57,229 nucleotides of DNA from IMG/VR virus record IMGVR_UViG_3300031933_000210; one strand, given 5' to 3'. Positions 1 through 57,229 of the stretch are shown one piece after another. Numbering within the stretch: position 1 is the stretch's first letter; each line of letters starts with the position of its first letter. The translations under genes were made by a program, and so were the position numbers. Source of the stretch: a virus. Under the pieces are notes generated by a model that worked only from the letters and a program-made list of their open reading frames with translations, searched no databases and was not told where the DNA came from.

Positions 1-55
1 CTTGCCTGGCGCCACCTACCAGCACGCCGCAGAGGCGGCGGTGATGTACACACTG
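1..55. repeat. 55-bp terminal overlap, identical to 57175..57229 (circular assembly closure)
   Basis: Bases 1-55 (cttgcctggcgccacc...tacacactg) are repeated exactly as the last 55 bases of the window. Confidence 0.95.
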
Positions 56-649
56 GAACGCATCGCACGCCCCGCGCAGACCGAGCAGCGGCCGGTGGAA
101 TGGCAACACAAAAAGCCTACCGTCAATGATTCCGGTGAAATTGTCGGCTATTCGACCTGGACAAACGGTAAAGGTCTTGATTGGTGGCCTCATAGACCAC
201 TCTACGCCGCCCCCATCGCGCAGACCGAGCAGCGGCCGGTGGCGTGGGTCGAGGTGAAAGATCGGCACGAAGGGCCGTATGAGTTCCACGGGATTGAGCT
301 GCTCGATTCAGGTAAGCACAACTTGTACGCCGCCCCCATCGCGCAGCCGTACCCCAATCGCGTCGCGCCTCACATCGACCAGTTCGCTGAGGGTGTGTTC
401 GTCTGGTACGACGAGGCTGCACTGCCGGGTGGCGCCGAGCCAACGCTGCAGGCCGCCCAGCAAGCGATGGCAGCCTACGGCGAAAGTCTGAACGGACCTG
501 ACAACGGCGGCGTCTGTCAGACGTGCGGCGGTGATCTGGTCGGTGATGGATATTCAACCATCCGCCACTGCGAAAACCTCGACGTGATCGGTGAAGGCTA
601 CGAGCCTGACGCCGGTCCCCTACATTGCCAGGAGCCCACCAATGGCTGA
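1..649 (+). CDS. hypothetical protein, C-terminal part of a CDS that wraps the circular junction (N-terminal part at 56885..57229)
   Basis: The frame of ORF 2..649 is continuous with the ATG at 56885 once the 55-bp overlap is collapsed. It has repeated YAAPIAQ(TEQRPV) blocks and a C-terminal Cys cluster. Stop TGA at 647-649. Confidence 0.6.
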   Translation, partial: LPGATYQHAAEAAVMYTLERIARPAQTEQRPVEWQHKKPTVNDSGEIVGYSTWTNGKGLDWWPHRPLYAAPIAQTEQRPVAWVEVKDRHEGPYEFHGIELLDSGKHNLYAAPIAQPYPNRVAPHIDQFAEGVFVWYDEAALPGGAEPTLQAAQQAMAAYGESLNGPDNGGVCQTCGGDLVGDGYSTIRHCENLDVIGEGYEPDAGPLHCQEPTNG

Positions 650-869
650 CGAATACATCTACGACGTACACCACGTCGCCCGCGACACCGACCGAAGCCT
701 GATCTGCCGCTGCCCACACTGCCAGGACATCATCGGCATCGACGGCGACGACCTTGAGGATGTCCAAGGGGAACAGTACACCTGCCGCTGCGGAGGCTGG
801 TTCCAGATCGACTATAGCGCCCGTCGTATCAAGGGTGAGCTGCCACCGAACAAGGGGATTCCAGGCTAA
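642..869 (+). CDS. small Cys-rich (zinc-ribbon-like) hypothetical protein
   Basis: The ATG at 642 overlaps the upstream stop (ATGGCTGA). CRCPHC...CRC motif. 75 aa. Confidence 0.55.
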   Translation: MADEYIYDVHHVARDTDRSLICRCPHCQDIIGIDGDDLEDVQGEQYTCRCGGWFQIDYSARRIKGELPPNKGIPG

Positions 870-882
870 GCGTGGTTGCCAA

Positions 883-899
883 TTCAACTGATGGTTGAA
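883..899. promoter_or_regulatory. TTCAACC-family motif, palindromic form (TTCAACTGATGGTTGAA)
   Basis: Perfect TTCAAC/GTTGAA inverted repeat, 45 nt upstream of the CDS at 944. Confidence 0.7.
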
Positions 900-943
900 T
901 ATACTGCGCCAACTGCAATTTCGTACTTGGGGTTCAAGCCGTA

Positions 944-1219
944 ATGAACACGCTGTTTCTGCTGATGGCTCAGTACAACGGACTCGCCGTCATCCCGCTC
1001 GACCGAGTGTGCGAGGATTACTTCCGTCACCTCACCGTCGACCAGTTCCAGCGCAAGGCGAACGCCGGCACCATCCAGATTCCGATCACCCGGATGGAAG
1101 CCGGCACGCAGAAGAGTGCCAAGGGAATCTTCCTCACCGACCTGGCCAAGTACATCGACGAGCGTCACGCGGCGGCGGTGAAGGAAGAGGCCCAGCTAAA
1201 CGGCCGCCGCCTTCGCTGA
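944..1219 (+). CDS. PrtN-family (pyocin-activator-like) DNA-binding protein, possible excisionase/recombination directionality factor
   Basis: MNTLFLLMAQY..AVIPLDRV..DYF.HLT...F..K...G.I.IP..RME resembles the PrtN family as I recall it. It is convergent with the integrase and overlaps its 3' end. Confidence 0.55.
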   Translation: MNTLFLLMAQYNGLAVIPLDRVCEDYFRHLTVDQFQRKANAGTIQIPITRMEAGTQKSAKGIFLTDLAKYIDERHAAAVKEEAQLNGRRLR

Positions 1220-2350
1220 CCTCTTCTTGCGGTCCACCCACTCGCCGAACACCGCTTTCGCCTCCAACACCTTCGGCAGCCATTGCCAGCCCGCGTACTT
1301 ATCACCCCGTCCGTGCAAGTGGGTGTAGCGCCGCATCGAGTTCCAGTTGCGGTGACCGGACACCGACGCAACGCGCGGGATATCCCAGTCCATCTCGAAC
1401 AGTCGGCTCACGCCCTCATGGCGAAGATCGTGAAAGTTCAGGTCCTCAATCAGCGCCATCTTGCACCCGCGAATCCAAGCCCCCTGAATGGCGTCGACCG
1501 TGTAGGGGAAAATCTCATCGTAGACCCGCGGCATGCTATGGATGATTGCCCACGCCTCGTCCGGAAGGTGGCACCACACGTTGTTGCCCCACTTGTCACC
1601 AGGGTTCTTCATGTCACGCACCAGCACGGCCTGGCGCTTCTCGTCCAGATCGGACCACCGGATGCGGACGATCTCCTCCTGCCGGCGAGTGCTGAACAGC
1701 GCGAAAGCTACGATCTTCGCCATGGGCATAGAGCTGGGCCGGGAAGCATGGCTGCGGCAGAACATCGTCATCAACCGGTCAAGCTCGTCCAGCTCCGGCC
1801 GGCGATCGCGCTCCCGACTCTTCATCTTGTAACCGAGCCCCTTCAGCACCATCCTGGCGCGCATCATCACGGTGGGGTCGATCTCGTAGCCCCAGGCGGC
1901 ATTAGCGAGTGACAGGACGGAACCGAGGTGGGCCAGGTCATTACCCGCCGTCTGCGGCTTCACGGCGCCACCCTCCTCCTCCATCCGCCAAAGGGCGTAG
2001 TCAACGAGCGCCTGACTGGTGATCTCCACGTCAGTGAGCTGACCGAGGTAGCTCCGGCCGATCCAGCGCAGCGTCGCTTCCTTCGTTTTACCGAGCGGCC
2101 TGGCTTTACCAACTTCCTCCAGATACTGCTCGATGATGTCCGAGAGCGTCGTGGTCGAAGTCTTCATCCGCTCGATCGCACCAGGAGCATTCAGCTCCGT
2201 CTCGCGGCGCTTCGCCCAGACCTCGGCGGCCTTCTTTCGCTCGAAGCTCTGGCTCTCCTGATAGACTTGCACCCCGTCCTTGTTGATCCGAATTTGGGCG
2301 GTGTACATCACCTTCCCATCCCGGTTCTTGCGCGTTCTGATCGTGGCCAT
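1196..2350 (-). CDS. int: tyrosine recombinase / phage integrase
   Basis: C-terminal HDLRHEGVSRL...VSGHRNWNSMRRYTHL (R..HxxR..Y catalytic signature). Start chosen at MATIRTRKN (ATG 2350). Confidence 0.9.
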   Translation of the reverse strand: MATIRTRKNRDGKVMYTAQIRINKDGVQVYQESQSFERKKAAEVWAKRRETELNAPGAIERMKTSTTTLSDIIEQYLEEVGKARPLGKTKEATLRWIGRSYLGQLTDVEITSQALVDYALWRMEEEGGAVKPQTAGNDLAHLGSVLSLANAAWGYEIDPTVMMRARMVLKGLGYKMKSRERDRRPELDELDRLMTMFCRSHASRPSSMPMAKIVAFALFSTRRQEEIVRIRWSDLDEKRQAVLVRDMKNPGDKWGNNVWCHLPDEAWAIIHSMPRVYDEIFPYTVDAIQGAWIRGCKMALIEDLNFHDLRHEGVSRLFEMDWDIPRVASVSGHRNWNSMRRYTHLHGRGDKYAGWQWLPKVLEAKAVFGEWVDRKKRSAKAAAV

Positions 2351-2700
2351 GTTGGTAACCCTCGTCCCTAATTGGTAAAAATTTCCACCACCTCGGTAAA
2401 TTTTACCAAGCAGAATCAGAAATGCACAGGATTCCACTGGTAAGTTGGGATATTCAACTAAAATACAACCGATGTCAATTTGATGAAAACTGCCTCAACA
2501 CCAGCAACCACGCGGCCTGCAGTAGATCGGCGGTTTAGTATTGCACCCATGATGGATTGTCGCGCTAATTCTTAGAAGCCCCGTCATCCGTAGCCTGTAG
2601 CGCACCCCCTCGTTTCGTTTACCAAATTCTTACCAATCAGGAATCCACCGGAATTCGTCGATTCTGAACGACCTGGGCATTGCGTGCGCTTAGCGATTCA
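2351..2700. other. candidate attP region with arm-type repeats
   Basis: Non-coding stretch next to int. It has seven TTGGTAA/TTACCAA-type repeats in both orientations (2352, 2372, 2394, 2402, 2447, 2618, 2629). The core site was not identified. Confidence 0.4.
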
Positions 2701-2733
2701 ACTATAAGTTGCATAACGTGCCATCAGTTGAAT
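2697..2733 (+). promoter_or_regulatory. TTCAACC-family motif, degenerate pair (TTCAACTATAAGTTGCA ... CAGTTGAA)
   Basis: Lies upstream of the GGAGG Shine-Dalgarno sequence and the ATG at 2752. Confidence 0.5.
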
Positions 2734-2751
2734 ATCGAAACGGAGGCGAAT

Positions 2752-2964
2752 ATGCCCTGTCCTGCCCCAACCCGGAACCGGATCGGTGATCTCGAATGCC
2801 CTGCATGCGGGCTTTCGTGGGAGCCCTGGGACGGTAGGCCCTACTGCAGTGGGGGTAAGCGCGAGCGTTCGCGTGAAGTGGCCGCCCGTGAGCTGGGAAA
2901 AATCCGATCAATTCTCCGGGCCACCGAAGCAACCCGCGCGCTTGACCATTCAACTATTGGTTGA
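2752..2964 (+). CDS. small hypothetical protein (CPxP...CPAC)
   Basis: GGAGG lies 6 nt upstream of the ATG at 2752. 70 aa. Confidence 0.45.
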   Translation: MPCPAPTRNRIGDLECPACGLSWEPWDGRPYCSGGKRERSREVAARELGKIRSILRATEATRALDHSTIG

Positions 2965-2986
2965 TTAGGATAGCCATCAGGTTGAT
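2949..2986 (+). promoter_or_regulatory. TTCAACC-family motif (TTCAACTATTGGTTGAT plus CCATCAGGTTGAT)
   Basis: Intergenic, upstream of the CDS at 3011. Overlaps the last codons of the preceding CDS. Confidence 0.6.
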
Positions 2987-3010
2987 AGCACCAAGTCATA
3001 GGAGTGACGA

Positions 3011-3265
3011 ATGAAGCTGCAATCGATGTACACCTGTCGGTCCAACCTAGGCACGGTCCGCGAACCGCTGCGCACCTTCTGCGAGATCGCCACCGCCCTG
3101 GGCATGACTCGACTCCAGCTGCAGGGACACATGTCGGCGTCGAAGGTCGCGATACCCAAGCCGGCGCTCACCACGGGTGGTCGGAAGAACTACTACCGCT
3201 TCAGCGAGTTCCGTCAGTGGTGGGCCGAGTACCAGGGCGCCGAGCCGGAGGTGGCCCATGTCTAG
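3011..3265 (+). CDS. hypothetical protein, possible HTH
   Basis: AGGAG Shine-Dalgarno sequence at 3000-3004. 84 aa. Confidence 0.5.
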   Translation: MKLQSMYTCRSNLGTVREPLRTFCEIATALGMTRLQLQGHMSASKVAIPKPALTTGGRKNYYRFSEFRQWWAEYQGAEPEVAHV

Positions 3266-3467
3266 GCTTCGACGCAACGACAGCGTTACCCGCGTCGTCG
3301 AGTTCGCGGCGACCCTGGGCTACGTTCATCAGTGGACCGGTGGCGGGCACCTGAAATTCTCGAAGCCCGGTCGCCGGCCGGTGTTCTTCGGCGGATCACC
3401 GAGCGACCGTCGTGCTCACAAGAACGCGATCTCGAATCTGAAGAAGTCCGATCGAGGTGTGCTGTGA
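3258..3467 (+). CDS. HicA/YcfA-like fold protein (possible mRNA interferase), no partner recognised
   Basis: GGGHLKFSKPGRRPVFFGGSPSDRRAHKNAISNLKK resembles the GSH.kf..pg...v..p.H core of HicA. The ATG overlaps the upstream stop. Confidence 0.4.
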   Translation: MSRLRRNDSVTRVVEFAATLGYVHQWTGGGHLKFSKPGRRPVFFGGSPSDRRAHKNAISNLKKSDRGVL

Positions 3468-3808
3468 AGGTCGGGGTCTGCCCATGGTGCAAGGGTGAAA
3501 CCTGGCAGGAGCATGTGTACATCGACCTTGGTCACAGCTTACCGGTCGAGCCGGAGAACTGCCCGGGCTGCATCAGCCATGCGAGCGACTGGCGATACGG
3601 CATCCCGCAGGCCACGGAAGAAGAGATGGTCACCGGCTGGCACCGCCCGTTGGACGAATACCCCGAGTACCTGGACATGAGCCCGTGGGCTTACGGGCCG
3701 CCGCTCGAACCGAGCGAGGTATTCTGTTGGTCGACTGAATCTAGTGAGGAAGGCCCTAGTGTATCCACCTTGCCGTCTATTGCCGGTTTGGGCAAAGGCC
3801 CGATCTGA
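3464..3808 (+). CDS. hypothetical Cys-rich protein
   Basis: GTG start overlapping the upstream TGA (GTGA). CPWC...CPGC motifs. Confidence 0.5.
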   Translation: MKVGVCPWCKGETWQEHVYIDLGHSLPVEPENCPGCISHASDWRYGIPQATEEEMVTGWHRPLDEYPEYLDMSPWAYGPPLEPSEVFCWSTESSEEGPSVSTLPSIAGLGKGPI

Positions 3809-3885
3809 GGCGGGGGTGGATACAACATGTCATCTTGGCGTGTGATGGAATTTAGGTATCAAGCCTCAGGGGGGCGCTCGACTCC

Positions 3886-4209
3886 CTACTTGTTGCAGCT
3901 ATCCGGGCAATAGATGCAAATGCCTAGGGCCACGTTCCCATGATCAACCCGGGCCTCCAAGCGAAACCCGGAGTCTCCCGGGGACAGATTATCTTCTCGT
4001 GGGTGGTATTCGCCGTTCTCGTCAATGTAATGAACGTGGAATCCATCAGGGAGGTCGTAACCTCGCGATCGGATGTATTCCTCGGGGGCACTGTCAAACT
4101 TCTTGAGCGCTTCTGCATCCCCCTTGAACTCACTCAAGAACTGCGGCACCCACGCCAACTCGGATTCCTGAAGTGCCTTTGCCGCATTCATCAGACCTTG
4201 GCTTTCCAT
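3886..4209 (-). CDS. moron-encoded hypothetical protein with a C-terminal Cys-rich tail
   Basis: Visibly lower-GC island at 3810-4320. Start chosen at MESQGLMN. Ends GICIYCPDSCNK. Confidence 0.5.
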   Translation of the reverse strand: MESQGLMNAAKALQESELAWVPQFLSEFKGDAEALKKFDSAPEEYIRSRGYDLPDGFHVHYIDENGEYHPREDNLSPGDSGFRLEARVDHGNVALGICIYCPDSCNK

Positions 4210-4320
4210 AATGTCACCCTCTCGTATGTCGTCGACTTGCCGGCGCGACCACAGAGCCCACTGCATACTCAGCGTAGCCAATTAGTCGCAAGTGACTTCA
4301 ATATCTAAGGAAGCGGAAAA

Positions 4321-4608
4321 TCAGCTCCTGACTTCCCTTCCCAACCTGCGGCTGTGCCGACGACGACGGTCGGCTACGGCCAGCAGCGCCACACCTGTCA
4401 CCAGCAACAACTCCGCGTTCGTCGGAGCGCGCCCCAGGTAGCCGGGCGCCAGCAGCGCTGCAGCAGCCCCGACACCGATCAGAATGAACGCCAGGCGGAT
4501 CGCCAGTGGGGTCTTGCGACTCATGTGGTTGGTCGCGCAGATCGACGACCAGAGCGCCACGATGGCCGCGGCAGAGTTGAATAGGATCAGGGCGGAATCC
4601 AATGTCAT
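4321..4608 (-). CDS. small membrane protein (holin/antiholin-like)
   Basis: Three hydrophobic segments and a basic C-terminus. ATGA overlap with the upstream membrane protein. Confidence 0.5.
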   Translation of the reverse strand: MTLDSALILFNSAAAIVALWSSICATNHMSRKTPLAIRLAFILIGVGAAAALLAPGYLGRAPTNAELLLVTGVALLAVADRRRRHSRRLGREVRS

Positions 4609-4970
4609 GGCTGGGGCTCCCCGATGGTTTCAGCCTTCTTCTGTGCTCGTTTGATCGCGATCGGGATCAGGAATTGCGCGGCCAGGCCCAGGCAAAACGC
4701 CGAGAAGACGAGCGAGGCAAGCATGTCGATCCCGGACAGCATCGAGGCAAGGTAGTGAGCTGCGATCGGGGCGGTGTAGCCCGCGGTGAGAGTGGCGGTG
4801 ACCGGCGTCCAGATTCGACGCCAGATGCCCATGGGAGGGAGGAACGAGAGAGAGACCAGGCCGCCGGCAAAGCCCGCGAGAAGGACTTCGTAACTCAGAC
4901 CGGTGGCGATCCCCCACAAGGTGATCGAGGTTGCCACCAGGGCATTGGTGGCTTGGGTGGTTCGCTCCAT
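4605..4970 (-). CDS. membrane protein (holin-like)
   Basis: Multiple predicted transmembrane segments and a charged C-terminus (KRAQKKAE). Last gene of the virion operon. The start is uncertain (4970 or 4991). Confidence 0.5.
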   Translation of the reverse strand: MERTTQATNALVATSITLWGIATGLSYEVLLAGFAGGLVSLSFLPPMGIWRRIWTPVTATLTAGYTAPIAAHYLASMLSGIDMLASLVFSAFCLGLAAQFLIPIAIKRAQKKAETIGEPQP

Positions 4971-5050
4971 AGGGCAGTCTCGGCAGCTCACGCTTCAGTT
5001 GCCCGAAGGTTACCGGACTGAACAATCCGGTTCACCCGATTATTGAATTG

Positions 5051-5066
5051 TCAACTGACAGTTGGA
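5051..5066. promoter_or_regulatory. degenerate TTCAACC-family palindrome (TCAACTGACAGTTGGA)
   Basis: Lies between the tail-module end and the holin-like gene. Confidence 0.4.
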
Positions 5067-5306
5067 TCAGACGTAGAACGTCGGCGCCTGCTCGGCCGCG
5101 CTCACAACCTGACTGATCATGCCGGTCTGGAGGATCACCCGCTGGCCAACCAAGGGTGTCAGACCTGGCGCCGCTGGGTACGAGCGGGTCCCCTTCTTCG
5201 TCGCGACCGAATACTGCCCGGCCGACGCTGCTGTGACCAATCCGGTGATGTTGGCTGTCGATGGCGCCAGCAGATCACGGAGCGCTGCGAGGGCTTGGTT
5301 GATCAT
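5067..5306 (-). CDS. hypothetical virion-module protein
   Basis: ORF with a 4-nt overlap to the upstream gene. Confidence 0.55.
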   Translation of the reverse strand: MINQALAALRDLLAPSTANITGLVTAASAGQYSVATKKGTRSYPAAPGLTPLVGQRVILQTGMISQVVSAAEQAPTFYV

Positions 5307-5605
5307 GCGGGCTTCCTCAGCATGGTGATTTCCAGCAGCACGCTCACGCCGCGGACCTTGTAGGCCACACCGACCAGCTTGCCGTAATAAGTCTCGCCCT
5401 GCAGGCTGTCGTGTACCTCGGCGAGCTGCCCGGTCCTCACGCCGCCGCGGTATCGACAGGTGAGCTGGACCTTCTGCAGCCCGCTGGCCTTGTCGATCTC
5501 CGCGCGCCCGCGCTCAAGCAGCACCAGCGGCGTCGACATGAGCGGATCGACGATGTCCGCGCCCTGGCTCAGACCCTCCCCACGCTGCACATAGGCTTCA
5601 GGCAT
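5303..5605 (-). CDS. hypothetical virion-module protein
   Basis: Tightly packed ORF in the tail operon. Confidence 0.55.
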   Translation of the reverse strand: MPEAYVQRGEGLSQGADIVDPLMSTPLVLLERGRAEIDKASGLQKVQLTCRYRGGVRTGQLAEVHDSLQGETYYGKLVGVAYKVRGVSVLLEITMLRKPA

Positions 5606-5606
5606 G

Positions 5607-6104
5607 TCAGTCTCCGGTGATCAGGACGGCGATGCTGAAGGAGTCCCGCCCGTTGATTTCAGCCGGCGAGTTCAGCCGCCAGATATCGAACTTGGTGGTG
5701 TACCGGACGATGGCCACCCCGACGCCTTGGCTTGCCGCCCGGATCGCCTGCCCGCCGCCGGCAGAGATCGGCCCGAGCTGGTTACCCAGCCACTCGAAGC
5801 TGTCGAGGGTATGGATGGGGTACTGGACGTTGCCGTCGACCACATCGAGGAAGGTGACCATCTCCTCCACCTGCCGTTGACCACTGCCGACGCGCGACAC
5901 GGTTCCAGCGCTGGGGCGGTGCTCGGTATTCAGGACCTTGTGCTTGTAGATCAGGTACGCCACGGAGTCGCCCGGCATGAACTGCGTGCGACCGTTATTC
6001 AGGCCACCTTCGACAGTCGGGCGCGTGTCGATTTCAGCCATCAGAATTGCGTCGTCCTGCGCGGCCTGGCCGAACGCGACAACGATGGAAGCGGTGACTG
6101 CCAT
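5607..6104 (-). CDS. hypothetical virion-module protein
   Basis: Start overlaps the upstream stop by 1 nt. Confidence 0.6.
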   Translation of the reverse strand: MAVTASIVVAFGQAAQDDAILMAEIDTRPTVEGGLNNGRTQFMPGDSVAYLIYKHKVLNTEHRPSAGTVSRVGSGQRQVEEMVTFLDVVDGNVQYPIHTLDSFEWLGNQLGPISAGGGQAIRAASQGVGVAIVRYTTKFDIWRLNSPAEINGRDSFSIAVLITGD

Positions 6105-7702
6105 TACAGCTCCTCAACCAGGAATTGAGCCATGCCTTCGGCGGCATATTCGGCGTTGTAGACGATCGCTTTCGTCCGGTAGCGGATGCGCAGCAGGCTG
6201 TAGCCACCCGCGCCGGCCGCACTGATCTCGTTGGTATACGGGGCCGCGGACACGCCGCCCAGATTGCGATCCAGCCACTCGGTTTCGAGGATGGCGTCGA
6301 TCGGGTACTGCGTATTGCCGGTCCCCTGGCGAATCTCGATGGTCTCCTCCTCCTCGCGGGTGACGATGCCGACCGGGCCGAGCACCACACCGCTACGGGT
6401 CGAGGTGACGGCCAGATTGGTGCGCCAGTTGCCCGGGTAGACCAGCAGCCTGCCGCGGTGAGCATCGCCCTCCTCCGGCGCCCACTCGACGCGATCACTG
6501 CTTGCCGTGGCCGCGGCATCGGTGAGGTAAAAGCGATCGAACACGGCAGCCGCGACGACGCCTTCCCGAACCGACAGGTTGTCCGCGGCATCGGTGAAGA
6601 CGTGATCGGAGGGCTCCTTGCCCCAATTGGGCACCGACACCGGGAACGCCGGCCGGATCAGCAGCGAGCCGTCCTGCTTCGCCTCGGCCACGCCGCCGGC
6701 AGCTTGAGCTACCTGCTGAATCACACCGATCGGCGATGCGTTGCTGACGCCCAGCCGGTGAGCCGGGATGAGCCAGTCGATGATCTGCCAGTCCACCGGG
6801 ATATCGCCGGCCAACTCGCGCACCACGTCGCTAGCATTAACCGGCGCAGTCCAGGTCTTGGTGATCTCGGCAGCCCGGTCAGGGCCACTGTCGAGCATTG
6901 CAACCGGCGAGACGCCAGAGATGACCATGCTCACGCCGGCCGGCCGGTCCCGGCTCAGCGACTTCGAGTCGACGATGAACTCATACCGGTCGCCGAACAG
7001 CACCACCGTGAACGGATCGTTGCGCCGGAAGGCTTGGTAATCGCCGACCTGCGCCAGCTCGATGCTCGATGTCCAGGCGAAACCGCCCTCGTCGAACGCC
7101 AGGTCGGCGCCGGAAATTGCGATCTGCCGCCCGCCCATCTCGACGTGCGGATTGCCGGAGATATTGATGACTGAGGATGCCTCTGCGTCGAAGGACGCGC
7201 GGTGCTGAGTCGCCACCGGCACATAGGCAAGCAGGTCAAACGTCGCGTCGTGCTCGACGGCAACCGGGACGGAAGACGACCACGGCGCGACGTGCTGAGC
7301 GGATACAGCGTGGGCCGCCCGCCAGCTCGTCTCGTGCTGGGTGACGACACGGGTAGCCCACATCGCCTCGTGTTGGGCCGACACCGGCTGCCGTAGCTGC
7401 AGGTCTAGCTCGGCCTCGTGTTGCGCCTGCAGGCGAGCGACCAGCGTGAACTCGGCCGCGTGATAAACCGGAGCGATGCGGCTGCCGAAAGGTGCAGCAT
7501 GCGCAACCAAGACGCGCAACCCCCAACGGGACTCATGCTGCTGGCGAACCTTCGGCCCAATCTCGAAGGGTGCATCGTGCTGCGCAGCGATCAGCTCACG
7601 CAGCGAAAAGGATGAGTCGAACTCTGCGACGACACGGCCACCGCCATCGGCGGTTGCTTCGTTCAGACCTACCTCATTGAGGCCGTGTCGGTTCAGTTCC
7701 AT
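6104..7702 (-). CDS. tail/baseplate-associated protein with an N-terminal H-x-[AST]-x-[WF] repeat array
   Basis: 532 aa. About 11 repeats (AAQHDAPF, QQHESRW, AQHEAMW, TQHETSW, AQHVAPW, ...) in residues 35-200. Confidence 0.6.
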   Translation of the reverse strand: MELNRHGLNEVGLNEATADGGGRVVAEFDSSFSLRELIAAQHDAPFEIGPKVRQQHESRWGLRVLVAHAAPFGSRIAPVYHAAEFTLVARLQAQHEAELDLQLRQPVSAQHEAMWATRVVTQHETSWRAAHAVSAQHVAPWSSSVPVAVEHDATFDLLAYVPVATQHRASFDAEASSVINISGNPHVEMGGRQIAISGADLAFDEGGFAWTSSIELAQVGDYQAFRRNDPFTVVLFGDRYEFIVDSKSLSRDRPAGVSMVISGVSPVAMLDSGPDRAAEITKTWTAPVNASDVVRELAGDIPVDWQIIDWLIPAHRLGVSNASPIGVIQQVAQAAGGVAEAKQDGSLLIRPAFPVSVPNWGKEPSDHVFTDAADNLSVREGVVAAAVFDRFYLTDAAATASSDRVEWAPEEGDAHRGRLLVYPGNWRTNLAVTSTRSGVVLGPVGIVTREEEETIEIRQGTGNTQYPIDAILETEWLDRNLGGVSAAPYTNEISAAGAGGYSLLRIRYRTKAIVYNAEYAAEGMAQFLVEEL

Positions 7703-7783
7703 GTCCGCTTCTCAAAGGGAGTCGGCAAACGCCGATCATTGTTCTGGCAGAAAGCCCCCGATGCTGGGGGCTTTAGGTGCGAA

Positions 7784-8902
7784 TCAAGGGACGGCAACCA
7801 CCAGCGGCACGCCAGTACCCAAGTAGCTGGATGCACCTGCAAACAGAGTCTTGTGCGCGGCGGACCAGACCAGTGAGGTGTAAGCGGCTGTGCTGCCGCC
7901 CCCTACTCGCTCCTCCACCGACTTGCCGTCACGACTCACGAGACCCTGGCGTTTACCGTCTCCGGCATTCCCCACGCCAACGAAAGCGGAGAGCTCGTCG
8001 ATCCAAAGCATGTTTCCACCGGACCCTCCGCTCGGGATTGTGAGCTTCGTCCAGGTGCCGAGAGTTTCGGTGTCGCAGTAATACGCCTCGCCTGCGTGTG
8101 TGGAGATGAGAGCGCGACCTAGCGCGGGAGACCATGCGATATCCGCAAGAGTGGTGCTGGCGGCAGTGATCGACGCAGCTACCGTCCAGACTTGGGCATC
8201 AGGGCTGGTGATTACTTCGAGAGCGCCGCTCGCGTATCGCATGGCCACCAGCAGGCCCAGCTGCTCGATCCAGCGCATCCGGAAGATGCCGGAACCGGTA
8301 CCTCCAGCAACGGTATCCCAGTTCACACCGTCAGAGCTGTAGGCATAGCCATAGTCGGCATTGCCATTGGTTTGAATGCCGGCCACAAACTTCCCGATGC
8401 CTTCCGCCCAGACCAGAGCGCCGTCCGATACGTAGAACGTGGTCATGGTCCCGGCGGTCCAGGTCTCACCATCGCTGCTAGAGGTGTAGGGCACAGCGAG
8501 ATTGCTCGCCGAACCATCGTCATAGACGGACGCCATCGCGACGCCTTTGCCGAGACTGTCAGACCAAGCCACTGCCGTGAACTGCGTTCCGGTGCCAATG
8601 ATCTCCTTCCGGTCGAAGCCGCTTGTGGTCTTGATCAGGCCGTAGCCGACACCGATAACGGCATCGATCGACTCGGCAGCTGCCAGGAAGCCGCGCGGCG
8701 GCCCGTTGAACGAGATGTCGGTCCAGTCGGTCCGGTAGAAACGCACCTCTGGACCAGCACCTTGCTTGACCCAATCAGCCACCGAGGCGGTACCTTTTGC
8801 CAGGTATTGATCGCCCGTACTGGTATCGGTGTAGTGAGCACCAATGCTCGGCGGCGCGGATGTCGGAGCCCCCGGGCCAGAGGCGGTGTGTTGAACAGGC
8901 AT
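7784..8902 (-). CDS. tail fibre/receptor-binding candidate, beta-propeller-like (Asp-box-like SSDG..W repeats)
   Basis: SSSDGETW, SSDGVNW, SPDAQVW and SRDGKSV recur at roughly regular spacing. Position is in the distal tail module. Confidence 0.5.
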   Translation of the reverse strand: MPVQHTASGPGAPTSAPPSIGAHYTDTSTGDQYLAKGTASVADWVKQGAGPEVRFYRTDWTDISFNGPPRGFLAAAESIDAVIGVGYGLIKTTSGFDRKEIIGTGTQFTAVAWSDSLGKGVAMASVYDDGSASNLAVPYTSSSDGETWTAGTMTTFYVSDGALVWAEGIGKFVAGIQTNGNADYGYAYSSDGVNWDTVAGGTGSGIFRMRWIEQLGLLVAMRYASGALEVITSPDAQVWTVAASITAASTTLADIAWSPALGRALISTHAGEAYYCDTETLGTWTKLTIPSGGSGGNMLWIDELSAFVGVGNAGDGKRQGLVSRDGKSVEERVGGGSTAAYTSLVWSAAHKTLFAGASSYLGTGVPLVVAVP

Positions 8903-8978
8903 CGTGTTTCTCCTTTCTACGGGGTTGGCAGTCCGGGGGCCGAACTGGGCGTTGCTACTTCGATTTAGGGGTCATCGC

Positions 8979-10586
8979 TCAGGCGGCGATGAGCTGTGCA
9001 CCATCGGTGTCGACCAGGTCTGTTCCACCACTGTCGACCAAACGCATGTCTTGCCCTTCCAGCGGCACGCCATTGGCATCCACCAGCACGTCACCTGCGG
9101 CATCCACCAAGGTGATGGGACTCAGCGAACCAGGCGCGGACAGTGCTGTACCGTTAGCGTCAGTCAGGACATTGCCTTGGGCATCGACCAGCAGAAACTC
9201 GTCTGAGACATCGCCACCTTCCAGCGCCTTGACTCGCAGCTTCAGCGCGGCGATCTCTGCCGCAAGCGCGTCGTAATCCTCTCTGCTCGGCCGCGCTTCC
9301 AGCTCGACGATCCGTGAGGTCAAATTTGCGTTCTTGTTCTTGAGTAGAACCACCTCCCCGTTCGTGATGTTTAGCGACTGGGCGAGGCCATCGATGCTCG
9401 TGACCAATGTGGCGATCTGGCCGGCGAAGTCCGGCGCATCAGTGACCGCGACCCATGGCACGCCATAGCCCGTGTACTTCCGAGCGGAGCTGTAACGAGG
9501 TAGAACCAGTGGGTTGGGCCGAAGCTGGTCATTGGTCAAGAACCCGCGCACCAGGGTGCCGGCCGGCCACTGCTTAGCGACCGTACCCTCCTCGCCGCGC
9601 CGAAGCTCAAGCTGATTGAAGTCGTTGGCCACCAAGGCGCAGACCTCAAAATCGCTGGAGTCGGTGGGGGCGACCAGCGTCACCCGTCCTTCTTCGAAGG
9701 GTCCGGGTACCGAGAATTTCGCAGCGTCGTCCCCTAGCGTCAGCAGGGTGTCTTCAGCCGCCAGCCCGTAGCCTGCGGAAATTGCAGAACGCGCGTTGTT
9801 TTCCGGAAGCAGAATCCCATCCGATGACTGCCCGAGTTCCATCAGGCGGGACCAACCGAACAGCTCGGCGAGCGTCACCTGCCGCGAGAAGGTGCATAGA
9901 TTGGAGAACACGACAACGAAATTGCGCTCGCGGGACCAGCTGCCGAATGGGTAGGCATACCCGATGGTCGTGGTAACCGGGGCACCGCAAAACCCAGGTA
10001 GCAACGGGGCGCCAACCTGGTCTATGTCCTCCATGATCGGAGTGCGCCCTGGGGTCAGGAGGATGACCCTCGCACCGGTTGGGGTGCTTTGGATGCAGGC
10101 GTACACCGTCAGCACCATGTCCGCCGGACCGAGGTCATGTGTGATGTTCACGGGACCGATATCGGGAAAGTAGTGAGTTATCACCGCCTGCATTCCCGAC
10201 GTGCTCGATCGTTGTACGCTGACGCTGATCTCGCGCAGATCGCCACCTTCGGAAACACCGTCGGTATACAGAACTGATAGGAGCGTGCGTCGCGGGGTGC
10301 CGGCCTGAGCTGACTGGGGGTAGACCGTGAACTGCCCGAATACTGAGAACTGATCGTCTAAGCGAGTGTCGGCAGGGGTGTAGAGGTAGGCGTTCACGTC
10401 CAGGTAGCCGCCGTCAGGCTCCCATGGCGTTGGGAACCCAGGCTGCTGACCGAGCGAACCGGATGCCGCCAGCTCCACCCCTTCACCGACTGCATTCGCG
10501 AGGGCACCCTGGTCGTAGCGCCAGTGGTTCGTGGCCCCGGCCTGAATCGCGCGGTGCATCATGGGCTTTGTCATTAGCTGGGCCAT
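8979..10586 (-). CDS. tail fibre protein
   Basis: Coiled-coil segment (IVELEARPSREDYDALAAEIAALKLRVKALEG) followed by C-terminal VD..G..L.D..G repeats. Confidence 0.6.
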   Translation of the reverse strand: MAQLMTKPMMHRAIQAGATNHWRYDQGALANAVGEGVELAASGSLGQQPGFPTPWEPDGGYLDVNAYLYTPADTRLDDQFSVFGQFTVYPQSAQAGTPRRTLLSVLYTDGVSEGGDLREISVSVQRSSTSGMQAVITHYFPDIGPVNITHDLGPADMVLTVYACIQSTPTGARVILLTPGRTPIMEDIDQVGAPLLPGFCGAPVTTTIGYAYPFGSWSRERNFVVVFSNLCTFSRQVTLAELFGWSRLMELGQSSDGILLPENNARSAISAGYGLAAEDTLLTLGDDAAKFSVPGPFEEGRVTLVAPTDSSDFEVCALVANDFNQLELRRGEEGTVAKQWPAGTLVRGFLTNDQLRPNPLVLPRYSSARKYTGYGVPWVAVTDAPDFAGQIATLVTSIDGLAQSLNITNGEVVLLKNKNANLTSRIVELEARPSREDYDALAAEIAALKLRVKALEGGDVSDEFLLVDAQGNVLTDANGTALSAPGSLSPITLVDAAGDVLVDANGVPLEGQDMRLVDSGGTDLVDTDGAQLIAA

Positions 10587-10693
10587 CTACCGGCTCCGCA
10601 GTTGATTCTTTGGTTGGATTTTCCACCGTTAGTAGAATCGCAGCAAGCTGAAACGGGATCGACCGATTCGTGCACTCAACGCTATGGGGGCAC

Positions 10694-12118
10694 TCAGGAA
10701 GCTATGAAATCAAGGAAGTCCCCTCGTACCACGTAGGTGCTTGGGCCGCTGTAGGTTCGCTTCGGACCTGAGCTGCCAGCGTGCACAGCTGTATACAGGG
10801 TTGGCCCCGGCATCCCTGAGTCATATCGAGCTTGCAGATCGGCTTCCGAGAGCTCGAAATCGATTAGCGTGACCTCTTGACCGTCCAGCTCGGCGCTAAG
10901 CGCTGAGCCCAATGGAGTGTCCTTGACCCAGATTGCGCCAAGGCTGTGACCGGTCCCAATCCTCACCGAAGTAGAGCTTTCGGCCGCAAACCCACTTCCG
11001 CTCCAGCTCTGCCCCATCGCGCCCAAACTTTGTGTAGGGGTACGGTTTGCGATACCGGCATTGGGTGAGCCAGCCCCGTTCACTGGTCCATTCAGCGGGT
11101 CCACCGCGTAACCATTGGTCTTGATGGACAATTTTTTGACCGCGACGAGCAAGTCACCGGCCGAGGCGCTGATGTCTACCGTGAGAACCACGAAGGCGAA
11201 CGACTTGAGTACCGCTTGGCTATTTGCCCGATACGAATCGAGGGTTAGCCCGAGCTCCAGCATGACGGTTGGGTCAGGCTCAGCACCCGTCCCTTCGAGA
11301 GCTCCGGGGACAGCATTGCCGCGCGACTCGTAGGTATACGCCGCCCCCAGCACGTCATAGGACGGCGGCAAGGCGATCTGATCAAGTAGCGATTGCTGGA
11401 TCGCCCCGTAGACCTCGCGGTACGTGTCGCTGACGACGGTAGGTGCACCGTCGTTCTGCCAGTAGCCGTTTACCACCTTCTGATTCTGAGTTTCTTCATA
11501 GAAGTAGGCTTTGCTCACCGGAACGACCTGGTCGGTGACCTGAGTCCACGAAGCATTCGCTGTCACCTGAATCACGCGAGCGGAGTAGTCAGGCGGTGTG
11601 TCCCCATCCACCACCGCTACTACGGTCCCTCCACCGTAATAGAACCCGATCAGGCCGGGAACTCGCGCCCCGCCAGCCCCGATCAGATCATAGGAGACGG
11701 CCATGGTTTGAGCTGGCACCACATTGACCGTGTAGGTCCAGAACGCCCCGGCCGTGGGTGCATCGTTATTGAAGTCGGTCAGTAGGTCGCATGTCCGGTG
11801 GCCAACAGCAGGAGGAGCTAACTCGACAGTCTCCTCGCTCACGTCATAAAGGTTGGATGTTTGCCGGACAATTCCCGCGTTTGGTTGGGTGTAGTGTTTG
11901 AGCTGCAGGACCCTTGATGTATCTGTCGCAGCCTCAACCGTGACTTCGCTCGCATAAAACACATTGAGTGCCTGCCCTGACTGACTGTCCCAGCGACTGA
12001 ACACATACTGGTTCAACGTCACCGGTAGAGACGGTGAACCCAGTCGGGGAAATAGGGGAAATAGTGGTGCCTTGGTGATCGAGACAATGAACCGGAACGG
12101 TCCTTCGACGATACCCAT
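10694..12118 (-). CDS. hypothetical tail/baseplate protein
   Basis: About 474 aa. Start overlaps the upstream stop (TGATG). Confidence 0.6.
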   Translation of the reverse strand: MGIVEGPFRFIVSITKAPLFPLFPRLGSPSLPVTLNQYVFSRWDSQSGQALNVFYASEVTVEAATDTSRVLQLKHYTQPNAGIVRQTSNLYDVSEETVELAPPAVGHRTCDLLTDFNNDAPTAGAFWTYTVNVVPAQTMAVSYDLIGAGGARVPGLIGFYYGGGTVVAVVDGDTPPDYSARVIQVTANASWTQVTDQVVPVSKAYFYEETQNQKVVNGYWQNDGAPTVVSDTYREVYGAIQQSLLDQIALPPSYDVLGAAYTYESRGNAVPGALEGTGAEPDPTVMLELGLTLDSYRANSQAVLKSFAFVVLTVDISASAGDLLVAVKKLSIKTNGYAVDPLNGPVNGAGSPNAGIANRTPTQSLGAMGQSWSGSGFAAESSTSVRIGTGHSLGAIWVKDTPLGSALSAELDGQEVTLIDFELSEADLQARYDSGMPGPTLYTAVHAGSSGPKRTYSGPSTYVVRGDFLDFIAS

Positions 12119-13281
12119 CACTGGACCTCGGTGTTATCGAACGCCAGGGTTACCAGCTCACCGGTTCCGTCGAGATCAAACGTGACCTTCTCAATCCGCT
12201 TGATCCCCACTCCATCCACGTCGATGTCGGTCATCTCACGGGACACCTCGCGCCAGATTGCAGGTTCAGCATCAGGATCAGTGACTTCGACCCTCCCCCG
12301 CTGCTGCGAGAAAAAGTCCCCGATGATCTCGCCGAAAGTGGCGAACGTACCGACCTTGTCCGGGCTCAGACTCAGATTGATCGACGCCACGCCGTTGGCA
12401 TCGCAGTTGAACACCCCGCTGACCGACGGTCCGTACTGAAGGCCAAATTTCACGGCACCGGTACCTGCCACCGCATTGATATTGCGGAAGGTCATGGTCA
12501 CCTGCAGCTCGGCGTCCTTCTCGACTTTCGCGCCGTGGCTCATGCTGAGCATTTCGTAGCGAGCAGCTGGCGGCGGCGCGTTCACCGGCTCCTGCCCAGC
12601 ATTCAGCCCGCCGCCGCAATTCACGCCAGCGACCTGGCCGGTGTCGAACTCCAACATCTCGTAGGGCACGAGCGTCGAGGCGGTCTCTCCACCTTGGAAT
12701 GCGATCACCTGCACCTCGAAGTTTTCGCCCGTCGGGACGACCGTCAGCTCGATAACCCGGTACTCGGTCTGATAGGTTGCGGCCACGCGGGCGAACAGCT
12801 TCCGATCGCAAGTGATGACACCAGCGCCGCGGTAGACAAGCTGAGGGTCTTCGACTTCCGCCCCGGTCTCGTCATAGGCTCGGCCGATGATGGTGATCGC
12901 AGACGGGTCGCCGACGCTCTCAAGCTGAACCTGGTCGGAACCGGCGAACACTACGATCTCATCGACCGCCTCCTGCACCCGGTGTAATGGGCGAACCGCG
13001 CCGTAGTTGCAGCGGAGCACCGCGGCATCAGCCGGATATAGCCGCAGCTTACGAATGGGCCAAGCCAGCTGGTCATGGTGATGAAGCAGTTCGTCCCGGG
13101 CGCGCTCCTCTGCTTCGGTCAGAGTGCGTTCCGGCACCACGTAGCACCCAGCGTTGATGTTGTCTTGCGTCCTCTCCGCAGCGGCCACTTCCGATGGAAG
13201 CAGGTTGTCCTCCTTCACATACTGAAGCCGAAGCGGCCCAGCTGGAGCCGCAAAGCCGGCGTTGAGGCTGGTTTGAATCAT
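12118..13281 (-). CDS. hypothetical tail/baseplate protein
   Basis: 387 aa, translationally coupled. Confidence 0.6.
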   Translation of the reverse strand: MIQTSLNAGFAAPAGPLRLQYVKEDNLLPSEVAAAERTQDNINAGCYVVPERTLTEAEERARDELLHHHDQLAWPIRKLRLYPADAAVLRCNYGAVRPLHRVQEAVDEIVVFAGSDQVQLESVGDPSAITIIGRAYDETGAEVEDPQLVYRGAGVITCDRKLFARVAATYQTEYRVIELTVVPTGENFEVQVIAFQGGETASTLVPYEMLEFDTGQVAGVNCGGGLNAGQEPVNAPPPAARYEMLSMSHGAKVEKDAELQVTMTFRNINAVAGTGAVKFGLQYGPSVSGVFNCDANGVASINLSLSPDKVGTFATFGEIIGDFFSQQRGRVEVTDPDAEPAIWREVSREMTDIDVDGVGIKRIEKVTFDLDGTGELVTLAFDNTEVQ

Positions 13282-14264
13282 GCGCTCTCGCCGTCCAGCC
13301 CAACGATGACCCGGTTACCGGAGATGGCCGACGCCCCGGCCGGGACGATCTGCCTGTACCAAAGTGGGATGGCCGCGGGCGAAGTCGTGAATGTGACCGT
13401 GTCGCCGGCTGCGAACGTACCGGTGAAGAAACCCGCCGGGATCGAGAAGTACGGACGACCTGGGAACGCGGGGTTGATGGGTGAGGTGGTCCCTCCGACG
13501 TTCCCTGAGCCGATATTACCGGCGGTGTCCCCTACGATGTTGAACGCAGTCGCCGAGGTAAACGTCAGCGTCCAGTCCTGCTCTACAGTGCCAACACTAT
13601 CCCCGGCGATCGCCCCACTGACACCGCCGGCTGCGGAGGTCGCCTGCGGGCTGGAAACCGCGGTCTCCACGTCACCCGCGAGGTACACCGACGCCACCAT
13701 ACCCGCTGCCGACGTGTAGCCGTGGTCGAGAGGTGCATCCAGGGTAAGCGTCGCGATATCGCCCGCGTATGTCACCTCCGTCGCGATCCGGAACTCCTCG
13801 TTACCGGCGGCCGACACGCCCGACTTGTCAGTGATCCGAATCGTGTCGCCAGATCGAATGCAGTTCAGCGCGGCGCCTTCAGTCAGAACCGCCACGGTCA
13901 CCGCTCCAGCCGCCACGTTGGCGTTCAGCCGTCCACCCCCGTACAGCCGCTCGCTACCGGTGATCGCCGCCTGGGTGTCGCGCTGGGTGCCCGGGAAGAA
14001 GGTAACGCTGTCCTCGCCCGGCGTCGGCAGCTGCAGGAACACCCGGGCATTGGCCAGCGCGATGTTCTCGCCGTTTGCCACCTTGATGAACATCTTCCGG
14101 TAGCGGGTCATGCCGGCGTTCCGCTCGGCCAGCGTGATGTCGGGCAGGATGTTGTTCTTGATGCCGCTGGGCGATTGCACGTTGCTCATGCGCCCGCCGT
14201 TCGCCGCAGCGTCTGCCACGGTCAGCGACTTGTACCACTTGATGTCAGACGGGGTGATGGGCAT
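13278..14264 (-). CDS. hypothetical virion protein
   Basis: 328 aa, downstream of the tape measure. Confidence 0.6.
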   Translation of the reverse strand: MPITPSDIKWYKSLTVADAAANGGRMSNVQSPSGIKNNILPDITLAERNAGMTRYRKMFIKVANGENIALANARVFLQLPTPGEDSVTFFPGTQRDTQAAITGSERLYGGGRLNANVAAGAVTVAVLTEGAALNCIRSGDTIRITDKSGVSAAGNEEFRIATEVTYAGDIATLTLDAPLDHGYTSAAGMVASVYLAGDVETAVSSPQATSAAGGVSGAIAGDSVGTVEQDWTLTFTSATAFNIVGDTAGNIGSGNVGGTTSPINPAFPGRPYFSIPAGFFTGTFAAGDTVTFTTSPAAIPLWYRQIVPAGASAISGNRVIVGLDGESA

Positions 14265-14274
14265 CTGCCTCTCC

Positions 14275-14661
14275 TTAAACGGTCATCAGCTTGATCGTGG
14301 CTGTGAAGTAGTCAGTCAACTGTTGGTTGAAACGCGGGACGAACGGCTCCGCTGAGAATGCCGGCGGCTCGTGGTGCCGGAATACAACCTGGCGCACGAC
14401 CCCGTTTATCTCCAGCTCGAACACGGCGCCTGCAAGGGCAGCGAGCTCGCCAATCTGTTCCACCATCGCCCCGGTCAGCCAGCCGCGATCGCGCTGGGAA
14501 ACAAGAGTGATGCTCTCCCCGGCCACCAGCGACTGGCTGTAGGTTACGGGGGTCCCTCCGAGCGTGATGATCACTGATTGGGCCACTTTCTGCGACCGGA
14601 ATCTGTCCTCCCAGACCATCTGGGCGTTGAGCGTCACGCCCCCCAACTTCAGCGTATTCAC
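14275..14661 (-). CDS. minor tail protein (distal tail candidate)
   Basis: 128 aa, immediately after the tape measure. Confidence 0.55.
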   Translation of the reverse strand: MNTLKLGGVTLNAQMVWEDRFRSQKVAQSVIITLGGTPVTYSQSLVAGESITLVSQRDRGWLTGAMVEQIGELAALAGAVFELEINGVVRQVVFRHHEPPAFSAEPFVPRFNQQLTDYFTATIKLMTV

Positions 14662-14664
14662 GGC

Positions 14665-17600
14665 TTACCCTCCGGTCTGGCGTGCGATTTCGTGTAGCGA
14701 ATCGACGAGGTTCTGCACGCTCGATCGGCTGCCAGACAGCCGGCCGGTCTCACGTCCGTTGATGGTCAGGTTGACCGACATGGAGTCACCACCTTCGGCA
14801 GCACCGCCCCTTCCGCCCCCCATTGCACCAGCGAGCCGGTCAGGGTTGAGCGTGCCGGCGTTCAGCTGGTCGAGGAAGCCGGTGCCGTACTTGCGCACAG
14901 CCATGGCCCGGACGATGTACTCGCGGTTGCTCACGGCAGCCAGGATGCTGTCGCTGGTGCCAGTGCCGGGGCCGCGGATCAGGCCGCCAGGCGAACCGCC
15001 CGAGGCGAAGCCGGGAACCTTGATCACACCGCCGTTGGCACGGGACACCGGCTTGCCGGAGGCGACGTACTGAACCGGCACGATGATCGGCTGGGCAATC
15101 TGTGCCCGGGCACGATCGGCCGCCGTGGTGTCCGGGTCAAACGCAACCGGGGCTTCGGTGACATCGCTGGCATACCGGCGAATGATGGCGTCCACCTCTT
15201 CCGTTTCCGCTTGGAACTGGGTGGACACGACGAAGCTCTGCTCCGACAGCTGGCGCTTCACGTCCTCGCTGAGCTGCTGGAACTCGGCATAGGTCTTGGC
15301 GCTGTCGAAGGCCAGCTGCATCTTCGGGAAGTCGCCTTCCACGATCTGCTTGGCCCGGGCAACGGCAGCCTGCAGGTCGGACCCCGAGAACTCCACCTGA
15401 GCGGTGGCCACGATCTTCTGGTTCTGGATTTCGTTGACCTTGATCTTGTAGGCCCCGTCCTCCATGAACACGCCGACCCGCACCTGGCTGCCATCCTTCG
15501 AGAGGACATCGCTGTCGAACTTGGCCACGTAGTCGCGGGTATCAGCGCTGACCGGCACGCCCACCTTACTGCCGAAGGCGACCCCCTTCATATCGGCGAT
15601 CGTGCGATCCAGGTCCGACTTCGCCTTGGCCTCGTCGACCGTGAGCGGGATGTCGATCTCCTCGGCACCCGATACCCGAGCCAGCGTCTTGTTCAGCTTC
15701 TCCAGGGTGGAGGTCAGATTTTCATAGAGCCGCTTCTGCTCCTCGGCTTCAGCCTTCTCGATTTCCTTGCGCTTCTGCAGGACGCTGATCAGGTTCTCGT
15801 TGGCCTTCTGCGTGCCGGCTACAGCATTGCGGGCAGCCTGCTCCTTGGTGACGACAATCTTCTCGCCGTTCTTCACTTCCTGGTTCAGCGACTGAGCCAA
15901 GCTCATTTGCCGCTGCGCGAGGGCTTCTGCGACCTCGTAGTTGCCGCGTGCGATCTCTTCCTGAATCCGCCCGTTGAGCTTGCTCATCTCTTGAGCACGG
16001 GACTGGTAGGCAAGGTGATCGGCCATCGCGCCACGGCGGATATCGGCGACCTGGAATTCACCCTGCAGGCGGATGTCAGCAATCCGGCGATCGAGGTCGG
16101 CCACCCGCTGCAATGCCGACATGTACCGACCCAGGGCCTGCTCACGCGCCGAGGAGACCGCCTGCACCTCTTGCTGGACGATCTGGATGCGCGCCTTCGA
16201 AGCGTTGTCCTCGATCTTCTTCAGCTCCTCAGCCCGGGCGGCATCGTCGAGCTTCTTCGTGTCCAGAATCTGCTTACGCCGCTCGGTGTCCTGCCGCACC
16301 AGCTCCAGTTGCTTCGAGGAGAACTGACGGACGATGTCCAGCCGCTGGGATTCGAACTGAGTCGTGGCCGAGAGTAGCTGCTGCTCGTCAGCACCGCTCA
16401 GCGTCAGGGCTGCCATCTTGGCGTTGTGGACTCTCTCCAGAGCGATGATGGAGTTGTCGAAGTTCATCTGCGCCACGGCATCGAGACGCTGCTTCAGCGC
16501 GTCAGCTTTGGCGCCGGCATCCTCGGAAGCCGCTGCCACCTGACCCACGGCGTCGGCCGTACCTTTCACCGCTGCTGCCCGGGCTTGTTCCAGGACCGCG
16601 CTCTGCTCTACCGCAGCCATCAGTTGGCGCTCTTCGGAGTTCAGCTGGGCGATGAGCTGTAGGTTCTTTTCCTTGCCCTTCAGTTCCTCAGCAGTCCGGG
16701 TCGCACCGACGACCTTCATCCGGGCAATCAGCAGGTCCTGATAGGCGTCGATCTCCTTATCGGTCATGCCGATCAGCTCTTCGGTCGAGCGGATCACCGC
16801 CTGGTCGATCCCGAGCTGTTCCTTGCCGCCGGCCGCACGTACCTTGTTCAGCTCAGCGAGCGCTTCAGCCTGCTGCCGGTCCGCCTTGGCTTGTTGCTGA
16901 GCCTGCCGGTTCTTCAGCCCTTCGAGCTTCTGGTTGGCCTGATATGCGTCGTAGGCGGCGTCAGCGATCAGGTAGATTTCGGCCGCAATGAGTCCATACA
17001 GACCGCCATACGCAGCGCCCCTGCCGAGCACGGTGAGCATCCCGCTCAGCCCGCCGCCGGCAGCAGCGGAAGCCGCCTTCAGCGCGACGAGCCCCTTCTC
17101 CACTGAACCGAGCGTGCCATACAGCCCTTTCGCGGCCTTGCTGATGCTGATGAAGCTGGCTGCCAGGCTACCGGCAACCTTGATGCCCAGCATGGCGCCG
17201 AGCAGCATGACGACCGCATCGATGTTGTCGACCAGCACGATGCCCAGCTTGATCAGCTCGCCGAGGTAGTGCCCGAGCTTCTTGAAGCCCTCCTGGACTG
17301 CTGGATCATTCAAGGCTTCGGTCAGATGCTCGACACCCTCGCTCAGTTCATCGAGGAAACCGGACTTCGCGATGGCCAGCTGGGTCTCGAACACGGCGTT
17401 CTGCAGGCGAGCGATTTTCGCCGAAGCGGAGACCACTGCGTCCGCCAGTGCCGGCGCAACGCGCTTACCCATCTCCTGCGAGAACTCGTAGAGCTTGTCG
17501 CTGGTGAGCTGCCCCTGCTCCATCATCTTGGCGAGTTCGGCGGTGCCGATGCCGAGTGCCTTGGCCATGATCTGCACAGCACCCGGGAAGCGGTCGCCGA

Positions 17601-19638
17601 GCTGACCCTTGAGTTCTTCGGCCTGGATCGTCCCCTTGGACATGATGTCGGTCATGGCCTTGAACGAACCGGCGACCTCGTCATCGGTCAGGCGCAGGAC
17701 ACGGGCCGCCTCAGCCATGGAGCGGAAGATGGCCTCGGTTTTCTCGCCTTCGAGATTGGTACCGAGGGAAGCAGCGGCCAGCTTGGAATACTGCAGTGAC
17801 AGCGTCCGGAACGACAGGCCGAGCTCATCGGCCGTCTTCTCAGTGAACGCCAGAGCGCGCTGGACCTTCTGCTGGTCACCTTCGAAGGCAACGGACAGGC
17901 GCGACTGGACCGCATCCATCTCCAGCTGAGCCTGGACGACCCCGCCAAGCGCATCGCGGACGCCGTACAAACCGCCAGCCGCAGCGGCCATCGACAACAG
18001 CTGCCCACGCAAGCGCTGCGTCAGGGACAGCGTCGTGCGACCTCCGGAATTCACCTCAGCCAGGGCGCCGACCAGCTTCTTCAGACCGGATGCGGAGCCC
18101 GCCGCGGCAGGCTTGATCGAGCTGATACCACCAGCGGCATTGCGAGAGCCAGATGCCGCCCGGTCTGCCCCACCGGAGTAGCCGATCAGGGTTGCCCGTC
18201 CGCGAGTCAGCGCAGCACTGTTCGCGGCGATGCTCGTCTTCAGGCGCGCCTGAGCATCGGCCAGCGTGCTGTGCTGCAGACCAGCCTGGCGCAGCCCGGT
18301 ACTCAATTCATCGGCAGCGGCGCTCTCCTGCAGGAATGCGTCCTTCGCAGCCCGTGCACGCCCTTGGGCTCGGCCGAACGCCGCAGCCAGTTGCTCGGAC
18401 GGTTGTGTTGCCGAGCGAATGGCACCTGCCAGCCGCTTCACCTCAGCCTGTGCGGAGGCCCACTCCTGCCGGGCGCTGGTTACCGCGGCGTCCTGCTTTT
18501 CCACTGCCCGGAGCAAGCCGTCCAGCTGCTTTCCGGAGCGGGAGACCTGATCTACCGCATTCCCGAGTTCCCGCAGGCTCACCTCGCCGCGAGACGCCTC
18601 GTTGGCAGCAGCGCGGATGGTGGTCATGGCTTCACGGAGACCAAGGTTCGATTCACGCAGCGCAGCCGGATCGATCATGGGCCGCGATTGGTTGCCCGCC
18701 CCCTTGCTGGCCGCCTGCAGCTCCTGCATGCGGGCCTTCAGAATGGTCAGCTGAGTGGCAACCTGCTGCGAGGACTGCCCAAGCACACCCTGCGCCGCGG
18801 CGGTCTGCTGGAAGGTCTGCTCTGCCCGGCTCATCACTTGGGTCAGCTCGGCGTACTCGGACTGAGCCTGCACCATCTCATCGGATTGCCGAGCAATGGC
18901 GGACTCGGTCTTCGTGATCTCCGACGCCAGCTTCTTCTCGGCGCTCTCCAGCTCGCTCAGCGATTGGGCCGCGGTGGAGTGCGCCGTGCGGTTGATCTGA
19001 AGCTGGGCACTTTGGGCCGCATACGCCCTGGTCAGCTGGGCTTCGGCCAGCGCGGCTTCCCGGGCTGCCTTTTTCGTCTGCTGCACACGCAGCGAGGCGT
19101 CGACCAGCTTGGTTTCACGAGCAGCGGTCGGCTTCTCGGCGTACTTTGCGCGAGCCTTGGCCAGGGCCGCTTCGGCCGCCGCGGCTTCTCGCGCCGCCTT
19201 GCGCTGGGCCGTCGCGTATTCGTTGAGCCGCGCCTTGGTCTCTGACGCCGCCTTGGCTTCCTTGGCGAGAGCCGCAGCTGACTGCTCAACCTCAGCCTGC
19301 AGCTTCTGGCCAGCAGTGGCGACCATTTGCTGCGAGCGGGTCAGATCGGTATAGCTCTCGCGCGACTTGGCCAGCTCGGTTGCCTGACGCACGAACGCAT
19401 CGCCAGCCCGTGCCGCCGCCTCCTGCAGCCGGTCGAGTGCCTGGACACTTCCGCTGACGGCTTTCAGCTTGTCGAATTCGTCCGCCAGCTGACCGAGCAA
19501 GCCGTCGGTCTTCTTGGCGCTGGTCCCGAGCGTGTTCTGACGCTCCTCCAGCTCGGCCATGGACTTGGCAACGGCATCGACGGTGCTGGTCGCCTCGTTC
19601 TTCGCCCGGATGATCAGCTCAACATCACGCTTCGCCAT
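14665..19638 (-). CDS. tail tape measure protein
   Basis: 1657 aa. Long coiled-coil regions, a hydrophobic central block, and a TMP-core-like segment ([40 protein letters not shown]). Confidence 0.9.
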   Translation of the reverse strand: [1657 protein letters not shown]

Positions 19639-19837
19639 GGGTCAGCTCTTTGATCTTGTCGTTAAAAGTCCGGACGGCATTCGAATCGAGCAACGCCGCC
19701 ACCGCCATGTACATGCCGCTCATCGCACAGGCCGCCTGCTTGTCCTGGCGCTGGTGAACCAGCCTCACCTCGTCCTGCAGCATGCCCAGCGGGTATCGCC
19801 AGGCGTTCGTGTGCCCATTGGCCAGCAACAGGCTCAC
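19625..19837 (-). CDS. tail assembly chaperone T-like segment (separate ORF or -1 frameshift extension of the upstream gene)
   Basis: Lies in the -1 frame relative to 19834..20316. That frame stays open for at least 21 codons upstream of its GTG. Confidence 0.45.
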   Translation of the reverse strand: MSLLLANGHTNAWRYPLGMLQDEVRLVHQRQDKQAACAMSGMYMAVAALLDSNAVRTFNDKIKELTHGEA

Positions 19838-20316
19838 TCCTGGTCGAAAAGACCAGAGCCAGCTTCGGGCGTCGGGAGGTATTGGGAGCTTTTCAGCAGC
19901 GCTTGCGTCAGGGCTTTCACCTGCGCGATCACCAGCGCCAGCATCTTTTTTACGTCGTCCTCGGAGCGGAACGTCAGCCGGCCGATCGCCTGCAGCGCCT
20001 CAGCCTGAGTCAGCGGCGGTAGCTGCCGAGCCATGGCCAGGCCCTCCGGAGAATCTTCGTCCGCACCCTTGGCGATGACGCGCGCCGCAAGGATCGGAGC
20101 CTGGTACAGCAACTTGGCGCAGAACTGGTCCAGCGGCGGCAGGTCATCTCCTTCGCTCGATGCCCAGGTGCGGAATTGGTCGAACACCGATCCGAACTCG
20201 GCGGTGTGTTCGTGATGCAGATTCACGAAGTCCTCAAGCGAAAGCCCCCGAACGGCAAAGCTGCCGCCGGGGGTCTCAACTTGGGCCGTCGGGATTTTCA
20301 GGTCCAGAAGTCCCAT
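19834..20316 (-). CDS. tail assembly chaperone (gpG-like by position)
   Basis: 160 aa, between the tail tube and the tape measure. Confidence 0.6.
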   Translation of the reverse strand: MGLLDLKIPTAQVETPGGSFAVRGLSLEDFVNLHHEHTAEFGSVFDQFRTWASSEGDDLPPLDQFCAKLLYQAPILAARVIAKGADEDSPEGLAMARQLPPLTQAEALQAIGRLTFRSEDDVKKMLALVIAQVKALTQALLKSSQYLPTPEAGSGLFDQE

Positions 20317-20328
20317 GGGTGCTGCTCC

Positions 20329-21105
20329 TTACGGGGCCGGAACGTAAGGGCGGCCGTCGCAGTAGATAGCCTCCAGGGAACCCTTCTTGAGGATTTCCAG
20401 GGTGAAAGGCAGCTGCTGCCACTCATCGCTCTTCAGCGCGAAGTCACCGTTGGGGGTGATCTTCACCCACGGCATGAAGTAGTCGATGTTCTTGCCGGTC
20501 GGGTTCTTGGCGATGAATCGCAGCGAGCCTTCGACGGTGGTGGCCTTACTGATCACCCGCTCGCGAGAACTGGCCTCCACGTCGTAGGTACCGGCGAGGG
20601 TCGAGCCATTGGCCAGCTTGGTGCTGCCTTCCAGGATGGTGATGCGCGCCAGCACCGGATCGAGCACGTAGTCGACGCCAGCTTCGGCGGTCTCACCCGT
20701 GCCGGTCAGCGCGACGTTGCTCACCTGGCGGACACCGGACGGGTTGGCATCGCTGGTGCCGAGCTGGTAGGTCATACCCTGCTCGATGTCCTCGAACGAG
20801 AACGCCTGTGCGGTCGCAGCGACGGTCGTCTGGATCATCGACTCGCCGAGGAAGAAGATCGCCATGTTCTCGGGGGAGATGTGGTCGGTGGTCAGGCTGC
20901 CGGCGTAGTCCAGCTGCAGCAGCACGGACTCGTCCTTCTTGCGAACGCCTTCGTCACTGGAATAGTGGTCCAGGTTCTCCTGCTCGGCGGTGATGCCGTA
21001 CTCCGGCGTGTTACCGAAGTAACGCTCGCCGCGAGGCACTTGAGTGCCGGTCTTGAATTGGCCGAAGTGAATCTCGCCCCGGCCAAGCGTGTAGTTCTGC
21101 TTCAT
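20329..21105 (-). CDS. major tail (tube) protein
   Basis: 258 aa, first gene after an intergenic motif, upstream of the chaperones and the tape measure. Confidence 0.6.
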   Translation of the reverse strand: MKQNYTLGRGEIHFGQFKTGTQVPRGERYFGNTPEYGITAEQENLDHYSSDEGVRKKDESVLLQLDYAGSLTTDHISPENMAIFFLGESMIQTTVAATAQAFSFEDIEQGMTYQLGTSDANPSGVRQVSNVALTGTGETAEAGVDYVLDPVLARITILEGSTKLANGSTLAGTYDVEASSRERVISKATTVEGSLRFIAKNPTGKNIDYFMPWVKITPNGDFALKSDEWQQLPFTLEILKKGSLEAIYCDGRPYVPAP

Positions 21106-21129
21106 GTGTGTCTACCTCGACGTTGAACA

Positions 21130-21146
21130 TGCAACTGTTGGTTGAA
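21130..21146. promoter_or_regulatory. TTCAACC-family motif, palindromic form (TGCAACTGTTGGTTGAA)
   Basis: Intergenic, upstream of the major tail gene. Confidence 0.6.
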
Positions 21147-21153
21147 ACCCCGT

Positions 21154-21654
21154 TCAAACGTAGGGGTCTGCTAGATTCTCCACCAGCACCGGGGTGAGCC
21201 TCAACCAGAAATAGGCTTTGCCGGAAATATCGTCCGCTGGGCGCACCACGCCAGGGCTTATCCGAAGCTCATCGACCCGACCTTCCATGCCCAAGATGTT
21301 GTATTGGCGCTGCTTCACACGCTCCTCAACGAGCCGCTTCTTCACCTCGGCCATCAACCGGTGAGCCGGGTCGGTTGGGTTGTCGAGGTCATCATCCTCA
21401 ACGAAACCCTGCACCAGCAGCTCCCACGACCCAGTTGAATGTTCACCTGAAGGTGGAGATGACAGTTGTGGCTGTTCCTCAATCGCTTCGAGGATGCTGA
21501 TCAACGGCAGAGGGTCGCTGTCGCCGAAAACGCCTCGCCCCCGAAAGACCTTGCCGCTCAGGTCGAACTCGTAGCCGTTGGCGGGCGTGATCTCCTCTAG
21601 CGCGGAAGTCAGGGCCTTGAGGACTCTCAGGCGGAATGGATCGGGCATGGTCAT
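21154..21654 (-). CDS. head-tail connector / tail terminator module protein
   Basis: Called on position and size. 166 aa. Confidence 0.45.
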   Translation of the reverse strand: MTMPDPFRLRVLKALTSALEEITPANGYEFDLSGKVFRGRGVFGDSDPLPLISILEAIEEQPQLSSPPSGEHSTGSWELLVQGFVEDDDLDNPTDPAHRLMAEVKKRLVEERVKQRQYNILGMEGRVDELRISPGVVRPADDISGKAYFWLRLTPVLVENLADPYV

Positions 21655-22232
21655 AGCTCCATCAGTCGAAGGAATTCACGTTCAAGAAACTCGGCGGCAT
21701 CGGGTGCAGCGTACTCGTCTGCGACAGAGCGGAAGACCTGGTCGACACTGGGGCCATAGAGGATGTAGAGGCCCTTGCCGGCGCTCGCCAGCTTCCGCTT
21801 GTTGCGCAGGGACTGCCCCTGCTTCAGCCGGATCGCCAACCCCAGATTCCCGCCGCGCAGTTGCATCAGGAAGGCGCCACCCATGAAGCGCGTCTGCCCT
21901 GGGCTGACGGTCACCGATACGCCACCCTTCCGGCGCGCTGCGGACACGTCCTTGTTCTTGGCAAACCGTGCCAACGAGGTCGGGCGATCCCGGCCGGTGA
22001 TGACCGCCTGCAGGTTGCGCCCGCTCGCCTTCTTGCTCACCATCAGGCGGCTGCTCAGGTATCGCGCGGGGAAGGCGATCTGCTCACGCATCTCCCTGTC
22101 GCTTCGGGTGCGGGCACGCTCGGTCGTGCGGTTGATCGCCTGTCGGGCACGCAGCAGGATGTTCTCGTCCAGATTCTGGATGTCGCTGAGGCTGGAAAGC
22201 CCCTCAACCGCGACGACGTAGCTGTCCATCAC
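21651..22232 (-). CDS. HK97 gp10-like head-tail joining protein
   Basis: N-terminal ..L..L....L.....L.RA...A.NRT resembles the gp10 family as I recall it. Position supports the call. Confidence 0.45.
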   Translation of the reverse strand: MMDSYVVAVEGLSSLSDIQNLDENILLRARQAINRTTERARTRSDREMREQIAFPARYLSSRLMVSKKASGRNLQAVITGRDRPTSLARFAKNKDVSAARRKGGVSVTVSPGQTRFMGGAFLMQLRGGNLGLAIRLKQGQSLRNKRKLASAGKGLYILYGPSVDQVFRSVADEYAAPDAAEFLEREFLRLMEL

Positions 22233-22627
22233 AAGCCTTCCGGTGGCACCAGTCCCATGTACTGAGCATCCGGATTCCAGCCGAAGCTGATCACCTGGTT
22301 GCGGCTGAGCTTGCTGACCTCGGCCGTGACGGTAATGTCATCCGGCGGCAGGTCGTTTTCGATCAGATAGGCCCCTAGGTCCTGCGTCACCACGATCCCG
22401 CGGTGGCGCGGCTGCACCTGGCTGCCAAGAAAAATGATGCGCGGGGTGATCTCCTGCCGTTCAGAGAAACCGCCGCGCAGCAGCTCCCCCACTTCGTTGA
22501 ACGACAGATGCAGGCGCACAGTGACGCCCACTGGTGCAGCAGAACTGTCCGCGAGATAAAGCGCAGGCTCGGACATCCGATCATGCAGCTGCCGGCGAGC
22601 CCGGCGCTTCAGCTCGCGGATGTTCAT
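22229..22627 (-). CDS. head-tail adaptor module protein
   Basis: 132 aa, with 4-nt overlaps on both sides. Confidence 0.45.
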   Translation of the reverse strand: MNIRELKRRARRQLHDRMSEPALYLADSSAAPVGVTVRLHLSFNEVGELLRGGFSERQEITPRIIFLGSQVQPRHRGIVVTQDLGAYLIENDLPPDDITVTAEVSKLSRNQVISFGWNPDAQYMGLVPPEGL

Positions 22628-23013
22628 CAGATCATCGACTCTTCTTCAGCCGCGGCTTCCTCGGCCTCGATGGCTTCGCGCAGCTGGGGGACGGTCATGT
22701 CCTGGTGACCCTCGATCTCCAGCTCGGCAGCGATCGCCAGCAGCTCGGGCTTGAGCATCTTGCTCAGGTCGCGTGCCGGGTTGGTGTTGTCGCTGTTGTC
22801 GCTGTTGTCGCTGTTGTCGCTGTTGTCGCTGTTGTCGGTGGTAGCCGGTGCGATCTGCTCTACCGCCGGAGCTGCGAGCTTGGCGGCACCAATGCCCATC
22901 AGGAACGTAGCCTCTTCGTCAGAGCCGCTGAATTGCTTACCCGGAGCAACGGTTTCGCGCTGACCCTTCGCGTCATTGCGCACGATCTCGTGAACGGCAA
23001 TCAACTTTTTCAT
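22627..23013 (-). CDS. hypothetical head-module protein with a (DNS)5 repeat and a HeH/Rho-N-like C-terminal domain
   Basis: Start chosen at MKKLIAV (23013). Contains DNSDNSDNSDNSDNSDN, then LSKMLKPELLAIAAELEIEG...VPQLREAIEA. Acidic ...EEESMI end. Confidence 0.6.
   Translation of the reverse strand: MKKLIAVHEIVRNDAKGQRETVAPGKQFSGSDEEATFLMGIGAAKLAAPAVEQIAPATTDNSDNSDNSDNSDNSDNTNPARDLSKMLKPELLAIAAELEIEGHQDMTVPQLREAIEAEEAAAEEESMI
22786..22839. repeat. 9-bp tandem repeat (GTTGTCGCT x5 plus one imperfect copy)
   Basis: Read directly from the sequence. Encodes the (DNS)n stretch on the minus strand. Confidence 0.95.
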
Positions 23014-23032
23014 GGAGTATTCACCTTGGAGT

Positions 23033-23061
23033 TGAAACAAAAGGCGGCGCAAGGCCGCCTT
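23033..23061 (-). terminator. Rho-independent terminator after the major capsid gene
   Basis: Stem AAGGCGGC/GCCGCCTT, loop of 5 nt, then TTTTGTTT on the minus strand. Confidence 0.75.
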
Positions 23062-23075
23062 CTGCAGGGTTGTCG

Positions 23076-24119
23076 TTACGCCAACACCGTCGCGAACAAG
23101 GTGTTGTTCGGGTTCACCGGCACCTCGATCGGCGAAGACTGGGTCATCACGAAGGTGACGGCCGGATCGTCGTTGGTCCACTGCTTCGGGAACACCGGCA
23201 GCGCATTGAAGTTGGCCTTGTCGTCCAGGATCGCGCCGTAGGCTTCGACCATGTTGATGTTCGGCCCGGTCAACAGCACGCCCTTGGCAGGCATGAACTC
23301 CTTGGTGCCACCCTGCGGCAGCTCGTAGAAGTCGCTGGTGGTCCAGATTTCAAGGTTGCCCAGGCGGCCCAGACGCTCGCTGTACTCACCGGTACGGATG
23401 CCGATGTTCAGCTCGCCGTTGGTACCACGAATCTGGGTGTCCAGGTGCTCGCGCACGCTCTTGTTGCGCAGGAACGGGTCGACGACATCCTTGCCGAGGG
23501 TTACACGGTTGACCGGGCCGCCGAACTCAGCGCGGCGCACGCGCTCGATCCAGGTGTTCAGGTCACCGACGATATCGGCGTCGACGTTGTCCCAGGTGGC
23601 AACGCCAGTCAGCACGACGGTGTGGTCGGCATTGCGGCCGAAGTCGACGACGGTAGTCGGATAGTTCTCGCCGGCAAGGGTCACCTTGCCGTGGATCGCA
23701 GCCTCGGCGCACATCCACTCCAGACGACGCTCGATGGCGCTGCGGTGGGTGCGCAGAATGTCCCCGATGATCGCCATGAAGCGGCCACGCGGGGACATGC
23801 TGTTCGGGCTGAACATGCCTTCGCCAGGACGACGCTTGATAGCGCGACCGGGGCTGACCGGGTCCTTCGGCTTCAGGTACGCCGGCTTCACGCGGGACAT
23901 GCGCGAGGCTTCGCTGTACATCGGCACGCCCTGGGCAGTCGGGACCACCAGAGGCGCGAGCTTGCGACCTTCGACCAGCTTCTCGAAGTCGATGAACTCG
24001 TCTTCAGAGTTGATGACCGAAGACACCAGCAGGTTGCGGAAGTAGTTGCTCGGCGCCGGGACTTCCCGGTAGAAGCCCAGCAGCGTGTTGGTGTCGAGCG
24101 GACTGATTTCGATAGACAT
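23076..24119 (-). CDS. major capsid protein, lambda gpE-like
   Basis: About 347 aa. Lies after a decoration protein and an S49 protease, as in lambda. The sequence resembles the Phage_cap_E family as I recall it. Confidence 0.8.
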   Translation of the reverse strand: MSIEISPLDTNTLLGFYREVPAPSNYFRNLLVSSVINSEDEFIDFEKLVEGRKLAPLVVPTAQGVPMYSEASRMSRVKPAYLKPKDPVSPGRAIKRRPGEGMFSPNSMSPRGRFMAIIGDILRTHRSAIERRLEWMCAEAAIHGKVTLAGENYPTTVVDFGRNADHTVVLTGVATWDNVDADIVGDLNTWIERVRRAEFGGPVNRVTLGKDVVDPFLRNKSVREHLDTQIRGTNGELNIGIRTGEYSERLGRLGNLEIWTTSDFYELPQGGTKEFMPAKGVLLTGPNINMVEAYGAILDDKANFNALPVFPKQWTNDDPAVTFVMTQSSPIEVPVNPNNTLFATVLA

Positions 24120-24134
24120 GATTCCCCGCACTCC

Positions 24135-24563
24135 TTATGCGTAGAAAGGCTTCTTGACGTAAATCTGGCAAGCCGCCAGATCGAACGCCGCGAGCTTCGA
24201 GCCTTCGGTGGCGAAGGATTCCGGCCACTTCAGTGCGTTGATGTTGAACGATCCGGCCTTATAAACCGGGACGCTGGTGGTGGCCGGGCTACCGGCCGGA
24301 ACCGGAGCAACGGTGATCGCGTTCGGCTTCACGTCGTCCGCTGGATCAGCCGAGCCGGTGACGGCCAGGGTGACCGCGCGAGTGGCCGCGTCAACGAAGA
24401 TCGGAGTCCACGCCGGGATGCCCGCAGTGGCCAGGGTTGCACCAGGCAGCGCGAAATCGGTCACCGGAGCCGGCGTGTCGCCCGCGAAGAGCTCGACTGC
24501 TCCGGCAACGGAGTCATTCTGGAAGCTGGCGATGCCGGCTTTGGTGTAGTCAGGCTGGTGCAT
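24135..24563 (-). CDS. head decoration protein, lambda gpD-like
   Basis: 142 aa, Ala/Pro/Thr-rich, directly upstream of the capsid gene. Confidence 0.6.
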   Translation of the reverse strand: MHQPDYTKAGIASFQNDSVAGAVELFAGDTPAPVTDFALPGATLATAGIPAWTPIFVDAATRAVTLAVTGSADPADDVKPNAITVAPVPAGSPATTSVPVYKAGSFNINALKWPESFATEGSKLAAFDLAACQIYVKKPFYA

Positions 24564-24565
24564 GG

Positions 24566-25843
24566 TTATTTGCCCTCAATGCCATTGGCCGCGCGGAATT
24601 CCTGCATCAGGGTCTGCTGACTGGCCTGTTCGTCGTTACCGCCGCCATCGGCGCCGAGTTCGGGGTTGTTCTGACCCATTGCCTGCTCAAAGGCGCTGCC
24701 CTTGCCACCGGCATTCCCTTCGGCCTTGTCGTCCTCAGCGGGCGATGCAGCCAGAATGCCCTTCGCAGAATCAACCGACAGTTCGGTATTCAACGAAAGG
24801 TGGTTTGCCAGGGCACGACGAGTCTTGGCTTCGTCGCAGCCCATGATCCCCTGAATGCGTTCGCGCTCGGCCGTGGCACCTTCTTTCCGGCCCTCGGCGC
24901 GAGCCGCATCCAGATCAGCCTGTGCGGGTGCAGCGGCTTGTTCCGGTGTGCTCATTGTTTCTTCTCCTGCGGTTGGTGACAGTCCGCCAGAGAAGGCGGC
25001 CAGCGCTTCATCGAAGGCTCGGATTTCGTGCGCGAATCCCAGGCTTACCGCTTCCTCGGCACTGTAGGTCAGCGCTTTGGTGTCACGGACCACCTGCTCA
25101 TCGAGCGCGAGATTCCGCGCCACTGTCGATACGAAAATATTGTAGAGGCCGTCGATCCGGGCCTGCATCCGGTTTTTGGCCACATCGGACAAGGGCTCGT
25201 GTGGATTGCCATCGACCTTGTGCTCACCGGCATGGATGAAGGTGATCTTGATGCCGATCTTCTCGTTCCACCCCGACACATCCATGTGCGCAGTGACCAC
25301 GCCGACGCTACCGACGCCACCGGTACGGGTGATCGTGATCTTGTCAGCGACTGACGCCCAAGCGTATGCAGCCGAATAGGCATGCTCATTGACGAAGGCG
25401 TGGATGGGTTTCTCGCCGCGCATCGCAAAGACACGGTCGACCGCATCGAAGCAGCCGGCTACCTCGCCGCCGCCGGAGCTCAGAATCATGGCGATGCGCT
25501 GAACGCTTCCGTCGGCCATGCCGCGCTCGAACGCCTTCTGGATGTAGACGTAGCCGGTTGCCCAGTCATAAAGCTGGTAGCCGAAGTCGTGCAGCAGCAT
25601 GCCCTTGATCGGGATCAGCAGCGTACCGTCCTGGACGATGTACGGGCGGTAGCGCGCCATCCAACTGTCGGCAGCCGGCCAGAAGTCGTCATAGGCCAGG
25701 GCGACAGGTTCGCTGGAGGCGCGAGCCTCGATCGTCTTCAGCTCAGCGGATACCGAGGCGAGGCAATTGCTCATCCAGTCGGCCTTGCAGTCGCTCACCA
25801 TCACCGGTGCGTTCGCGAAGCGCGAGGCCAGCAGGTTACTCAT
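24566..25843 (-). CDS. S49-family prohead protease / scaffold (lambda gpC-like)
   Basis: SSGGGEVAGCFD...AYSAAYAWASVADKI...GGVGSVGVV matches the SppA/S49 core. Ala/Glu-rich C-terminal scaffold-like region. Confidence 0.85.
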   Translation of the reverse strand: MSNLLASRFANAPVMVSDCKADWMSNCLASVSAELKTIEARASSEPVALAYDDFWPAADSWMARYRPYIVQDGTLLIPIKGMLLHDFGYQLYDWATGYVYIQKAFERGMADGSVQRIAMILSSGGGEVAGCFDAVDRVFAMRGEKPIHAFVNEHAYSAAYAWASVADKITITRTGGVGSVGVVTAHMDVSGWNEKIGIKITFIHAGEHKVDGNPHEPLSDVAKNRMQARIDGLYNIFVSTVARNLALDEQVVRDTKALTYSAEEAVSLGFAHEIRAFDEALAAFSGGLSPTAGEETMSTPEQAAAPAQADLDAARAEGRKEGATAERERIQGIMGCDEAKTRRALANHLSLNTELSVDSAKGILAASPAEDDKAEGNAGGKGSAFEQAMGQNNPELGADGGGNDEQASQQTLMQEFRAANGIEGK

Positions 25844-27509
25844 CGGTCTTTTCCTCTTTGTCTTCGCTGCGTGGTCCGTCGCCCGTATCGCTCGGGGTGC
25901 CGCTGGCGGCGTTCATCTGATTCTTGCTGGACTTGTCCGCGCCGAATTCCAGCTCGTGCTTCTCGGCAGCTTTCTTCTCGCGAGCCAGCTGGTTGAACAC
26001 GACGCGCCAATCTTTGCCGAGCTTGGCCAGCTCATCCTCACGGGTGGACAGGCCGTTGTTCACACGCAGGACCGCAGCCTGGGTTTCCTTCAGCTCATCG
26101 ATCTGCCCGGTGCTGGCGCCGATCCACTCGCAGGAGCTGTAAGCCTCCTGATTAAGCCCCTCGTACCAGTTCGGAGCCTTGCGCGGCAGCGAAGTGATCT
26201 CGCCGGAGTTGATCGCCTCCTCCAGCCACAAGCGGTAGAAGGTGCTGGCGAATCGGTCGGCGACCTGGCGCTTCTGCACTCGCATGCGCTTGCCGGTCTC
26301 AGCCATGGCCGCACGCAGGTTCGAGTAGTTGGCGCTGCTGTAATCCTTCGACAGCTGCTCATAGCTGACCCCAAGGGACGCTGCGATGTAGCGCAGCATC
26401 GACGCCTCGAAGTCGGAACCGACGCCACCGGGCGTGCCGGCGTTCTGCAGCTTCATCTTGGTGCCCGGGTAGAACACCGGCACCTTGACGCCATCGAGGC
26501 GGATGTTGCGCGACCCGCCGACGTACTTGGCCACCTCGCCGAGGTAGGTATTGGCAAAGCCGGTCAGCGCTTGCGGGTCGCCGCCGCCGGCCTGTGCCAG
26601 CGCCACATCACTGGGCAGGTCGGATTCGATGCTGGCCGCATAGCTCGCATTGAGCACCGCCGACTGCAGCACGACATCGCGAAACTTCTTGGTCATCCGC
26701 ATCTCTTTCAGCGCGGAGACCATGCTGGCGACGCCGCGGCTCTGATCCGGGCGCCACTGATCGACGATGTGAATCATTTGCGGGCGGTCCCAGCCGGGAT
26801 TGCCGGTGACCTGACCACGAGTGGCCGGAACGAACTTCCAGCTGTAGCCGTCCGGGTTCATCCAGTCGCTCGGATGTGCCTGGCGAATCCAGTAGCCGAT
26901 GGGTGCACCGAACTTGTCCCGCTGCACGCCGCCGCGCAGGGTTGGGCTGTCCATCTCGCCTTGAGGGTTGCTCAGCCGATCAAGGTCCAGCATCTGCAGC
27001 GCAGTGCGGTACGGACGGTAGCCGTTGCGCATCCATTCAACCGACGCCAGGACCTCGCCGGCCATCGCATGGATGCCAACCGCCAGGCGGACCATCCCGG
27101 TGAGTGTCAACTTGCGGGCTGCGTCCGGGAAATTTCGGATCGACTCGGCGTATAGAGTGAACTTGGCTTCGACCTCCTCCTGAAACTCTTCCGCCCAGAC
27201 CTCATCCAGCCCCAGCACCTTGTAGTTCGGCTTGCTGTTGAGCAGGAACATCTCGCCGACGATGGAATCCTTCTGGATCGTCGCGCCGTTCTGGACATAG
27301 GAGTCGTTGCGCAGGGTGTCGCGCACACGGGAATCCATCACCAGCTTGTCCGGGAGGATGTCCATGTCAGCGGACTGCAGCGGGGACGACCACAACGACA
27401 GCTCACGCGAATGGTGGCTGGACGCATCGTAGGCGCCCCGCGCAGCCATCTCCCTGACCGGCAGCTCACCGATCAGGGGGTCGAGATAATCCATGGCGGA
27501 AAGGTCCAT
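25836..27509 (-). CDS. portal protein (lambda gpB type)
   Basis: 557 aa, between the gpW-like protein and the protease. Confidence 0.8.
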   Translation of the reverse strand: MDLSAMDYLDPLIGELPVREMAARGAYDASSHHSRELSLWSSPLQSADMDILPDKLVMDSRVRDTLRNDSYVQNGATIQKDSIVGEMFLLNSKPNYKVLGLDEVWAEEFQEEVEAKFTLYAESIRNFPDAARKLTLTGMVRLAVGIHAMAGEVLASVEWMRNGYRPYRTALQMLDLDRLSNPQGEMDSPTLRGGVQRDKFGAPIGYWIRQAHPSDWMNPDGYSWKFVPATRGQVTGNPGWDRPQMIHIVDQWRPDQSRGVASMVSALKEMRMTKKFRDVVLQSAVLNASYAASIESDLPSDVALAQAGGGDPQALTGFANTYLGEVAKYVGGSRNIRLDGVKVPVFYPGTKMKLQNAGTPGGVGSDFEASMLRYIAASLGVSYEQLSKDYSSANYSNLRAAMAETGKRMRVQKRQVADRFASTFYRLWLEEAINSGEITSLPRKAPNWYEGLNQEAYSSCEWIGASTGQIDELKETQAAVLRVNNGLSTREDELAKLGKDWRVVFNQLAREKKAAEKHELEFGADKSSKNQMNAASGTPSDTGDGPRSEDKEEKTDE

Positions 27510-27727
27510 CAGAACCAGACCCTCCCTGGGCCGACGGAGCCAGCTGGAATGAGCCCCAGCTGCGACTTCAGCGAGTGGATGTAGCCGAGCAGCCTTGAGG
27601 CATTGGCCGGGGTGTAGCGGATCAGCTCGCCGTTCTGGTCGCGGAATTCGGCGACGGATTGGCCGGTCATCAGGCTGTGATATGCCTGCTCGGCTTCTTC
27701 CAACTGACGTTGCAGGTCTACAGCCAT
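27509..27727 (-). CDS. head-tail joining protein gpW-like
   Basis: About 72 aa. LEEAEQAYHSLMTG..V.EF.D.NGE...YT.AN...L..YI..L resembles lambda W. Confidence 0.7.
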   Translation of the reverse strand: MAVDLQRQLEEAEQAYHSLMTGQSVAEFRDQNGELIRYTPANASRLLGYIHSLKSQLGLIPAGSVGPGRVWF

Positions 27728-27808
27728 GCGGCCCCCGACGGCGAATACGGTTCTGTTCGGCCGAATCGTATCAACCATCGGTCGTATATAAAACCGAAAG
27801 TTGATTCG

Positions 27809-29923
27809 CTAAGCGAGCAGAGCCGCCAACTCTTCCAGAGTTTGCCCCTTCGGTTCAGCGATCACACCGGCCTTGCGCTCCTCGGGGAAGAAGACCAGGT
27901 CGTTGTCGCCCCACTCTGCAGCCCATCCCGGTGGGTTGTTCCAGTCCAGGTGCTCGATCTTGATCGGGCGATAGAGCGACAGCGCAATGGCGTACACCAG
28001 CAAGTCCCACGCTTCGTTTCGCGGCGACTTCTTCACCCAGCCGTCGGCATTGCGCACCTCGGCCACCATCTCGGCGAACCACCAGTCAGGGAGCCAGTCG
28101 GGCATATTGATCCGTCCGCCGCCGGCACTCGTGCGATCGAGCATAACGTTCAGCTGGTCCTTGAGGGCCAGCGTGTTGATCATCAGCACCGGAATCTCGC
28201 CTCGCGCGCCGGCACTGCGGTCCTTTCGCTCGGAATCCGGATAGCTGATCTGCACCCGCGGTGCGGTCTTGTTGGAGCCGCCCTTGAGCAGCCTGAAGCG
28301 GTTATGCAGCCCTGCCGGGAACTCGCTGCCATCCGAGTCGCGCAGCATCCGCCAGAACAGGTAGGCGTTCTTGGTCGTCGAGCTGTCGTTCTTCTTGTCA
28401 CCCTTACCCGCCGAGTCGCAGCCCACGACCTTGATCGACATGTGCCGGCCGGAGCCATCAGCCAGGGGGTAAGTCTTGAGGATCACCTGGTCGATGAGCA
28501 GCTTCCAGTCCTCGACATAGGACGCAGGCTTCACCCACTCGCGCTCACCGTCCTCGTCCTTGCGATCGGACTTCTTGATAGCGAAGCGGTCGATGACCGT
28601 GATGTCCCCGCCTTCGCTGAAGCCCATGACCTGGACTTCGAAGCGACCACCTTGCACGTCGACAGCGGCCACCAGGAAGCGCACCCCCTCCGGCACCACT
28701 TTCTCGCCGAGATCGCGCGCCATGGCCTTCACGTCTTCCCAAAGGCGCCCCTCGTCCAAACCCTTCGGCCGGAACGGTAGTCCCTGGTCGGTGTTGACCG
28801 TGGTCTTCAGCGCCTCCTGGCTTCCGGTGCGCTCATACTCCTCGTCCGCCTTCAGGTATTTCAGCGCCAGATCGCGCCAGGTAGTGAACGCGGCAGCAGG
28901 CCCTTTCATCCAGAAGCTGGCGATGTCGGAGCGGAAGGGCAAACCTTCGACCCGGTTCTCCCGCGGCACCCATATCTCACCGTCGCGAACCCACCGGGCA
29001 TTACCCTCGGTGATCTGGTTCAACTCGTTCTTGCCGGGCACGCCATCCTTGCCGTCATGCCAGATGATGCCGGCGCAGTGTGGGCACACCATTACGGTCG
29101 CCTCGGCGGCCTCGACGTGATCCTTCGAATCAGGAATGTGCAGCAGCTTGAAATCGGGCTCGAACGGATTCCTGCAGTGAGGGCACTTCCAGTACCAGCG
29201 GCGACGGTCACCACGGTTGTACAGCGCGAGGATACCCTTCGTCGGCGGCGCCTCATGCGGAGTCTTCGGTACCCACTTGGGGTCCTCGATCTCGTAGCCC
29301 GGGCTCGACTCGGCAACGGTCATCGCGTTGCGGCGGAATGTCTGGCCGCGCTTGGCAGTCAGGTCGTAGGCGTTACCTTCCCCGTCGATGGATTCGTCGA
29401 TGCGGTCATAGTCTGAAATCCAGTTGCGGCCCACGGTCTTACCCGAGAGCTCGCTGATGGTCGGCCACTTGACCAGAAGGTGCATGCCTGACAGGAAGCG
29501 GATCGAGTGGGTGGACTGGTTCTGCCGGCCGGGCGCAACTGTCTTGCCCAGCTCCTTCGAATGGCGAAAGGCCCGGCGAAGGTCCTTCTGGCTCCAGTCG
29601 CGAGCGACGTTCTGCGTCATCAGGACGTGCATCATGTCCGCGGGATCGAAGATCGCCGTATGGCACAGCCAGTTGAAGAACATATCAGACTTCCCCGTCC
29701 GGGCCGGGCCGGCGAAGATCATGCCGAGGTATTCCAAGCTGGTCAGCACCTCCATGGGCTCGACCAGATACGGGGCGATGCTGTTGTCCCAGAAGCCGAC
29801 GTAGCTGCCAGGGTTGTTGAGGTAGCGTGACCGCTCGGCCGCCTGGGCGACCGTCAGGCGTTCTGGAGGTCGGATGCCACCGGCAGACGCTGCGATCATC
29901 TGCTCAAGGGATTCGAAGATCAC
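27809..29923 (-). CDS. terL: terminase large subunit (lambda gpA type)
   Basis: 704 aa. P-loop AGPARTGKS. CPHCRNPF...CPHCAG zinc-finger pair typical of the GpA family. Confidence 0.9.
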   Translation of the reverse strand: MIFESLEQMIAASAGGIRPPERLTVAQAAERSRYLNNPGSYVGFWDNSIAPYLVEPMEVLTSLEYLGMIFAGPARTGKSDMFFNWLCHTAIFDPADMMHVLMTQNVARDWSQKDLRRAFRHSKELGKTVAPGRQNQSTHSIRFLSGMHLLVKWPTISELSGKTVGRNWISDYDRIDESIDGEGNAYDLTAKRGQTFRRNAMTVAESSPGYEIEDPKWVPKTPHEAPPTKGILALYNRGDRRRWYWKCPHCRNPFEPDFKLLHIPDSKDHVEAAEATVMVCPHCAGIIWHDGKDGVPGKNELNQITEGNARWVRDGEIWVPRENRVEGLPFRSDIASFWMKGPAAAFTTWRDLALKYLKADEEYERTGSQEALKTTVNTDQGLPFRPKGLDEGRLWEDVKAMARDLGEKVVPEGVRFLVAAVDVQGGRFEVQVMGFSEGGDITVIDRFAIKKSDRKDEDGEREWVKPASYVEDWKLLIDQVILKTYPLADGSGRHMSIKVVGCDSAGKGDKKNDSSTTKNAYLFWRMLRDSDGSEFPAGLHNRFRLLKGGSNKTAPRVQISYPDSERKDRSAGARGEIPVLMINTLALKDQLNVMLDRTSAGGGRINMPDWLPDWWFAEMVAEVRNADGWVKKSPRNEAWDLLVYAIALSLYRPIKIEHLDWNNPPGWAAEWGDNDLVFFPEERKAGVIAEPKGQTLEELAALLA

Positions 29924-30606
29924 TCGGAGGAGCCCTCACTGCCCTCTGGGGCAGCACCCTCTTCCGCGATCGACGGTAGCGTCTTGCCGCTCTTCGGCGC
30001 CTCCACCATCAGGTGGTAGACGTTCTCCAGCAAGCGGTCAGTGAGCTGGGTGATCAGCAGACGCTGTTCAGGCGTCAGGCCCTCGATCCGCTCCACCTCC
30101 TCCACCCAGAGGTTGGCCGTCGTCTTGAACGAGATGGCAAGGTCACCGAACACCTTCAGCACATCCTCGCTGCGCCAGAGATCGCGGGCGTTTTCCTCCC
30201 ACTTCTGCCGCTTGATCATCGCCGACCAGTAGGCATCGTTGAGCATCGGCGGCAGGTCATTCGGGCGCAGCGTCTTGATATACGCGACGAGATCGACTTT
30301 GGGCTTCACCAGATACGCGGCTGCGTCGGGGATGCGGTACAGCGGCCCGCCGTTTCGACGGCCAACGACTTCGCAGCCGGCGCTGGCGAGCTTCTTGGCG
30401 ATGGTGTTCTTGTCGTGACCGAAAACCTGGGCGAGCCAGCTGGCGCTAACGCCGCCGTAGACATCCGCCAGGGCGGTGCTGATCGGTTCCAATGACTCCT
30501 CATCTGCAGCCGGCACCGAGCCAATCAGGTCGTCGTCATCGATCTCGACCGGAGGCTTGGCCTTTGGTGGTCTGCCGCGTCTCTTGGGCGCCGTTTTTGG
30601 GGCCAT
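29920..30606 (-). CDS. terS: terminase small subunit
   Basis: 4-nt overlap with terL. Basic N-terminus (KRRGRPPKAK) and an HTH-like region. Start chosen at MAPKTAP. Confidence 0.65.
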   Translation of the reverse strand: MAPKTAPKRRGRPPKAKPPVEIDDDDLIGSVPAADEESLEPISTALADVYGGVSASWLAQVFGHDKNTIAKKLASAGCEVVGRRNGGPLYRIPDAAAYLVKPKVDLVAYIKTLRPNDLPPMLNDAYWSAMIKRQKWEENARDLWRSEDVLKVFGDLAISFKTTANLWVEEVERIEGLTPEQRLLITQLTDRLLENVYHLMVEAPKSGKTLPSIAEEGAAPEGSEGSSE

Positions 30607-30622
30607 GGTTATCTCCGGAATA

Positions 30623-30639
30623 ATCAACCAACGGTTGAA
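30623..30639. promoter_or_regulatory. TTCAACC-family motif, palindromic form (ATCAACCAACGGTTGAA)
   Basis: Fills the 35-nt gap between the methyltransferase stop and the terS Shine-Dalgarno sequence and ATG. Confidence 0.65.
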
Positions 30640-30641
30640 AC

Positions 30642-31727
30642 CTAGATCAAAGGATCAAGCTCGATCAGATCAGCTCGTCCAACTCCACGCTCGATGTCGA
30701 GGAACGCGCCGATGAACTGGGTCGCCGCTTCCGCGTTGATCGCGTTTCCGTAGGCGCGCAATCGCACCACTCGGCTGGCAGCCCCATGAGCCAGCGGGAA
30801 TGTGCCGGATTCAACTGGCCGCCACTTTCCGTCCCGGCAGCTGAGCCAGTCAGCATCTCGCCAGATACCGTTAACCGCGCCGGGCCTATCAGTTGCACTT
30901 GGTGTGGCAGGCATGTCACCGAGTTTCCGCAGCTGACCTTCTCCTTCCGTGCTAGCGCCTGATCCGGCGTCCCTCCGGGAGTATTTGCCGTTGGCGTCTG
31001 CCAGCCCACCAACGTGAATGCCTGCTCGCTCAGAGGCTTCCCCCGACTCTGCTCCAGCCTCTGCTCCAGCCTCTGCTCCAGGAACTCCGTGGAGGCGGAT
31101 GCGCTCTTCCAGTCTCGAGCTGAAGGCGTTGCCCAAGAGGCGAACTGAGCAACTGCTGTCAGTTCCGGCTTCGGCGCGCCGTCCTTGCGATACCCCGGTA
31201 AGCCCCGCGAATCCGACGCTGTCGCTGTCGGCCACCCAGAACAATCTGTCACGGATGTGCGGAGCACCGACGCCCGCAGACGGAAACGGGACACCCCCGA
31301 AGGCGTAACCCAGGGCTTCCAGGTCAGCTTGTACAAGGTCGACCCAAGGCTCGACAGCCTTGCCTGCAACCTGCTCTCCAAAGAGGACTGGAGGGCGGCA
31401 CTGCTGGATGAGCCAATGGAAGTCTGGCCATAGGTGCCGCTCGTCAGCAAACCCTTCTTGCGCGCCTGCGCTGCTGAAAGGCTGGCACGGGCAGGAACCG
31501 GTCCAGACTGGACGGGAATCGTCCCAACCAGCTCGTCGTAGGGCGTATGACCAGACACCGATACCGGCGAAGAAGTGACACTGGGTGTAGCCGCGCAGAT
31601 CGTCTGGAGAGACATCGCTGATGCTCCTTTCATCGACATCGCCTGGGGCGATCAGACCTCGGGCGATAAGGTTGCGGAGCCACTGGGCAGCTTGCTTGTC
31701 GATTTCGTTGTAGTAGGCACGCGCCAT
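30642..31727 (-). CDS. DNA (cytosine-5)-methyltransferase
   Basis: FAGIGVWS (motif I-like), PCQPFS (IV), GEQV (VI), APHIRDRLFWV (VIII) and C-terminal LRAYGNAI (X). N-terminal AYYNEIDK...WLRNLI. Start chosen at MARAYYNE. Confidence 0.85.
   Translation of the reverse strand: MARAYYNEIDKQAAQWLRNLIARGLIAPGDVDERSISDVSPDDLRGYTQCHFFAGIGVWSYALRRAGWDDSRPVWTGSCPCQPFSSAGAQEGFADERHLWPDFHWLIQQCRPPVLFGEQVAGKAVEPWVDLVQADLEALGYAFGGVPFPSAGVGAPHIRDRLFWVADSDSVGFAGLTGVSQGRRAEAGTDSSCSVRLLGNAFSSRLEERIRLHGVPGAEAGAEAGAESGEASERAGIHVGGLADANGKYSRRDAGSGASTEGEGQLRKLGDMPATPSATDRPGAVNGIWRDADWLSCRDGKWRPVESGTFPLAHGAASRVVRLRAYGNAINAEAATQFIGAFLDIERGVGRADLIELDPLI
30665..31615 (-). CDS. overprinted +1-frame ORF inside the methyltransferase gene (WxTP-repeat protein)
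   Basis: The frame is open from 31639 to 30665. AAGGAG lies 8 nt upstream of the ATG at 31615. Contains GWPTATASD, SWATPSARDW, GWQTPTANTPGG and LNPAHSRWLMGLPAEW. Has its own ELDELI-TGA end. Confidence 0.5.
   Translation of the reverse strand: MSLQTICAATPSVTSSPVSVSGHTPYDELVGTIPVQSGPVPARASLSAAQARKKGLLTSGTYGQTSIGSSSSAALQSSLESRLQARLSSLGSTLYKLTWKPWVTPSGVSRFRLRASVLRTSVTDCSGWPTATASDSRGLPGYRKDGAPKPELTAVAQFASWATPSARDWKSASASTEFLEQRLEQRLEQSRGKPLSEQAFTLVGWQTPTANTPGGTPDQALARKEKVSCGNSVTCLPHQVQLIGPARLTVSGEMLTGSAAGTESGGQLNPAHSRWLMGLPAEWCDCAPTETRSTRKRRPSSSARSSTSSVELDELI
31047..31081. repeat. 12-bp tandem repeat (CTCTGCTCCAGC, about 2.9 copies)
   Basis: Read directly from the sequence. Gives GAEAGAEAGAE in the methyltransferase frame and RLEQRLEQ in the +1 frame. 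Confidence 0.9.
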
Positions 31728-31784
31728 AACACTGCTCGCATGAGGCTCGTAAAGGCGCCATCGTACCAACCGCACGAGTGACTA

Positions 31785-31801
31785 TTCAACTATTGGTTGA
31801 A
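31785..31801. promoter_or_regulatory. TTCAACC-family motif, palindromic form (TTCAACTATTGGTTGAA)
   Basis: Lies between the endolysin stop and the methyltransferase start. Confidence 0.7.
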
Positions 31802-31803
31802 TC

Positions 31804-32352
31804 TCAGATCACGACACGGGCGCGGACCCAGCCGTAGAGGAATGTCCTCTGGTCAGAGTCGTGCTCGGTGAGTTCGAGGTACCGGTTGCCCTGGGTACAG
31901 TTGAGGGCACGAAGCAGGACCCCCTCGCCTTCCCGGCCACGCTTCGCGAGGAAACGATCGAGCGCGTTGAGGCTGATATCGCCAATGCGGCCATCCACGA
32001 ACAGGTCGTCATAACCGCTGCCCGGTAAATTGAAGCCATTCAACCAGCGCTGCAGGAACTCAGCGGCTCGGTGCGGCCCCATGTTCACTCCGGTGTCGAC
32101 CAGTTCCTCGCCGATGAGCGTGGAGCGCAGCAGCACCTTATCGAACCTGGGCTCGACGACGAAGCGGTTGCGGTAGATGTGCTCGGCCAGGGTTCGCGGC
32201 ATGTCGCGCATGTCACCCTGGTAGCCGTTGGCGCGGGCGACGGCACGGGTGATCCCGTACATCGTCTCACCGCCGCGGTCGGACTTGTGATTCGAATACC
32301 GGCCCTCTGCGTCGATGACCGCTGCGATGATGTTGTCGATCTGCTTGCTCAT
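31804..32352 (-). CDS. endolysin, GH108-type muramidase with a PG_binding_3-like C-terminus
   Basis: IDAEGRYSNHKSDRGGETMYGIT matches the EGGY.nhp.D.GG.T..GIT signature of GH108. Start chosen at MSKQID. Confidence 0.8.
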   Translation of the reverse strand: MSKQIDNIIAAVIDAEGRYSNHKSDRGGETMYGITRAVARANGYQGDMRDMPRTLAEHIYRNRFVVEPRFDKVLLRSTLIGEELVDTGVNMGPHRAAEFLQRWLNGFNLPGSGYDDLFVDGRIGDISLNALDRFLAKRGREGEGVLLRALNCTQGNRYLELTEHDSDQRTFLYGWVRARVVI

Positions 32353-32364
32353 GGCGCCACTCAC

Positions 32365-32380
32365 GGTTGAATACTCAACC
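32365..32380. promoter_or_regulatory. TTCAACC-family motif, half-sites in everted order (GGTTGAATACTCAACC)
   Basis: Lies 13 nt upstream of the endolysin ATG on the minus strand. Confidence 0.55.
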
Positions 32381-32423
32381 AACCGTACTTGTGGCCGCGG
32401 AACCTGTCGACGCGATATTCGAC

Positions 32424-33077
32424 TCAGTGCTTGTCGGTGACCAGCTTCCAGCGATCCTCGCCCGTATAGTAGTGCGTGCCCGACTCCTTCACTTCAACGG
32501 CCAGGTAGCCGCCACGGCGCACGCCGTGTTTCTCGATGAGATCGTGAGGCATGTGAATGAAGCGTATGTCGAACGGACCTTTCGGGATTGCACCGATCAC
32601 AGCGCAACGCTCGTATTCGTTGGGAATATAGAAGCGTAACAGGCCAGCCTCCACTGTTTGCGCGGTCGCAACATGGTAATAGGTCTGGGTACCCTCGCGG
32701 ATGCTGTGAAAACTGACGAACTCAGCCAGGGGATCACCCTCGGCTGGGAAGGCGCAGGTGCCGCCATTGAGCTGCACAAGTCCCATGAAAACGTTAACTG
32801 CACCGGCCATCTGGGCGCTGTGCTGCTTACGCTCTTTCACTTCCATGTTGGGCGTGATGCCCAGCGCCAACCACGATTCGTCAACACCGAGAACCTTGGC
32901 GAGCTTACCCATCATGCTGGGGCGCGGACGCGAACCTGCGAACCACTTGCGCACGGCCTCGGCGCTCACACCCATCTCATCCTTGAGCCATGTCTGGCGG
33001 CCTTTGCCGAATGTCGGAACTCGACTGTTGCCGTCGCATGCCACCTTCAGCCGGTTGGCGAATCCTAAATCGGCCAT
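32424..33077 (-). CDS. XRE/CI-like repressor (HTH N-domain, non-peptidase C-domain)
   Basis: N-terminus FANRLKVA...MGVSAEAVRKWFAGSRPRPSMMGKLAKVLGVDESWLALG is a classic HTH_3 domain. No S24 Ser-Lys signature is seen in the C-terminal 130 aa. Confidence 0.7.
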   Translation of the reverse strand: MADLGFANRLKVACDGNSRVPTFGKGRQTWLKDEMGVSAEAVRKWFAGSRPRPSMMGKLAKVLGVDESWLALGITPNMEVKERKQHSAQMAGAVNVFMGLVQLNGGTCAFPAEGDPLAEFVSFHSIREGTQTYYHVATAQTVEAGLLRFYIPNEYERCAVIGAIPKGPFDIRFIHMPHDLIEKHGVRRGGYLAVEVKESGTHYYTGEDRWKLVTDKH

Positions 33078-33153
33078 GGTTTTCCCCCTCCTTCGGGTTT
33101 ATCGACAGCGTGTCGGCCACACGCGCGGTAGCACTCGGTGGCCGAAACCGCTA

Positions 33154-33233
33154 TTCAACTATCTGTTGACTTGATGTTGAACTATCCAACAACGGTGTCA
33201 ATTCTTTTTTGCGTAAATTGACAAACATTCAAC
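33154..33233. promoter_or_regulatory. operator/promoter region upstream of the repressor gene
   Basis: Cluster of TTCAAC/GTTGAA half-sites (33154, 33165, 33176, 33185, 33228) plus an 8-bp inverted repeat TGTCAATT-N12-AATTGACA (33196-33223). Confidence 0.55.
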
Positions 33234-33258
33234 AGAAAGGGGGATATTGACCGCCAGG

Positions 33259-34728
33259 TCACACTACCTCCCTGTACTTCGTCGCCTCGACGAGCGCGTC
33301 TTGGAGTGCATCTTTTTCAGGCAGAACGGTCATTACCCGCTCATCGACCGTACCCTCGGCAACGATATGGTGAATTACAACCGTTTCCTTCTGGCCTGGA
33401 CGGTGAAGACGCTTATTCAACTGTTGGTAGTATTCGAGACTCCAGCAGAGGCCGTACCAGACGGTGATGCAACCACCGTACTGCAGGTTCAATCCGTGAC
33501 CAGCGGACTGCGGGTGCGCCAGCAGGATGGAAATTTCGCCGTTGTTCCAGCGCTTCTGCAGGTTCGGCGCCTCGCCGACGACCTCAGCCTTCGGGTAGCG
33601 CTTGCGCAGCTTCTCCAGGTCGAACTGGTAGCTGTAGGCGACCAGAACCGGCGCCCCGTTGGCCTCCTCGATCACGCTGTCCAGGGCATCGAGCTTCAGT
33701 GAGTGGATTTCGATGACGTTGCCGTCCTCGTCGTAGACCGAGCCGTTGGCCAGCTGCAGCAACTTGCCGGTCAGCACACCCTCGTTCACCGCCTCGATGT
33801 CATGCTCTTCGAGCAGCATGGTCTTCTCGAACTTGCGGTACTGGGCCATCACCTTCGGTGGCAGCTTCACACGGATCGTGTTGTGGATGACCGGCGGCAT
33901 GTCGACGTAATCCTCCGTCTTCATGCTCAGGGTGATGTCCTGAATGCGCTCGACGATCTGCTCAAACGCACCCGGCCGCGGTGTATAGCGGTAGCCCATG
34001 TAGTCGCTATCGAACCAGCGAGTGCGGTACTGGTTGAAGCTGCCATACAGTCGCTCGCCCTGATCCAGCAGATAGAACTGGCTCCAGATGTCCAACAGGC
34101 CGTTGGGCGACATGGTTCCGGTGAGCCCGATGACACGCAGGATGCGCTTGCGCACGCTGCACAGCGCCCCGAACCGGGTCGGATTACCCTTCACCTTCTT
34201 GACCGCCTTCTTGACCGCGGCGTCAATCTGCTCGTCCGTCAGCCCTTTCGGCAGCTCGCGCATCGCTTCGTCCATGGCTTTCTGAACCGCCACCTTGGTT
34301 GGCTTGGTCTTCTTCGACGGATTCTTGAAACGCGAGATTTCGTCGATGCACACCAAGTCGTAGGGCCAGTCATCTCCCCAGAATTCGACCAGCCAGCCGA
34401 CGTTCTCGGTGTTGATAATGCTGATCTCGGGCAGCCTACGGGCGCGCTGCTCACGCCGGTCAGGTGGACCGGTCAACACCTCGTAGTCGAGCACGCTGGT
34501 GTGCTCCCACGCATCGATCTCATCGGGCCAGGTCTCCTCGGCCACCAGCAGCGGCGCGATCACCAGGATGTGGGTGACCTGGAAGGTGTCCAGCAGCTCG
34601 CGGAACGCTGTCAGCGCTGTGCCGGTTTTCCCCAGCCCCATCGCCATCCCCAGCATGCACGCAGGGTTCTCGACGATCTTCTTCACGCCCACCAGCTGGC
34701 TGTGCCGCAGGTCATCGAGCTTACGCAT
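33259..34728 (-). CDS. SNF2-family DNA helicase/translocase
   Basis: GLGKTG (Walker A), CIDEISRFKN (DExx box) and LLAHPQSAGHGLNLQ (helicase-C motif). Confidence 0.85.
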   Translation of the reverse strand: MRKLDDLRHSQLVGVKKIVENPACMLGMAMGLGKTGTALTAFRELLDTFQVTHILVIAPLLVAEETWPDEIDAWEHTSVLDYEVLTGPPDRREQRARRLPEISIINTENVGWLVEFWGDDWPYDLVCIDEISRFKNPSKKTKPTKVAVQKAMDEAMRELPKGLTDEQIDAAVKKAVKKVKGNPTRFGALCSVRKRILRVIGLTGTMSPNGLLDIWSQFYLLDQGERLYGSFNQYRTRWFDSDYMGYRYTPRPGAFEQIVERIQDITLSMKTEDYVDMPPVIHNTIRVKLPPKVMAQYRKFEKTMLLEEHDIEAVNEGVLTGKLLQLANGSVYDEDGNVIEIHSLKLDALDSVIEEANGAPVLVAYSYQFDLEKLRKRYPKAEVVGEAPNLQKRWNNGEISILLAHPQSAGHGLNLQYGGCITVWYGLCWSLEYYQQLNKRLHRPGQKETVVIHHIVAEGTVDERVMTVLPEKDALQDALVEATKYREVV

Positions 34729-34996
34729 AGGGAACCCCCAGAATACGCAGAGCGGCTGTCGGCACGTCTACGACATGCACCTCGGCGCCGGCCGCACGGA
34801 ACAGGTCGATCTCACGCTGCTGAGTGGCCCGCGGCTTGCCGTCCGGACGCTTGAATTCAATCAGCACGATGCGCCCCTCTTTCAGGAAGAAGCGGTCCAT
34901 GCCGTTGCGCCGGCCGATCCAGCGCAGCTTCCGGACGATCCAGCCGGCAGCTTCGGCTCTCTCGCATACCAAGTCCTCAATTGGGCTCTCGATCAT
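34721..34996 (-). CDS. VRR-NUC domain nuclease
   Basis: GMDRFFLKEGRIVLIEFKRPDGKPRATQ fits the D..(D/E)xK core of VRR-NUC. The ATG at 34996 follows the TTCAACCA motif. Confidence 0.7.
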   Translation of the reverse strand: MIESPIEDLVCERAEAAGWIVRKLRWIGRRNGMDRFFLKEGRIVLIEFKRPDGKPRATQQREIDLFRAAGAEVHVVDVPTAALRILGVPYA

Positions 34997-34997
34997 T

Positions 34998-35023
34998 GGT
35001 TGAATACTCACTAGGTGGTTGAA
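34998..35023 (-). promoter_or_regulatory. TTCAACC-family motif, 19-bp-phased direct repeat abutting the start codon
   Basis: Minus strand reads TTCAACCAcctagtgagtaTTCAACCAATG. Confidence 0.65.
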
Positions 35024-35030
35024 AACGCAG

Positions 35031-37016
35031 TCAAATCAGATGGTCCAGCTTTGCGTCCCACTGGTAGGCTGGATGGCCAACGTCGCGCATGATCGAGACG
35101 GCCTCGCGCGCATACCAGCTCAGGTCCACGTCAGTGGGGAACTCCTCGGGTAGGTCCATCAGCGGCACTGCGCCGCGAGACCGGGAAACGGTGTTGCTGT
35201 TGATCTTGTAGCGGATGTCCCGGGTCTCGCCGATGCCGTAGTACCAGCGCACGGCCTTGCCGAGGTACCGCGCGTTCTTCAGCTGTGCCTGGGTGACGTG
35301 CTTGTAGGCTTCGTCTCGGCTGAGCGCCAGCGTGTAATCCTCGTTGGTCCAGGTCCCCGGCTCCGGCCACTCGAACCAGCCCTCGCGCTCCAAGACAGCC
35401 TTCTTCTCGGCGACCTTGGCCTTGGGGTCGAACTCGCAGTGCCCATATACCGCCCCGCCGTTGACCTGGCGCACCGTCACGAACTTGGTGATGTCCTTGC
35501 AGGCCGCCAGCGTGGCCTCCACCGGCACACCCTTGGTCAGTGCGTCGACTGCTGCCTGGATCGCGATCTGGTTGGCGGGGTTCTTCTGCAGACCGGGTTC
35601 GGCGAAGGCGCCCTTGAGCTTGACCTTGCCGTCGGTCTTCACAGCGATGTAGTTGTTCACGTCGCGGCTGTAGAGCGCGCTGTACTGCGTTTCCTCGGTC
35701 TCGAACGTGGTGCGGCGCTCCCATTCGGCGACGATTGCGTTCAGGTCGTCCAGATGATCCTTCGGGCACTTGATCACTACGCCGTCGGTGTTGGCGCTGA
35801 CCACGGAGATGCCGGCCCCCTCGATCATCTCGATGAGCATCAGCAACGCCAGCTGGCCGGTGATCGTTACCTGGATCATCAGGTGCGGCGAATACAGGCA
35901 CGACCACTTGGAGCCGAACTTGCCGAACGATCCGTTGATGGTGATCTTCAGCGAGTCGGCGGTGACCTTGTCGCCAGCACGCTTGGCTGCCAGGCGCCGG
36001 TCGACGATCGACTTGTAGACCTTGAGAAAGGCGGGTCCGAGGTGCTTGGGGTACAGGCCCTGACCGAGGATGATCGCCGGGTAGTAGCTGGCCACGTCGC
36101 GGTCGATCAGAAGGGTGTCGTCGTCGGCGATATGGGTGACCGAGCTTTCGCTGGAGTGCAGCCCGCCGATCCCCATGCGGTAGATCGAGCCACCCATCAC
36201 GACCTTTGCATCAGAGAGCTCATCAGGCATCGCCACGCTGCCGTTGCTCTCGACGACGAACTTCGCGTTGCGCACCATCTCCAACACTTCGAGCATCACG
36301 GGCGTGGTGTAGCTGATGAAATCCGGTACCCGATAATTGAAGCTGGTGCCGGCCGGGAACTTCGGCCGCTCAGGGCGCACACCGCTCAGCCGCTCCAGCT
36401 GACTCTTGATCACCGCCTCGGCAATCTGGGCATCGGACTTGGAGCGCAGGTCCATGCCGTACTCTTCGGACATCCGCTCACGCAGCTCCAGCTGTTTGAT
36501 CAGCCCGGTGCGCAGGTCTTTGGTGGCGTTCAGGTCGTTGCCGTTGTAGGAGACCAGCTGCGGGCGAAGCTCGGGGGTGATCGAGGCGTCAGGCTCCACC
36601 GGCAGGTCCTGCATGCGCTGGGTATGGACCCGGCCGCCGTAGATTTTTAGGCTGGCCTGCCCGGGCGCCACCTCGATCAGGTCGATGTGGTCGATCTTGG
36701 GGATGCGGACGCCGAAGGTGCGCTCGAACTCCCAAGGCTTGAGGTTCTGCTGGATGATTGCATCGCTGGCGCGCTTGAGCTGGATGTTGCTCACCCCCTG
36801 CAGCGCGTAGTAGACCATCGGGATATCGTAGGTCGCCCCGTTGAACGTGATGATCTGGCAGAGCCGGAGCACCTTGGCGAGCAGTTCGCGATCGAGGCTC
36901 ACCCCATCGTACTGCTCAAACACGAGCGTGTTGCCCGTCTCGATGTTGCGCACGCCGACTTCGAAATAGTCCCTATACGTCTCCACATCGAGTACCACTG
37001 TTTTTTTAGTATTCAT
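35031..37016 (-). CDS. family-B DNA polymerase with an N-terminal 3'-5' exonuclease
   Basis: VLDVETY (Exo I), DVASYYPAII (motif A), KITINGSFGKFG (motif B) and SANTDGV (motif C). Confidence 0.8.
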   Translation of the reverse strand: MNTKKTVVLDVETYRDYFEVGVRNIETGNTLVFEQYDGVSLDRELLAKVLRLCQIITFNGATYDIPMVYYALQGVSNIQLKRASDAIIQQNLKPWEFERTFGVRIPKIDHIDLIEVAPGQASLKIYGGRVHTQRMQDLPVEPDASITPELRPQLVSYNGNDLNATKDLRTGLIKQLELRERMSEEYGMDLRSKSDAQIAEAVIKSQLERLSGVRPERPKFPAGTSFNYRVPDFISYTTPVMLEVLEMVRNAKFVVESNGSVAMPDELSDAKVVMGGSIYRMGIGGLHSSESSVTHIADDDTLLIDRDVASYYPAIILGQGLYPKHLGPAFLKVYKSIVDRRLAAKRAGDKVTADSLKITINGSFGKFGSKWSCLYSPHLMIQVTITGQLALLMLIEMIEGAGISVVSANTDGVVIKCPKDHLDDLNAIVAEWERRTTFETEETQYSALYSRDVNNYIAVKTDGKVKLKGAFAEPGLQKNPANQIAIQAAVDALTKGVPVEATLAACKDITKFVTVRQVNGGAVYGHCEFDPKAKVAEKKAVLEREGWFEWPEPGTWTNEDYTLALSRDEAYKHVTQAQLKNARYLGKAVRWYYGIGETRDIRYKINSNTVSRSRGAVPLMDLPEEFPTDVDLSWYAREAVSIMRDVGHPAYQWDAKLDHLI

Positions 37017-37557
37017 GCGATGAACCAACACCATTATTCGAGAATTCGCGATGGAGACGAAGCCTCGCAGCTTTAACCGCGTTCTCAGCATTCAACTTGT
37101 CCGCGAAATAACCTAAATTCCGGTTCCGCCCGTTTACGCAAATAATCGCCATCCACTTCCCGTAACGCTTGTACCACTGGACACCTTTAACTCCTGAGGT
37201 GTTATCGGAGCGGAGTAAGGCGTTTCTGGCGTTTTCAGCCAGGGTGGCCAGTCTCATGTTGCTAGGCTGGTTATTGAGTTTGTTACCGTCTATATGATCG
37301 ATCCGGTAGCCATAAGGGATCGACCCGTTGCGCATAATCCAAAGCAGGCGATGAACTAGCCAACGCTCCTTCTTGAAACCCACCTGGAGATAGCCTTGTG
37401 TATTCTGGCAAGTCACTTCTCCAATCGCGCGCCCCCCTAGACCCGGCAGCCAGCGAACGGTGTGCCCTACATCCTCAAACGCAGCCAGTAGTTCACAGCG
37501 GCTCGGCTCAGTACGCATAGTCATGGCCGGCATACCCTCTAGCTTCTTCACTTTCAT
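37006..37557 (-). CDS. HNH (HNH_3) + AP2-domain homing endonuclease
   Basis: VHRLLW...IDHIDGNKLNNQPSNMRL...N plus SGVKGVQWYKRYGKWMAIICVNGRNRNLGYF. Lower GC than its flanks. Overlaps the polymerase start by 11 nt. Confidence 0.8.
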   Translation of the reverse strand: MKVKKLEGMPAMTMRTEPSRCELLAAFEDVGHTVRWLPGLGGRAIGEVTCQNTQGYLQVGFKKERWLVHRLLWIMRNGSIPYGYRIDHIDGNKLNNQPSNMRLATLAENARNALLRSDNTSGVKGVQWYKRYGKWMAIICVNGRNRNLGYFADKLNAENAVKAARLRLHREFSNNGVGSSHEY

Positions 37558-37558
37558 T

Positions 37559-37584
37559 GGTTGAATACTCACCCATTGGTGGAA
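37559..37584 (-). promoter_or_regulatory. TTCAACC-family motif, 19-bp-phased direct repeat abutting the start codon
   Basis: Minus strand reads TTCCACCAatgggtgagtaTTCAACCAATG. Confidence 0.6.
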
Positions 37585-37609
37585 AAAAAGGGCGCCGAAG
37601 CGCCCTTTC
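37582..37609 (-). terminator. Rho-independent terminator after the SSB-like gene
   Basis: Stem AAAGGGCGC/GCGCCCTTT, loop of 4 nt, T7 tract on the minus strand. Confidence 0.75.
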
Positions 37610-37622
37610 TGCGGGGTTTGAC

Positions 37623-38219
37623 TCAGATCATGTCGTCGTCTTCGTCGTCCAGATCGTCGAGGTAGTCGTCGGCATCGACAGCGCCGGCGCCGAACGGCTC
37701 ACCGTCGCGACGGAAGCGCACCAGCTCGATGGACGCGAACACACCGTTGCCACCCTTGTCCTTGTCGGTGACCGAGTAGACGCTGACAACAGCATCCACA
37801 TAGCAGCCGCCGTAGATAATGCCGTCTTCCTCGACGGTCGGGCTCTTGTCGCGCTTGAGGACCTGCGGCCGGCGCTTTTCCGGCGAGCTGGCCTGGACGT
37901 ACATCATGTCCTCGTAGCCCGCGTAGACATCACCCTCGGCATTGGTAGCCTTGTTACCGTCGCGCAGCGGCTTACGGTCCCACTCGATGTTGTTGAAGAT
38001 TTTCTCAGCCTTGTCCGCCCAGGTCTTGCCCTTGACGTGCTCGATGGCAGCGTTGATGGCTTTGATGTTCGCCTTGCCCTCGGCAGTCTCCGGATCGATC
38101 AGGAATGCAGCGCTGAACTTGGGCGCCGAGGTGTCGGTGGACTTCTCGGCCTTGAACAGTTTCGGGAAGGACAGGCGGACGTTTTTCAGTACGGCGATAT
38201 CGGGACGTGCAGTTGCCAT
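37623..38219 (-). CDS. ssDNA-binding protein, T7 gp2.5-like (DUF2815-like)
   Basis: Position between the exonuclease and the polymerase. Family resemblance is from memory. Strongly acidic tail DDYLDDLDDEDDDMI. Confidence 0.6.
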   Translation of the reverse strand: MATARPDIAVLKNVRLSFPKLFKAEKSTDTSAPKFSAAFLIDPETAEGKANIKAINAAIEHVKGKTWADKAEKIFNNIEWDRKPLRDGNKATNAEGDVYAGYEDMMYVQASSPEKRRPQVLKRDKSPTVEEDGIIYGGCYVDAVVSVYSVTDKDKGGNGVFASIELVRFRRDGEPFGAGAVDADDYLDDLDDEDDDMI

Positions 38220-38234
38220 GTTGTGTTTCCTCGG

Positions 38235-39512
38235 TCAGATCAGATCGTCGAATTCATCGACTTCAGGTTGAATCTCGTCAGCAGCGACCAGGTCGTCATC
38301 GTCGTCCAGATCGTCCAGCAGGCTGAGGATTGGGATCAGCGCCTCGCGCTTGTCGCTTTCCGGTACCAGTGCCGGCTTGCCTTCCGGCCGATGGATTAAC
38401 TCCTGGGCAGCCTTCCAGTTGCGCGTACCGGCGGCCGACTCCATCTGTGCTGGGCTTTTCAGCCGCTGCGTGTAGATGGCCTTGGCTGGCATCTTGGCCT
38501 TCCAGAACTCTTCCGCCTCAGCTTCGTTGACCCAGGTGCGATCACCGAGCGTGGCGACAGCCTTGAACCCAGGAACAGGCAACCCTTTGAGCGCATCGTC
38601 CAGCGCCGCGGCATGCAGGTTGTTGACCCAGCTGGTGATCAGCGACTTGTGCTCCAGCACGTAGCTGCGGCGCTCAGGGGTGAGGCTCGCGTGTGCAGTC
38701 AATTCAGGTTTCCTCCTGCGGTCGGCGTCCAGGCTCTCTAGGTCGATACCCAGCAAGTCGAGGACGAATTGATCCAGCGCGTAGCAGGCCGAGTTGCGTG
38801 CTGCCCGGCAGAATCGGCACCCTTTCGGGCTCGGTTTAAGTGGCGCATCCGGGTCCAGCGTGGCGATTGCCGCAGCAGCGACCTCCTCGGCGAACACCAA
38901 AAGCTCGTCGAGCGTGGTGTACCACTCACTGCCTCCACCGGAGACACGCGGTTGGTCGATGCGCAACAGGAAGCGTGTGGCCTTCGTTCGGTGTCTGGCG
39001 TAGTTCATCCAGAAACCGAGCGCGTAGATCATCATCTGCTTGTTGCGCTCAGCATCTACGGTCACACCGCGGCCGAATTTCAGGTCGTCGATGGTGATCA
39101 GGTCGTCAGAGATGCCGCCGGCATCCAGCGTCCCGAAGCCACCTTCGATCCACGGGTCCATCTCGACCCGGTGTTCAAAGACCCATTCAGCTTTCGCCTC
39201 GCGGATGCGGTCGATACCAGGCTGCAGCCAGCGCACCCACTCGTCAGTCACCTCGAAGAACAGCCCATCGGCCTCGATCTTCTCGCCAACCAGAGCGTCG
39301 ACATCGATTCCTTCATTCAGGCAACGCTCGCGCACGGTGTGTGCTGCGGTACCTTCGCTGGAGAACTCACTACTCTCCTCGGGGAAGCGCTCTTCCATCC
39401 GCGGCTTGCCCGGACAGACCATCCACCCTTCGGCATCCGATGGGCTCAGCCGGTGATGCGCGGCGATGGCAGCTGCGATCGGGGTGCGATCTATTGGTTG
39501 GTGTGCAGTCAC
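38235..39512 (-). CDS. PD-(D/E)XK / Cas4-like exonuclease (DUF2800-like)
   Basis: HHRLSPSDAEGWMVCPG N-terminal signature, IDDLKFGRG, and a C-terminal CRFCRA...C cluster. GTG at 39512 with a GGAGAGGG Shine-Dalgarno sequence (alternative ATG at 39629). Tail EFDDLI. Confidence 0.65.
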   Translation of the reverse strand: MTAHQPIDRTPIAAAIAAHHRLSPSDAEGWMVCPGKPRMEERFPEESSEFSSEGTAAHTVRERCLNEGIDVDALVGEKIEADGLFFEVTDEWVRWLQPGIDRIREAKAEWVFEHRVEMDPWIEGGFGTLDAGGISDDLITIDDLKFGRGVTVDAERNKQMMIYALGFWMNYARHRTKATRFLLRIDQPRVSGGGSEWYTTLDELLVFAEEVAAAAIATLDPDAPLKPSPKGCRFCRAARNSACYALDQFVLDLLGIDLESLDADRRRKPELTAHASLTPERRSYVLEHKSLITSWVNNLHAAALDDALKGLPVPGFKAVATLGDRTWVNEAEAEEFWKAKMPAKAIYTQRLKSPAQMESAAGTRNWKAAQELIHRPEGKPALVPESDKREALIPILSLLDDLDDDDDLVAADEIQPEVDEFDDLI

Positions 39513-39558
39513 CTTGCCCTCTCCAAAGGGAGGCCCGAAGGCCCCCTCACCGGTTGGT

Positions 39559-40245
39559 TCAGACCAGGTCGTCTTCAGCTTGAGCGCAGACTTCAGCGAA
39601 ATCGGCGCTGGTCGGATCAATGTCTTCACCGGCCATCTTGCGCTCGACCAGATTCATGGCCAGCGCGCGGTGCTCGGGCAGCAGCTCGCTTGCACGGGCG
39701 GCGCCGAAACGCTCCAGCAACGGCTTGACGAACTTGGCGCGCTCGGCGCGGGTTTCCTTGTCCAGGTCCTTCGGCAGGTAGCGTGCGAAGACCTCGACGA
39801 GCGCTTCGACCGGCGGATGCTCGGCACCCTTCTTCTCGGTGGTCGACTCGGCACCCTTCTTGGCGTCAGCTTCCTTCTTGGCCTTGGCGTCAGCCGCCTT
39901 CTTGGCCTTGGCATCAGCCGCGTTCTTTTCCTTCAGCGCCGCCTGCTTCTCGTTGTAGATGCTCTCGGTGATCTTGTAGACGCCGTCGGCTTCGGCCTTC
40001 TTGGCAGCGTATTCGGCCTCGTTGGCCACCTTGCCGAAGTAACCGGTGCTGTTGTCGGCCCAGAAGATCGGGCCGGATTCGGCTTTCGACTCGGCGGTCT
40101 TACCAGCGTCGGTGACGGCGGCAGCAGCAGACTTACCCACTTCCTGGGCTGCGGCTGTCGTAGCGCCGCTGGCAAAGCGGATCGCTTCGGAAAGACCGTT
40201 GATGGCGTTCGCGAACTTGTCGCTGATGTCGAGGGTTACCTGCAT
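39559..40245 (-). CDS. hypothetical protein, Ala/Lys-rich with an AADAKAKK repeat
   Basis: AGGAG lies 9 nt upstream of the ATG at 40245. 24-bp tandem duplication at 39874-39921. First gene of the leftward replication operon. Confidence 0.6.
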   Translation of the reverse strand: MQVTLDISDKFANAINGLSEAIRFASGATTAAAQEVGKSAAAAVTDAGKTAESKAESGPIFWADNSTGYFGKVANEAEYAAKKAEADGVYKITESIYNEKQAALKEKNAADAKAKKAADAKAKKEADAKKGAESTTEKKGAEHPPVEALVEVFARYLPKDLDKETRAERAKFVKPLLERFGAARASELLPEHRALAMNLVERKMAGEDIDPTSADFAEVCAQAEDDLV

Positions 40246-40326
40246 GTTCACTTGCTCCTGGATGGTGAGTCGGCTGCTGCGTGTTCGCTTCAGTGACGGC
40301 AATTGAACACCATCCATTTTCGTCAT

Positions 40327-40343
40327 GTCAACTGTTGGTTGAA
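40327..40343. promoter_or_regulatory. TTCAACC-family motif, palindromic form (GTCAACTGTTGGTTGAA) in the divergent control region
   Basis: Lies about 85 nt upstream of the leftward operon's first ATG and 100 nt upstream of the Cro-like gene. Confidence 0.65.
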
Positions 40344-40442
40344 TACCACCACTTGATGCGCATTGACACGGCCGTCGTCGATTTCGCCTTGCGCCGGTCT
40401 CGGAGCGCTACCTAGAATGCCGACAATTCTACAAATAGATGA

Positions 40443-40715
40443 ATGGGCACACGCGACATGGACCTCGACGACATCAGCCGCTACAAGGAGCTCGGCCCTC
40501 TGCAGGACCTACTGCTGAAGGCTTGCCCGCCTGATAGCGAGGGTAAACGGAGCATTCCGGTCCTGGCCAAGCATCTCGGCTTGAGCAACCAGTACGTCTA
40601 TCGCTGGATCAAAGACAAATCGGTGCCGGCAAAGTACGTCCGCAAACTGGTTGAGATCGGCGACGGCAGAGTCTCATTCAGCGACTTCCACGATTACGTG
40701 TTCTTACGATCGTAA
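40443..40715 (+). CDS. Cro/YdaS-like HTH regulator
   Basis: IPVLAKHLGLSNQYVYRWIKDKSVPAKYV is an HTH. First gene of the rightward operon. Confidence 0.6.
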   Translation: MGTRDMDLDDISRYKELGPLQDLLLKACPPDSEGKRSIPVLAKHLGLSNQYVYRWIKDKSVPAKYVRKLVEIGDGRVSFSDFHDYVFLRS

Positions 40716-40717
40716 AA

Positions 40718-40733
40718 GCAACCATTGGTTGAA
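40718..40733. promoter_or_regulatory. TTCAACC-family motif, palindromic form (GCAACCATTGGTTGAA)
   Basis: Lies immediately after the stop of the Cro-like gene. Confidence 0.6.
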
Positions 40734-40788
40734 TCTTCATCTCGGCAACCGTATTCTGCCCTAAAACTAGGGCCAACCGAGGTGTAGC

Positions 40789-40992
40789 GTGACGCTCGAT
40801 CCGAAAACACAGCGCCTTCGCGCGCTAATGGCGCAGCACGGCGTCAGCATCGGCGACGTGGCCGCCCTCCTCTCGCGCAGCAAGAAGACGGTTCGCATGT
40901 GGCGTAGCCGCAACGAGCCGTCGATCCCTGACGCCCAGCTCGAACTCCTCGAACTCAAGCTCAGCCAACGTCGCGTGGAGAAAGTCGCATGA
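40789..40992 (+). CDS. small HTH-like hypothetical protein
   Basis: GTG start with a GAGGTG Shine-Dalgarno sequence. HGVSIGDVAALLSRSKKTVRMW. Confidence 0.5.
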   Translation: MTLDPKTQRLRALMAQHGVSIGDVAALLSRSKKTVRMWRSRNEPSIPDAQLELLELKLSQRRVEKVA

Positions 40993-43847
40993 GCGCGCGA
41001 AACCGACAGCTCAGCTATGGCCGCACAACCGCGGCAGAGCGCGGGGAGCTGGTAAGCCTTGAGGGCACATTCGACGAGATCGCGGAGCTTTTCCGTGAAC
41101 CGGTACGGCGCAAAATCAGCACCGAGCAATACCTGGCCATGAGCCCAAAGGACCGGGCGCGCAGCAAGAACACCGGCCTGTTCTTTGGCGGCCTGTGCTC
41201 CGATGGGAAGCGCAGCGACAGCAGCCTGGTGTCACGCTCGATCGTCAACCTCGACCTGGACGACCACTGCGAGGCGATCTGGGACGAATTCAACCTGATC
41301 GGCACACTGTCGGCGTTCAGCGGGATCGCCCACTTGGTGCACACCACCAGGTCGCACTCCGAGACCACGCCGAAGCTGCGCATTCTGGTTCCGCTCGCTC
41401 GTGACGTGGCCCCGGCCGAGTACGAGCCTGTCGCTCGCGCGCTGGCGCAGATGCTCGATGGAAAGATGGAGGCGGTGGCCCGTGAGAGCTACACGCCAGC
41501 CCAGGGCATGTACTTCCCATCCGTCAGCAGCGACCAGCCCTACGAGTTCGCCTTGGTCGAGGGTGACTTCTTCGATCCGGACATCGCGCTGGCACAGTAC
41601 CCGGCCGACGACGCCGAAACCTGGCCGAAGCGCGCAAAGGAAAAGGTTAGCGAGTACGTCGCCGGCCGGTGCATGACTCACCCGGAAGAGAAAAAGGCCC
41701 AGGCGCCGATCATCACCGCGGTGCACCGCGCGTTCGATCCGCACACCTTCATCTCGACGTTCCTGGACGACAAATACACTGCCCACGGCGAGCGCTACGC
41801 CTACGTCAATGCGACCGGCGCACCGAGCGTGCGGGTCTACGATGACGCCTTCATCCAGTCCGACCACGGCTCCGATCCGGCGGTCGGCCAGCACAACACC
41901 TTCGATCTGGGACGCATCCATCTCTTCCGCCATCTGGATGAGGACTACGACACCGCAGGGCTATCCCCGGTCGAGTGGCCGTCGTACAAGGCCATGGTCG
42001 ACTTCATGCTCAAGCAGGAGGCGGTGCGCGAGGCGCTGGCGCAGGTTGAAGCCGAAATCGAGACCGAGCGGAACGCGGGAATGCTGCAGATTCTCGGCGA
42101 ACTCGATGACGAGGATGAAGATGAAGACGAGCCGGTCGCCGCCGCAGCCACGGACGACGACTTCGACGACCTGATCGGTGCACCACCGGCTGAGAAGCCG
42201 GAAAAGAAGGCACCAACGATCGAGGACGTGCTGCGCAAGGTCCGTCGGAGTATCGCGAAGGCGACCAGCCTGGATGATCTGGAGCGGCGCCTGGAGATCA
42301 TCCGCGCCTTCCCGACTACCGATTTCCGTGACCTACATCGCGACCTGGTTGCACCGGATGTGCAGGCGAAATTCGCCGAGCTGGCAGATCAGAAGATCAC
42401 CAAGGCAACCGCACGCAAGATGCTGGCGCCGACGGTTGAGAACCTGCGCGACCAGATGAGCGATCAGCCGCTGCCGAAGTGGCTGAAGGATTGGGTCTAC
42501 GTCACCAGCGAGAACAAATTCCTGAATCTGGACACGAAGGAAGTGCTGAGCAAGGAGGGCTTCAACGGCCGCTACAACCGGGAAGCCGGCGATCAGTTCG
42601 GCTCGGGCGACATGGGTCTGACGAAGATCACCGCCTTCGATGTCGCCACGCAGATTTTCTCGCTGCCAATGCCCTATTGGACCAAGTTCAACCCGGATCA
42701 GCCGGCGCTGTTCAACGAAGACGGGCTGCTGTGCGTCAACACATACCGGCGCGCTCACGTTGAAACCGGCGGCTACAAGGGCAAGAAAGGGGTCAAGCTG
42801 CTCAAGCGGCTGATCGCCGACCTGCTACCCAATCCGGTGCACCAGGGCATGCTGCTGGACTTCATTGCCCACTGCGTGCGCCATCCGGGTCGCAAGCTCA
42901 AGTATGCGCTGCTGATCAAGGGCTGCGAGGACGAGGGTAAATCGCTTCTGGCCAAGCTGCTGCGCCAGATGCTCGGCCGCCACAACACTGCGATCATCGG
43001 TTCGGAACAGCTCACCGAGAAGTTCAATGGCTGGTCCTACGAGCGCCTGCTGTGCGTGGTCGAGGAAGTGAAGCTGCCGGGCAAAGAGGGCTACTACGTC
43101 CTCAACAAGATCAAGCCGGTGATCACCAACGACGAAACGCCGATCCGCCGCATGCAGAAGGATGTCGTCACCGAGCGCAACTTCTGCAACATGTACCTGA
43201 CGACGAACTTCGAAGACTGCCTGCCGATGGAGGAGGACAACACGCGCTTTCTGGTGCTGTTCACCCGCTTCCTGAACAACCAGGAGGTCATCGAATGGCG
43301 TGAGAAGCGTGTCGCCGAGGAAGGCTCCGACTACGTCAGCGAGCTCTGGGATCACATCGCCGAGCGGCCGCACCAGTTCCTGGAGTTCTTCAACGAATAC
43401 GAATTCAGCGCCCACTACAAGCCGAACGGGCGTGCGCCCAACACGGAGTTCAAGGCGGTGATGGCCGAGGACGCCAAGTCGGAAGAGCGCCAGCTGCTGG
43501 AGGAGATGCTGGAGCTGGGTCGCGACCCGTCTATCAGCTATGACACGCTGATCTGGTCCTCCTTCCGCACCGAGCTGGATCGCCGCGGCATGGGCGCTGG
43601 GCTCAAGGGGCGCGGGGTATCCTCGTTCCTCAAGCCGATGGGCTTCGTGAAGGCCCGGGAGACGCGCCTGAGCGTCGATGGGGAGTCTCGCAAGCTGCAG
43701 GTATGGACGCGCAACCGCGAGCTGATCGGCGAAGGCTCGGCACTCACGCCAAAGGGCATCGAGATGGCCAAGGCTGCGCTGGCGGCACACGAAGAATTGG
43801 ACGATCTGGAATCGCTCGCCGACAACGTGGTGAGGCTGCGTCGATAG
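40989..43847 (+). CDS. primase-polymerase / SF3 (D5/P4-type) helicase
   Basis: 952 aa. N-terminal NLDLDD AEP-like acidic motif, an acidic linker containing DDDFDDLIG, and Walker A LLIKGCEDEGKS with CVVEEV (Walker B). Confidence 0.8.
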   Translation: MSARNRQLSYGRTTAAERGELVSLEGTFDEIAELFREPVRRKISTEQYLAMSPKDRARSKNTGLFFGGLCSDGKRSDSSLVSRSIVNLDLDDHCEAIWDEFNLIGTLSAFSGIAHLVHTTRSHSETTPKLRILVPLARDVAPAEYEPVARALAQMLDGKMEAVARESYTPAQGMYFPSVSSDQPYEFALVEGDFFDPDIALAQYPADDAETWPKRAKEKVSEYVAGRCMTHPEEKKAQAPIITAVHRAFDPHTFISTFLDDKYTAHGERYAYVNATGAPSVRVYDDAFIQSDHGSDPAVGQHNTFDLGRIHLFRHLDEDYDTAGLSPVEWPSYKAMVDFMLKQEAVREALAQVEAEIETERNAGMLQILGELDDEDEDEDEPVAAAATDDDFDDLIGAPPAEKPEKKAPTIEDVLRKVRRSIAKATSLDDLERRLEIIRAFPTTDFRDLHRDLVAPDVQAKFAELADQKITKATARKMLAPTVENLRDQMSDQPLPKWLKDWVYVTSENKFLNLDTKEVLSKEGFNGRYNREAGDQFGSGDMGLTKITAFDVATQIFSLPMPYWTKFNPDQPALFNEDGLLCVNTYRRAHVETGGYKGKKGVKLLKRLIADLLPNPVHQGMLLDFIAHCVRHPGRKLKYALLIKGCEDEGKSLLAKLLRQMLGRHNTAIIGSEQLTEKFNGWSYERLLCVVEEVKLPGKEGYYVLNKIKPVITNDETPIRRMQKDVVTERNFCNMYLTTNFEDCLPMEEDNTRFLVLFTRFLNNQEVIEWREKRVAEEGSDYVSELWDHIAERPHQFLEFFNEYEFSAHYKPNGRAPNTEFKAVMAEDAKSEERQLLEEMLELGRDPSISYDTLIWSSFRTELDRRGMGAGLKGRGVSSFLKPMGFVKARETRLSVDGESRKLQVWTRNRELIGEGSALTPKGIEMAKAALAAHEELDDLESLADNVVRLRR

Positions 43848-44022
43848 CGAATCCTGATTTTTCGGATTTCAGAGCCGCCTTCGGGCGGCTTTTTCGTGTA
43901 CGCAGCGAATCCCGATTTTTCCGATTTCGCAGCCGGATGGTACGAATTCCGATTTGTCCGATTTCGCTCGCGAGCCAACAGCTCATTTTTTGACCAACGC
44001 GAATCCTGATTTTTCGGGATTC
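43847..44022. repeat. four copies of a 24-bp imperfect palindrome (GCGAATCC-TGATTTTTC-GGATTTC)
   Basis: Copies at 43847, 43905, 43942 and 43999, read directly from the sequence. Confidence 0.85.
43873..43896 (+). terminator. Rho-independent terminator after the primase-helicase gene
   Basis: Stem AGCCGCC/GGCGGCT, loop TTCG, then TTTTT. Confidence 0.8.
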
Positions 44023-44028
44023 AAAAAG

Positions 44029-44345
44029 AACTGGGACATTTGAGAAACTGGGACAAGAACTGGGACAAGCTGGAGCCTTAGTGCCACGCGGCTTCCAGCA
44101 ATTCTTGTCCCAGTTACGGCGTTGTCCCAGTTTCTTTCACTCTTATATATGTACGAAACACATCTATGTGACAGTGACATCACCATGCTCTCACCGGGTC
44201 ATTCTCAGCAGATGTATTCCTCTCACATATAAGACTTCAAATAACTGGGACAACTGGGACAACTGGGACAGACAGCCTTGCAGGCCAGATTTTCCGGGGG
44301 GTCGGCTTGTCCCAGTTTCTTGTCCCAGTTTATTTAAGTGGGACA
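44029..44345. repeat. iteron array, candidate replication origin
   Basis: Ten ACTGGGACA iterons: 3 direct (44029-44067), 2 inverted (44106-44132), an AT-rich 110-bp core, 3 tandem direct (44244-44270) and 2 inverted (44308-44329). One partial copy follows. Confidence 0.7.
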
Positions 44346-44626
44346 ACGCTATCGGGCAGCTGCTGACCAGACCGGATCGCGTCCTGGTACTCCCTCCCCT
44401 GCTGCAGCTGCAGGTTGCAGTTTTCCAGCGCTGTCTTGATTCGCTTCGCATGTGCCCCGATCTGCCGGTACGTCCCTCCTTCCCACTGCGGCACCGGGCA
44501 GTCGCGGAGGAACCGGTCCGGTAGGTAGACCTGCTGATACTCGGTCGTCGTGATTACAGGCTGATCAGCGCAGGACGCCGTCAAGCTGAACAGGCACAAG
44601 CACGTCAAGGCACGCCATGGACTCAT
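44330..44626 (-). CDS. o-spanin (Rz1-like outer-membrane lipoprotein)
   Basis: MSPWRALTCLCLFSLTASC has a lipobox (LTAS-C). Overlaps the 3' end of the i-spanin in another frame. Confidence 0.7.
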   Translation of the reverse strand: MSPWRALTCLCLFSLTASCADQPVITTTEYQQVYLPDRFLRDCPVPQWEGGTYRQIGAHAKRIKTALENCNLQLQQGREYQDAIRSGQQLPDSVVPLK

Positions 44627-44912
44627 CGCTATCTCCCTCGGTTTTCTGAATTTCGTTGATCTGAACCAGTGCCGCATCGAGCTTTCGGTCGTTGACCTCC
44701 GTCCGGTCGGCAAGCCTGCCGAGCGCAGCATCGAGCTGCCCCATCCGATGAAGCAGCAGCTCTGCCTGCTGGCGCTGTTCACCGGCTGCCTGCAGCGCCG
44801 CAAACGCTTCATTCCGCGAAGACGCGGCATCCTCCCAGGCACCCTTGAGTTGCCAGCCGAGCCCCAACACCGCCACGGCCAGCGCGGCCGTCACCCCTAG
44901 CAACCACTTCAC
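44565..44912 (-). CDS. i-spanin (Rz-like)
   Basis: N-terminal transmembrane segment (WLLGVTAALAVAVLGLGW) followed by a coiled-coil periplasmic domain. Confidence 0.7.
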   Translation of the reverse strand: MKWLLGVTAALAVAVLGLGWQLKGAWEDAASSRNEAFAALQAAGEQRQQAELLLHRMGQLDAALGRLADRTEVNDRKLDAALVQINEIQKTEGDSDESMACLDVLVPVQLDGVLR

Positions 44913-44957
44913 GATCCACCTCCTGGCATAAGTACACCTGGTGCACTAAGTTGGTTT

Positions 44958-44974
44958 TTCAACTACTGGTTGAC
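44958..44974. promoter_or_regulatory. TTCAACC-family motif, palindromic form (TTCAACTACTGGTTGAC)
   Basis: Lies 46 nt upstream of the i-spanin start. Confidence 0.6.
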
Positions 44975-45065
44975 AACGTGATCAAAGGGCCATCAGAATC
45001 GACCCCCATCAGCTGCCCGCCTCACGATACCCGTGCGTTGGGCGCAGAAACGAGGGGGTTTTGTC

Positions 45066-45302
45066 ATGCGTCAGAAGGATGTCCGCTTTGGGCGTGCCAC
45101 CGTGGTGGTCGATGAACGCGGCGGTTGGGCGCTTCCGGGGGGAGGTCGAACTGACCAGCGGGTTGAAGCTATGGCTGCAGCTGCCGAAATCGATCGAATG
45201 CTCTCCCGCGGCACAGAGGTCATGCCGGAAGTGGTCCATCAGCCCGTGGTCATAGTGCGCAGGCCCGCAAAGAACGCCGGCGTGATTCTGAGCCGCACAT
45301 GA
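45066..45302 (+). CDS. hypothetical protein
   Basis: GAGGGGG Shine-Dalgarno sequence upstream of the ATG at 45066. Competes with an antisense ORF at 45009..45404. Confidence 0.35.
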   Translation: MRQKDVRFGRATVVVDERGGWALPGGGRTDQRVEAMAAAAEIDRMLSRGTEVMPEVVHQPVVIVRRPAKNAGVILSRT

Positions 45303-45457
45303 CACCCAAAGCACTGGTTTCATTTGCAACCCAGTACCTACGCATGGGTTGCAGGCCGATCGTTGATTTCTCAGCCCGACGTTAGAGCTGGAAATGGCAT
45401 GCAAAAACCCGACAGACGGTCTCTTGCATGTTTTCGAACCTAAGAGAGTCTTGCTGC

Positions 45458-45709
45458 ATGTCCAACCTGACCGTATCCAACAGCCGATGCCAATGTTCAG
45501 GCTGCGAAGAGTTTTTCAACTCGCTCGCCAGCTTCGATAAGCACCGGACAGGACGGTACGGGAAGGACAGAAGATGCCTCACGCAACACGAAATGCTCGA
45601 AGCGGGAATGGAGAAAAACACCGCGGGCTATTGGGTCACCGCTAGATATCAGGGCGGATTCTGGAGTGGGAAGGAGCCCCAAGCAGACGACCTGGATGAA
45701 TTGATCTGA
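45458..45709 (+). CDS. FDxHR-type zinc-binding protein
   Basis: CQCSGCEEFFNSLASFDKHR motif. Acidic tail DDLDELI. Confidence 0.55.
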   Translation: MSNLTVSNSRCQCSGCEEFFNSLASFDKHRTGRYGKDRRCLTQHEMLEAGMEKNTAGYWVTARYQGGFWSGKEPQADDLDELI

Positions 45710-45727
45710 CAACAGGGGAAGTAACGG

Positions 45728-46012
45728 ATGTGCAACTGCAAAGCCGAAATGGAACAACAGCTGGCTTCGAAATTCATGCAATCGCTGCCATTGGGCGCGG
45801 AGAACGTCTCCTCTGAACTGCGCGGTTACGGATTGCTCATGGGGGCCAACCAGCAGTTGGAGTACAAGAACCAGGTTGAGGTGCAATTCACCTATTCCGT
45901 ACCTGGGAAGGACGGGATGAAGGCGAAGAAGCAGCGCATAGCTCTGACGGGCAACTTCTGCATGTTCTGCGGTGAGCGATACAGCCGCGAACACGCACCA
46001 TCGGTGGATTAG
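45728..46012 (+). CDS. hypothetical protein
   Basis: 94-aa ORF with lower GC. CxC...CxxC. Confidence 0.5.
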   Translation: MCNCKAEMEQQLASKFMQSLPLGAENVSSELRGYGLLMGANQQLEYKNQVEVQFTYSVPGKDGMKAKKQRIALTGNFCMFCGERYSREHAPSVD

Positions 46013-46088
46013 GACCGATGCTCGGGTGGGGGTTCGCCCTCACCTATGTCAACCCGATCACTCCTCAACGCAACATAGGAACACTCAA

Positions 46089-46397
46089 ATGCTAATCACT
46101 GATGGACTGCGTTTCTCAGGCATTGCTGCCCGCCTTGGCGCCGCGATCGGATCGCTGATGATCGGATCGTCAGGTCGCTCGACCGGGCTGTACGGCCGGC
46201 ACACCTACATGCGACCGACCCGGCGCCAGCAGCGCGACCCGAACAACCCTCACCAGCAGGCGCGCATCCTGGCCGCCGCCGCGAAGCGGGAGCGCCGGGC
46301 CAAGAAGTTGGCCTTCTACATGCTCCACTCCACCCTCAACAACCGCGCCCACGCCGGTACCGGCCCGACTCTCAACCCGTTTCATATCGCCCGCTGA
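46089..46397 (+). CDS. hypothetical basic protein
   Basis: AGGAA Shine-Dalgarno sequence upstream of the ATG at 46089. 102 aa. Confidence 0.45.
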   Translation: MLITDGLRFSGIAARLGAAIGSLMIGSSGRSTGLYGRHTYMRPTRRQQRDPNNPHQQARILAAAAKRERRAKKLAFYMLHSTLNNRAHAGTGPTLNPFHIAR

Positions 46398-46423
46398 TTC
46401 AACCATCACCTGATTTTTCAACC
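46398..46423 (+). promoter_or_regulatory. TTCAACC-family motif, 19-bp-phased direct repeat
   Basis: TTCAACC at 46398 and 46417, upstream of the HU gene. Confidence 0.6.
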
Positions 46424-46451
46424 GAAGCACCTGCAAACCAGGAGATACACC

Positions 46452-46724
46452 ATGCCCAAGCAGAACCTGATCGACACCATCGCACTGCAGACCAACACCA
46501 GCAAAGCTGAAGCCGGCCGCATGGTCGACGCCGTACTGCACGGCCTGCAGTCTGAGCTTTCCGCCGGCAACGAAGTTCGCATCGTCGGCTTCGGCAGCTT
46601 CAGCCCAGTCACCCGCCCTGCCCGCACCGCACGCAACCCGCAGACCGGCAATCCCATGCAGCTCGCATCGAAGGTGGTTGTGAAGTTCCGCCCGGGCAAG
46701 AAGCTGCTGGAAGCGGTGAACTGA
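46452..46724 (+). CDS. hup: HU/IHF-family DNA-binding protein
   Basis: VRIVGFGSFSPVTRPARTARNPQTGNPMQLASKVVVKFRPGKKL is the canonical HU arm. Confidence 0.9.
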   Translation: MPKQNLIDTIALQTNTSKAEAGRMVDAVLHGLQSELSAGNEVRIVGFGSFSPVTRPARTARNPQTGNPMQLASKVVVKFRPGKKLLEAVN

Positions 46725-46725
46725 G

Positions 46726-46911
46726 ATGGGTCCGGAGTTCGATCACGACGAAATCGATCTGATCACCGCATTAGCCATCGCGATTGTTGCGGGCCAGCAG
46801 GCGAACACGCTGTCCGGGTCAACCAATCCGGGGGAGGTGTTCGACGTGGCGGAAGAGGTCGTCCGCGAACGCAGGCGCCGCTACTTCAGCACTCATAAGA
46901 TCGGTGACTGA
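46726..46911 (+). CDS. hypothetical protein
   Basis: 61-aa ORF, 1 nt after the HU stop, followed by a terminator. Confidence 0.45.
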   Translation: MGPEFDHDEIDLITALAIAIVAGQQANTLSGSTNPGEVFDVAEEVVRERRRRYFSTHKIGD

Positions 46912-46928
46912 AAAACCCAGAACACCAA

Positions 46929-46956
46929 GAAACCCGCTCCGGCGGGTTTTCTTTTG
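46929..46956 (+). terminator. Rho-independent terminator
   Basis: Stem AACCCGC/GCGGGTT, loop TCCG, then TTTTCTTTT. Confidence 0.8.
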
Positions 46957-46973
46957 CCCGAGATTCCTCCAGC

Positions 46974-46998
46974 GCGAATCCGGAAAAATCGGATTTCG
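46974..46998. repeat. GAATCC-N9-GGATTTC palindrome with the A/T core flipped relative to the origin copies
   Basis: GCGAATCCGGAAAAATCGGATTTCG. Compare with 43847..43870. Confidence 0.7.
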
Positions 46999-47317
46999 TG
47001 AGCCAGAGGTGCCTACGACCGAATTCTGGAAAAACCGAGCTCGCTGAAACCCTTTGTAGATCAGCAATTTACGCACGAGAGTCCTATTGCACAGGTTGAA
47101 AACCCTCGAATCCCGAGCCTCGGCGACCCCCCGGCAGCCCGGATTCCCTGGATGGGACCCAGAGCGACCACGCCAGGCCCGGCGGCGCCAGCTGGCCAGG
47201 TAGCCGCGGCGCACGAATTGCCGAATTCAGGGATTCACGAATTGCCGCATTCGGCTGATTCGCCAGGTTCCCGAACTCCGATTAATCCGGATTCAACCCG
47301 CTATCCATCCTGGCGCC

Positions 47318-47408
47318 CTGATGCCGGGCTGCTGCTGATGCCGGGCTGCTGATGCCGGGCTGCTGATCCTGGCCTTGCCGGGCTGCTGATCCTGGCCTTG
47401 CCGGGCTG
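47318..47408. repeat. compound tandem repeat (CTGATGCCGGGCTG x3, then CTGATCCTGGCCTTGCCGGGCTG x2)
   Basis: Read directly from the sequence, in non-coding DNA. Confidence 0.9.
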
Positions 47409-47423
47409 CCGCCTCCCTGCCGA

Positions 47424-47469
47424 TTCAACTTTTCGCATTTTCTTTTCAACTATCGGTTGAATCTTCAAC
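47424..47469 (+). promoter_or_regulatory. TTCAACC-family motif cluster (TTCAAC, TTCAACTATCGGTTGAA, TTCAAC)
   Basis: Half-sites at 47424, 47445, 47455 (inverted) and 47464, upstream of the CDS at 47525. Confidence 0.65.
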
Positions 47470-47524
47470 ATCACGGCGATATTATTCGCGCGTGGTTTGG
47501 ATGAATTGAAAAGGAGTCGCCGCA

Positions 47525-47788
47525 ATGCTGAATAGAACCGCTCTTATCAATCCCGCTTTCCTGGCAAAGGTCGGTCGCGCCATGCGCCGCGCTGCAATAC
47601 TTTCCGCCGGTCCCTACGCTTTCGGCCGCTTTGCCGTGCGTAACCGGAAAAATGAGCTCGCGCTAGTGGTAGTGCATCGCCGCGGCCGTTTCTCTGGCTT
47701 CGAATTCTTCGACGCTGCGGACCGTGACGTAACCGGCCAGGTTATCGGCGCGCTACGCCAGCACGGCATGCCGGAGTCCGCGCTATGA
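47525..47788 (+). CDS. hypothetical protein
   Basis: AAGGAG Shine-Dalgarno sequence at 47511. 87 aa. Confidence 0.55.
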   Translation: MLNRTALINPAFLAKVGRAMRRAAILSAGPYAFGRFAVRNRKNELALVVVHRRGRFSGFEFFDAADRDVTGQVIGALRQHGMPESAL

Positions 47789-47940
47789 CTGACCATGCTT
47801 TCCCGTGCGCCGCTTTCGCCTTTTCCTACGCTTTCCAGCAAGCGAAAGCCGGGCAAATAGTCCGATTGGGAAAGGTCGCCGGAGCCTGGCGCGTCACTGT
47901 TGCGCCCGCCGTTTCAACCGTTAGTTCTAAGTTCAACTAA
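47785..47940 (+). CDS. small hypothetical protein (51 aa)
   Basis: ATGA start/stop coupling with the upstream gene. Not in the supplied ORF track because it is under 60 aa. Confidence 0.35.
   Translation: MTDHAFPCAAFAFSYAFQQAKAGQIVRLGKVAGAWRVTVAPAVSTVSSKFN
47913..47937 (+). promoter_or_regulatory. TTCAACC-family motif, 19-bp-phased direct repeat
   Basis: TTCAACC at 47913 and TTCAAC at 47932, then AAAGGAA and the ATG at 47955. Confidence 0.6.
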
Positions 47941-47954
47941 AAGGAATCTCGAAA

Positions 47955-48713
47955 ATGTCCGATAACGCACGCGATCAAGCAAAAGCCCAACTTTCCAGCG
48001 TTCGCGCCATGGTGGCTGCGCTCAACTGCGACTATGACCGGTTGGAAGAATTGCGCGAAGAGCGGCAGCCGTTTGTTGCCGGTTGGAACATGGCCGGATA
48101 TCTGCCGGATTCGGAGCCTTGCCAGTTCGCAGAATTCACAGACGCCCGGGACCATATCGCCGAAGAGTTGCGCGAACGCGCCGAACAATGCCGGGAAGAG
48201 GCGGAAAGCCATTCCGAGACCGGCGACAAAATTGAAGAGGCGGAACAGCTGGGACGCGCGGCGCGCTTCGAAGAGGCGGCCGATAATGTGGAAACCCAGA
48301 CCGGCGCCTTTTCATTCACGCTCGACGGTTGGGCATTCTGGGTTTCCGATGCTCCAAACGGTGGACTATCCGAGGAGGACGCCGCGGAACTGGATGAGCT
48401 GGAAGCGGCAGCCGGCGATTGCGAAAGCCAGGACGATGCTCGCCAGCGCATCGAAGATGACGCGCTTTCTGTCGAGATTCGCAGCGATTGGGAAACCGTC
48501 GGCGCCAGACTTTCGGCCTCGGAATTCCGCATTCTGTTGTGTACCGGCGGACCGCACGTCGAGATAGTCGGCGACCTGGACCGTTACGGCGAACCGGAAA
48601 GCGCGCGTCTGTTGTATCAAGATTGGTTCGAAGGGAAACAGGAGTACGCATGCGACTCCGACGAAGTGGCCGACCTTATTCAATACGCCAGCGTTTTCTA
48701 TTTCGGCGAATAA
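47955..48713 (+). CDS. highly acidic hypothetical protein
   Basis: 252 aa, rich in Asp/Glu throughout. Confidence 0.65.
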   Translation: MSDNARDQAKAQLSSVRAMVAALNCDYDRLEELREERQPFVAGWNMAGYLPDSEPCQFAEFTDARDHIAEELRERAEQCREEAESHSETGDKIEEAEQLGRAARFEEAADNVETQTGAFSFTLDGWAFWVSDAPNGGLSEEDAAELDELEAAAGDCESQDDARQRIEDDALSVEIRSDWETVGARLSASEFRILLCTGGPHVEIVGDLDRYGEPESARLLYQDWFEGKQEYACDSDEVADLIQYASVFYFGE

Positions 48714-48751
48714 CCGCGCCCGCGATTTCAACCATCAGAGGAATTATCAAC
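48711..48751 (+). promoter_or_regulatory. 41-bp leader cassette containing the phased TTCAACC/ATCAAC pair and an AGAGGA Shine-Dalgarno sequence
   Basis: taaCCGCGCCCGCGATTTCAACCATCAGAGGAATTATCAAC followed directly by ATG. Near-identical to 49200..49241. Confidence 0.8.
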
Positions 48752-49000
48752 ATGACACTAGTTTTCAGCGGCAAAGCGCAAGAAAGGTGCGCCGAAATTC
48801 GCCAGTCAAGCGATGGATATAGCGTGTTCACATGGTCCGACTTCGGCGGCACTACCGGCGTGATGCAGTGGCGTGAACGCCACGCGCAGGAATATGGGCC
48901 CGCTTTCGCGTCGGCTTGCGCTTGGCTCAGAAAAGCAGGCATGACGCCGGCCACCGTTTCAACCATCAGAGGAATTATCAACAATGAAAAAGTCCGTTAA
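48752..49000 (+). CDS. hypothetical protein
   Basis: The ATG abuts the leader cassette. Its 3' end reads through the next cassette. Confidence 0.5.
   Translation: MTLVFSGKAQERCAEIRQSSDGYSVFTWSDFGGTTGVMQWRERHAQEYGPAFASACAWLRKAGMTPATVSTIRGIINNEKVR
48957..48982 (+). promoter_or_regulatory. second copy of the leader cassette core
   Basis: TTTCAACCATCAGAGGAATTATCAAC, then A and ATG. Confidence 0.8.
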
Positions 49001-49202
49001 CGCGCACATTCACCGCTTCGGCGATTCGGTCGCCCTGGCATTCATCGGCGCCGATGGCGAGACGGTTTATCTCGACGCTGATCAGGCCGAACAACTGGCC
49101 GGCGCGATCGCCGAATGTGTCGAAAGTATCCGCGCCGTTAAATTTTCGGCTTCGAACTTCGGCAGCCGGAGCATTCCGCCAACCGCTGCAGCCGCGGAAT
49201 AA
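48984..49202 (+). CDS. hypothetical protein
   Basis: 72 aa, with the ATG 1 nt after the cassette. Confidence 0.55.
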   Translation: MKKSVNAHIHRFGDSVALAFIGADGETVYLDADQAEQLAGAIAECVESIRAVKFSASNFGSRSIPPTAAAAE

Positions 49203-49241
49203 CTGCGCCCGCGATTTCAACCATCAGAGGAATTATCAACC
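49200..49241 (+). promoter_or_regulatory. third copy of the leader cassette
   Basis: taaCTGCGCCCGCGATTTCAACCATCAGAGGAATTATCAACC, then ATG. Confidence 0.8.
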
Positions 49242-49763
49242 ATGAAAACTCTTTCGCAGTTGTTCCCGCTCCCGGCTCCGGAATTCACTTTCGCCGGTTT
49301 CGCCTGGCCGCGCCGCGTTGCGATGCTCCCGCGCGGATCGATCGCCGACCGCATACAACGGCGCACGCAACCGGTAGCCGGTCCGTATTACCACGCGCCG
49401 AAGCCGGCCAGCCGCTGCAATGGCCTGGCGTTCTACCTGGCGTCCGACTTCGCGCCGGGCTTGCGCTGGCAATGGGCGGACGACGTGTGCCGCTCAATCG
49501 GTCACACAGGATGGTTCACTGATGAATTCGGCGACTCCGAGACCATCCGCGGCATTGTGTGCCGGCTGCCGAAGTCGCGCGGCTTCCTAGCCGGTTGGAG
49601 CATTGGCGAAGGTATGGCCAGCGAGCTGGACGCGACCGTATACGACGACGAAGCGGGCGCGGCGCGGGCTGCCGATTCCATGGCCGAAAGAGCTGCCGAA
49701 CATCAGCGCGAATATGAAGCCGAAGAGCGCGCGCGGCTGGAATCTGAAGAGGCGGCAGCATAA
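49242..49763 (+). CDS. hypothetical protein with an acidic coiled C-terminus
   Basis: 173-aa ORF. Confidence 0.6.
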   Translation: MKTLSQLFPLPAPEFTFAGFAWPRRVAMLPRGSIADRIQRRTQPVAGPYYHAPKPASRCNGLAFYLASDFAPGLRWQWADDVCRSIGHTGWFTDEFGDSETIRGIVCRLPKSRGFLAGWSIGEGMASELDATVYDDEAGAARAADSMAERAAEHQREYEAEERARLESEEAAA

Positions 49764-50179
49764 TGGCTAAGCAATTTTCCGATGTTTCGAGCCGCTACGG
49801 CGCACCGATGGGACGCCAGGCCGATGGCTTCCTAGAAACCGATCTGCCGCGCTTCGTCCGCCTTTATCGTGTCCGGTTGGACTCCGGCGGGTATGACGAC
49901 GGCGGCGCATATTGGGGATTAGGCGAACCGCTATGGTGCGCCGAAGATGAGGACGGCAACCGGAAATTCACGCGCGCCAGTAGTCGCGAGCGCGCCGCGC
50001 TGGTGCTCGACATCCCGGACAAGGCACTTAAGCGAAGCCTAGACGGGCGCGGCGTGCCGTATGGCCTGGCATTGCTCGACGGTCGCGCGCCTTTCCCCGG
50101 CGGCATAACGCGAGATCGGGTTATCGATTGGCTGCAGCGCTCCGGCGTGTGCACGTTCGGCCGCGAAATCAACCAATAA
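49763..50179 (+). CDS. hypothetical protein (RYGAPMGR ... GGYDDGGAYWG motif)
   Basis: TAATG coupling with the upstream gene. 138 aa. Confidence 0.6.
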   Translation: MAKQFSDVSSRYGAPMGRQADGFLETDLPRFVRLYRVRLDSGGYDDGGAYWGLGEPLWCAEDEDGNRKFTRASSRERAALVLDIPDKALKRSLDGRGVPYGLALLDGRAPFPGGITRDRVIDWLQRSGVCTFGREINQ

Positions 50180-50193
50180 GGGAATTTGCAACC
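50168..50193 (+). promoter_or_regulatory. TTCAACC-family motif, 19-bp-phased direct repeat abutting the start codon
   Basis: ATCAACC at 50168, AAGGGA, TGCAACC at 50187, then ATG. Confidence 0.6.
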
Positions 50194-50583
50194 ATGGCAC
50201 ACGCTAATTTTTTCGTTTCGAGCTCCGGCGATCTGGTGCGGCACTCAAACTGCGAAACCGTCCGCGCACGGTTCGCCTTTCAGCGGTCGGAGATTGAGAC
50301 CGGCGCCGACCTTCGCGCCACGCTCCGCGCTGGCGAGTTCACGTTTCCCGGCGGTTATCCGCTATACCTGGCGACATCCGACGGCGCCGCGCTTTGCTTC
50401 GACTGCGCCCGGGCGAACCTTCGGGAAATAACCGAGGAAATCCGCGGCAACTATTCGACCGGCTGGCGCGTGGTCGCCTCTGGCGTCAATTGGGAAGACG
50501 GCGCGCTTCGTTGCGACCATTGCGGGCACCAGATACCGGCCGCCTATGGCGACGACGACGAAAGCCAGGAGGCGCCACAATGA
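50194..50583 (+). CDS. hypothetical Cys-containing protein
   Basis: 129 aa. CFDC...CDHC pairs. Confidence 0.55.
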   Translation: MAHANFFVSSSGDLVRHSNCETVRARFAFQRSEIETGADLRATLRAGEFTFPGGYPLYLATSDGAALCFDCARANLREITEEIRGNYSTGWRVVASGVNWEDGALRCDHCGHQIPAAYGDDDESQEAPQ

Positions 50584-50969
50584 CCGCGCCACTATGGATA
50601 GCGCCAACCCTGGCGAGCCTTTCACACCGAAATATCCGGCTAGACTGCGAACCGGAGTTGATCCGGGCAATCTGGAAAGCGCGTAGCCTTGAGGAACTGG
50701 CCGCCGTTTATCCTGCTGCAGACGGCACCATTATTCCGACGTGCGGACCGTTGCCGAATCTGCGCCAGGCGAAGCGCGAAGCGGTCGACCGTGCCGCCGG
50801 CTTCCATGGCGTGGAATATCTCGGTTGGCACAAGCGCAACCGGGAGCACGTTTACTATGCGAACGCGGGCGATACATACGCGGCAACGCTGATTTTTCAA
50901 GGGCGCCGGCTATCGATCGGATGTTGGGGCGATCTGGTCGAAAGGCGATTGATTGAGGGCGCAGAATGA
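50580..50969 (+). CDS. hypothetical protein
   Basis: ATGA coupling with the upstream gene. 129 aa. Confidence 0.55.
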   Translation: MTAPLWIAPTLASLSHRNIRLDCEPELIRAIWKARSLEELAAVYPAADGTIIPTCGPLPNLRQAKREAVDRAAGFHGVEYLGWHKRNREHVYYANAGDTYAATLIFQGRRLSIGCWGDLVERRLIEGAE

Positions 50970-51178
50970 AACCGGACGAAGAGAAAACGCCCGCGGCCGT
51001 TTACGTTTACGCCGGCTTTAACTTGCTGGTCCGAACCGTTCGGCTCATCGCCTATGGCGCCGCGTTCTGGATGGCGATCAAGCCCGGCGGCAGCATCCTG
51101 GCCGCCCTACTGATGGCAATAATCGCGAGCGCGATCAAAACGCGAAGTTATGCGGAAGACTTCGACCGGTACGGATAA
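50966..51178 (+). CDS. small membrane protein
   Basis: Two hydrophobic segments. ATGA coupling. Followed by a terminator. Confidence 0.55.
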   Translation: MKPDEEKTPAAVYVYAGFNLLVRTVRLIAYGAAFWMAIKPGGSILAALLMAIIASAIKTRSYAEDFDRYG

Positions 51179-51196
51179 CCGCCAACCATCCAACCG

Positions 51197-51223
51197 AAAG
51201 CCCGGGATTGCCGGGCTTTTTTG
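51197..51223 (+). terminator. Rho-independent terminator
   Basis: Stem AGCCCGG/CCGGGCT, loop of 5 nt, T6 tract. Confidence 0.8.
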
Positions 51224-51229
51224 TGCCCG

Positions 51230-51772
51230 CTATTCCGGGAGCGGCAAGTCTGCCGACGGCGGGAAAGGTCCCATTGTCCGACCGGACGGGAGCCAGACCA
51301 GATAGGCACGCCACTGGCCAGCGCCGGAGCCCGGACAATACGCCAGGAATTCGCCCGGCGCGGTTCCGGTCCGGTACCGGTACACACACGCACCAGCGCC
51401 GGCAGCCAACAGCGCCCGCTGTAAATCCTGGCGATAGTCGGCGCGCCATGGTCCCGGGAACCGCGCGGCCAGGTCATCCGCTGCAGCCGGCCGGGCGCCC
51501 TCTTCGCCTTCATCCGCCACCATAAGCCCGGCGCCGATCGCCAGGGCGCCGACCAGCACAGCAACCGGCAACCATGCGCGCCCGGGCTTGCGTGACTCCG
51601 GCGCCGCTGGTGACTCTTCCGCCATCCCGAACGCGGCGCGCCAGCGCTGTTCTTTCGCAGCCTCCCGGGCTTTCTCCCGCGCCGCCGATACGTGCGACCA
51701 GACCAGATACGCCAGCGCAGCGGCAACCGTGCCGCCGGTCAAAACGAAAAGGCCGAAGAGTTCGCCGGGCAT
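51230..51772 (-). CDS. membrane protein, moron-like (opposite orientation to its neighbours)
   Basis: Two transmembrane segments (LFGLFVLTGGTVAAALAYLVW and AWLPVAVLVGALAIGAGLMV) plus a 90-aa C-terminal domain. Confidence 0.5.
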   Translation of the reverse strand: MPGELFGLFVLTGGTVAAALAYLVWSHVSAAREKAREAAKEQRWRAAFGMAEESPAAPESRKPGRAWLPVAVLVGALAIGAGLMVADEGEEGARPAAADDLAARFPGPWRADYRQDLQRALLAAGAGACVYRYRTGTAPGEFLAYCPGSGAGQWRAYLVWLPSGRTMGPFPPSADLPLPE

Positions 51773-52078
51773 TGCTTGCGCTCCTGATTACTTGGACGGC
51801 GGCCACCATATCGCCAGCAACGGCGCCCGGTCAATTTGAGCTCCTACGCGCTCGCCTACGCGGCGCCAGCATGCTGGCCACTAGCTAGGCATTGCCGACT
51901 GGCGAACGCGCGCCAGACGGCAGCCGGAGCGCTGCAGCGGCCATTCCAGCGGCATGCCGTGACCGCCAGAGCGGGCGCCCGCCCCCTATTTCGCCCCCTC
52001 CCGCCGCCTGATTCGGACCCGCGTGAACCCTGGGTGTCGCGCTCTGTACCGATTTTTTTCTGGACCGACCTGGACCGC

Positions 52079-52128
52079 TTACTTTGCCACCCTGGCGAGA
52101 CCTTTACTTTGCCACCCTGGCGAGACCT
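52079..52128. repeat. perfect 25-bp tandem duplication (TTACTTTGCCACCCTGGCGAGACCT x2)
   Basis: Read directly from the sequence, in a 640-bp non-coding region. Confidence 0.95.
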
Positions 52129-52251
52129 CCGACCCGCTGGCCCACCGCCTCCGCCGCGAGCTGGAAAGCGATCGAGCAGCTGCCTTCGGCCCGTGACCGG
52201 CTCATGGACGTGGGGGAACCCGAATGCCGATGGCCCGGGCGACTCCAGGCA

Positions 52252-52313
52252 CTACTTTGCCGAGCCAGCGAGACCTGCATCCGAGGCATTACTTCACCGA
52301 CCCGGCGAGACCT
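52252..52313. repeat. two further diverged copies of the 25-mer (CTACTTTGCCGAGCCAGCGAGACCT and TTACTTCACCGACCCGGCGAGACCT)
   Basis: Copies at 52252-52276 and 52289-52313. Shared TACTT..CC......GCGAGACCT frame. Confidence 0.8.
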
Positions 52314-52327
52314 CAGCTCAGCCTAAA

Positions 52328-52364
52328 TTCAACTTGCTGGATTGATATTCAACCGTTGGTTGAA
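52328..52364 (+). promoter_or_regulatory. TTCAACC-family motif cluster (TTCAAC plus TTCAACCGTTGGTTGAA)
   Basis: Upstream of the rdgC operon. Confidence 0.65.
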
Positions 52365-52415
52365 TTAACATCGCCAAGCAATCAATCTGCTGACGGCTCA
52401 CAAGGGGGTAACACC

Positions 52416-53438
52416 GTGTCGATCAAGCTACTCAACAACGTGCTGACCTATCGGTTCACGCAACCGATTCCGCTGCACGACCTGGAGGCGCTGTCCGAGG
52501 CGCTGCAAACCAAGGCGGCGCGCAACCCGGCCAGCCAGGAACTCAGCACCATGGGCTTCATCGAGCCGCTGGGTGTCGACGATGACTACGCTGAGCCCAT
52601 CGGCGCCAAGGGCATTTTCATTGCTGCGCGCAAGTCCGAGCGGCTGCTGCCCGGCAAAGTGGTGAAGCAGAACGTCGAGGCCAAGGTCCGCGAGATCGAG
52701 AAGGATCAGGTCCGCAAGGTCTACGCGAAGGAGAAGGCTCGGATCAAGGACGAGATCGTCCAAGCCATGATGCCGCATGCCTTCGTCAGTCACAGCCGGA
52801 TCAACGCACTGATCTGCCCACCCTACGTCTTCGTCGAGACCACCAGCGCCAAGAAGGCTGAGGACCTGCTGTCCCTGCTGCGCTCAGCACTCGGCAGCCT
52901 GCCGCTGCGTCCGGTCGGCACCAAGGTCTCACCGATCGTGAGCTTCACCGAGTGGGTGAAAAACCCGGACCTGAGCGCCCCGGCGGCATTCTCCCTGGGT
53001 GAATCGTTCCAATCCCGAGGTGCTTCCGAAGAAAGCTCGACCCTGAGCGGAAAGAACGTCGACCTGAGCGAAGACGACATCGTGCAGCTGATCGAGTCCG
53101 GCCGGCGCGTCAACCAGCTGGAGCTGATCTGGGAACCCGAAAGCGGGCTTGGCCAGGAAGGGGTCCCGTTCACCGTCAACGAGATGCTGGGTATCAAGGG
53201 CATCCAGTGGCCCGAGGAGCTGCATCAGCAGATTCGCGACGACATCGGCGAGGACGAGAGCAAGGTCACCGAGGCCCGGGCCACCCTGCTGCTGGTGCAA
53301 GACCTGATGCTCAAGCTGCTGGGCGATCTGCTCGACGCACTGGGCGGCGAAGAGAAGCCGGAGGCGCTGGCGGACCTCCTCGACGGCGAGGACGAGCGCG
53401 ACGAAGAACAAGCCGAGGAAGAGGAAGACCTGCTATGA
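52416..53438 (+). CDS. rdgC: recombination-associated protein RdgC
   Basis: SAKKAEDLLSLLRSALGSLPLRP and the overall layout match E. coli RdgC as I recall it. GTG start with an AAGGGGG Shine-Dalgarno sequence. Acidic tail ...EEEEDLL. Confidence 0.75.
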   Translation: MSIKLLNNVLTYRFTQPIPLHDLEALSEALQTKAARNPASQELSTMGFIEPLGVDDDYAEPIGAKGIFIAARKSERLLPGKVVKQNVEAKVREIEKDQVRKVYAKEKARIKDEIVQAMMPHAFVSHSRINALICPPYVFVETTSAKKAEDLLSLLRSALGSLPLRPVGTKVSPIVSFTEWVKNPDLSAPAAFSLGESFQSRGASEESSTLSGKNVDLSEDDIVQLIESGRRVNQLELIWEPESGLGQEGVPFTVNEMLGIKGIQWPEELHQQIRDDIGEDESKVTEARATLLLVQDLMLKLLGDLLDALGGEEKPEALADLLDGEDERDEEQAEEEEDLL

Positions 53439-53698
53439 GCCGCATGAACATCACCAAATTCGTGGCGCGCCTGCCGCATGCTCTTCACGATGAGATCAAG
53501 GAAACCGCGCGGGCCAACCACCGCTCGATGAACAGCGAGATCATTCACCGCCTGCAGCAGCCCGTGGCCCCCGGCATGGGGATCACCCAGCTGACCCTGA
53601 ACGTGGACAGCAAGGAAGCCAGTGCCGCCCTGGAGCGCATGCTGGCAGACCTGAAGTCCGCCAATGCTGAAGCCCCGATTCTGGCAGTGGGGGCCTGA
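53435..53698 (+). CDS. Arc/MetJ-type ribbon-helix-helix protein
   Basis: FVARLPHALHDEIKETARANHRSMNSEIIHRL matches the Arc-like domain. ATGA coupling. Confidence 0.7.
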   Translation: MSRMNITKFVARLPHALHDEIKETARANHRSMNSEIIHRLQQPVAPGMGITQLTLNVDSKEASAALERMLADLKSANAEAPILAVGA

Positions 53699-53703
53699 GC
53701 GAA

Positions 53704-54138
53704 GTGACCACCAAGCCCAATCCACTGACGACCCAGGCTGAGGGTAGCTACTACTCCCGCCTTCCAATCCAGCCGGTGCAGTTCAGCATGACCAACAAGC
53801 TGGATGCCTGCGCCCATTCGATCCTGAAGTACGCCACTCGTCACCGAGAGAAGAACGGCCGGGTCGATCTGGAGAAGGCCATCCACTTCATCGAGCTGCG
53901 CGAGGTGCTGGCCACCGCGGAGCACCTGGTTACCGACTGGCCGATCTCGCCGGAGGAGTATTGCCGGGCGAACAGGCTGCCGCTGATGGAGACGGCAGTG
54001 GTCATCGGGCTCGGTCTCTGGCTGCAGACCGGGCAGCGGCATTACGCGGCAGAGATGCGCGGCGTACTGGCTGAAATCATCACCCGCGACTACGAGGGTC
54101 GCGGTTTCCGCTCGCCCTCAATTTCAACCAATAGCTGA
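53704..54138 (+). CDS. DUF3310-like protein
   Basis: YY...PIQPVQF......L..C.HSILKYATRH.EKNG..DLEKAIHFIEL pattern. Confidence 0.6.
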   Translation: MTTKPNPLTTQAEGSYYSRLPIQPVQFSMTNKLDACAHSILKYATRHREKNGRVDLEKAIHFIELREVLATAEHLVTDWPISPEEYCRANRLPLMETAVVIGLGLWLQTGQRHYAAEMRGVLAEIITRDYEGRGFRSPSISTNS

Positions 54139-54148
54139 GATTTCCACC
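54123..54148 (+). promoter_or_regulatory. TTCAACC-family motif, 19-bp-phased direct repeat abutting the start codon
   Basis: TTCAACC at 54123 and TTCCACC at 54142, then the ATG at 54149. Overlaps the upstream gene's last codons. Confidence 0.6.
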
Positions 54149-54616
54149 ATGAGCACTAACCTGAACACCCAACAAGCCGAAGACCTCCTGGACCACTTGC
54201 TAGCCAAGCTCGACCCCGAGTGCGACCAGGTCGAAGCATCCACCGTTGGTAGCGCCTCGGTCGGAATCCACGACGCACAGCAGCTGTGCCACTTCCTCGC
54301 CAAGGCATCCGGCTGGTGGAACGACCCGCTGACCGGCGAGCCGACCCCGCGCAACGACGGGGAGCTGATTGCCCTGATGCACAGCGAGCTGTCTGAAGCG
54401 CTGGAGGGCCTGCGGAAGGACCTGATGGACGACAAGCTCCCGCACCGCAAGGCGGTTGAGGTCGAGCTGGCCGACACGCTGATCCGCATTTTCGACTATG
54501 CCGGCGCCCGCAACCTGGACCTGGCAGGAGCAATGGTCGAGAAGCTGGCATACAACCAGCAGCGTGCCGATCACAAGCTGGAGAACCGCGCCCAAGCCAA
54601 CGGGAAGCGCTTCTGA
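54149..54616 (+). CDS. MazG-like nucleotide pyrophosphohydrolase
   Basis: ALMHSELSEALEGLRK...EVELADTLIRIFDYA is the EExxE/D metal-binding helix pair. Confidence 0.75.
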   Translation: MSTNLNTQQAEDLLDHLLAKLDPECDQVEASTVGSASVGIHDAQQLCHFLAKASGWWNDPLTGEPTPRNDGELIALMHSELSEALEGLRKDLMDDKLPHRKAVEVELADTLIRIFDYAGARNLDLAGAMVEKLAYNQQRADHKLENRAQANGKRF

Positions 54617-54831
54617 TGACTCCCGCTCAGCGCGCTGCTGGCGACACCGCGGCCTTCTGCACGCTGTTCCTGACCTGGGCGCTGCTGGCGCCCGTGGTCG
54701 CGGGACCGATCCAGCCGGCCGCCGTGCCGCACAACTGCCCTTCCCCTCAAGTTCGACACGGCGTCGGCTCCGATCTGCGGAGCTATCAACGCACATTCGA
54801 CCGCTGTGCCCTTTCGAGGGTCACCCCATGA
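54616..54831 (+). CDS. small hypothetical (possibly membrane/secreted) protein
   Basis: TGATG coupling with the upstream gene. Hydrophobic N-terminus. Confidence 0.4.
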   Translation: MTPAQRAAGDTAAFCTLFLTWALLAPVVAGPIQPAAVPHNCPSPQVRHGVGSDLRSYQRTFDRCALSRVTP

Positions 54832-55175
54832 AGCATCGAGATGAGTGTGCTGCACACCCCTACGAGATGAAGCTGGGCCGGCGTATCCCCGTCGACACCA
54901 GCAAGGTAGCCGCGTACATGGCGACTCTGAAGTACGTGGACGCCCTGATGATCGATGGCACCGTCCATACCCTCAGCACGTCGCTCGTGAAGCTGGAGAA
55001 GGCCCACCCGAGCCTCGTGCGCGTTCGCCGGGACACCCTGGTGGTGAAGACCAAGGTGACCCGCATTGAGCGCATCCCGGAGAGCCGCCGCCGGAAGGTC
55101 ACGCTACAGGGCGGCTGGACCATAACGACTGCCCGGGCGAATTCGACCTGGCGAATTCGACCTGGCGACAACTGA
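54828..55175 (+). CDS. LytTR-like DNA-binding domain protein
   Basis: TSLVKLEKAHPSLVRVRRDTLVVKTKVTRIE resembles the L..le..L.p..F.RvHRS.iVN...i core. ATGA coupling. Confidence 0.4.
   Translation: MKHRDECAAHPYEMKLGRRIPVDTSKVAAYMATLKYVDALMIDGTVHTLSTSLVKLEKAHPSLVRVRRDTLVVKTKVTRIERIPESRRRKVTLQGGWTITTARANSTWRIRPGDN
55137..55168. repeat. 14-bp tandem duplication (GCGAATTCGACCTG, about 2.3 copies)
   Basis: Read directly from the sequence, at the 3' end of CDS 54828..55175. Confidence 0.9.
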
Positions 55176-55188
55176 CTGGAGAGAAGCG

Positions 55189-55395
55189 ATGCCCGAGTTC
55201 CAAATTGGCGACCTCGTGATGAAGGTTACCGGCGACTACCACATCGGCGGCGAGGTCCGCAGCGTCTTCACCAAGGCCAACGGCGAGACCCGAATGGTGG
55301 TCGAGCACCAGGCTGCAGGTGGTGGCAGCTTCCTGCACATCTACGGCCCGGCCAACCTCAAACTGATTGAGCGTCCGGAGGCGCAGCCACACTAG
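55189..55395 (+). CDS. hypothetical protein
   Basis: GGAGAGAAG Shine-Dalgarno sequence. 68 aa. Confidence 0.55.
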   Translation: MPEFQIGDLVMKVTGDYHIGGEVRSVFTKANGETRMVVEHQAAGGGSFLHIYGPANLKLIERPEAQPH

Positions 55396-55398
55396 ACA

Positions 55399-55416
55399 TT
55401 TCAACTATTGGTTGAA
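55399..55416. promoter_or_regulatory. TTCAACC-family motif, palindromic form (TTCAACTATTGGTTGAA)
   Basis: Intergenic. Same 17-mer as at 31785. Confidence 0.7.
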
Positions 55417-55453
55417 TATACTACTGGCACACCAACATCAGAGGGCCAGTCAG

Positions 55454-55555
55454 ATGAGCAAGCACGAGCAGAAAGAAACGGTACCGACCCGTACCGACCT
55501 GGTGGTTTCCGGGCTGCTCCTCCTGCTGATCTGGCTGGCCCTTTCGTTCGTTTGA
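55454..55555 (+). CDS. small membrane peptide (33 aa)
   Basis: AGAGGG Shine-Dalgarno sequence. C-terminal transmembrane segment VVSGLLLLLIWLALSFV. Confidence 0.35.
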   Translation: MSKHEQKETVPTRTDLVVSGLLLLLIWLALSFV

Positions 55556-55569
55556 GCCAGGGGAACATC

Positions 55570-56013
55570 GTGAAGACCAAACCGAAGAACATGCCCGACT
55601 CGATCACGGGTCAACAGCTGGTCAAGTGGCGCGAGCTGCTGATGGCCTCGGCCGAACACATCGAGGCGCTGAACGCCAAGATCGCCACGCAGGAGCGCCA
55701 GCGCGACACCTTCGTCGAGAAGGAGCTTTTGCTGCTGGAGAAGCTGATCGCTGCAGAGGAAAGGATCAAGGAGCTGAACGCCGTGCTGCTGGAGCTGGCC
55801 GATCCGGACAACTGCCTGGTCGTCGCCGAGCCGGTGCACCTCAACCCAGCTGATCAGCTTCCTCCGGTCGACTGCCCGCTGCTGATCCAGGTGGACGGCG
55901 AGCTACTGCAGGCCGAGCGCGCCAGCTTCATCGCCAGCCGCGACCGGGCAATGGTCTACCGGTTGAACGACGGCCGCGAGCTCGAAGGTCGCTTCCCTTG
56001 GACGTATCCGTAG
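55570..56013 (+). CDS. hypothetical coiled-coil protein
   Basis: GTG start with an AGGGGA Shine-Dalgarno sequence (alternative ATG at 55591). Confidence 0.55.
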   Translation: MKTKPKNMPDSITGQQLVKWRELLMASAEHIEALNAKIATQERQRDTFVEKELLLLEKLIAAEERIKELNAVLLELADPDNCLVVAEPVHLNPADQLPPVDCPLLIQVDGELLQAERASFIASRDRAMVYRLNDGRELEGRFPWTYP

Positions 56014-56026
56014 GTGGCCAACTGAC

Positions 56027-56566
56027 ATGAGCAGCTCGAAAAGAAATCCTGAACCTAGCCAAGCAGAGCTACTGACCGCGTTCCAGGACGTTGGGAATAC
56101 CGTTCGCTGGAAAGTGAGGAAAAAGGGTGTCCGTATCGGACATGAGGTGAGCTGCCGGGACGGACGCGGATATCTGACGGTCACGGTAAACGGTAGGGGG
56201 ATCAACGTGCACCGCGTCTTGTGGATTATGCGCAACGGCCCCATCCCGCAAGGCATGCAGGTCGACCATATTGACGGTGACCAGCTGAATAACCTGCCAA
56301 AGAATCTGAGGTTGGTGACATCCGCTGGGAATAATAGGAACCGGCGCAGACAGAGGAACAACACCTCTGGCGTAAAGGGTGTCACTTGGAACAAGGCGTG
56401 TGGAAAGTGGCAAGCGCAGATAGAGGTTGACCTAAAGGCTTACTACATTGGCCTTTTCGACGATCTAGATGATGCAAGGGCCGCGATTGTGGCTGCCCGT
56501 GAAGTTCTACATGGCGAACACGCCAATCACGCATTTTTGCAAGGCTCAGGCGGTGATCGCCCGTGA
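56027..56566 (+). CDS. HNH (HNH_3) + AP2-domain homing endonuclease, paralogue of 37006..37557
   Basis: VHRVLWIMRNGPIP.G..VDHIDGDQLNNLPKNLRL plus SGVKGVTWNKACGKWQAQI. Confidence 0.8.
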   Translation: MSSSKRNPEPSQAELLTAFQDVGNTVRWKVRKKGVRIGHEVSCRDGRGYLTVTVNGRGINVHRVLWIMRNGPIPQGMQVDHIDGDQLNNLPKNLRLVTSAGNNRNRRRQRNNTSGVKGVTWNKACGKWQAQIEVDLKAYYIGLFDDLDDARAAIVAAREVLHGEHANHAFLQGSGGDRP

Positions 56567-56574
56567 GCGCAGCG

Positions 56575-56826
56575 CTAGCCCGAGCGGTCCCGTTCAGACA
56601 TCAGCAGCACCTTCAGCCTGTGCAGCGCGACCAGGTCCCCGCCGACGCTATCTCGCCACGCCTGGTGGATCGTTCGGGACATCTGATCAATCTCCGCAAT
56701 CAGGCGGCGGTAGCGCTCGACCTCAAGCGTCAGCCGGCGCACCGGGCCGGTCGGGTTCTCCACCCAGAACCGGCGCAACTCTTCCTGACTGACCGGCCTG
56801 AACGGCGGCAAGTTTTCATGGTGCAT
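56575..56826 (-). CDS. small hypothetical protein, candidate SOS-controlled regulator/antirepressor
   Basis: 83 aa starting MHHENLPPF. It reads more protein-like than the overlapping plus-strand ORF 56563..56883. A LexA-type box lies 11 nt upstream. Confidence 0.5.
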   Translation of the reverse strand: MHHENLPPFRPVSQEELRRFWVENPTGPVRRLTLEVERYRRLIAEIDQMSRTIHQAWRDSVGGDLVALHRLKVLLMSERDRSG

Positions 56827-56836
56827 GGCATCACCA

Positions 56837-56856
56837 TACTGTATGGACAACCAGTA
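56837..56856. promoter_or_regulatory. LexA-type SOS box (TACTGTATGGACAACCAGTA)
   Basis: CTG-N10-CAG with TACTGTAT/ACCAGTA arms, against the consensus TACTGTATATATATACAGTA. Lies in the 58-bp divergent gap. Confidence 0.6.
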
Positions 56857-56884
56857 TTTTCGCACACTTCTACGAGGAATTGAG

Positions 56885-57229
56885 ATGGACGACATCCGAA
56901 ACCGGATCAACGCGCAAGCCGGCCGCCGCCACGAACTGTCCCGGGCGATTCTGGGAATCGACTGGTACGACACCGAGAGCCAGGCCCGCAGCGTGATCGA
57001 GCATATCGCTGAGCGGGAATTCACCAAGACCGCGGTTGTGGAGATGGGACCGAGCGCCTATGAGCGCCTGACTGCCGAGCCAGCCCCGGCGCAGGATGAG
57101 CAAAGTCCCGAGCAGATGCTCTCCTGGGAGCAGATCGAGAACATCGTCCGCCGTGTGTATAGGGAATGCTGCCTCTTGCCTGGCGCCACCTACCAGCACG
57201 CCGCAGAGGCGGCGGTGATGTACACACTG
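56885..57229 (+). CDS. hypothetical protein, N-terminal part of the junction-spanning CDS (continues at 56..649 of the unit genome)
   Basis: GAGGA Shine-Dalgarno sequence 7 nt upstream of the ATG at 56885. No stop before the window end. In frame with ORF 2..649. Confidence 0.6.
   Translation, partial: MDDIRNRINAQAGRRHELSRAILGIDWYDTESQARSVIEHIAEREFTKTAVVEMGPSAYERLTAEPAPAQDEQSPEQMLSWEQIENIVRRVYRECCLLPGATYQHAAEAAVMYTL
57175..57229. repeat. 55-bp terminal overlap, identical to 1..55
   Basis: Exact match, read directly from the sequence. Confidence 0.95.

Follow-up and report, generated by a model that had tools for sequence, protein, structure and literature searches.

Genes and sites at the g37 locus

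The window (the whole stretch of DNA analysed, 57,229 nt) contains a regulator gene, g37, with copies of a palindromic motif, TTCAAC-N5-GTTGAA, on either side. The features of this locus are listed below; sites are given without strand.

30623–30639: site 16 nt upstream of terS
31785–31801: perfect site in the endolysin/methyltransferase gap
32365–32380: everted half-sites GGTTGAATACTCAACC in the g37/endolysin gap
32424–33077, minus strand: g37, an XRE/HTH_3 regulator of 217 aa (Pfam HTH_3, phrog_2967), the proposed binder of the motif
33154–33170: putative operator O1 before g37, sense strand GTCAACAGATAGTTGAA, identical in four relatives
33196–33201, minus strand: TTGACA, -35 hexamer of a putative g37 promoter, conserved in the alignment; the -10 is weak (AACATC)
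33227–33243: weak second site (O2), some 74 bp further upstream than O1; only one of its halves is conserved
33416–33432: site within the 3′ part of the helicase gene

The g37 gene lies at the end of the early/replication operon, co-directional with the replication genes and 7 kb from the divergent switch. It directly precedes the lysis and packaging genes, the slot of the late regulator Q in lambda. The GTCAACAGATAGTTGAA sequence follows a conserved TTGACA ahead of g37 in four phages of the five-phage switch set, and orthologues of the site at 31785–31801 follow the endolysin gene in L103, L106, L107 and L108. The extra half-sites that a sequence-only reading had placed before this CI-like HTH gene are real (33154–33170, 33176–33181 and 33227–33243).

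Abundance and spacing of the motif

The exact motif, TTCAAC-N4/5-GTTGAA, is found five times in the whole genome against 0.00 in shuffles. With up to two mismatches, TTCAAC-N5-GTTGAA is present in 28 copies, where 1.19 are expected from shuffles. A palindromic matrix with a cut-off of 10 bits or more returns 33 matches versus 1.6 expected, and the centres of 25 of these fall within intergenic DNA, which makes up 13% of the genome (binomial p = 3e-16). The recurrence in intergenic DNA noted by the sequence-only reading is confirmed. All the copies that it listed are present to within one base, and three coordinates shift, to 40717–40733 (not 40718), 55400–55416 (not 55399) and 5050–5066 (not 5051). 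It overlooked copies at 10621, 14315, 23020, 24770/24789, 27770/27789, 33416, 34988/35007, 37549/37568, 40427, 46398, 47913, 48727/48958/49216, 50168 and 54123.

The architecture is that of a proposed 17-bp operator, with TTCAAC(C) half-sites spaced one helical turn apart. The main regularity absent from the sequence-only reading is a 19-bp direct-repeat period. Across eight related genomes, TTCAAC is repeated at exactly 19 bp in 15 exact pairs, or 33 with one mismatch allowed, whereas any other spacing gives at most two exact pairs and at most six with one mismatch.

A site is present in 22 of the 36 gaps of at least 25 nt and missing from the remaining 14. The only unit with a LexA-type box (56837–56856) is one of the few that have no operator. 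The distance from site to start codon ranges from about 0 to about 150 nt, a wider spread than the 15–85 nt first suggested. Start-proximal sites lie 1–25 nt before the ATG, between co-directional genes inside operons, and many sites abut or include a Shine-Dalgarno sequence. In co-directional gaps the half-sites favour the sense strand (79 vs 37, p = 1e-4), as do TACAAC half-sites in PS6 (15 vs 0). A simple symmetric dimer does not predict such a bias, which could hint at an mRNA role; the 2:1 ratio can also arise because the fourth half-site of tandem operators yields to the ribosome-binding site.

The sites in the rest of the window are as follows.

883–899: promoter-spacer site filling the 18-nt spacer of TTGCCA/TATACT (876–905), before the excisionase/PrtN-like gene (944–1219)
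2697–2713 and 2716–2732: tandem pair, 19 bp apart, in the integrase-upstream region
2949–2965: promoter-spacer site within a TTGACC/TAGGAT promoter (2942–2971)
5031–5066: tandem copies (5031 and 5050) ahead of the holin-like gene (4605–4970)
10621–10637: degenerate site among the tail genes
14315–14331: site in the 3′ end of the preceding gene, 50 nt upstream of the gene at 13278–14264
21130–21146: site in the minor-tail/major-tail gap; position kept in AchV4, Klebsiella phage N133 and Pseudomonas phage SS2019XI
23020–23036: site following the major capsid gene; AGGTGA, the downstream half, serves also as Shine-Dalgarno sequence; position also occupied in L103, L107 and L108
24770–24805: weak tandem pair within the prohead-protease gene, possibly coding-sequence homology, since relatives match at the same position
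27770–27805: tandem pair before the gpW-like gene; the second operator contains the gpW-like ATG
34988–35023: tandem pair before the VRR-NUC gene; start context TTCAACCAATG
37549–37584: tandem pair immediately after the terminator of the single-strand-binding protein (SSB) gene, before the HNH/polymerase gene
40327–40343: strong operator of the divergent switch, from the alignment of five phages
40427–40443: weak operator TTCTAC-N5-GATGAA, overlapping the Cro-like start codon
40717–40733: site separating the Cro-like gene from the HTH gene that follows; kept in L103, L106, L107 and L108
44958–44974: divergent-gap site whose right half is the -35 TTGACA of a predicted promoter (44970–44999)
46398–46414: degenerate site with a third half-site, before the HU-like gene
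47424–47469: four half-sites (47424, 47445, 47456 and 47464), the full site being 47445–47461; its right half is the -35 (TTGAAT) of a predicted promoter (47457–47485)
47913–47929: start-proximal site, plus a third half-site lying 19 bp on
48727–48743: start-proximal site TTCAACCATCAGAGGAA, with a Shine-Dalgarno sequence in place of the downstream half
48958–48974: start-proximal, second copy of the 48727 leader
49216–49232: start-proximal, third copy of the 48727 leader
50168–50184: degenerate start-proximal site
52328–52364: extra half-site (52328) and perfect site (52348–52364) before rdgC; the perfect site fills the spacer of a TTGATA/TAACAT promoter (52342–52371)
54123–54139: start-proximal site, 9 nt before the ATG
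55400–55416: perfect site filling the spacer of a TAGACA/TATACT promoter (55393–55422)

Promoters and the divergent switch

Six of the ten sigma-70-like promoters predicted in the whole window carry the motif in their spacer or as their -35. At the divergent switch the GTTGAC half of the strong operator supplies the -35 of the leftward early promoter (TTGACA, 40326–40331, minus strand), the -10 of which is TTCAAT (40302–40307). The rightward promoter consists of TTGCGC (40389–40394) and TAGAAT (40413–40418), and the weak operator lies 8 nt after this -10. In the five-phage alignment the strong operator and the leftward TTGACA/TTCAAT are kept while their flanks have diverged, and the weak operator after TAGAAT is likewise kept. 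Palindromic operators overlap the divergent early promoters, as in lambdoid phages. The prediction places no sigma-70-like promoter on the minus strand from 20 to 40 kb.

The g37 protein

The g37 protein matches Pfam HTH_3 (E = 1.6e-7) and PHROG phrog_2967, a transcriptional regulator. In profile matches to PDB sequences its HTH resembles the 434 repressor, 434 Cro and P22 C2; the 434 and P22 repressors bind palindromes of similar size. The matches among PDB sequences (E up to 1) were all to XRE-type HTH domains of other proteins; none was to a mycobacteriophage repressor. The recognition helix, S-x-EAVRKWF, is nearly invariant among homologues.

The AlphaFold2 model (pLDDT 85) comprises one HTH and a C-terminal domain that may have the alpha/beta core fold of Hjc-type or restriction-type nucleases. 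Foldseek matches the C-terminal domain of this predicted model to Hjc and I-Ssp6803I (E = 3e-3 to 1e-2, probability about 1.0), with a TM-score of about 0.5 on the target. Comparison with homologues found no conserved E/D-x-K of the PD-(D/E)XK catalytic motif in this domain, and at the start of strand 2 the window's g37 and its closest relatives have Ser in place of Asp. Peptidase_S24, the LexA-like self-cleaving domain, was not found in g37 by Pfam search or in the C-terminal fold by Foldseek.

Co-occurrence of motif and g37 in relatives

The motif core is enriched in 11 of the 13 checked related phages and prophages that encode a g37 homologue; in the other two, L110 and L111, the loci are too short or too weak to show enrichment. 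The named hosts of motif-bearing relatives include Achromobacter, Klebsiella, Pseudomonas and Marinobacter. Counts of the motif or its CAAC-N5-GTTG core are 28 vs 2.0 in AchV4, 19 vs 1.4 in Klebsiella N133, 10 vs 0.8 in Pseudomonas SS2019XI and 12 vs 1.5 in Marinobacter PS6, each with a g37 homologue. Six metagenome or prophage loci are also motif-enriched and all have one. Homologues with an altered helix, in AH2 (EGVRKWF) and RcPescado (ETVRKWN), accompany weak or no enrichment.

Three relatives without g37 (Enc34, Chi and BcepNazgul), in which the helicase gene abuts terS, show no enrichment of the motif in their intergenic DNA. Of the DNA-binding proteins, g37 alone was found in every motif-bearing phage examined. 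Among the relatives examined, it is seen only in phages with a tyrosine recombinase or integrase gene, and the three that have no integrase also have no g37.

Alternative explanations

The sequence-only reading offered an operator for one dimeric phage regulator, an RNA hairpin and a recombination boundary as candidate roles. The operator is the best supported, and the list of regulators has narrowed to the CI-like HTH_3 protein g37. The Cro-like HTH protein (g45, 40443–40715), which had also been named, could recognise the motif alone or share operators with g37 in the manner of Cro and CI. It has a YdaS/HTH match, its gene adjoins the divergent switch where two sites lie, and a small gene occupies the same place beside the primase gene in all relatives examined. 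However, its putative recognition helix varies among the CAAC-N5-GTTG phages (SNQYVYRWI, SPWAIYRWI, HPNHLHVAM and SNSYAYKAM), its identity to the SS2019XI and PS6 proteins is 16–18%, and Enc34 and Chi have an annotated small regulator gene beside the primase gene (matched by position) yet no motif enrichment; this explanation is unlikely. Binding by a host protein or by another phage regulator is highly improbable. LytTR (54828–55175), Arc-like (53435–53698), PrtN-like (944–1219) and HU-like (46452–46724) genes are all within the window, and the LytTR family binds direct repeats; a direct repeat of 19 bp exists here. The usual LytTR period is 21–22 bp, though, and no homologue of any of these four turned up in the complete AchV4 genome or the searched parts of N133, SS2019XI and PS6, so the LytTR and Arc-like candidates of the sequence-only reading are disfavoured. 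The hosts span Achromobacter, Klebsiella, Pseudomonas and Marinobacter, and relatives without g37 on similar hosts also have no motif. Promoters regulated by LytTR were considered and rejected, the LytTR gene of the window having no counterpart in AchV4 or the other motif-bearing phages searched.

It is distinctly unlikely that g37 activates the late genes, whether as its sole function or combined with repression of early genes as in phi29 p4, and that the late-gene sites are activator sites. The gene does end the early leftward operon directly before endolysin, terS and the structural genes, many late genes are preceded by sites, and the 20–40 kb stretch of minus strand without a predicted promoter would suit an activator. 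This reading is nevertheless disfavoured: g37 goes together with integrases and is absent from the three integrase-less relatives examined, and sites in the spacer or -35 of predicted promoters have the geometry of a repressor. The start-proximal sites, often enclosing the Shine-Dalgarno sequence, leave no room for a promoter before the ATG; they would lie within transcripts, where a roadblock fits and an activator does not. A role in mRNA, with a hairpin or the sense-strand UUCAACC near the ribosome-binding site controlling translation, processing or stability, would account for the strand bias and for the many sites at Shine-Dalgarno sequences, but is quite improbable and, as a hairpin, disfavoured. 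The RNA stems predicted for the motif have low stability (-0.5 to -7.5 kcal/mol) and no T-run, the element has no Rfam match, no predicted terminator coincides with a motif site, and a Shine-Dalgarno sequence replacing one half makes a hairpin impossible there. The promoter-embedded copies are upstream of the predicted transcription start, it is the sequence and not the pairing that is conserved, with no compensatory change across four host genera, and the bias is open to the tandem-operator explanation given above. Two insertions relative to L103, those of the methyltransferase and HNH genes, have motif copies on both sides, as expected if the copies were mainly short homology tracts for exchange of gene modules. 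Such a function is very unlikely and the bracketing at most a side effect, as 17 bp is very short for homologous exchange and the fixed -35/-10 register, the palindromy, the 19-bp tandems and the conserved operator at the g37 promoter are left unexplained.

Proposed mechanism

Most likely, one phage repressor would shut off nearly every transcription unit through the palindrome. The motif is probably the 17-bp operator of g37, which we infer to be a dimeric global repressor that blocks promoters and may well obstruct transcription within operons. Three uses of the operator are envisaged. In core promoters, where a site occupies the 18-nt spacer or doubles as the -35, the bound dimer would keep RNA polymerase off; the rdgC unit, the excisionase-like gene, the accessory units and both early promoters of the divergent switch would be controlled in this way. 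The operator at the promoter of g37 would provide autoregulation. In the long co-directional block of replication, lysis, packaging, head and tail genes, the short gaps contain operators singly or in tandem with a 19-bp period; in the prophage these would hinder read-through transcription, much like stoperators.

A broader proposal is possible but doubtful. A clade of temperate Casjensviridae-like phages of Proteobacteria may have evolved its own form of whole-genome silencing, based on a repressor with an XRE HTH and a dead-nuclease fold. Nearly every intergenic gap would hold tandem dimers 19 bp apart, set in one direction relative to transcription; they would stop both initiation and read-through over a co-directional lytic block of about 36 kb, and relief would come from a separate SOS-controlled module in place of self-cleavage.

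Comparison with known systems

The sequence-only reading regarded 12 or more operators as unprecedented, but in Cluster A mycobacteriophages a single repressor (L5 gp71, the TipsytheTRex repressor) has >20 sites genome-wide (PMC9283540). These occur at promoters as well as within operons, where they lie in short intergenic gaps, are biased to the direction of transcription, and are proposed to silence the prophage by blocking initiation and elongation (PMC9283540). The window resembles L5 in its 33 dispersed sites (at least 10 bits) over 57 kb, beyond the >20 of L5-type systems, in promoters and intra-operon gaps. Its half-sites show a strand bias of 79 vs 37; the core is symmetric, and tandem sites that overlap the ribosome-binding site can give rise to such a bias. 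Prophage silencing is proposed in both; the block to elongation is hypothetical here. The L5 sites are asymmetric 13-mers bound by a monomer with two DNA-binding domains (PMC9283540), whereas those described here are 17-bp palindromes, often in 19-bp tandems, and the g37 model has one XRE HTH and a putative nuclease-like fold. The g37 protein shows no sequence similarity to the gp71 family in the searches of PDB sequences, Pfam and PHROG (only HTH_3 and phrog_2967 in the latter two), and the hosts here are Proteobacteria.

With the CI and Cro proteins of lambda, 434 and P22, g37 shares the type of HTH. The operators are similarly palindromic (14–18 bp in lambdoids) and placed over the -35/-10 of divergent early promoters, with adjacent tandems and an operator at the repressor's own promoter. 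Lambdoids have six operators in one immunity region, in contrast to about 30 dispersed sites over 57 kb. The lambdoid repressor gene is divergent from cro, whereas g37 is 7 kb away at the end of the replication operon, and unlike classical CI it has a putative PD-(D/E)XK-like C-terminal fold and no S24 peptidase domain.

The conserved inverted repeats of Streptomyces phage phiC31 are reportedly 17 bp long, occur at many intergenic places genome-wide and are bound by isoforms of the phage repressor. On that description the two systems share an inverted repeat of the same length at many intergenic places; they differ in sequence, repressor family and host phylum. The start-associated sequences of Cluster K mycobacteriophages are a conserved short sequence just upstream of many start codons, and the motif is likewise often found shortly before them, but it is a palindrome with a variable distance to the start (0–25 nt and more) and copies in promoter spacers. 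Dispersed repressor sites are already known from the L5 stoperators and the phiC31 inverted repeats, and the phages described here would add a different protein and a different site.

Abundance and distribution of the palindrome

The palindrome TTCAAC-N5-GTTGAA is present in the window well above expectation. Five exact copies, with a spacer of four or five bases, were found compared with none in 100 shuffles, and 28 copies occur with up to two mismatches against 1.19 expected. A palindromic matrix derived from the 12 best copies, with a cut-off of at least 10 bits, matched 33 times versus 1.6 in random sequence. Intergenic DNA makes up 13% of the window, and 25 of the 33 matrix sites are centred within it (p = 3e-16). 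Most of the remaining sites lie no more than about 40 nt from a gene end, and 22 of the 36 gaps of at least 25 nt contain a site. The shuffles and the matrix scan bear out the sequence-only reading, which had placed the element at gene-block boundaries; its site coordinates are each off by one base at most, and scanning the window added about 15 copies. Ideally, each half-site is the 7-mer TTCAACC, which makes a perfect site TTCAACC-N3-GGTTGAA.

Genome organisation

The window represents a temperate siphovirus of Casjensviridae type, and among deposited phages Achromobacter phage vB_AchrS_AchV4 (AchV4) is nearest, with a terminase DNA identity of 73% and 25 proteins in common. The following map is crude, with genes called by a simple custom script and annotated with Pfam and PHROGs.

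944-1219, plus strand: excisionase/PrtN-like gene
1196-2350, minus strand: integrase
40.3 kb downward, minus strand, first: Ala/Lys-rich protein, DUF2800 nuclease, Enc34-type SSB, HNH, DNA polymerase
Continuing, minus strand: VRR-NUC, SNF2 helicase, HTH_3 regulator g37 (32424-33077), GH108 endolysin, C5 methyltransferase
Continuing, minus strand: terS, terL, portal/head/tail genes, holin
40.4 kb onward, plus strand, first: Cro/YdaS-like HTH protein, second small HTH protein, primase, many small genes
Continuing, plus strand: HU-like protein, RdgC, Arc-like protein, stand-alone LytTR domain

The leftward early operon is headed by g44 (39559-40245, minus strand), whose product is a low-complexity protein rich in Ala, Lys and Glu, and a terminator-like hairpin (39513-39558) comes after it. 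This gene was rejected as a hidden CI, as its Ala/Lys-rich product has no HTH and no family or structure match. Directly 3′ of the SSB gene is a strong intrinsic terminator at about 37587-37612 (minus strand), GGGCGCTTCGGCGCCC followed by seven T residues. It is kept in four loci around g37 homologues (L103, L106, L107 and L108), with a tandem site immediately after. As this terminator precedes the polymerase gene, the polymerase and all genes downstream need read-through or antitermination.

The leader and first codons of the HNH-AP2 endonuclease ORF (37006-37553, minus strand), ATGAAAGTGAAG, match the DNA polymerase gene of the close relative L103 (L103:6063), which has no HNH. This match suggests that the endonuclease was acquired by insertion at the polymerase gene's 5′ end. 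Compared with L103, where the methyltransferase leader passes directly to terS, the C5 cytosine methyltransferase (30642-31727, minus strand) is an inserted gene, and copies of the motif flank it (31785 and 30623). Near-identical leaders, TTCAACCATCAGAGGAATTATCAAC(A/C)ATG, each precede a small ORF at 48727-48755, 48958-48986 and 49216-49244; the first ORF (start 48751) was missed by the custom gene finder. The three look like a tandem small-gene family.

The motif in related phages

Judged by the counts below, the motif is a feature of a clade, beyond this phage alone. Whole-genome 6-mer z-scores were too insensitive to detect it in the relatives, whereas an intergenic dyad count succeeded.

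Motif counts in relatives. TTCAAC-N5-GTTGAA with up to two mismatches unless the core is stated; L103, L106-L109 and L112 are 20 kb around g37 homologues, and for several relatives 50 kb each was read.
Genome or locus; observed; expected
AchV4; 28; 2.0
Klebsiella phage N133; 19; 1.4
L103; 12; 0.5
L108; 10; 0.5
L107 (Pseudomonas stutzeri prophage); 9; 0.4
L106; 6; 0.35
L109; 10; 0.4
L112; 13; 0.3
Pseudomonas phage SS2019XI, core CAAC-N5-GTTG; 10; 0.8
Marinobacter phage PS6, core CAAC-N5-GTTG; 12; 1.5

In SS2019XI and PS6 the outer bases are different (ATCAAC, TACAAC). Loci L110 and L111 were counted too, but both are short and give no verdict. The position of the site before the major tail gene is kept in four phages, and positions after the endolysin, capsid and Cro-like genes are also kept among relatives. 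The papers describing AchV4 and the Rhodobacter RcD phages do not describe the motif, and a literature search on its half-site hexamers yielded nothing related. An exact-motif scan of the IMG/VR collection, from which the window is absent, was uninformative, with 94 single scattered matches and no multi-copy contig.

Three family members that lack g37, with the helicase gene abutting terS, served as controls. The motif occurs twice in Enc34 (2.25 expected) and three times in Chi (1.85 expected), while all eight matches in BcepNazgul lie within genes and none is intergenic. BcepNazgul carries a 15-bp dyad of its own, CGGAAGTWACTTCCG (e.g. at 6321, 41119 and 48760), with about 20 copies at up to three mismatches, three of them perfect and many within genes. 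This is a multi-copy palindrome separate from the motif.

Sites within promoters

A consensus scan of the whole window called 10 sigma-70-like promoters, each a consensus match, and six of these contain the motif.

876-905: predicted promoter, motif fills the 18-nt spacer
2942-2971: predicted promoter, motif fills the 18-nt spacer
52342-52371: predicted promoter, motif fills the 18-nt spacer
55393-55422: predicted promoter, motif fills the 18-nt spacer
44970: predicted promoter, right half of the motif is the -35
47457: predicted promoter, right half of the motif is the -35

No sigma-70-like promoter was predicted on the minus (coding) strand of 20001-40000, the packaging, head and tail block. 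The divergent switch at 40246-40442 was aligned between the window and four relatives; the hexamers and two operators are conserved and the bases around them vary. The leftward promoter (TTGACA-18-TTCAAT) takes its -35 from the GTTGACA half of the strong operator. The weak operator sits between the rightward -10 (TAGAAT) and the start codon of the Cro-like gene, and is TTCATC-N5-GTRGAA in the relatives and, in plus-strand reading, TTCTAC-N5-GATGAA in the window. The putative g37 promoter consists of a conserved A-tract, TTGACA and a weak -10, followed by GTCAACAGATAGTTGAA, with a weaker site about 74 bp upstream of the latter. Four phages share GTCAACAGATAGTTGAA without a change, with g37 proteins that are just 62-93% identical.

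Start-proximal and tandem sites

Sites between co-directional genes end 0-25 nt upstream of the ATG. Across 43 such sites from eight genomes, the upstream half is well conserved (55 mismatches) and the downstream half is degenerate (98 mismatches), often doubling as the Shine-Dalgarno sequence (GGTGA, GGAG). In eight related genomes, TTCAAC pairs in direct repeat at exactly 19 bp number 15 when exact and 33 when one mismatch is allowed; any other spacing gives at most two and six, respectively. Six pairs of full-length matrix matches are also 19 bp apart. The tandem unit is thus a 17-bp operator, 2 bp and a second operator, the last half-site of which is usually given up to the ribosome-binding site. 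An ECF-sigma-like reading of the direct repeat was rejected, the spacing being about 4 bp too short. In co-directional gaps TTCAAC is in 2:1 excess on the sense strand (79 versus 37 half-sites), which the loss of the last half-site of tandems can explain. The bias rests on this strand count and not on the strict outer-dinucleotide orientation test, for which PS6 and SS2019XI have too few sites (p = 0.7).

The candidate binding protein and alternative explanations

The XRE/HTH_3 regulator g37 is the only DNA-binding protein of the window that has a homologue in each of the phages bearing the motif. In the complete AchV4 genome there is no homologue of the LytTR, Arc-like, PrtN-like, HU-like or second HTH protein. 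With 45 clusters among 5.8 billion sequences, the g37 family is small, and it was found only in genomes which also encode an integrase or tyrosine recombinase. Its HTH is similar to those of 434 repressor, 434 Cro and P22 C2, with an almost invariant recognition helix, S-x-EAVRKWF. Enrichment is weak or absent in the two phages whose homologues have an altered helix, AH2 (EGVRKWF) and RcPescado (ETVRKWN). RcD phages have been reported to form lysogens (PMC8601537). The predicted structure (pLDDT 85) has an alpha/beta C-terminal domain, the best structural matches of which are Hjc resolvases and the homing endonuclease I-Ssp6803I (E about 3e-3). Given these matches, and with the catalytic D...ExK residues not conserved, we infer from the model an inactive nuclease fold serving dimerisation.

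The Cro-like protein might bind the motif as well, sharing the operators; its helix varies widely among phages with a common motif core. Binding by a host factor is unlikely, since the hosts are varied and the controls lacking g37 show no intergenic enrichment; to our knowledge, none of the FNR/CRP, ArgR, IHF, PsrA or LexA operator consensuses matches TTCAAC-N5-GTTGAA. A role for g37 as a late activator would suit its position just ahead of the late genes, for which no promoters are predicted, but is contradicted by the geometry of the sites.

The sequence-only reading had also offered an RNA hairpin or processing signal, and a recombination boundary. The hairpin is disfavoured: the stems are weak, with no T-run and no Rfam family, the promoter-embedded copies are not transcribed from those promoters, and the conserved feature is the sequence. 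A compensatory-change test of the stem carries no evidential weight, as site choice precluded double core changes. For recombination, copies bracket the methyltransferase and HNH insertions, but this leaves the register with the promoter hexamers unexplained, and linkage of modules is at most a side effect.

Proposed mechanism and release

The candidate complex is a g37 dimer on the 17-mer. At promoter sites g37 would exclude RNA polymerase, covering both early promoters, the excisionase-like gene, the rdgC unit and the accessory units, and at its own promoter it would autoregulate. In the long lytic block, whose genes are co-directional, g37 bound in the gaps may act, by analogy, as a roadblock, either singly or as a cooperative tandem. 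This is proposed because of the L5 precedent and because gap sites cannot be promoters, having too little room and a Shine-Dalgarno sequence inside them. The roadblock is the weakest step of the mechanism.

The g37 protein lacks a self-cleavage domain. One near-perfect box of the LexA/SOS type, TACTGTATGGACAACCAGTA (56837-56856; about 0.25 such matches expected by chance, by our own estimate), lies in a 58-bp divergent gap between small ORFs at 56575-56826 (minus strand) and 56885-57229 (plus strand, running off the window). This gap contains no TTCAAC site. A similar box is found in SS2019XI (L098:36914), 17 nt upstream of a small gene. As speculation, this unit could be a release route, in the form of an SOS-controlled antirepressor module.

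Significance and comparison with known systems

If g37 binds these sites, this would be a second, independently evolved case in which dispersed repressor sites silence a prophage genome-wide, here in Gram-negative phages that include Pseudomonas, Klebsiella and Achromobacter phages considered for therapy. The clade's immunity determinant would then be known, along with its specificity, and there would be an explanation for the silence of replication, lysis and structural genes transcribed in the same direction. Some 30 natural operators would also become available, a compact set graded in strength, as would a new repressor architecture, an HTH joined to a nuclease-like dimerisation fold, useful for study and engineering. 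The motif alone would then suffice to recognise prophages of this group.

In function, the operator/stoperator system of Cluster A mycobacteriophages comes closest, with more than 20 dispersed sites at promoters and in short intergenic gaps, their orientation tied to transcription (PMC9283540). The molecular features that define that system, namely asymmetric 13-mers, a monomeric two-domain repressor and gp71 homology, are not shared here. The lambdoid CI repressors are similar in HTH type, palindromic operators and promoter overlap. However, CI operators are confined to one immunity region and CI has an S24 domain, neither of which applies here. The conserved inverted repeats of phiC31 are a further analogue.

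Follow-up and report, generated by a model that had tools for sequence, protein, structure and literature searches.

The window analysed here, a 57,229-nucleotide stretch of viral DNA, carries on its minus strand a putative C5-cytosine methyltransferase gene that is open in two frames, with an endolysin (GH108) and the small and large terminase subunits as its neighbours. Frame A extends from 31775/31727 to 30642 and holds an ORF of 361 aa (alpha; 30642..31727, minus strand), to which we assign a large domain, a linker, a motif X helix and a tail. A preliminary description of the sequence had claimed a second long reading frame inside this gene, and the +1 frame is indeed open for 324 codons (31639 to 30665), or ~90% of frame A; every element listed in that description was found where it had been placed. 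From an ATG at 31615, this frame B encodes a product of 316 aa (beta; 30665..31615, minus strand, +1 relative to alpha) that lies entirely within alpha, out of frame, and covers ~88% of it, with further in-frame ATGs at 31633 and 31639. The beta start codon (31613..31615, minus strand) spans the frame-A codons for Asp-Val (GAT GTC) and stands 8 nt behind the AAGGAG already reported there (31624..31629, minus strand), a candidate Shine-Dalgarno sequence formed by the frame-A codons GAA-AGG-AGC. AGG had been expected to be rare in this genome, and makes up 6.6% of the Arg codons in the 39 long ORFs of the window. Further downstream, a perfect 12-nt x 2.9 tandem repeat (31047..31081, minus strand) is read as LEQR repeats in beta (LEQRLEQRLEQ) and as GAEA repeats in alpha (GAEAGAEAGAESG). 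Inspection of the neighbouring genes revealed no cognate restriction enzyme adjoining the locus, and hence no restriction-modification pairing, and no close phage relatives emerged when 20 kb of the window were compared with GenBank phages by megablast. A public collection holds the exact 316-aa beta as P0001, and the same gene is called on the source contig, the annotation of which retains beta alone and has dropped the catalytic alpha.

Judged by its sequence, alpha is the large domain of a C5-cytosine methyltransferase, with motifs I, IV, VI, VIII and X. It matches Pfam PF00145 (E=1.4e-12), and its family profile aligns to residues 74-175 of M.HhaI (E=4e-13). All of the landmarks previously read in frame A are present (FAGIG, PCQPFS, GEQV, APHIRDRLFWV and RLRAYGNAI): motif I (FAGIG) is accompanied in the same frame by motif IV (PCQPFS, 31473..31490, minus strand), which holds the putative catalytic Cys and aligns to PCQAFS of M.HhaI, and GEQV and HIRDR align to the ENV and QKRER of HhaI as motifs VI and VIII. 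Motif X, RLRAYGNAI (30738..30764, minus strand; invariant residues R322, L323, R324, Y326, G327, N328 and A329), is invariant in 121 sequences and is called by pattern and model, without a significant alignment. AF2 predicts alpha with pLDDT ~90 at residues 1-170 and in the helix at 320-348, and with pLDDT <50 at residues 171-320, where block 289-320 is conserved, yet not predicted to fold. By Foldseek, this model matches M.HhaI and HaeIII at probability 1.0, the M.HhaI alignment covering only ~170-195 columns. The modelling shows an alpha without a foldable small domain: no target-recognition domain (TRD) with motif IX was found within the chain, its residues 171-320 being predicted with the low pLDDT given above and its middle evolving with a pN/pS of 1.46, equal to that of a control frame.

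A homology search with the frame-B translation, as the preliminary description had proposed, revealed a very large family, with >6000 database homologues, 11,266 clusters at 50% identity and matches to the PHROG families phrog_1008 and phrog_31772. No match was obtained in Pfam or NCBIfam, and sequence and profile searches of the PDB yielded nothing significant. Three copies of a W-x-T-P module had been reported in this frame; two of them, SWATPSARDW (module 2; 31109..31138, minus strand) and GWQTPTAN (module 3; 30983..31006, minus strand), are exact, whereas the first, GWPTATASD (31211..31237, minus strand), is a degenerate form of the family consensus GWPTPTA.D. Among 266 homologues, a beta protein has between 1 and 6 such modules. 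The beta N-terminus is S/T/P-rich and unconstrained, and the best-predicted part of the protein is residues 70-120 (AF2, pLDDT ~80). Modelled alone, beta gives a low-confidence structure (pLDDT 62, pTM 0.28), with which Foldseek returned meaningless matches only.

We mapped selection along the gene through codon-position variability and pN/pS, measured in frame A, frame B and a control frame C. In the first segment (31518..31727, minus strand), comprising the alpha N-terminus and motif I, only frame A is constrained: its third-position variability is 0.46-0.55, the identity of frame B equals that of the control frame, and pN/pS over A codons 38-67 is 0.19 in A, 1.82 in B and 1.53 in C. The second segment (31224..31517, minus strand) encodes alpha motifs IV, VI and VIII as well as the beta stretch ARASLS..TSGT with the helix/hairpin STLYKLTWKPWVTPSGVSRFRLRAS, and is dual-coding; here frame-A third-position variability goes down to 0.23-0.30, first-position variability goes up to 0.22-0.25, and pN/pS over A codons 97-165 is 0.44-0.61 in A and 0.67-0.74 in B, against 1.1-1.6 in C. 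Constraint then passes to frame B alone (30867..31223, minus strand), where the beta W-x-T-P modules face a predicted disordered linker of alpha that is kept open. Variability is highest at A1 (= B3), 0.41 vs 0.21-0.23, and identity is 0.705 in B, 0.515 in A and 0.511 in C, this middle region having been aligned via frame B, which favours B identity but does not create the codon-position pattern; pN/pS over A codons 165-284 is 1.46 in A, 0.44 in B and 1.49 in C. A second dual-coding segment follows (30723..30866, minus strand), with WRDADW..VESGTFPLAHG..RLRAYGNAI in alpha and ARLTVSGEMLTGS..LNPAHSRWLMGLPAEW..RKRR in beta. Over A codons 284-312, variability is just 0.09-0.15 at each of the three codon positions (pN/pS of 0.62 in A, 0.44 in B and 1.11 in C), and over A codons 312-332 pN/pS is 0.21, 0.76 and 3.19, respectively.

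Both frames are open and under purifying selection, region by region; in the middle, frame A changes as a non-coding frame would, but without ever gaining a stop. The degenerate middle of alpha is a linker that needs openness in order to reach motif X. The reciprocal quality of the two frames noticed earlier is borne out by this map, with early constraint on A alone where B is S/T/P-rich, and constraint on B alone in the middle, where A is disordered in the model. Suppressed synonymous variation, which had been put forward as a test of overprinting, was likewise observed: frame-A synonymous-site variability is halved where B is conserved and is back to 0.58 past the stop of B.

We consider it probable that the locus is a nested gene pair and that its two products are subunits of a single C5-cytosine DNA methyltransferase. 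Alpha would begin at ATG 31727, and its residues 1-170 would form the large catalytic domain with motifs I, IV, VI and VIII; it would then run for ~120 codons as a disordered linker, free in sequence but barred to stops, and end in the conserved C-terminal block and a motif X helix folding back onto the large domain. Beta would begin inside alpha at ATG 31615, behind AAGGAG, and would comprise the unconstrained S/T/P-rich N-terminus, a conserved helix and hairpin overlapping alpha motifs VI-VIII, the three W-x-T-P modules and the motif-IX-like LNPAHSRWLMGLPAEW, parts which, taken as a whole, would be the counterpart of the small (target-recognition) domain found in single-chain enzymes. Alpha and beta would come together in trans as an orphan methyltransferase protecting phage DNA. 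We infer that beta is initiated internally, forms a heterodimer with alpha and acts as its specificity subunit.

That frame B is real and translated, but serves a function unrelated to methylation (for instance as a regulator or anti-defence factor) while alpha is active alone, appears unlikely to us. It would account for the lack of significant similarity between beta and known C5-methyltransferase small domains, and the conserved alpha block 289-320 could then stand in, in minimal form, for motif IX or for a recognition element. However, no target-recognition domain seems to be left in alpha, because its stretch from motif VIII to motif X changes in the manner of a non-coding frame and is disordered in the prediction; this interval is constrained in frame B only. 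Beta sits exactly at the place which single-chain enzymes give to their small domain, and a marginal alignment puts its LNP..WLMG.P..W on motif IX. The element concerned, LNPAHSRWLMGLPAEW (30767..30814, minus strand), is nearly invariant in 120 homologues. In hhalign, the sole match of the beta profile to M.HhaI is at residues 274-291 (LHPRECARVMGYPDSY), which are motif IX, with a marginal E=0.59, and its sole match to Gordonia phage Gudmit gp58 is at residues 402-424, with a marginal E=0.029, directly upstream of the motif X of that same chain. We call the element motif-IX-like on its pattern and these two marginal matches. The pairing is moreover kept across phyla with canonical as well as permuted alpha subunits, and M.EcoHK31I provides a functional precedent. 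Beta appears to supply the whole small domain, and is probably the half of the cytosine methyltransferase that recognises DNA.

The preliminary description had left open whether two proteins are made from one locus or a +1 frameshift yields a second isoform. A programmed +1 ribosomal frameshift, maybe with a shift back, would produce a single-chain enzyme or second isoform, frame B having no independent initiation. Passing from A (motifs I-VIII) to B (modules, motif IX) and again to A (motif X) would restore the canonical motif order, and in Gudmit gp58 a single frame does encode the latter half of the small domain together with motifs IX and X. Several observations nonetheless make this less likely still than an unrelated function of beta. 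Frame B is constrained across the ~100 codons that encode alpha motifs IV-VIII, which argues that both frames are translated over the same bases, and a shift upstream of these motifs would yield a fusion without motifs VI and VIII. Frame A is open through the middle in 59/59 loci, an openness that a shifted product would not need, and no slippery heptamer was noticed on a plain reading of the two junctions. The internal ATG, too, is conserved through synonymous choice. At the Asp codon that forms it, GAT is used in 58/64 loci, as compared to 175/406 (43%) at other Asp codons, and codon usage in alpha in this way shows the beta start to be conserved; residues 1-14 of most database homologues align to residues 1-14 of the query. 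The Shine-Dalgarno sequence is partly conserved: AGG or CGG, either of which gives the GGAG core, stands at its Arg codon in 26/64 loci vs 14/274 (5%) at other Arg codons, and AGG alone in 16/64 loci vs 0/274 elsewhere, while many relatives, such as the D3-like Pseudomonas phages, have no recognisable Shine-Dalgarno sequence. Constraint is thus found over alpha motifs IV-VIII, together with a start of its own, rather than only downstream of a slip site. On this sequence evidence, with both frames constrained over the same ~100 codons, overprinting is favoured over a frameshift isoform.

At 61% GC, the window might be expected to contain long alternative frames by chance, GC-rich alternative frames being poorer in stop codons, but a shadow ORF is a highly improbable account of frame B. 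There are 15 stops in the gene's remaining alternative frame, and frame B shows a pN/pS of 0.44 where that of frame A is 1.46; the start-codon and Shine-Dalgarno choices are enriched at synonymous sites. We read 84 related loci frame by frame, the loci being phylogenetically related to one another: frame B is open over ~90% of alpha in 84/84, the check on homologues that had been advised from the outset, frame A runs from YYNE to GNAI without a break in every locus except that of phage PMG1, and the third frame has 8-28 stops per locus. Under a null model of synonymous-codon permutation, the openness of frame B over A codons 38-161 in the window has P ~0.04, and that of frame A over the middle P ~0.05. 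Over 59 loci, the same two regions contain 1 stop in total vs 1.1 expected per locus (frame B) and 0 in total vs 2.3 expected per locus (frame A), whereas the control frame fits the null (4.9 stops observed, 4.6 expected). GC-richness does not explain the nested pair, because the pair is also present in phages of 47-49% GC that infect Paenibacillus, Lactobacillus, Bacillus and Bacteroides, in which nested +1 ORFs span 161-379 codons and, given the other frame's stop density, would be open with a probability of 4e-4 to 1.5e-11. With >6000 homologues, PHROG families of its own, purifying selection and a conserved start codon, frame B is an evolutionarily real module, as had been suspected. Least credible of all, at a negligible probability, is that one ordinary gene has been made to look like two frames by decay into a pseudogene or by a frameshift introduced in assembly or sequencing; a 4-nt GATC insertion breaks frame A in PMG1, so such errors or mutations do occur, but both window frames are complete end to end and the same two-frame layout recurs in >80 independent contigs and finished phage genomes. 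For the reasons given, we rejected the GC-rich shadow ORF, the assembly artefact and the simple frameshift isoform alike.

Both subunits of the proposed nested pair share a C-terminal peptide. Beta ends in ELDELI (30668..30685, minus strand) and alpha in ELDPLI (30645..30662, minus strand), so that both frames close with [LF]D.LI, 23 nt apart; in two related loci, L005 and L006, both tails are kept, that of beta (..FDELI and ..LDELI, respectively) despite divergence of the residues before it. As claimed at the outset, tails of the same class are present on the DNA polymerase (AKLDHLI) and exonuclease (EFDDLI), and we also found one on a 93-aa ORF (DLDELI). The [LF]D.LI motif occurs 7 times in the six-frame translation, 5/7 directly before a stop, and the gp2.5-like SSB of the window ends in DDEDDDMI. 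T7 gp2.5 and gp4 carry acidic C-terminal tails, an acidic run ending in Phe. As in that system, several replication proteins here share a short C-terminal docking-type peptide, but its form is [LF]D.LI rather than an acidic run with Phe, and it is also carried by the polymerase and both methyltransferase chains. We infer that the LDxLI tail probably docks both chains on the replication machinery in this phage clade.

The nested arrangement has been conserved across thousands of phages, in which annotation mostly shows one gene only, and is found in phages of Proteobacteria, Firmicutes, Bacteroidetes and Cyanobacteria. Members of the family include N15 gp58, epsilon15, BcepC6B gp33, the K1-ind phages and Paenibacillus larvae phages; the origin of the name "Mte8" was found neither in the literature nor by a homologue search with K1ind3 ORF29. 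These data point to nested alpha and beta as the standard layout across a very large family of phages and prophages, whereas in the literature we found, heterodimeric C5-methyltransferases are treated as two curiosities, M.AquI and M.EcoHK31I (PMC3404938). As a natural example of long dual coding the family is unusually clean, with a selection map that reads A only, both, B only, both, and it bears on annotation, since gene callers retain one frame only. The specificity of these orphan methyltransferases could be neither predicted nor engineered from alpha alone should target recognition reside in beta. A bolder proposal, which we regard as possible rather than likely when all of its parts are taken jointly, is that this is among the longest, oldest and most widespread same-strand overprinted pairs in prokaryotic viruses (~950 nt in two frames), that the alpha linker is a wrong-frame reading of the recognition domain, that beta is an exchangeable, possibly multispecific specificity subunit with 1-6 W-x-T-P modules, and that both subunits are tethered to the replisome by their LDxLI tails. 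Were such tethering true, DNA would be methylated while it is copied.

Literature searches turned up no earlier account of nested pairs among phage methyltransferases; their yield was limited to scattered annotations and the case of ShiLan, in which an HNH endonuclease lies out of frame inside mycobacteriophage DNA methylase genes (PMC11855218). The two share a hidden out-of-frame ORF in a phage methylase gene, with the host frame open across it; the ShiLan HNH, however, is a mobile homing insertion of patchy distribution, whereas the second frame described here is a core, vertically conserved part of its family. In sequence and fold, the alpha large domain resembles M.HhaI and M.HaeIII, but in those enzymes the small domain is in the same chain, and in the window family motif I comes after the motif II/III-like AYYNEID..DERSI, not before. 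M.AquI is a natural heterodimeric C5-methyltransferase split in the variable region (PMC3404938). Its smaller subunit lies downstream of the larger and carries motifs IX and X, whereas in the window motif X stays in alpha, a different split.

The closest precedent, likened here by its published layout, is M.EcoHK31I (E. coli HK31, YGGCCR), a two-polypeptide C5-methyltransferase in which alpha and beta are both required, the beta gene lying out of frame within that of alpha (PMC2836561; PMC3404938). Silent removal of the internal starts of its beta abolished activity, and that subunit can start at several internal sites and tolerates loss of its N-terminus (PMC2836561; PMC3404938). As in M.EcoHK31I, the window beta ORF is wholly inside alpha in another frame, and alpha carries motifs I-VIII and X. 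In M.EcoHK31I, however, the TRD is assigned to alpha, whereas in the window the alpha interval from VIII to X is unconstrained and predicted to be disordered, and the conserved W-x-T-P modules are in beta. The window beta, at 316 aa, also differs in overlapping the catalytic motifs of alpha, and the locus differs in having no adjoining restriction enzyme and in bearing LDxLI tails on both chains.

The catalytic frame (frame A) encodes alpha, a 361-aa protein running from an ATG at 31727 to a TAG at 30642 on the minus strand, and the +1 frame nested within it (frame B) is open for 324 codons, from 31639 to a TGA at 30665 (minus strand). An in-frame ATG at 31615 gives a beta product of 316 aa ending at the same TGA, preceded at 8 nt by an AAGGAG Shine-Dalgarno (SD) sequence (31624-31629, minus strand). 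The preliminary description had reported this open frame with its own SD, as well as five C5-methyltransferase landmarks in frame A (FAGIG, PCQPFS, GEQV, APHIRDRLFWV and LRAYGNAI); all were recovered, the last within RLRAYGNAI, and AGG, the codon that helps to form the AAGGAG and that it had presumed to be rare, accounts for 6.6% of Arg codons across 39 long ORFs of the window. In frame A, the low-complexity stretch GAEAGAEAGAESG comes from a perfect tandem repeat (12 nt x 2.9; 31047-31081), read as GAEA repeats in alpha and as LEQR repeats (LEQRLEQRLEQ) in beta. This repeat leaves both frames open and looks like a recent, window-specific expansion inside the family consensus R.EQ.RGKPLSEQ. 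The beta ATG spans the alpha Asp-Val codons (GAT GTC), and this Asp is written GAT in 58 of 64 loci (other Asp codons: 175 of 406); relatives often have another ATG 12 nt further downstream (GAT GAC). The Arg codon upstream of the beta ATG is AGG in 16/64 loci (0/274 at other Arg codons) and CGG in 10/64 (14/274 elsewhere), each yielding a GGAG core. A clear SD is present in N15, K1ind3, Cy-LDV1 and Diva, and absent from many relatives, such as the D3-like Pseudomonas phages.

Codon alignments of 64 non-identical, mutually related loci were used to compare selection across the three frames, with frame C as unread control, codons numbered from the A of AYYNE and pN/pS left uncorrected. Over codons 0-67 only frame A is constrained: A3 variability is 0.46-0.55, B identity equals C identity, and pN/pS is 0.19 in A, 1.82 in B and 1.53 in C (codons 38-67). 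Both frames are constrained over codons 67-165, which hold alpha motifs IV-VIII; A3 falls to 0.23-0.30, the suppression of synonymous variation that the preliminary description had proposed to look for, A1 (= B3) rises to 0.22-0.25, and pN/pS at codons 97-165 is 0.44-0.61 in A, 0.67-0.74 in B and 1.1-1.6 in C. Constraint then passes to frame B only (codons 165-284), where wobble shifts to B3 (0.41 vs 0.21-0.23) and pN/pS is 1.46, 0.44 and 1.49 in A, B and C; identity here is 0.705 in B, 0.515 in A and 0.511 in C, and alignment via frame B favours B identity without producing the codon-position pattern. Codons 284-312 are again constrained in both frames (variability 0.09-0.15 at all positions; pN/pS A 0.62, B 0.44, C 1.11), codons 312-332 mostly in frame A (A3 0.24-0.25; pN/pS A 0.21, B 0.76, C 3.19), and downstream of the beta stop, where only frame A is read, A3 is back at 0.58.

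Across 80 IMG/VR loci and the phage loci, YYNE..GNAI is kept in one frame (frame A of phage PMG1 being broken), and the +1 frame is open in every locus collected, from A-codon 0-52 to about the end, or from codon 90 in one N-extended locus; the +2 frame carries 8-28 stops. Under a conservative null model permuting synonymous codons within each region, the middle of frame A contains no stop in 59/59 loci, with 2.3 per locus expected and a mean P(open) of 0.11. Over A codons 38-161, frame B has a single stop among the 59 loci, with 1.1 per locus expected and a mean P(open) of 0.28. The control frame shows 4.9 stops per locus against 4.6 expected. The openness of both frames thus exceeds chance. 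A +1 frameshift giving a second isoform is an unlikely origin of the frame B product, because constraint falls on identical bases in the two frames, the entire middle of frame A is held open and the beta ATG is conserved. GC-richness is ruled out as the cause of the nested ORF, which also occurs in phages of 47-49% GC, with P(open) computed at the stop density of the other frame: Paenibacillus Diva (236 codons, 4.6e-7), Lactobacillus Lc-Nu (184 codons, 2e-7), Bacteroides BS-TP4 (379 codons, 1.5e-11) and Bacillus yong1 (161 codons, 3.8e-4). Cyanophage Cy-LDV1, N15 and Rhodobacter RcKeef carry it as well.

Searched alone, frame B retrieved more than 6000 homologues in a 90%-identity collection, including the exact 316-aa window protein and none with a Pfam domain, and, at the 50%-identity level, 11,266 clusters (E<=1e-3; 2,209 at E<=1e-30), in line with its earlier description as an evolutionarily real module. 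Among the 11,266 clusters, the best 150 are free-standing proteins 224-466 aa long, and most of them align from their first residues. Frame B matched no family in Pfam or NCBIfam, and frame A matches PF00145 over residues 92-182 only. PHROGs holds separate families for A (phrog_363) and B (phrog_1008 and phrog_31772), all labelled DNA methyltransferase. Homologues of frame A under the name "DNA cytosine methyltransferase" number in the thousands; an exact copy of the window alpha is absent from a collection of 5.8 billion proteins (best identity 69%), and for window positions 30665-31727 the public gene call made on the source contig retains only frame B (316 aa), dropping the catalytic frame. 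GenBank annotation varies between related phages, choosing frame A in BcepC6B (gp33) and PVN06 and frame B in PMG1 (PMG1_00057) and vB_E354 (vB_E354_00047); on all-frame translation, BcepC6B, PVN06 and vB_E354 have both frames open. Pseudomonas phage PMG1 differs: an extra GATC (1579-1610 of its locus; CGATCGATCGATCGAGG vs CGATCGATCGAGG in loci L007 and L013) breaks its frame A near DERSIEDV, hence its frame-B-only annotation. This insertion is either an error of sequencing or a genuine inactivation. The inner ORF is already annotated in some records, as "g49 internal gene" (DIVA_50), "Mte8-like protein" (K1ind3 ORF29) or, in RefSeq, "DNA methyltransferase (x2)". HNH endonuclease Pfam matches occur in 2/120 aligned frame-B proteins (best E=2.8e-4), reminiscent of the out-of-frame ShiLan HNH insertions of mycobacteriophage methylases (PMC11855218). 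Megablast of 20 kb (32000-52000) against 50,697 GenBank phage genomes returned no related record, and the window phage has no close sequenced relative among them; IMG/VR contigs L005 and L006 share its methyltransferase at 64-69% identity.

In the AF2 model of alpha, residues 1-170 and the motif X helix (320-348) reach a pLDDT of ~90, and residues 171-320 stay at <50. Foldseek gave matches of probability 1.0 to M.HhaI, M.HaeIII, DNMT1 and Dnmt2 over ~170-195 columns, a span corresponding to the large domain only. Residues 4-39 of alpha (31611-31718, minus strand) resemble motifs II/III (AYYNEID..AAQWLRNLI..GDVDERSI; cf. HhaI YSNEWDKYAQEVYEMNF..GDI) and form a segment that in the window family precedes motif I (FAGIG, 31557-31571), itself only ~20 residues from motif IV; since relatives in Firmicute and Bacteroides phages keep the canonical order, the N-terminal part of the large domain appears to be permuted. 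Beta alone is poorly modelled (pLDDT 62, pTM 0.28), best at residues 70-120, a helix and hairpin inside the dual-coded segment, and a fold search with this model was uninformative. Comparison of the beta profile with M.HhaI (identical to 10mh_A) by hhalign gave a single match, LNPAHSRWLMGLPAEWCD vs LHPRECARVMGYPDSYKV, at motif IX (E=0.59); the same element aligns to RLSAAFAEWMMMLPAGW of Gordonia phage Gudmit gp58 (E=0.029), which stands in one chain just ahead of motif X (LKAIGNGV). The candidate motif-IX match is in the right position but statistically marginal. Gudmit gp58 (984-2369 of its locus) is laid out as a hybrid: a +1 ORF holds the initial half of its small-domain-like sequence (LLPTP modules), and the catalytic frame carries more LPTP modules, motif-IX-like AFAEWMMMLPAGW and motif X. 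It also has a Cys-rich insertion (CGHCSH..CGICYC).

Of seven [LF]D.LI occurrences in the window's six-frame translation, five come directly before a stop: in the DNA polymerase (AKLDHLI; 35031-37091, minus strand), the exonuclease (EFDDLI; 38235-39629, minus strand), a 93-aa ORF (DLDELI; 45428-45709, plus strand), alpha and beta. DDEDDDMI is the end of the gp2.5-like SSB (37623-38219, minus strand), and AEDDLV that of a 255-aa ORF (39559-40326, minus strand). These tails look like a shared C-terminal docking peptide, which suggests that both methyltransferase chains may dock on the replication machinery. Similar peptides are not exclusively C-terminal, as two further proteins have them close to the N-terminus: a 557-aa ORF (25836-27509, minus strand; LDPLI-like, MDLSAMDYLDPLIGE) and the small terminase (29920-30627, minus strand; DDDDLI-like, EIDDDDLIG). 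The conserved GRADLI of alpha is the other-frame reading of the beta LDELI-stop. The two closest relatives, L005 and L006, keep both methyltransferase tails though the residues preceding the beta tail differ, which is independent evidence of selection on the beta C-terminus in the window clade; the tails are missing from other members of the family.

In single-chain C5-methyltransferases, the large domain is made up of motifs I-VIII plus X, the small domain of the variable region together with motif IX (PMC3404938). Alpha corresponds to the large domain, a linker of free sequence standing in for the small domain, and beta, placed exactly over the linker interval, carries the conserved W-x-T-P modules and the motif-IX-like element. 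There is a published precedent: beta of M.EcoHK31I is encoded wholly within alpha in a different frame, activity needs both polypeptides, and silent removal of the internal starts of beta abolishes it (PMC2836561). Taken together, this layout and precedent lead us to conclude that the locus probably encodes two subunits of one methyltransferase. No paper located in our literature search presents the nested pair as a general trait of phage methyltransferases, and the size of the family goes far beyond what the located papers indicate. Set beside M.EcoHK31I as described, in which the recognition modules lie in alpha, the window family would carry them in beta, its overlap is longer, and the locus adjoins endolysin and terminase subunit genes rather than a restriction gene; the nested pair would thus be a variant of the kind known from M.EcoHK31I.

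Follow-up and report, generated by a model that had tools for sequence, protein, structure and literature searches.

The word TTCAACC, found in the leaders of many genes of this phage, may be the DNA operator half-site of one phage-encoded regulator, used in two builds, rather than an RNA signal; judging by sequence, we give this conclusion an even chance. The best reading of the whole is a dispersed operator family with stoperator-like leaders inside operons, each of which would combine a composite operator with a ribosome-binding site. The window, by which we mean the entire stretch of 57,229 nucleotides that was analysed, is a temperate Casjensviridae-like phage. It encodes an integrase and an excisionase, and its relative in L109 is an integrated prophage flanked by the ordinary bacterial genes dus, transaldolase and mlaA.

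One half-site in two builds

The half-site has the extended form (TA)TTCAACC(AW), 7-9 bp long. TCAACC by itself is present in 70 copies (25 expected), TATTCAAC in 15 (0.4 expected) and TTCAACCA in 20 (1.1 expected), and 31 of the 39 same-strand intergenic gaps contain the half-site. Mainly, it forms one arm of a 17-bp palindrome, TTCAAC-N5-GTTGAA (Build A), of which the window holds about 17 intergenic copies. Four of these lie between -35 and -10 hexamers 18 bp apart, always in the same register (876, 2942, 52342 and 55393), and two more overlap promoter-like sites, so that six of the ten sigma70-like matches in the whole window bear the palindrome. The palindromic sites discussed here are the following.

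883..899, plus strand: palindrome filling the 18-bp spacer of TTGCCA...TATACT, with the excisionase gene downstream
2697-2713: palindrome-like site resembling 2949..2965
2949..2965, plus strand: palindrome in the spacer of TTGACC...TAGGAT
5031..5066, unstranded: two tandem degenerate palindromes (two mismatches each), starting at 5031 and 5050
23020..23036, minus strand: palindrome TTCAACTCCAAGGTGAA, 6 nt 5' of ATG 23013, its right arm being the Shine-Dalgarno sequence
30623..30639, minus strand: palindrome 5' of the small terminase gene, within its leader; homology to UViG-12 is lost at the first half-site
40327..40343, unstranded: palindrome between the two gene arms, in their divergent control region, adjoining ATG 40326
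52348..52364, plus strand: perfect palindrome in the spacer of TTGATA...TAACAT, with rdgC and an Arc-like gene downstream
55400..55416, plus strand: perfect palindrome in the spacer of TAGACA...TATACT

The second build is a direct repeat with a period of 19 bp. Exact matches to TCAACC-N13-TCAAC number 8, where shuffles lead one to expect 0.07. When one mismatch per 7-mer is allowed, 11 half-site pairs lie at spacing 19 (shuffle mean 0.12, maximum 2) and at most two at any other spacing from 8 to 40; together with 48727 and 48958, in both of which the second copy is ATCAACA, this gives a total of 13 sites. The nine direct-repeat loci listed by the sequence-only reading are all present, and additional ones are found at 21146 (minus) and 47445 (plus), with a degenerate one near 27808 (minus).

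46398..46423, plus strand: direct-repeat site 28 nt 5' of ATG 46452, the start of a gene for an HU-like DNA-binding protein
47445..47470, plus strand: perfect palindrome TTCAACTATCGGTTGAA in a promoter-like region (TTGAAT-17-TATTAT), with a third half-site at +19
47913..47938, plus strand: direct-repeat site at the left border of a hypervariable gene slot
48727..48752, plus strand: leader of cassette 1 (TTCAACC ATC AGAGGAA TT ATCAACA), overlapping ATG 48752 of a 68-aa ORF
48958..48983, plus strand: leader of cassette 2, abutting ATG 48984 of a 72-aa ORF
49216..49241, plus strand: leader of cassette 3, preceding ATG 49242 of a 173-aa gene (phrog_33651)
50168..50193, plus strand: direct-repeat leader (ATCAACC AAT AAGGGAA TT TGCAACC) preceding ATG 50194
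54123..54148, plus strand: direct-repeat leader preceding ATG 54149 of a MazG-like pyrophosphatase
34998..35023, minus strand: direct-repeat leader preceding ATG 34996 of a VRR-NUC-like endonuclease
37559..37584, minus strand: direct-repeat leader immediately 3' of a canonical intrinsic terminator
21121..21146, minus strand: good palindrome with a third half-site, 17 nt 5' of ATG 21105
24770..24795, plus strand: direct-repeat site within the S49 protease gene, antisense to it and kept in UViG-38

As the sequence-only reading stated, the second copy ends 0-1 nt 5' of the ATG in seven of its nine loci (48752, 48984, 49242, 50194, 54149, 34996 and 37557), and in these seven a purine-rich Shine-Dalgarno-like stretch does lie between the copies. 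In the remaining two the second copy ends 28 nt (46452) and 16 nt (47955) 5' of the ATG, and the purine-rich stretch follows it instead, so that the HU-like gene has its own Shine-Dalgarno sequence 3' of the site. Second copies are imperfect at several loci (ATCAACA, TGCAACC, TTCCACC, TTCAACT). The three tandem cassettes were described correctly as near-identical: a 25-mer is the same in all three, and two are alike over about 41 nt, the upstream stop codon included. Because this near-identity extends to bases outside the half-sites, it points to recent copying and is not independent evidence of function. The start codon of the HNH gene downstream of 37559-37584 is ATG 37557 rather than the GTG at 37572, and the 258-aa gene at 20329-21105, judged solely by its position, probably encodes the major tail protein. 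At 0-30 nt from the ATG, the sites are too near it to serve as upstream activators.

Closer inspection relates the two builds. Build B consists of the palindrome with a relaxed right arm, which is often the Shine-Dalgarno sequence, followed by 2 bp and a third half-site. The relaxed arm still agrees with rGTTGAA at 4.6 of 7 positions, where the background gives 1.9 (P < 5e-5), and a search for a fourth arm in Build B found none. The tandem palindromes at 5031 and 5050 are likewise 19 bp apart, so that the period can be understood as 17 bp plus 2 bp. The strand specificity claimed for the direct repeats holds for 11 of the 13 sites and is not absolute, since 24770 and 37072, both on the plus strand, lie antisense inside genes. 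We attribute the bias to the ribosome-binding site, which must stay on the coding strand: the relaxed arm doubles as Shine-Dalgarno sequence, and the 9-nt half-site TTCAACCAT supplies the AT of the ATG.

Conservation and gene junctions among relatives

At orthologous sites of UViG-38, UViG-12 and L109, differences from the window affect about 38% of centre positions but about 2% of arm positions, a hand count made on sites retrieved by arm search and therefore subject to some ascertainment bias. Compensatory arm changes were not seen at these sites. Fixed arms and changing centres fit base-specific contacts by a protein rather than a hairpin. Build B is kept in UViG-12 at the HU-like, VRR-NUC-like and DNA polymerase leaders despite different interval sequences, and at the VRR-NUC-like leader the 19-bp spacing itself is preserved. 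At 47913 the half-sites are kept in UViG-38 and UViG-12, and the gene downstream is different in all three genomes. The leader of cassette 3 is kept in both of these relatives and missing 5' of the gene's distant homologs; that of cassette 2 is missing from both, where homology begins 5 nt 5' of the ATG.

The proposal that the leader is a portable cassette found at breakpoints of gene content stands in part. Comparison with five relatives places several insertion or replacement junctions at or inside leaders, and near-identical cassettes are present in a phage whose DNA is otherwise unrelated. Leaders occupy most short intergenic gaps, however, so that this association cannot be told apart from the location of junctions at gene boundaries, and any causal part in recombination is conjectural. 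Junctions coincide with half-site edges at 30633 (UViG-12), 54123 (UViG-38), 54128 (L110) and 48979 (both UViGs); at the MazG-like leader, homology is lost at the first base in one relative (UViG-38) and just past the first half-site in the other (L110). Five to six of about 14 junctions are near the motif, which is close to expectation if the motif stands at an estimated 30% of gene boundaries, and in the relatives compared junctions are not enriched at cassettes beyond gene boundaries generally. The HNH gene (37006-37557) was not inserted by means of a cassette; it took over the pre-existing leader of the DNA polymerase gene, which the same leader precedes in relatives.

Alternative roles of the leaders

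The sequence-only reading favoured an RNA-level or translation-initiation signal, for which we found no positive support; the half-site is mostly an arm of a DNA palindrome. In this version the sense copies would act in the mRNA, as binding sites for a translational regulator (T4 RegA binds near many start codons) or as an unstructured, A/U-rich standby or enhancer region, which we consider decidedly unlikely. The sense orientation of 11 of the 13 direct-repeat sites, the 36 sense against 20 antisense extra half-sites within gaps, and the seven sites that abut an ATG all speak for it. So do the AT-richness of the leaders in a genome of about 61% GC and their lack of structure (z-scores of +1 to +2.2 in 5 of 10 folds), both of which would favour ribosome access, and the similarly placed start-associated sequences of cluster K mycobacteriophages, whose function is unknown (PMC3203893). 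However, the word also occurs on both strands and as palindromes within promoter spacers, and as these spacers are not transcribed as a unit they count against an RNA signal, as does the persistence of a degenerate right arm within the direct-repeat leaders. Two direct-repeat sites are intragenic and antisense, and three lie upstream of a separate Shine-Dalgarno sequence, so that the distance to the ATG is not fixed. The further suggestion of a structured leader is not borne out: folding revealed no structure common to the leaders, five of ten folded worse than their own shuffles, and covariation is absent. Rfam yielded no match at gathering score in the window, with a single chance-level match in 46300-50400, and the proteins scanned included none recognisable as RNA-binding.

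It is also conceivable, though unlikely, that Build B sites are non-canonical promoters that need a phage factor, with transcription starting at or just after the third half-site; combined with the hairpins upstream they would be terminator-promoter cassettes like those of T4-type phages. This predicts leaderless mRNAs at the ATG-abutting sites and short-leader mRNAs at 46452, 47955 and 21105. The first half-site of the DNA polymerase leader contains the end of a canonical terminator that is kept in three phages; another terminator, which follows the major capsid gene, immediately precedes the palindrome at 23020; and GC-rich hairpins or a GCGCCCGC box lie 5' of many Build B sites, including those on contig CAACVE. 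The six nucleotides that precede TCAACC are often GAnnnT, which has the two key -10 positions. With it, +1 would fall on the first base of the ATG, or 16-28 nt 5' of the three genes with their own Shine-Dalgarno sequence. A LytTR protein, of activator type, is encoded as well. On the other hand, Build B has no -35 element, the corresponding position being GC-rich, and in the register of Build A the sequence at its -10 slot (TATTCA, TTATCA or TTTGCA) is without the invariant T at the end. The right arm and the third half-site already explain the GA and T of GAnnnT. A Shine-Dalgarno-like stretch, for which leaderless mRNAs would have no use, is retained 9-11 nt from the ATG in seven leaders; LytTR sites, with their period of 20-22 bp, usually lie 4-11 bp 5' of the -35 element (PMC6193735); and internal promoters at so many late genes would be unexpected.

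Finally, the cassettes might play no part in regulation: they would be scars of recombination, or short homology patches, that were copied together with accessory genes and kept because they work as ribosome-binding sites. The coincidence of junctions with half-site edges, the near-identity of the three cassettes, and the joint occurrence of a cassette and its homologous upstream gene in an otherwise dissimilar phage contig are in line with this idea. The same is true of the window-specific insertion of a C5 methylase gene (30642-31727), whose downstream end is the palindrome at 30623-30639: the insertion brings its own downstream leader, joined at ATGGC. Yet orthologous leaders keep their half-sites even where the bases between them have diverged, promoter palindromes contain the same word, some junctions fall at plain stop-start overlaps that lack the motif (49765 and 54616), and the number of junctions near the motif is about what its frequency predicts. 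We regard the scar explanation as highly improbable.

A proposed operator system and its known counterparts

We return to the operator reading, with its half-site common to promoter palindromes and intra-operon leaders. A precedent is the L5 repressor, for which one sequence serves as promoter operator and as oriented intergenic stoperators (PMC9283540). In our model, Build A fills the -35/-10 spacer at several promoters, where the bound protein would control initiation. Build B would pack an operator into the 25-40 bp between operon genes: the 3' end of its third half-site (CCAT) runs into the ATG, and its relaxed right arm seems often to have turned into a Shine-Dalgarno sequence. A protein at such a site would operate within the transcription unit, either by blocking the elongating polymerase, as at mycobacteriophage stoperators, or by occluding the start region. 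Because many genes share the leader, it could also be a short homology patch for joining gene modules. The model does not sit easily with the 19-bp offset of the third half-site, which is not a whole number of helical turns, nor with a lone half-site beside a weak arm, an unusual target for a dimer; and the strong conserved terminator 5' of the DNA polymerase leader is easier to explain if that leader re-starts transcription. A more far-reaching version, which we think improbable, has one regulator's half-site in the leaders of a dozen genes, such that a single bound protein stops transcription of the operon and covers the translation start, and the leader doubles as a swap joint for promoterless modules exchanged between phages. 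This would resemble an integron array, driven by short homology and without a dedicated recombinase.

Five proteins are equally placed candidates for the binder.

53435..53698, plus strand: Arc-like ribbon-helix-helix protein, candidate binder
54828..55175, plus strand: stand-alone LytTR-domain protein of 115 aa (PF04397, E = 1e-5), candidate binder from a family that binds direct repeats
32424..33077, minus strand: 217-aa protein with an N-terminal HTH_3 domain (CI-like), candidate binder
40443..40992, plus strand: two small helix-turn-helix proteins (Cro/Xre-like) with a palindrome beside each, candidate binders

The 181-bp gap preceding the CI-like gene holds many copies of the motif. The beta-strand of the Arc-like protein and the recognition helix of the CI-like protein are identical in UViG-12, where the motif is kept; the LytTR protein has homologs with a precomputed PF04397 match in relatives; and Phobos is without motif, LytTR protein and CI-like protein.

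To our knowledge, dispersed regulator sites inside operons are well documented in only a few phages, such as L5 and P1. The start-codon-associated repeats of mycobacteriophages are still unexplained after more than 10 years. Here, an operator form at promoters and a start-associated form are combined as two builds of one half-site, which offers a concrete and testable link between operators and start-associated sequences. The phage is also a compact case for studying how a shared leader may let accessory genes be exchanged, the examples being a methylase, a homing endonuclease and the exchange of a dUTPase for a MazG-like enzyme.

In cluster K mycobacteriophages, the start-associated sequences (SAS) and their extended form (ESAS) include the ribosome-binding site just 5' of the start codons of some non-structural genes, nearly all in one orientation; the ESAS is an imperfect 17-bp inverted repeat with its left arm nearer the consensus, sometimes ending at the start codon, and the function of both is still unknown (PMC3203893, PMC12699233). 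The analogy is confined to the position at the start codon and the ribosome-binding site that is included. The 13-bp SAS consensus, GGGATAGGAGCCC, a few bp 5' of start codons, is a different sequence (PMC12699233), host phylum and phage family differ, and no promoter-spacer palindrome has been reported for SAS, whereas here promoters and leaders share the repeat unit. ESAS inverted repeats lie 5' of the SAS and have a variable spacer; the 17-bp dyad here, also with the better left arm, has 6-bp arms around a fixed 5-bp centre instead of a pair of 17-bp arms. The PeSL (promoter-early stem-loop) cassettes of T4-type phages begin at the upstream stop codon and reach as far as the Shine-Dalgarno sequence and start codon, often with a dyad between -35 and -10, and are concentrated beside accessory ORFs and at insertion, deletion or replacement junctions between close relatives (PMC2839356, PMC4122927). 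Composite stop-to-start cassettes beside accessory ORFs and a dyad between -35 and -10 are found here too, and of the junctions with relatives several lie at cassettes and others at plain overlaps. However, PeSLs carry a full strong sigma70 promoter, whereas Build B has neither -35 nor -10 and only four to six Build A sites are promoter-borne. Their hairpin is a stable G/C-rich terminator, while the TTCAAC dyad would form a weak 6-bp A/T-rich hairpin at most and keeps its arms in sequence, not merely in pairing; the hairpins 5' of our sites are canonical terminators before 37584 and 23020 and otherwise weak or remnants of coding sequence.

The stoperators of L5 (cluster A mycobacteriophages, gp71 repressor) come from a temperate phage as well, with one sequence at promoters and at many short intergenic sites of both arms, oriented by the direction of transcription; they are single asymmetric 13-mers bound by a two-domain monomer, in contrast to the dyad, or dyad with extra half-site, seen here (PMC9283540). 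Pfam and PHROG scans recognised no gp71-like protein among the proteins scanned, and the arrest of elongating RNA polymerase, the action of the L5 repressor, is one that we only infer for our phage. LytTR sites (AgrA, HdrR, BrsR) are likewise pairs of direct repeats of about 9 bp (PMC6193735, PMC4227749), and the window encodes a LytTR protein that stands alone. Their repeats are 11-13 bp apart (period 20-22), compared with 10 bp between 9-mers (period 19) here (PMC6193735). They are activating and lie 4-11 bp 5' of the -35 element, whereas in seven of our sites the second repeat abuts the ATG, and they are direct repeats, whereas our word forms inverted repeats too. In the Arc and Mnt operators of phage P22, two dimers bind two subsites about one helical turn apart. 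We know of no sequence relation between these operators and ours. Ribbon-helix-helix proteins of other systems accept both direct and inverted arrangements of subsites, and an Arc-like protein, a candidate binder, is encoded in the window.

Palindromes and phased direct repeats

When every TTCAAC in the window is listed, its commonest context is the palindrome TTCAAC-N5-GTTGAA, with 28 matches at no more than two mismatches, about 17 of them intergenic. The half-site, a TTCAACC word, in fact extends over about 9 nt: the window has 15 copies of TATTCAAC (0.4 expected) and 20 of TTCAACCA (1.1 expected). Six of the ten sigma70-like promoter matches in the window overlap a palindrome. At four promoters, the palindrome fills the 18-bp spacer between the hexamers, a classic operator location, in one identical register.

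Promoters with the palindrome in the spacer
876: TTGCCA-a-[17]-TATACT
2942: TTGACC-a-[17]-TAGGAT
52342: TTGATA-[17]-tTAACAT
55393: TAGACA-t-[17]-TATACT

All nine loci at which the sequence-only reading had seen two half-sites phased by 19 bp were found again in place. TCAACC-N13-TCAAC occurs 8 times where 0.07 are expected; with one mismatch allowed per 7-mer and start-to-start distances of 8-40 bp considered, 11 pairs are spaced by 19 bp, against at most two at any other distance and 0.12 in shuffles. Adding 48727 and 48958 gives 13 direct-repeat sites in total. The claimed sense-strand specificity holds for 11 of the 13, which have the same orientation as the genes around them, but not for the two that run antisense within genes, at 24770-24795 (+) and 37072-37097 (+). 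These two could be antisense promoters, operators or chance; the former is conserved in UViG-38, a relative. Seven second copies do stop 0-1 nt before an ATG, and the three tandem leader cassettes (cassettes 1-3, before ATG 48752, 48984 and 49242) are near-identical as described, with a 25-mer common to all three and, in two of them, about 41 nt in common that take in the preceding stop codon.

Positions 11-17 of the 13 sites match the right arm of the palindrome, rGTTGAA, at 4.6 of 7 positions against a background of 1.9 (P < 5e-5). A direct-repeat site is therefore a left arm, a 3-nt centre, a relaxed right arm, 2 bp (mostly TA or TT) and a third half-site, and the 19-bp period is 17 + 2. 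The relaxed arms (AGAGGAA, AAGGGAA, GGGTGAG, AGCTGAG and similar) are frequently a Shine-Dalgarno sequence. The same 19-bp offset separates two tandem degenerate palindromes (5031 and 5050), each with two mismatches. A second full palindrome spanning the ATG was rejected, since no fourth arm follows the ATG.

Since the half-site consensus has CCA(T/A) at its 3' end, a half-site set against a gene provides the AT of the ATG, and the apparent fusion to the start codon needs no start-codon signal. Similarly, the strand bias follows because the relaxed arm can be a ribosome-binding site in one orientation only. The Shine-Dalgarno sequence lies 9-11 nt from the ATG in direct-repeat leaders, compared with 5-9 nt where genes of this phage lack the motif, which is the distance expected if a 9-bp half-site is wedged in.

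Most sense leaders also have a GC-rich box, GCGCCCGCnnT, directly 5' of the first half-site, where the promoter form has its -35 hexamer. In the contig CAACVE010000001.1 (CAACVE), this box forms the 3' side of a 6-bp hairpin whose loop contains the stop codon.

GC-rich boxes
48716-48726, 49205-49215 and 47902-47912: window
4890-4900: CAACVE (L005)

Of the 39 same-strand intergenic gaps of at least 10 nt on our approximate gene map, 31 contain at least one half-site, including most of those in the replication and structural operon (37584, 35023, 33154, 32366, 31785, 30623, about 27808, 23020, 21130, 10621 and 5031/5050). The palindromes lie 0 to about 57 nt from the ATG, and the sites are too near the start codons to be upstream activator sites of the adjacent gene.

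The phage and its relatives

The window (about 57 kb, about 61% GC) has minus-strand genes from about 40326 down to about 3900 and plus-strand genes from 40443 to the end. Identified proteins are a lambda-type large terminase, portal, S49 protease, major capsid protein, DUF2800 nuclease, family A-like DNA polymerase region, SNF2 helicase, primase with DUF5906, RdgC, a tyrosine integrase (1196-2437) and an excisionase (944-1219). Large-terminase identity is 68% with Phobos, PspYZU01 and Ppu-503 and 64% with Achromobacter phage AchV4, all Casjensviridae; a megablast of 10 kb against GenBank phages gave no nucleotide-level match. The phage is temperate, since a related element in a Logan assembly (L109) adjoins bacterial genes: its integrase/excisionase prophage end (L109 4204-5888, equivalent to window 875-2559) abuts dus, transaldolase, STAS, PilZ, MlaA and QueF. 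Homology stops near window position 2559, which places a putative attP at about 2540-2560.

Three further features stand in the plus-strand arm. A spanin pair (Rz/Rz1-like, Pfam LysC) lies at 44330-44912 (-), within the early part. The non-coding stretch 43846-44347, just 3' of the primase gene, contains four repeats of about 32 nt (GAATCCnGATTTTTCGGATTTC) along with at least 11 copies of AACTGGGACAA, some in each orientation, and resembles an iteron-type replication origin. The ORF 50966-51178 is followed, at 51190-51225, by a canonical intrinsic terminator (AAAGCCCGG-GATTG-CCGGGCTTTTTT).

The motif is present in five relatives.

Relatives carrying the motif
UViG_3300011216_000038 (UViG-38; L003, L004, L007): IMG/VR contig, about 94% nucleotide identity
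UViG_3300011586_000012 (UViG-12; L008, L022): about 80% nucleotide identity
L109: prophage fragment
L110: contig
CAACVE010000001.1 (L005): ENA contig, only the cassette shared with the window at the DNA level

At orthologous palindromes the arms are constant and the centres vary: by our count, about 38% of centre positions differ, compared with about 2% of arm positions. Site 44958, for example, reads TTCAAC-TACTG-GTTGAC in the window, with the centre -TAATG- in UViG-38 and -TGTTT- in UViG-12. No compensating arm changes were seen at these palindromes. Judged from these alignments, fixed arms with changing centres would be the signature of base-specific protein contacts and not of a hairpin; the stem of the dyad, in RNA or DNA, would be weak, with 6 A/T-rich base pairs. 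Direct-repeat leaders are likewise retained at orthologous genes despite different interval sequences.

Leaders of orthologous genes in UViG-12
VRR-NUC-like gene: TTCAAC-AACTTCAGGAG-TATTCAACC
HU-like gene: TTCAAC-TTTCC-GTTGTA-AA-TACAACG
DNA polymerase gene: TTCCACC-AAA-GGATGAG-CA-TGCAACC

Distant homologs of the 173-aa gene behind cassette 3, in motif-free phages, have no cassette, so that the cassette belongs to the phage lineage and not to the gene. The TTCAAC motif is absent from Phobos (L001/L002), and an analogous motif there was rejected, the only candidate being an unrelated intergenic palindrome, GGTCTAGACC, with six copies (14075, 17991, 42440, 45647, 46670 and 50887). Searches of GTDB genomes with the cassette pattern, and then with the DUF2800 protein, found nothing; a pattern match in contig L006 looks like chance.

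Leaders at gene-content junctions

The sequence-only reading had offered, as its alternative, a portable initiation cassette at which genes are gained and lost. Junctions with relatives do often fall at leaders. The C5 methylase gene 30642-31727, present in the window and UViG-12 and absent from UViG-38, lies in an insertion region (30607-31722) that spans from just after one ATGGC to the next ATGGC. The insert carries its own downstream leader (palindrome 30623, Shine-Dalgarno sequence and ATG), which restarts the small terminase gene, and UViG-12 homology ends exactly after TTCAACC at 30633. A variable slot, bounded on the left by the conserved direct-repeat site 47913 and on the right 5 nt before ATG 48984, holds three different gene sets in three genomes, and cassettes 1 and 2 are found only in the window among the three genomes compared. 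At leader 54123, homology is lost at the first base of the site in UViG-38 and right after the first TTCAAC in L110, which has a dUTPase in place of the MazG-like gene; in L109 a further gene, for a PAPS reductase, lies upstream, and only its last ~30 nt remain in the window. CAACVE has three cassettes, one of them 3' of a 53%-identical homolog of window gene 47955-48713.

Other junctions lack the motif, such as the plain stop-start overlaps at 49765 and 54616. UViG-38 and UViG-12 lack the HNH homing-endonuclease gene 37006-37557 (insert 36972-37543), which entered the DNA polymerase gene after about codon 5 and inherited the polymerase's leader; the HNH protein keeps the first polymerase residues (MKVKK vs MKEKK), and the insertion provides a new polymerase N-terminus overlapping the HNH stop codon. 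By our estimate about 30% of gene boundaries bear the motif, so that 5-6 of about 14 junctions near a motif is close to expectation. The motif-free junctions, the inherited leader and this count speak against a causal role in gene exchange; the portable cassette is therefore partly supported and compatible with the data, but not demonstrated.

A second endonuclease gene (HNH_3 plus AP2 domain, 56027-56566), in a window-specific insertion relative to UViG-38 (56007-56559), has no TTCAAC leader.

Operator, promoter or RNA signal

The sequence-only reading had preferred a function in RNA or translation initiation, which our results leave unsupported and improbable. Ten leaders, folded with about 100 nt of context each, have no structure in common, five of them fold worse than their own shuffles (z-scores of +1 to +2.2), and an Rfam search returned no match, so that a structured RNA leader was rejected. 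A 12-bp long-range helix of 49196-49207 with 49255-49266 (z = -2.5) encloses cassette 3 (49216) and the start of the 173-aa gene; it was discarded, as one pair is broken by a synonymous T-to-C change in UViG-38. The leaders are thus open and AT-rich, which favours ribosome access and is not specific evidence of an RNA signal. UUCAACC could pair with GGUUGGA, a stretch close to the 16S rRNA 3' end; this pairing was rejected, as the target lies within helix 45 and the first copy is upstream of the Shine-Dalgarno sequence.

Several other identities were tried and rejected. By eye, a sigma54 pattern is absent from the direct-repeat form and the IHF/HU consensus WATCAANNNNTTR does not fit; nor do the host LexA, FNR and ArgR boxes. 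GTTGAAT fits GTTRRRY, as an integron attC or tyrosine-recombinase core site would, but this was taken as a coincidence given the 3-5-bp dyad centre and the location in promoter spacers.

The direct-repeat sites could instead be non-canonical promoters that depend on a phage factor and restart transcription at the leader. Three phages have kept a canonical terminator, GGGCGC-TTCG-GCGCCC followed by seven T, that leads directly into the DNA polymerase leader, and another lies 5' of site 23020; if both are efficient, transcription must restart at the leader. Taking the first T of the third half-site as -7 would put +1 on the A of the ATG. However, the direct-repeat form has no -35 element and no sigma70 hexamers in any workable register, its -10 slot in the register of the palindromic promoters lacks the invariant final T, and its leaders retain Shine-Dalgarno-like stretches. 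We consider such promoters unlikely.

The window encodes several candidate binders.

Candidate DNA-binding proteins
53435-53698: Arc-like ribbon-helix-helix protein (Pfam Arc, E = 4e-14)
54828-55175: stand-alone LytTR domain protein, 115 aa
32424-33077: 217-aa CI-like protein with N-terminal HTH_3 domain, behind a 181-bp gap full of motif copies
40443-40992: two small Cro/Xre-like proteins, adjoining palindromes
46452-46724: HU-like protein

LytTR regulators bind 9-bp direct repeats with a period of 20-22 bp, upstream of the -35 element (PMC6193735, PMC4227749), but neither this period nor this position holds in the window; LytTR homologs occur in very close relatives only. UViG-12, which retains the motif, has the same Arc-like beta-strand (ITKFVARLP) and the same CI-like recognition helix (EAVRKWFAG) as the window, so that both proteins stay in contention. 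Phobos lacks LytTR and the CI-like protein along with the motif, and has homologs of the two small helix-turn-helix proteins. PDB sequence searches with the helix-turn-helix proteins and a 255-aa protein were uninformative about the binder.

The best-supported reading, to which we give about even odds, is a dispersed family of putative operators with a stoperator-like variant in which the operator is built into the leader. For the repressor of mycobacteriophage L5, a single sequence is the operator at promoters and recurs, oriented, as "stoperators" in the short spaces between genes; inversion of such a site abolishes repression (PMC9283540). The half-sites in the window are distributed as described for the L5 repressor sites. 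Stoperators, SAS/ESAS and PeSLs are kinds already known, and the system is a variant of these and not a new category.
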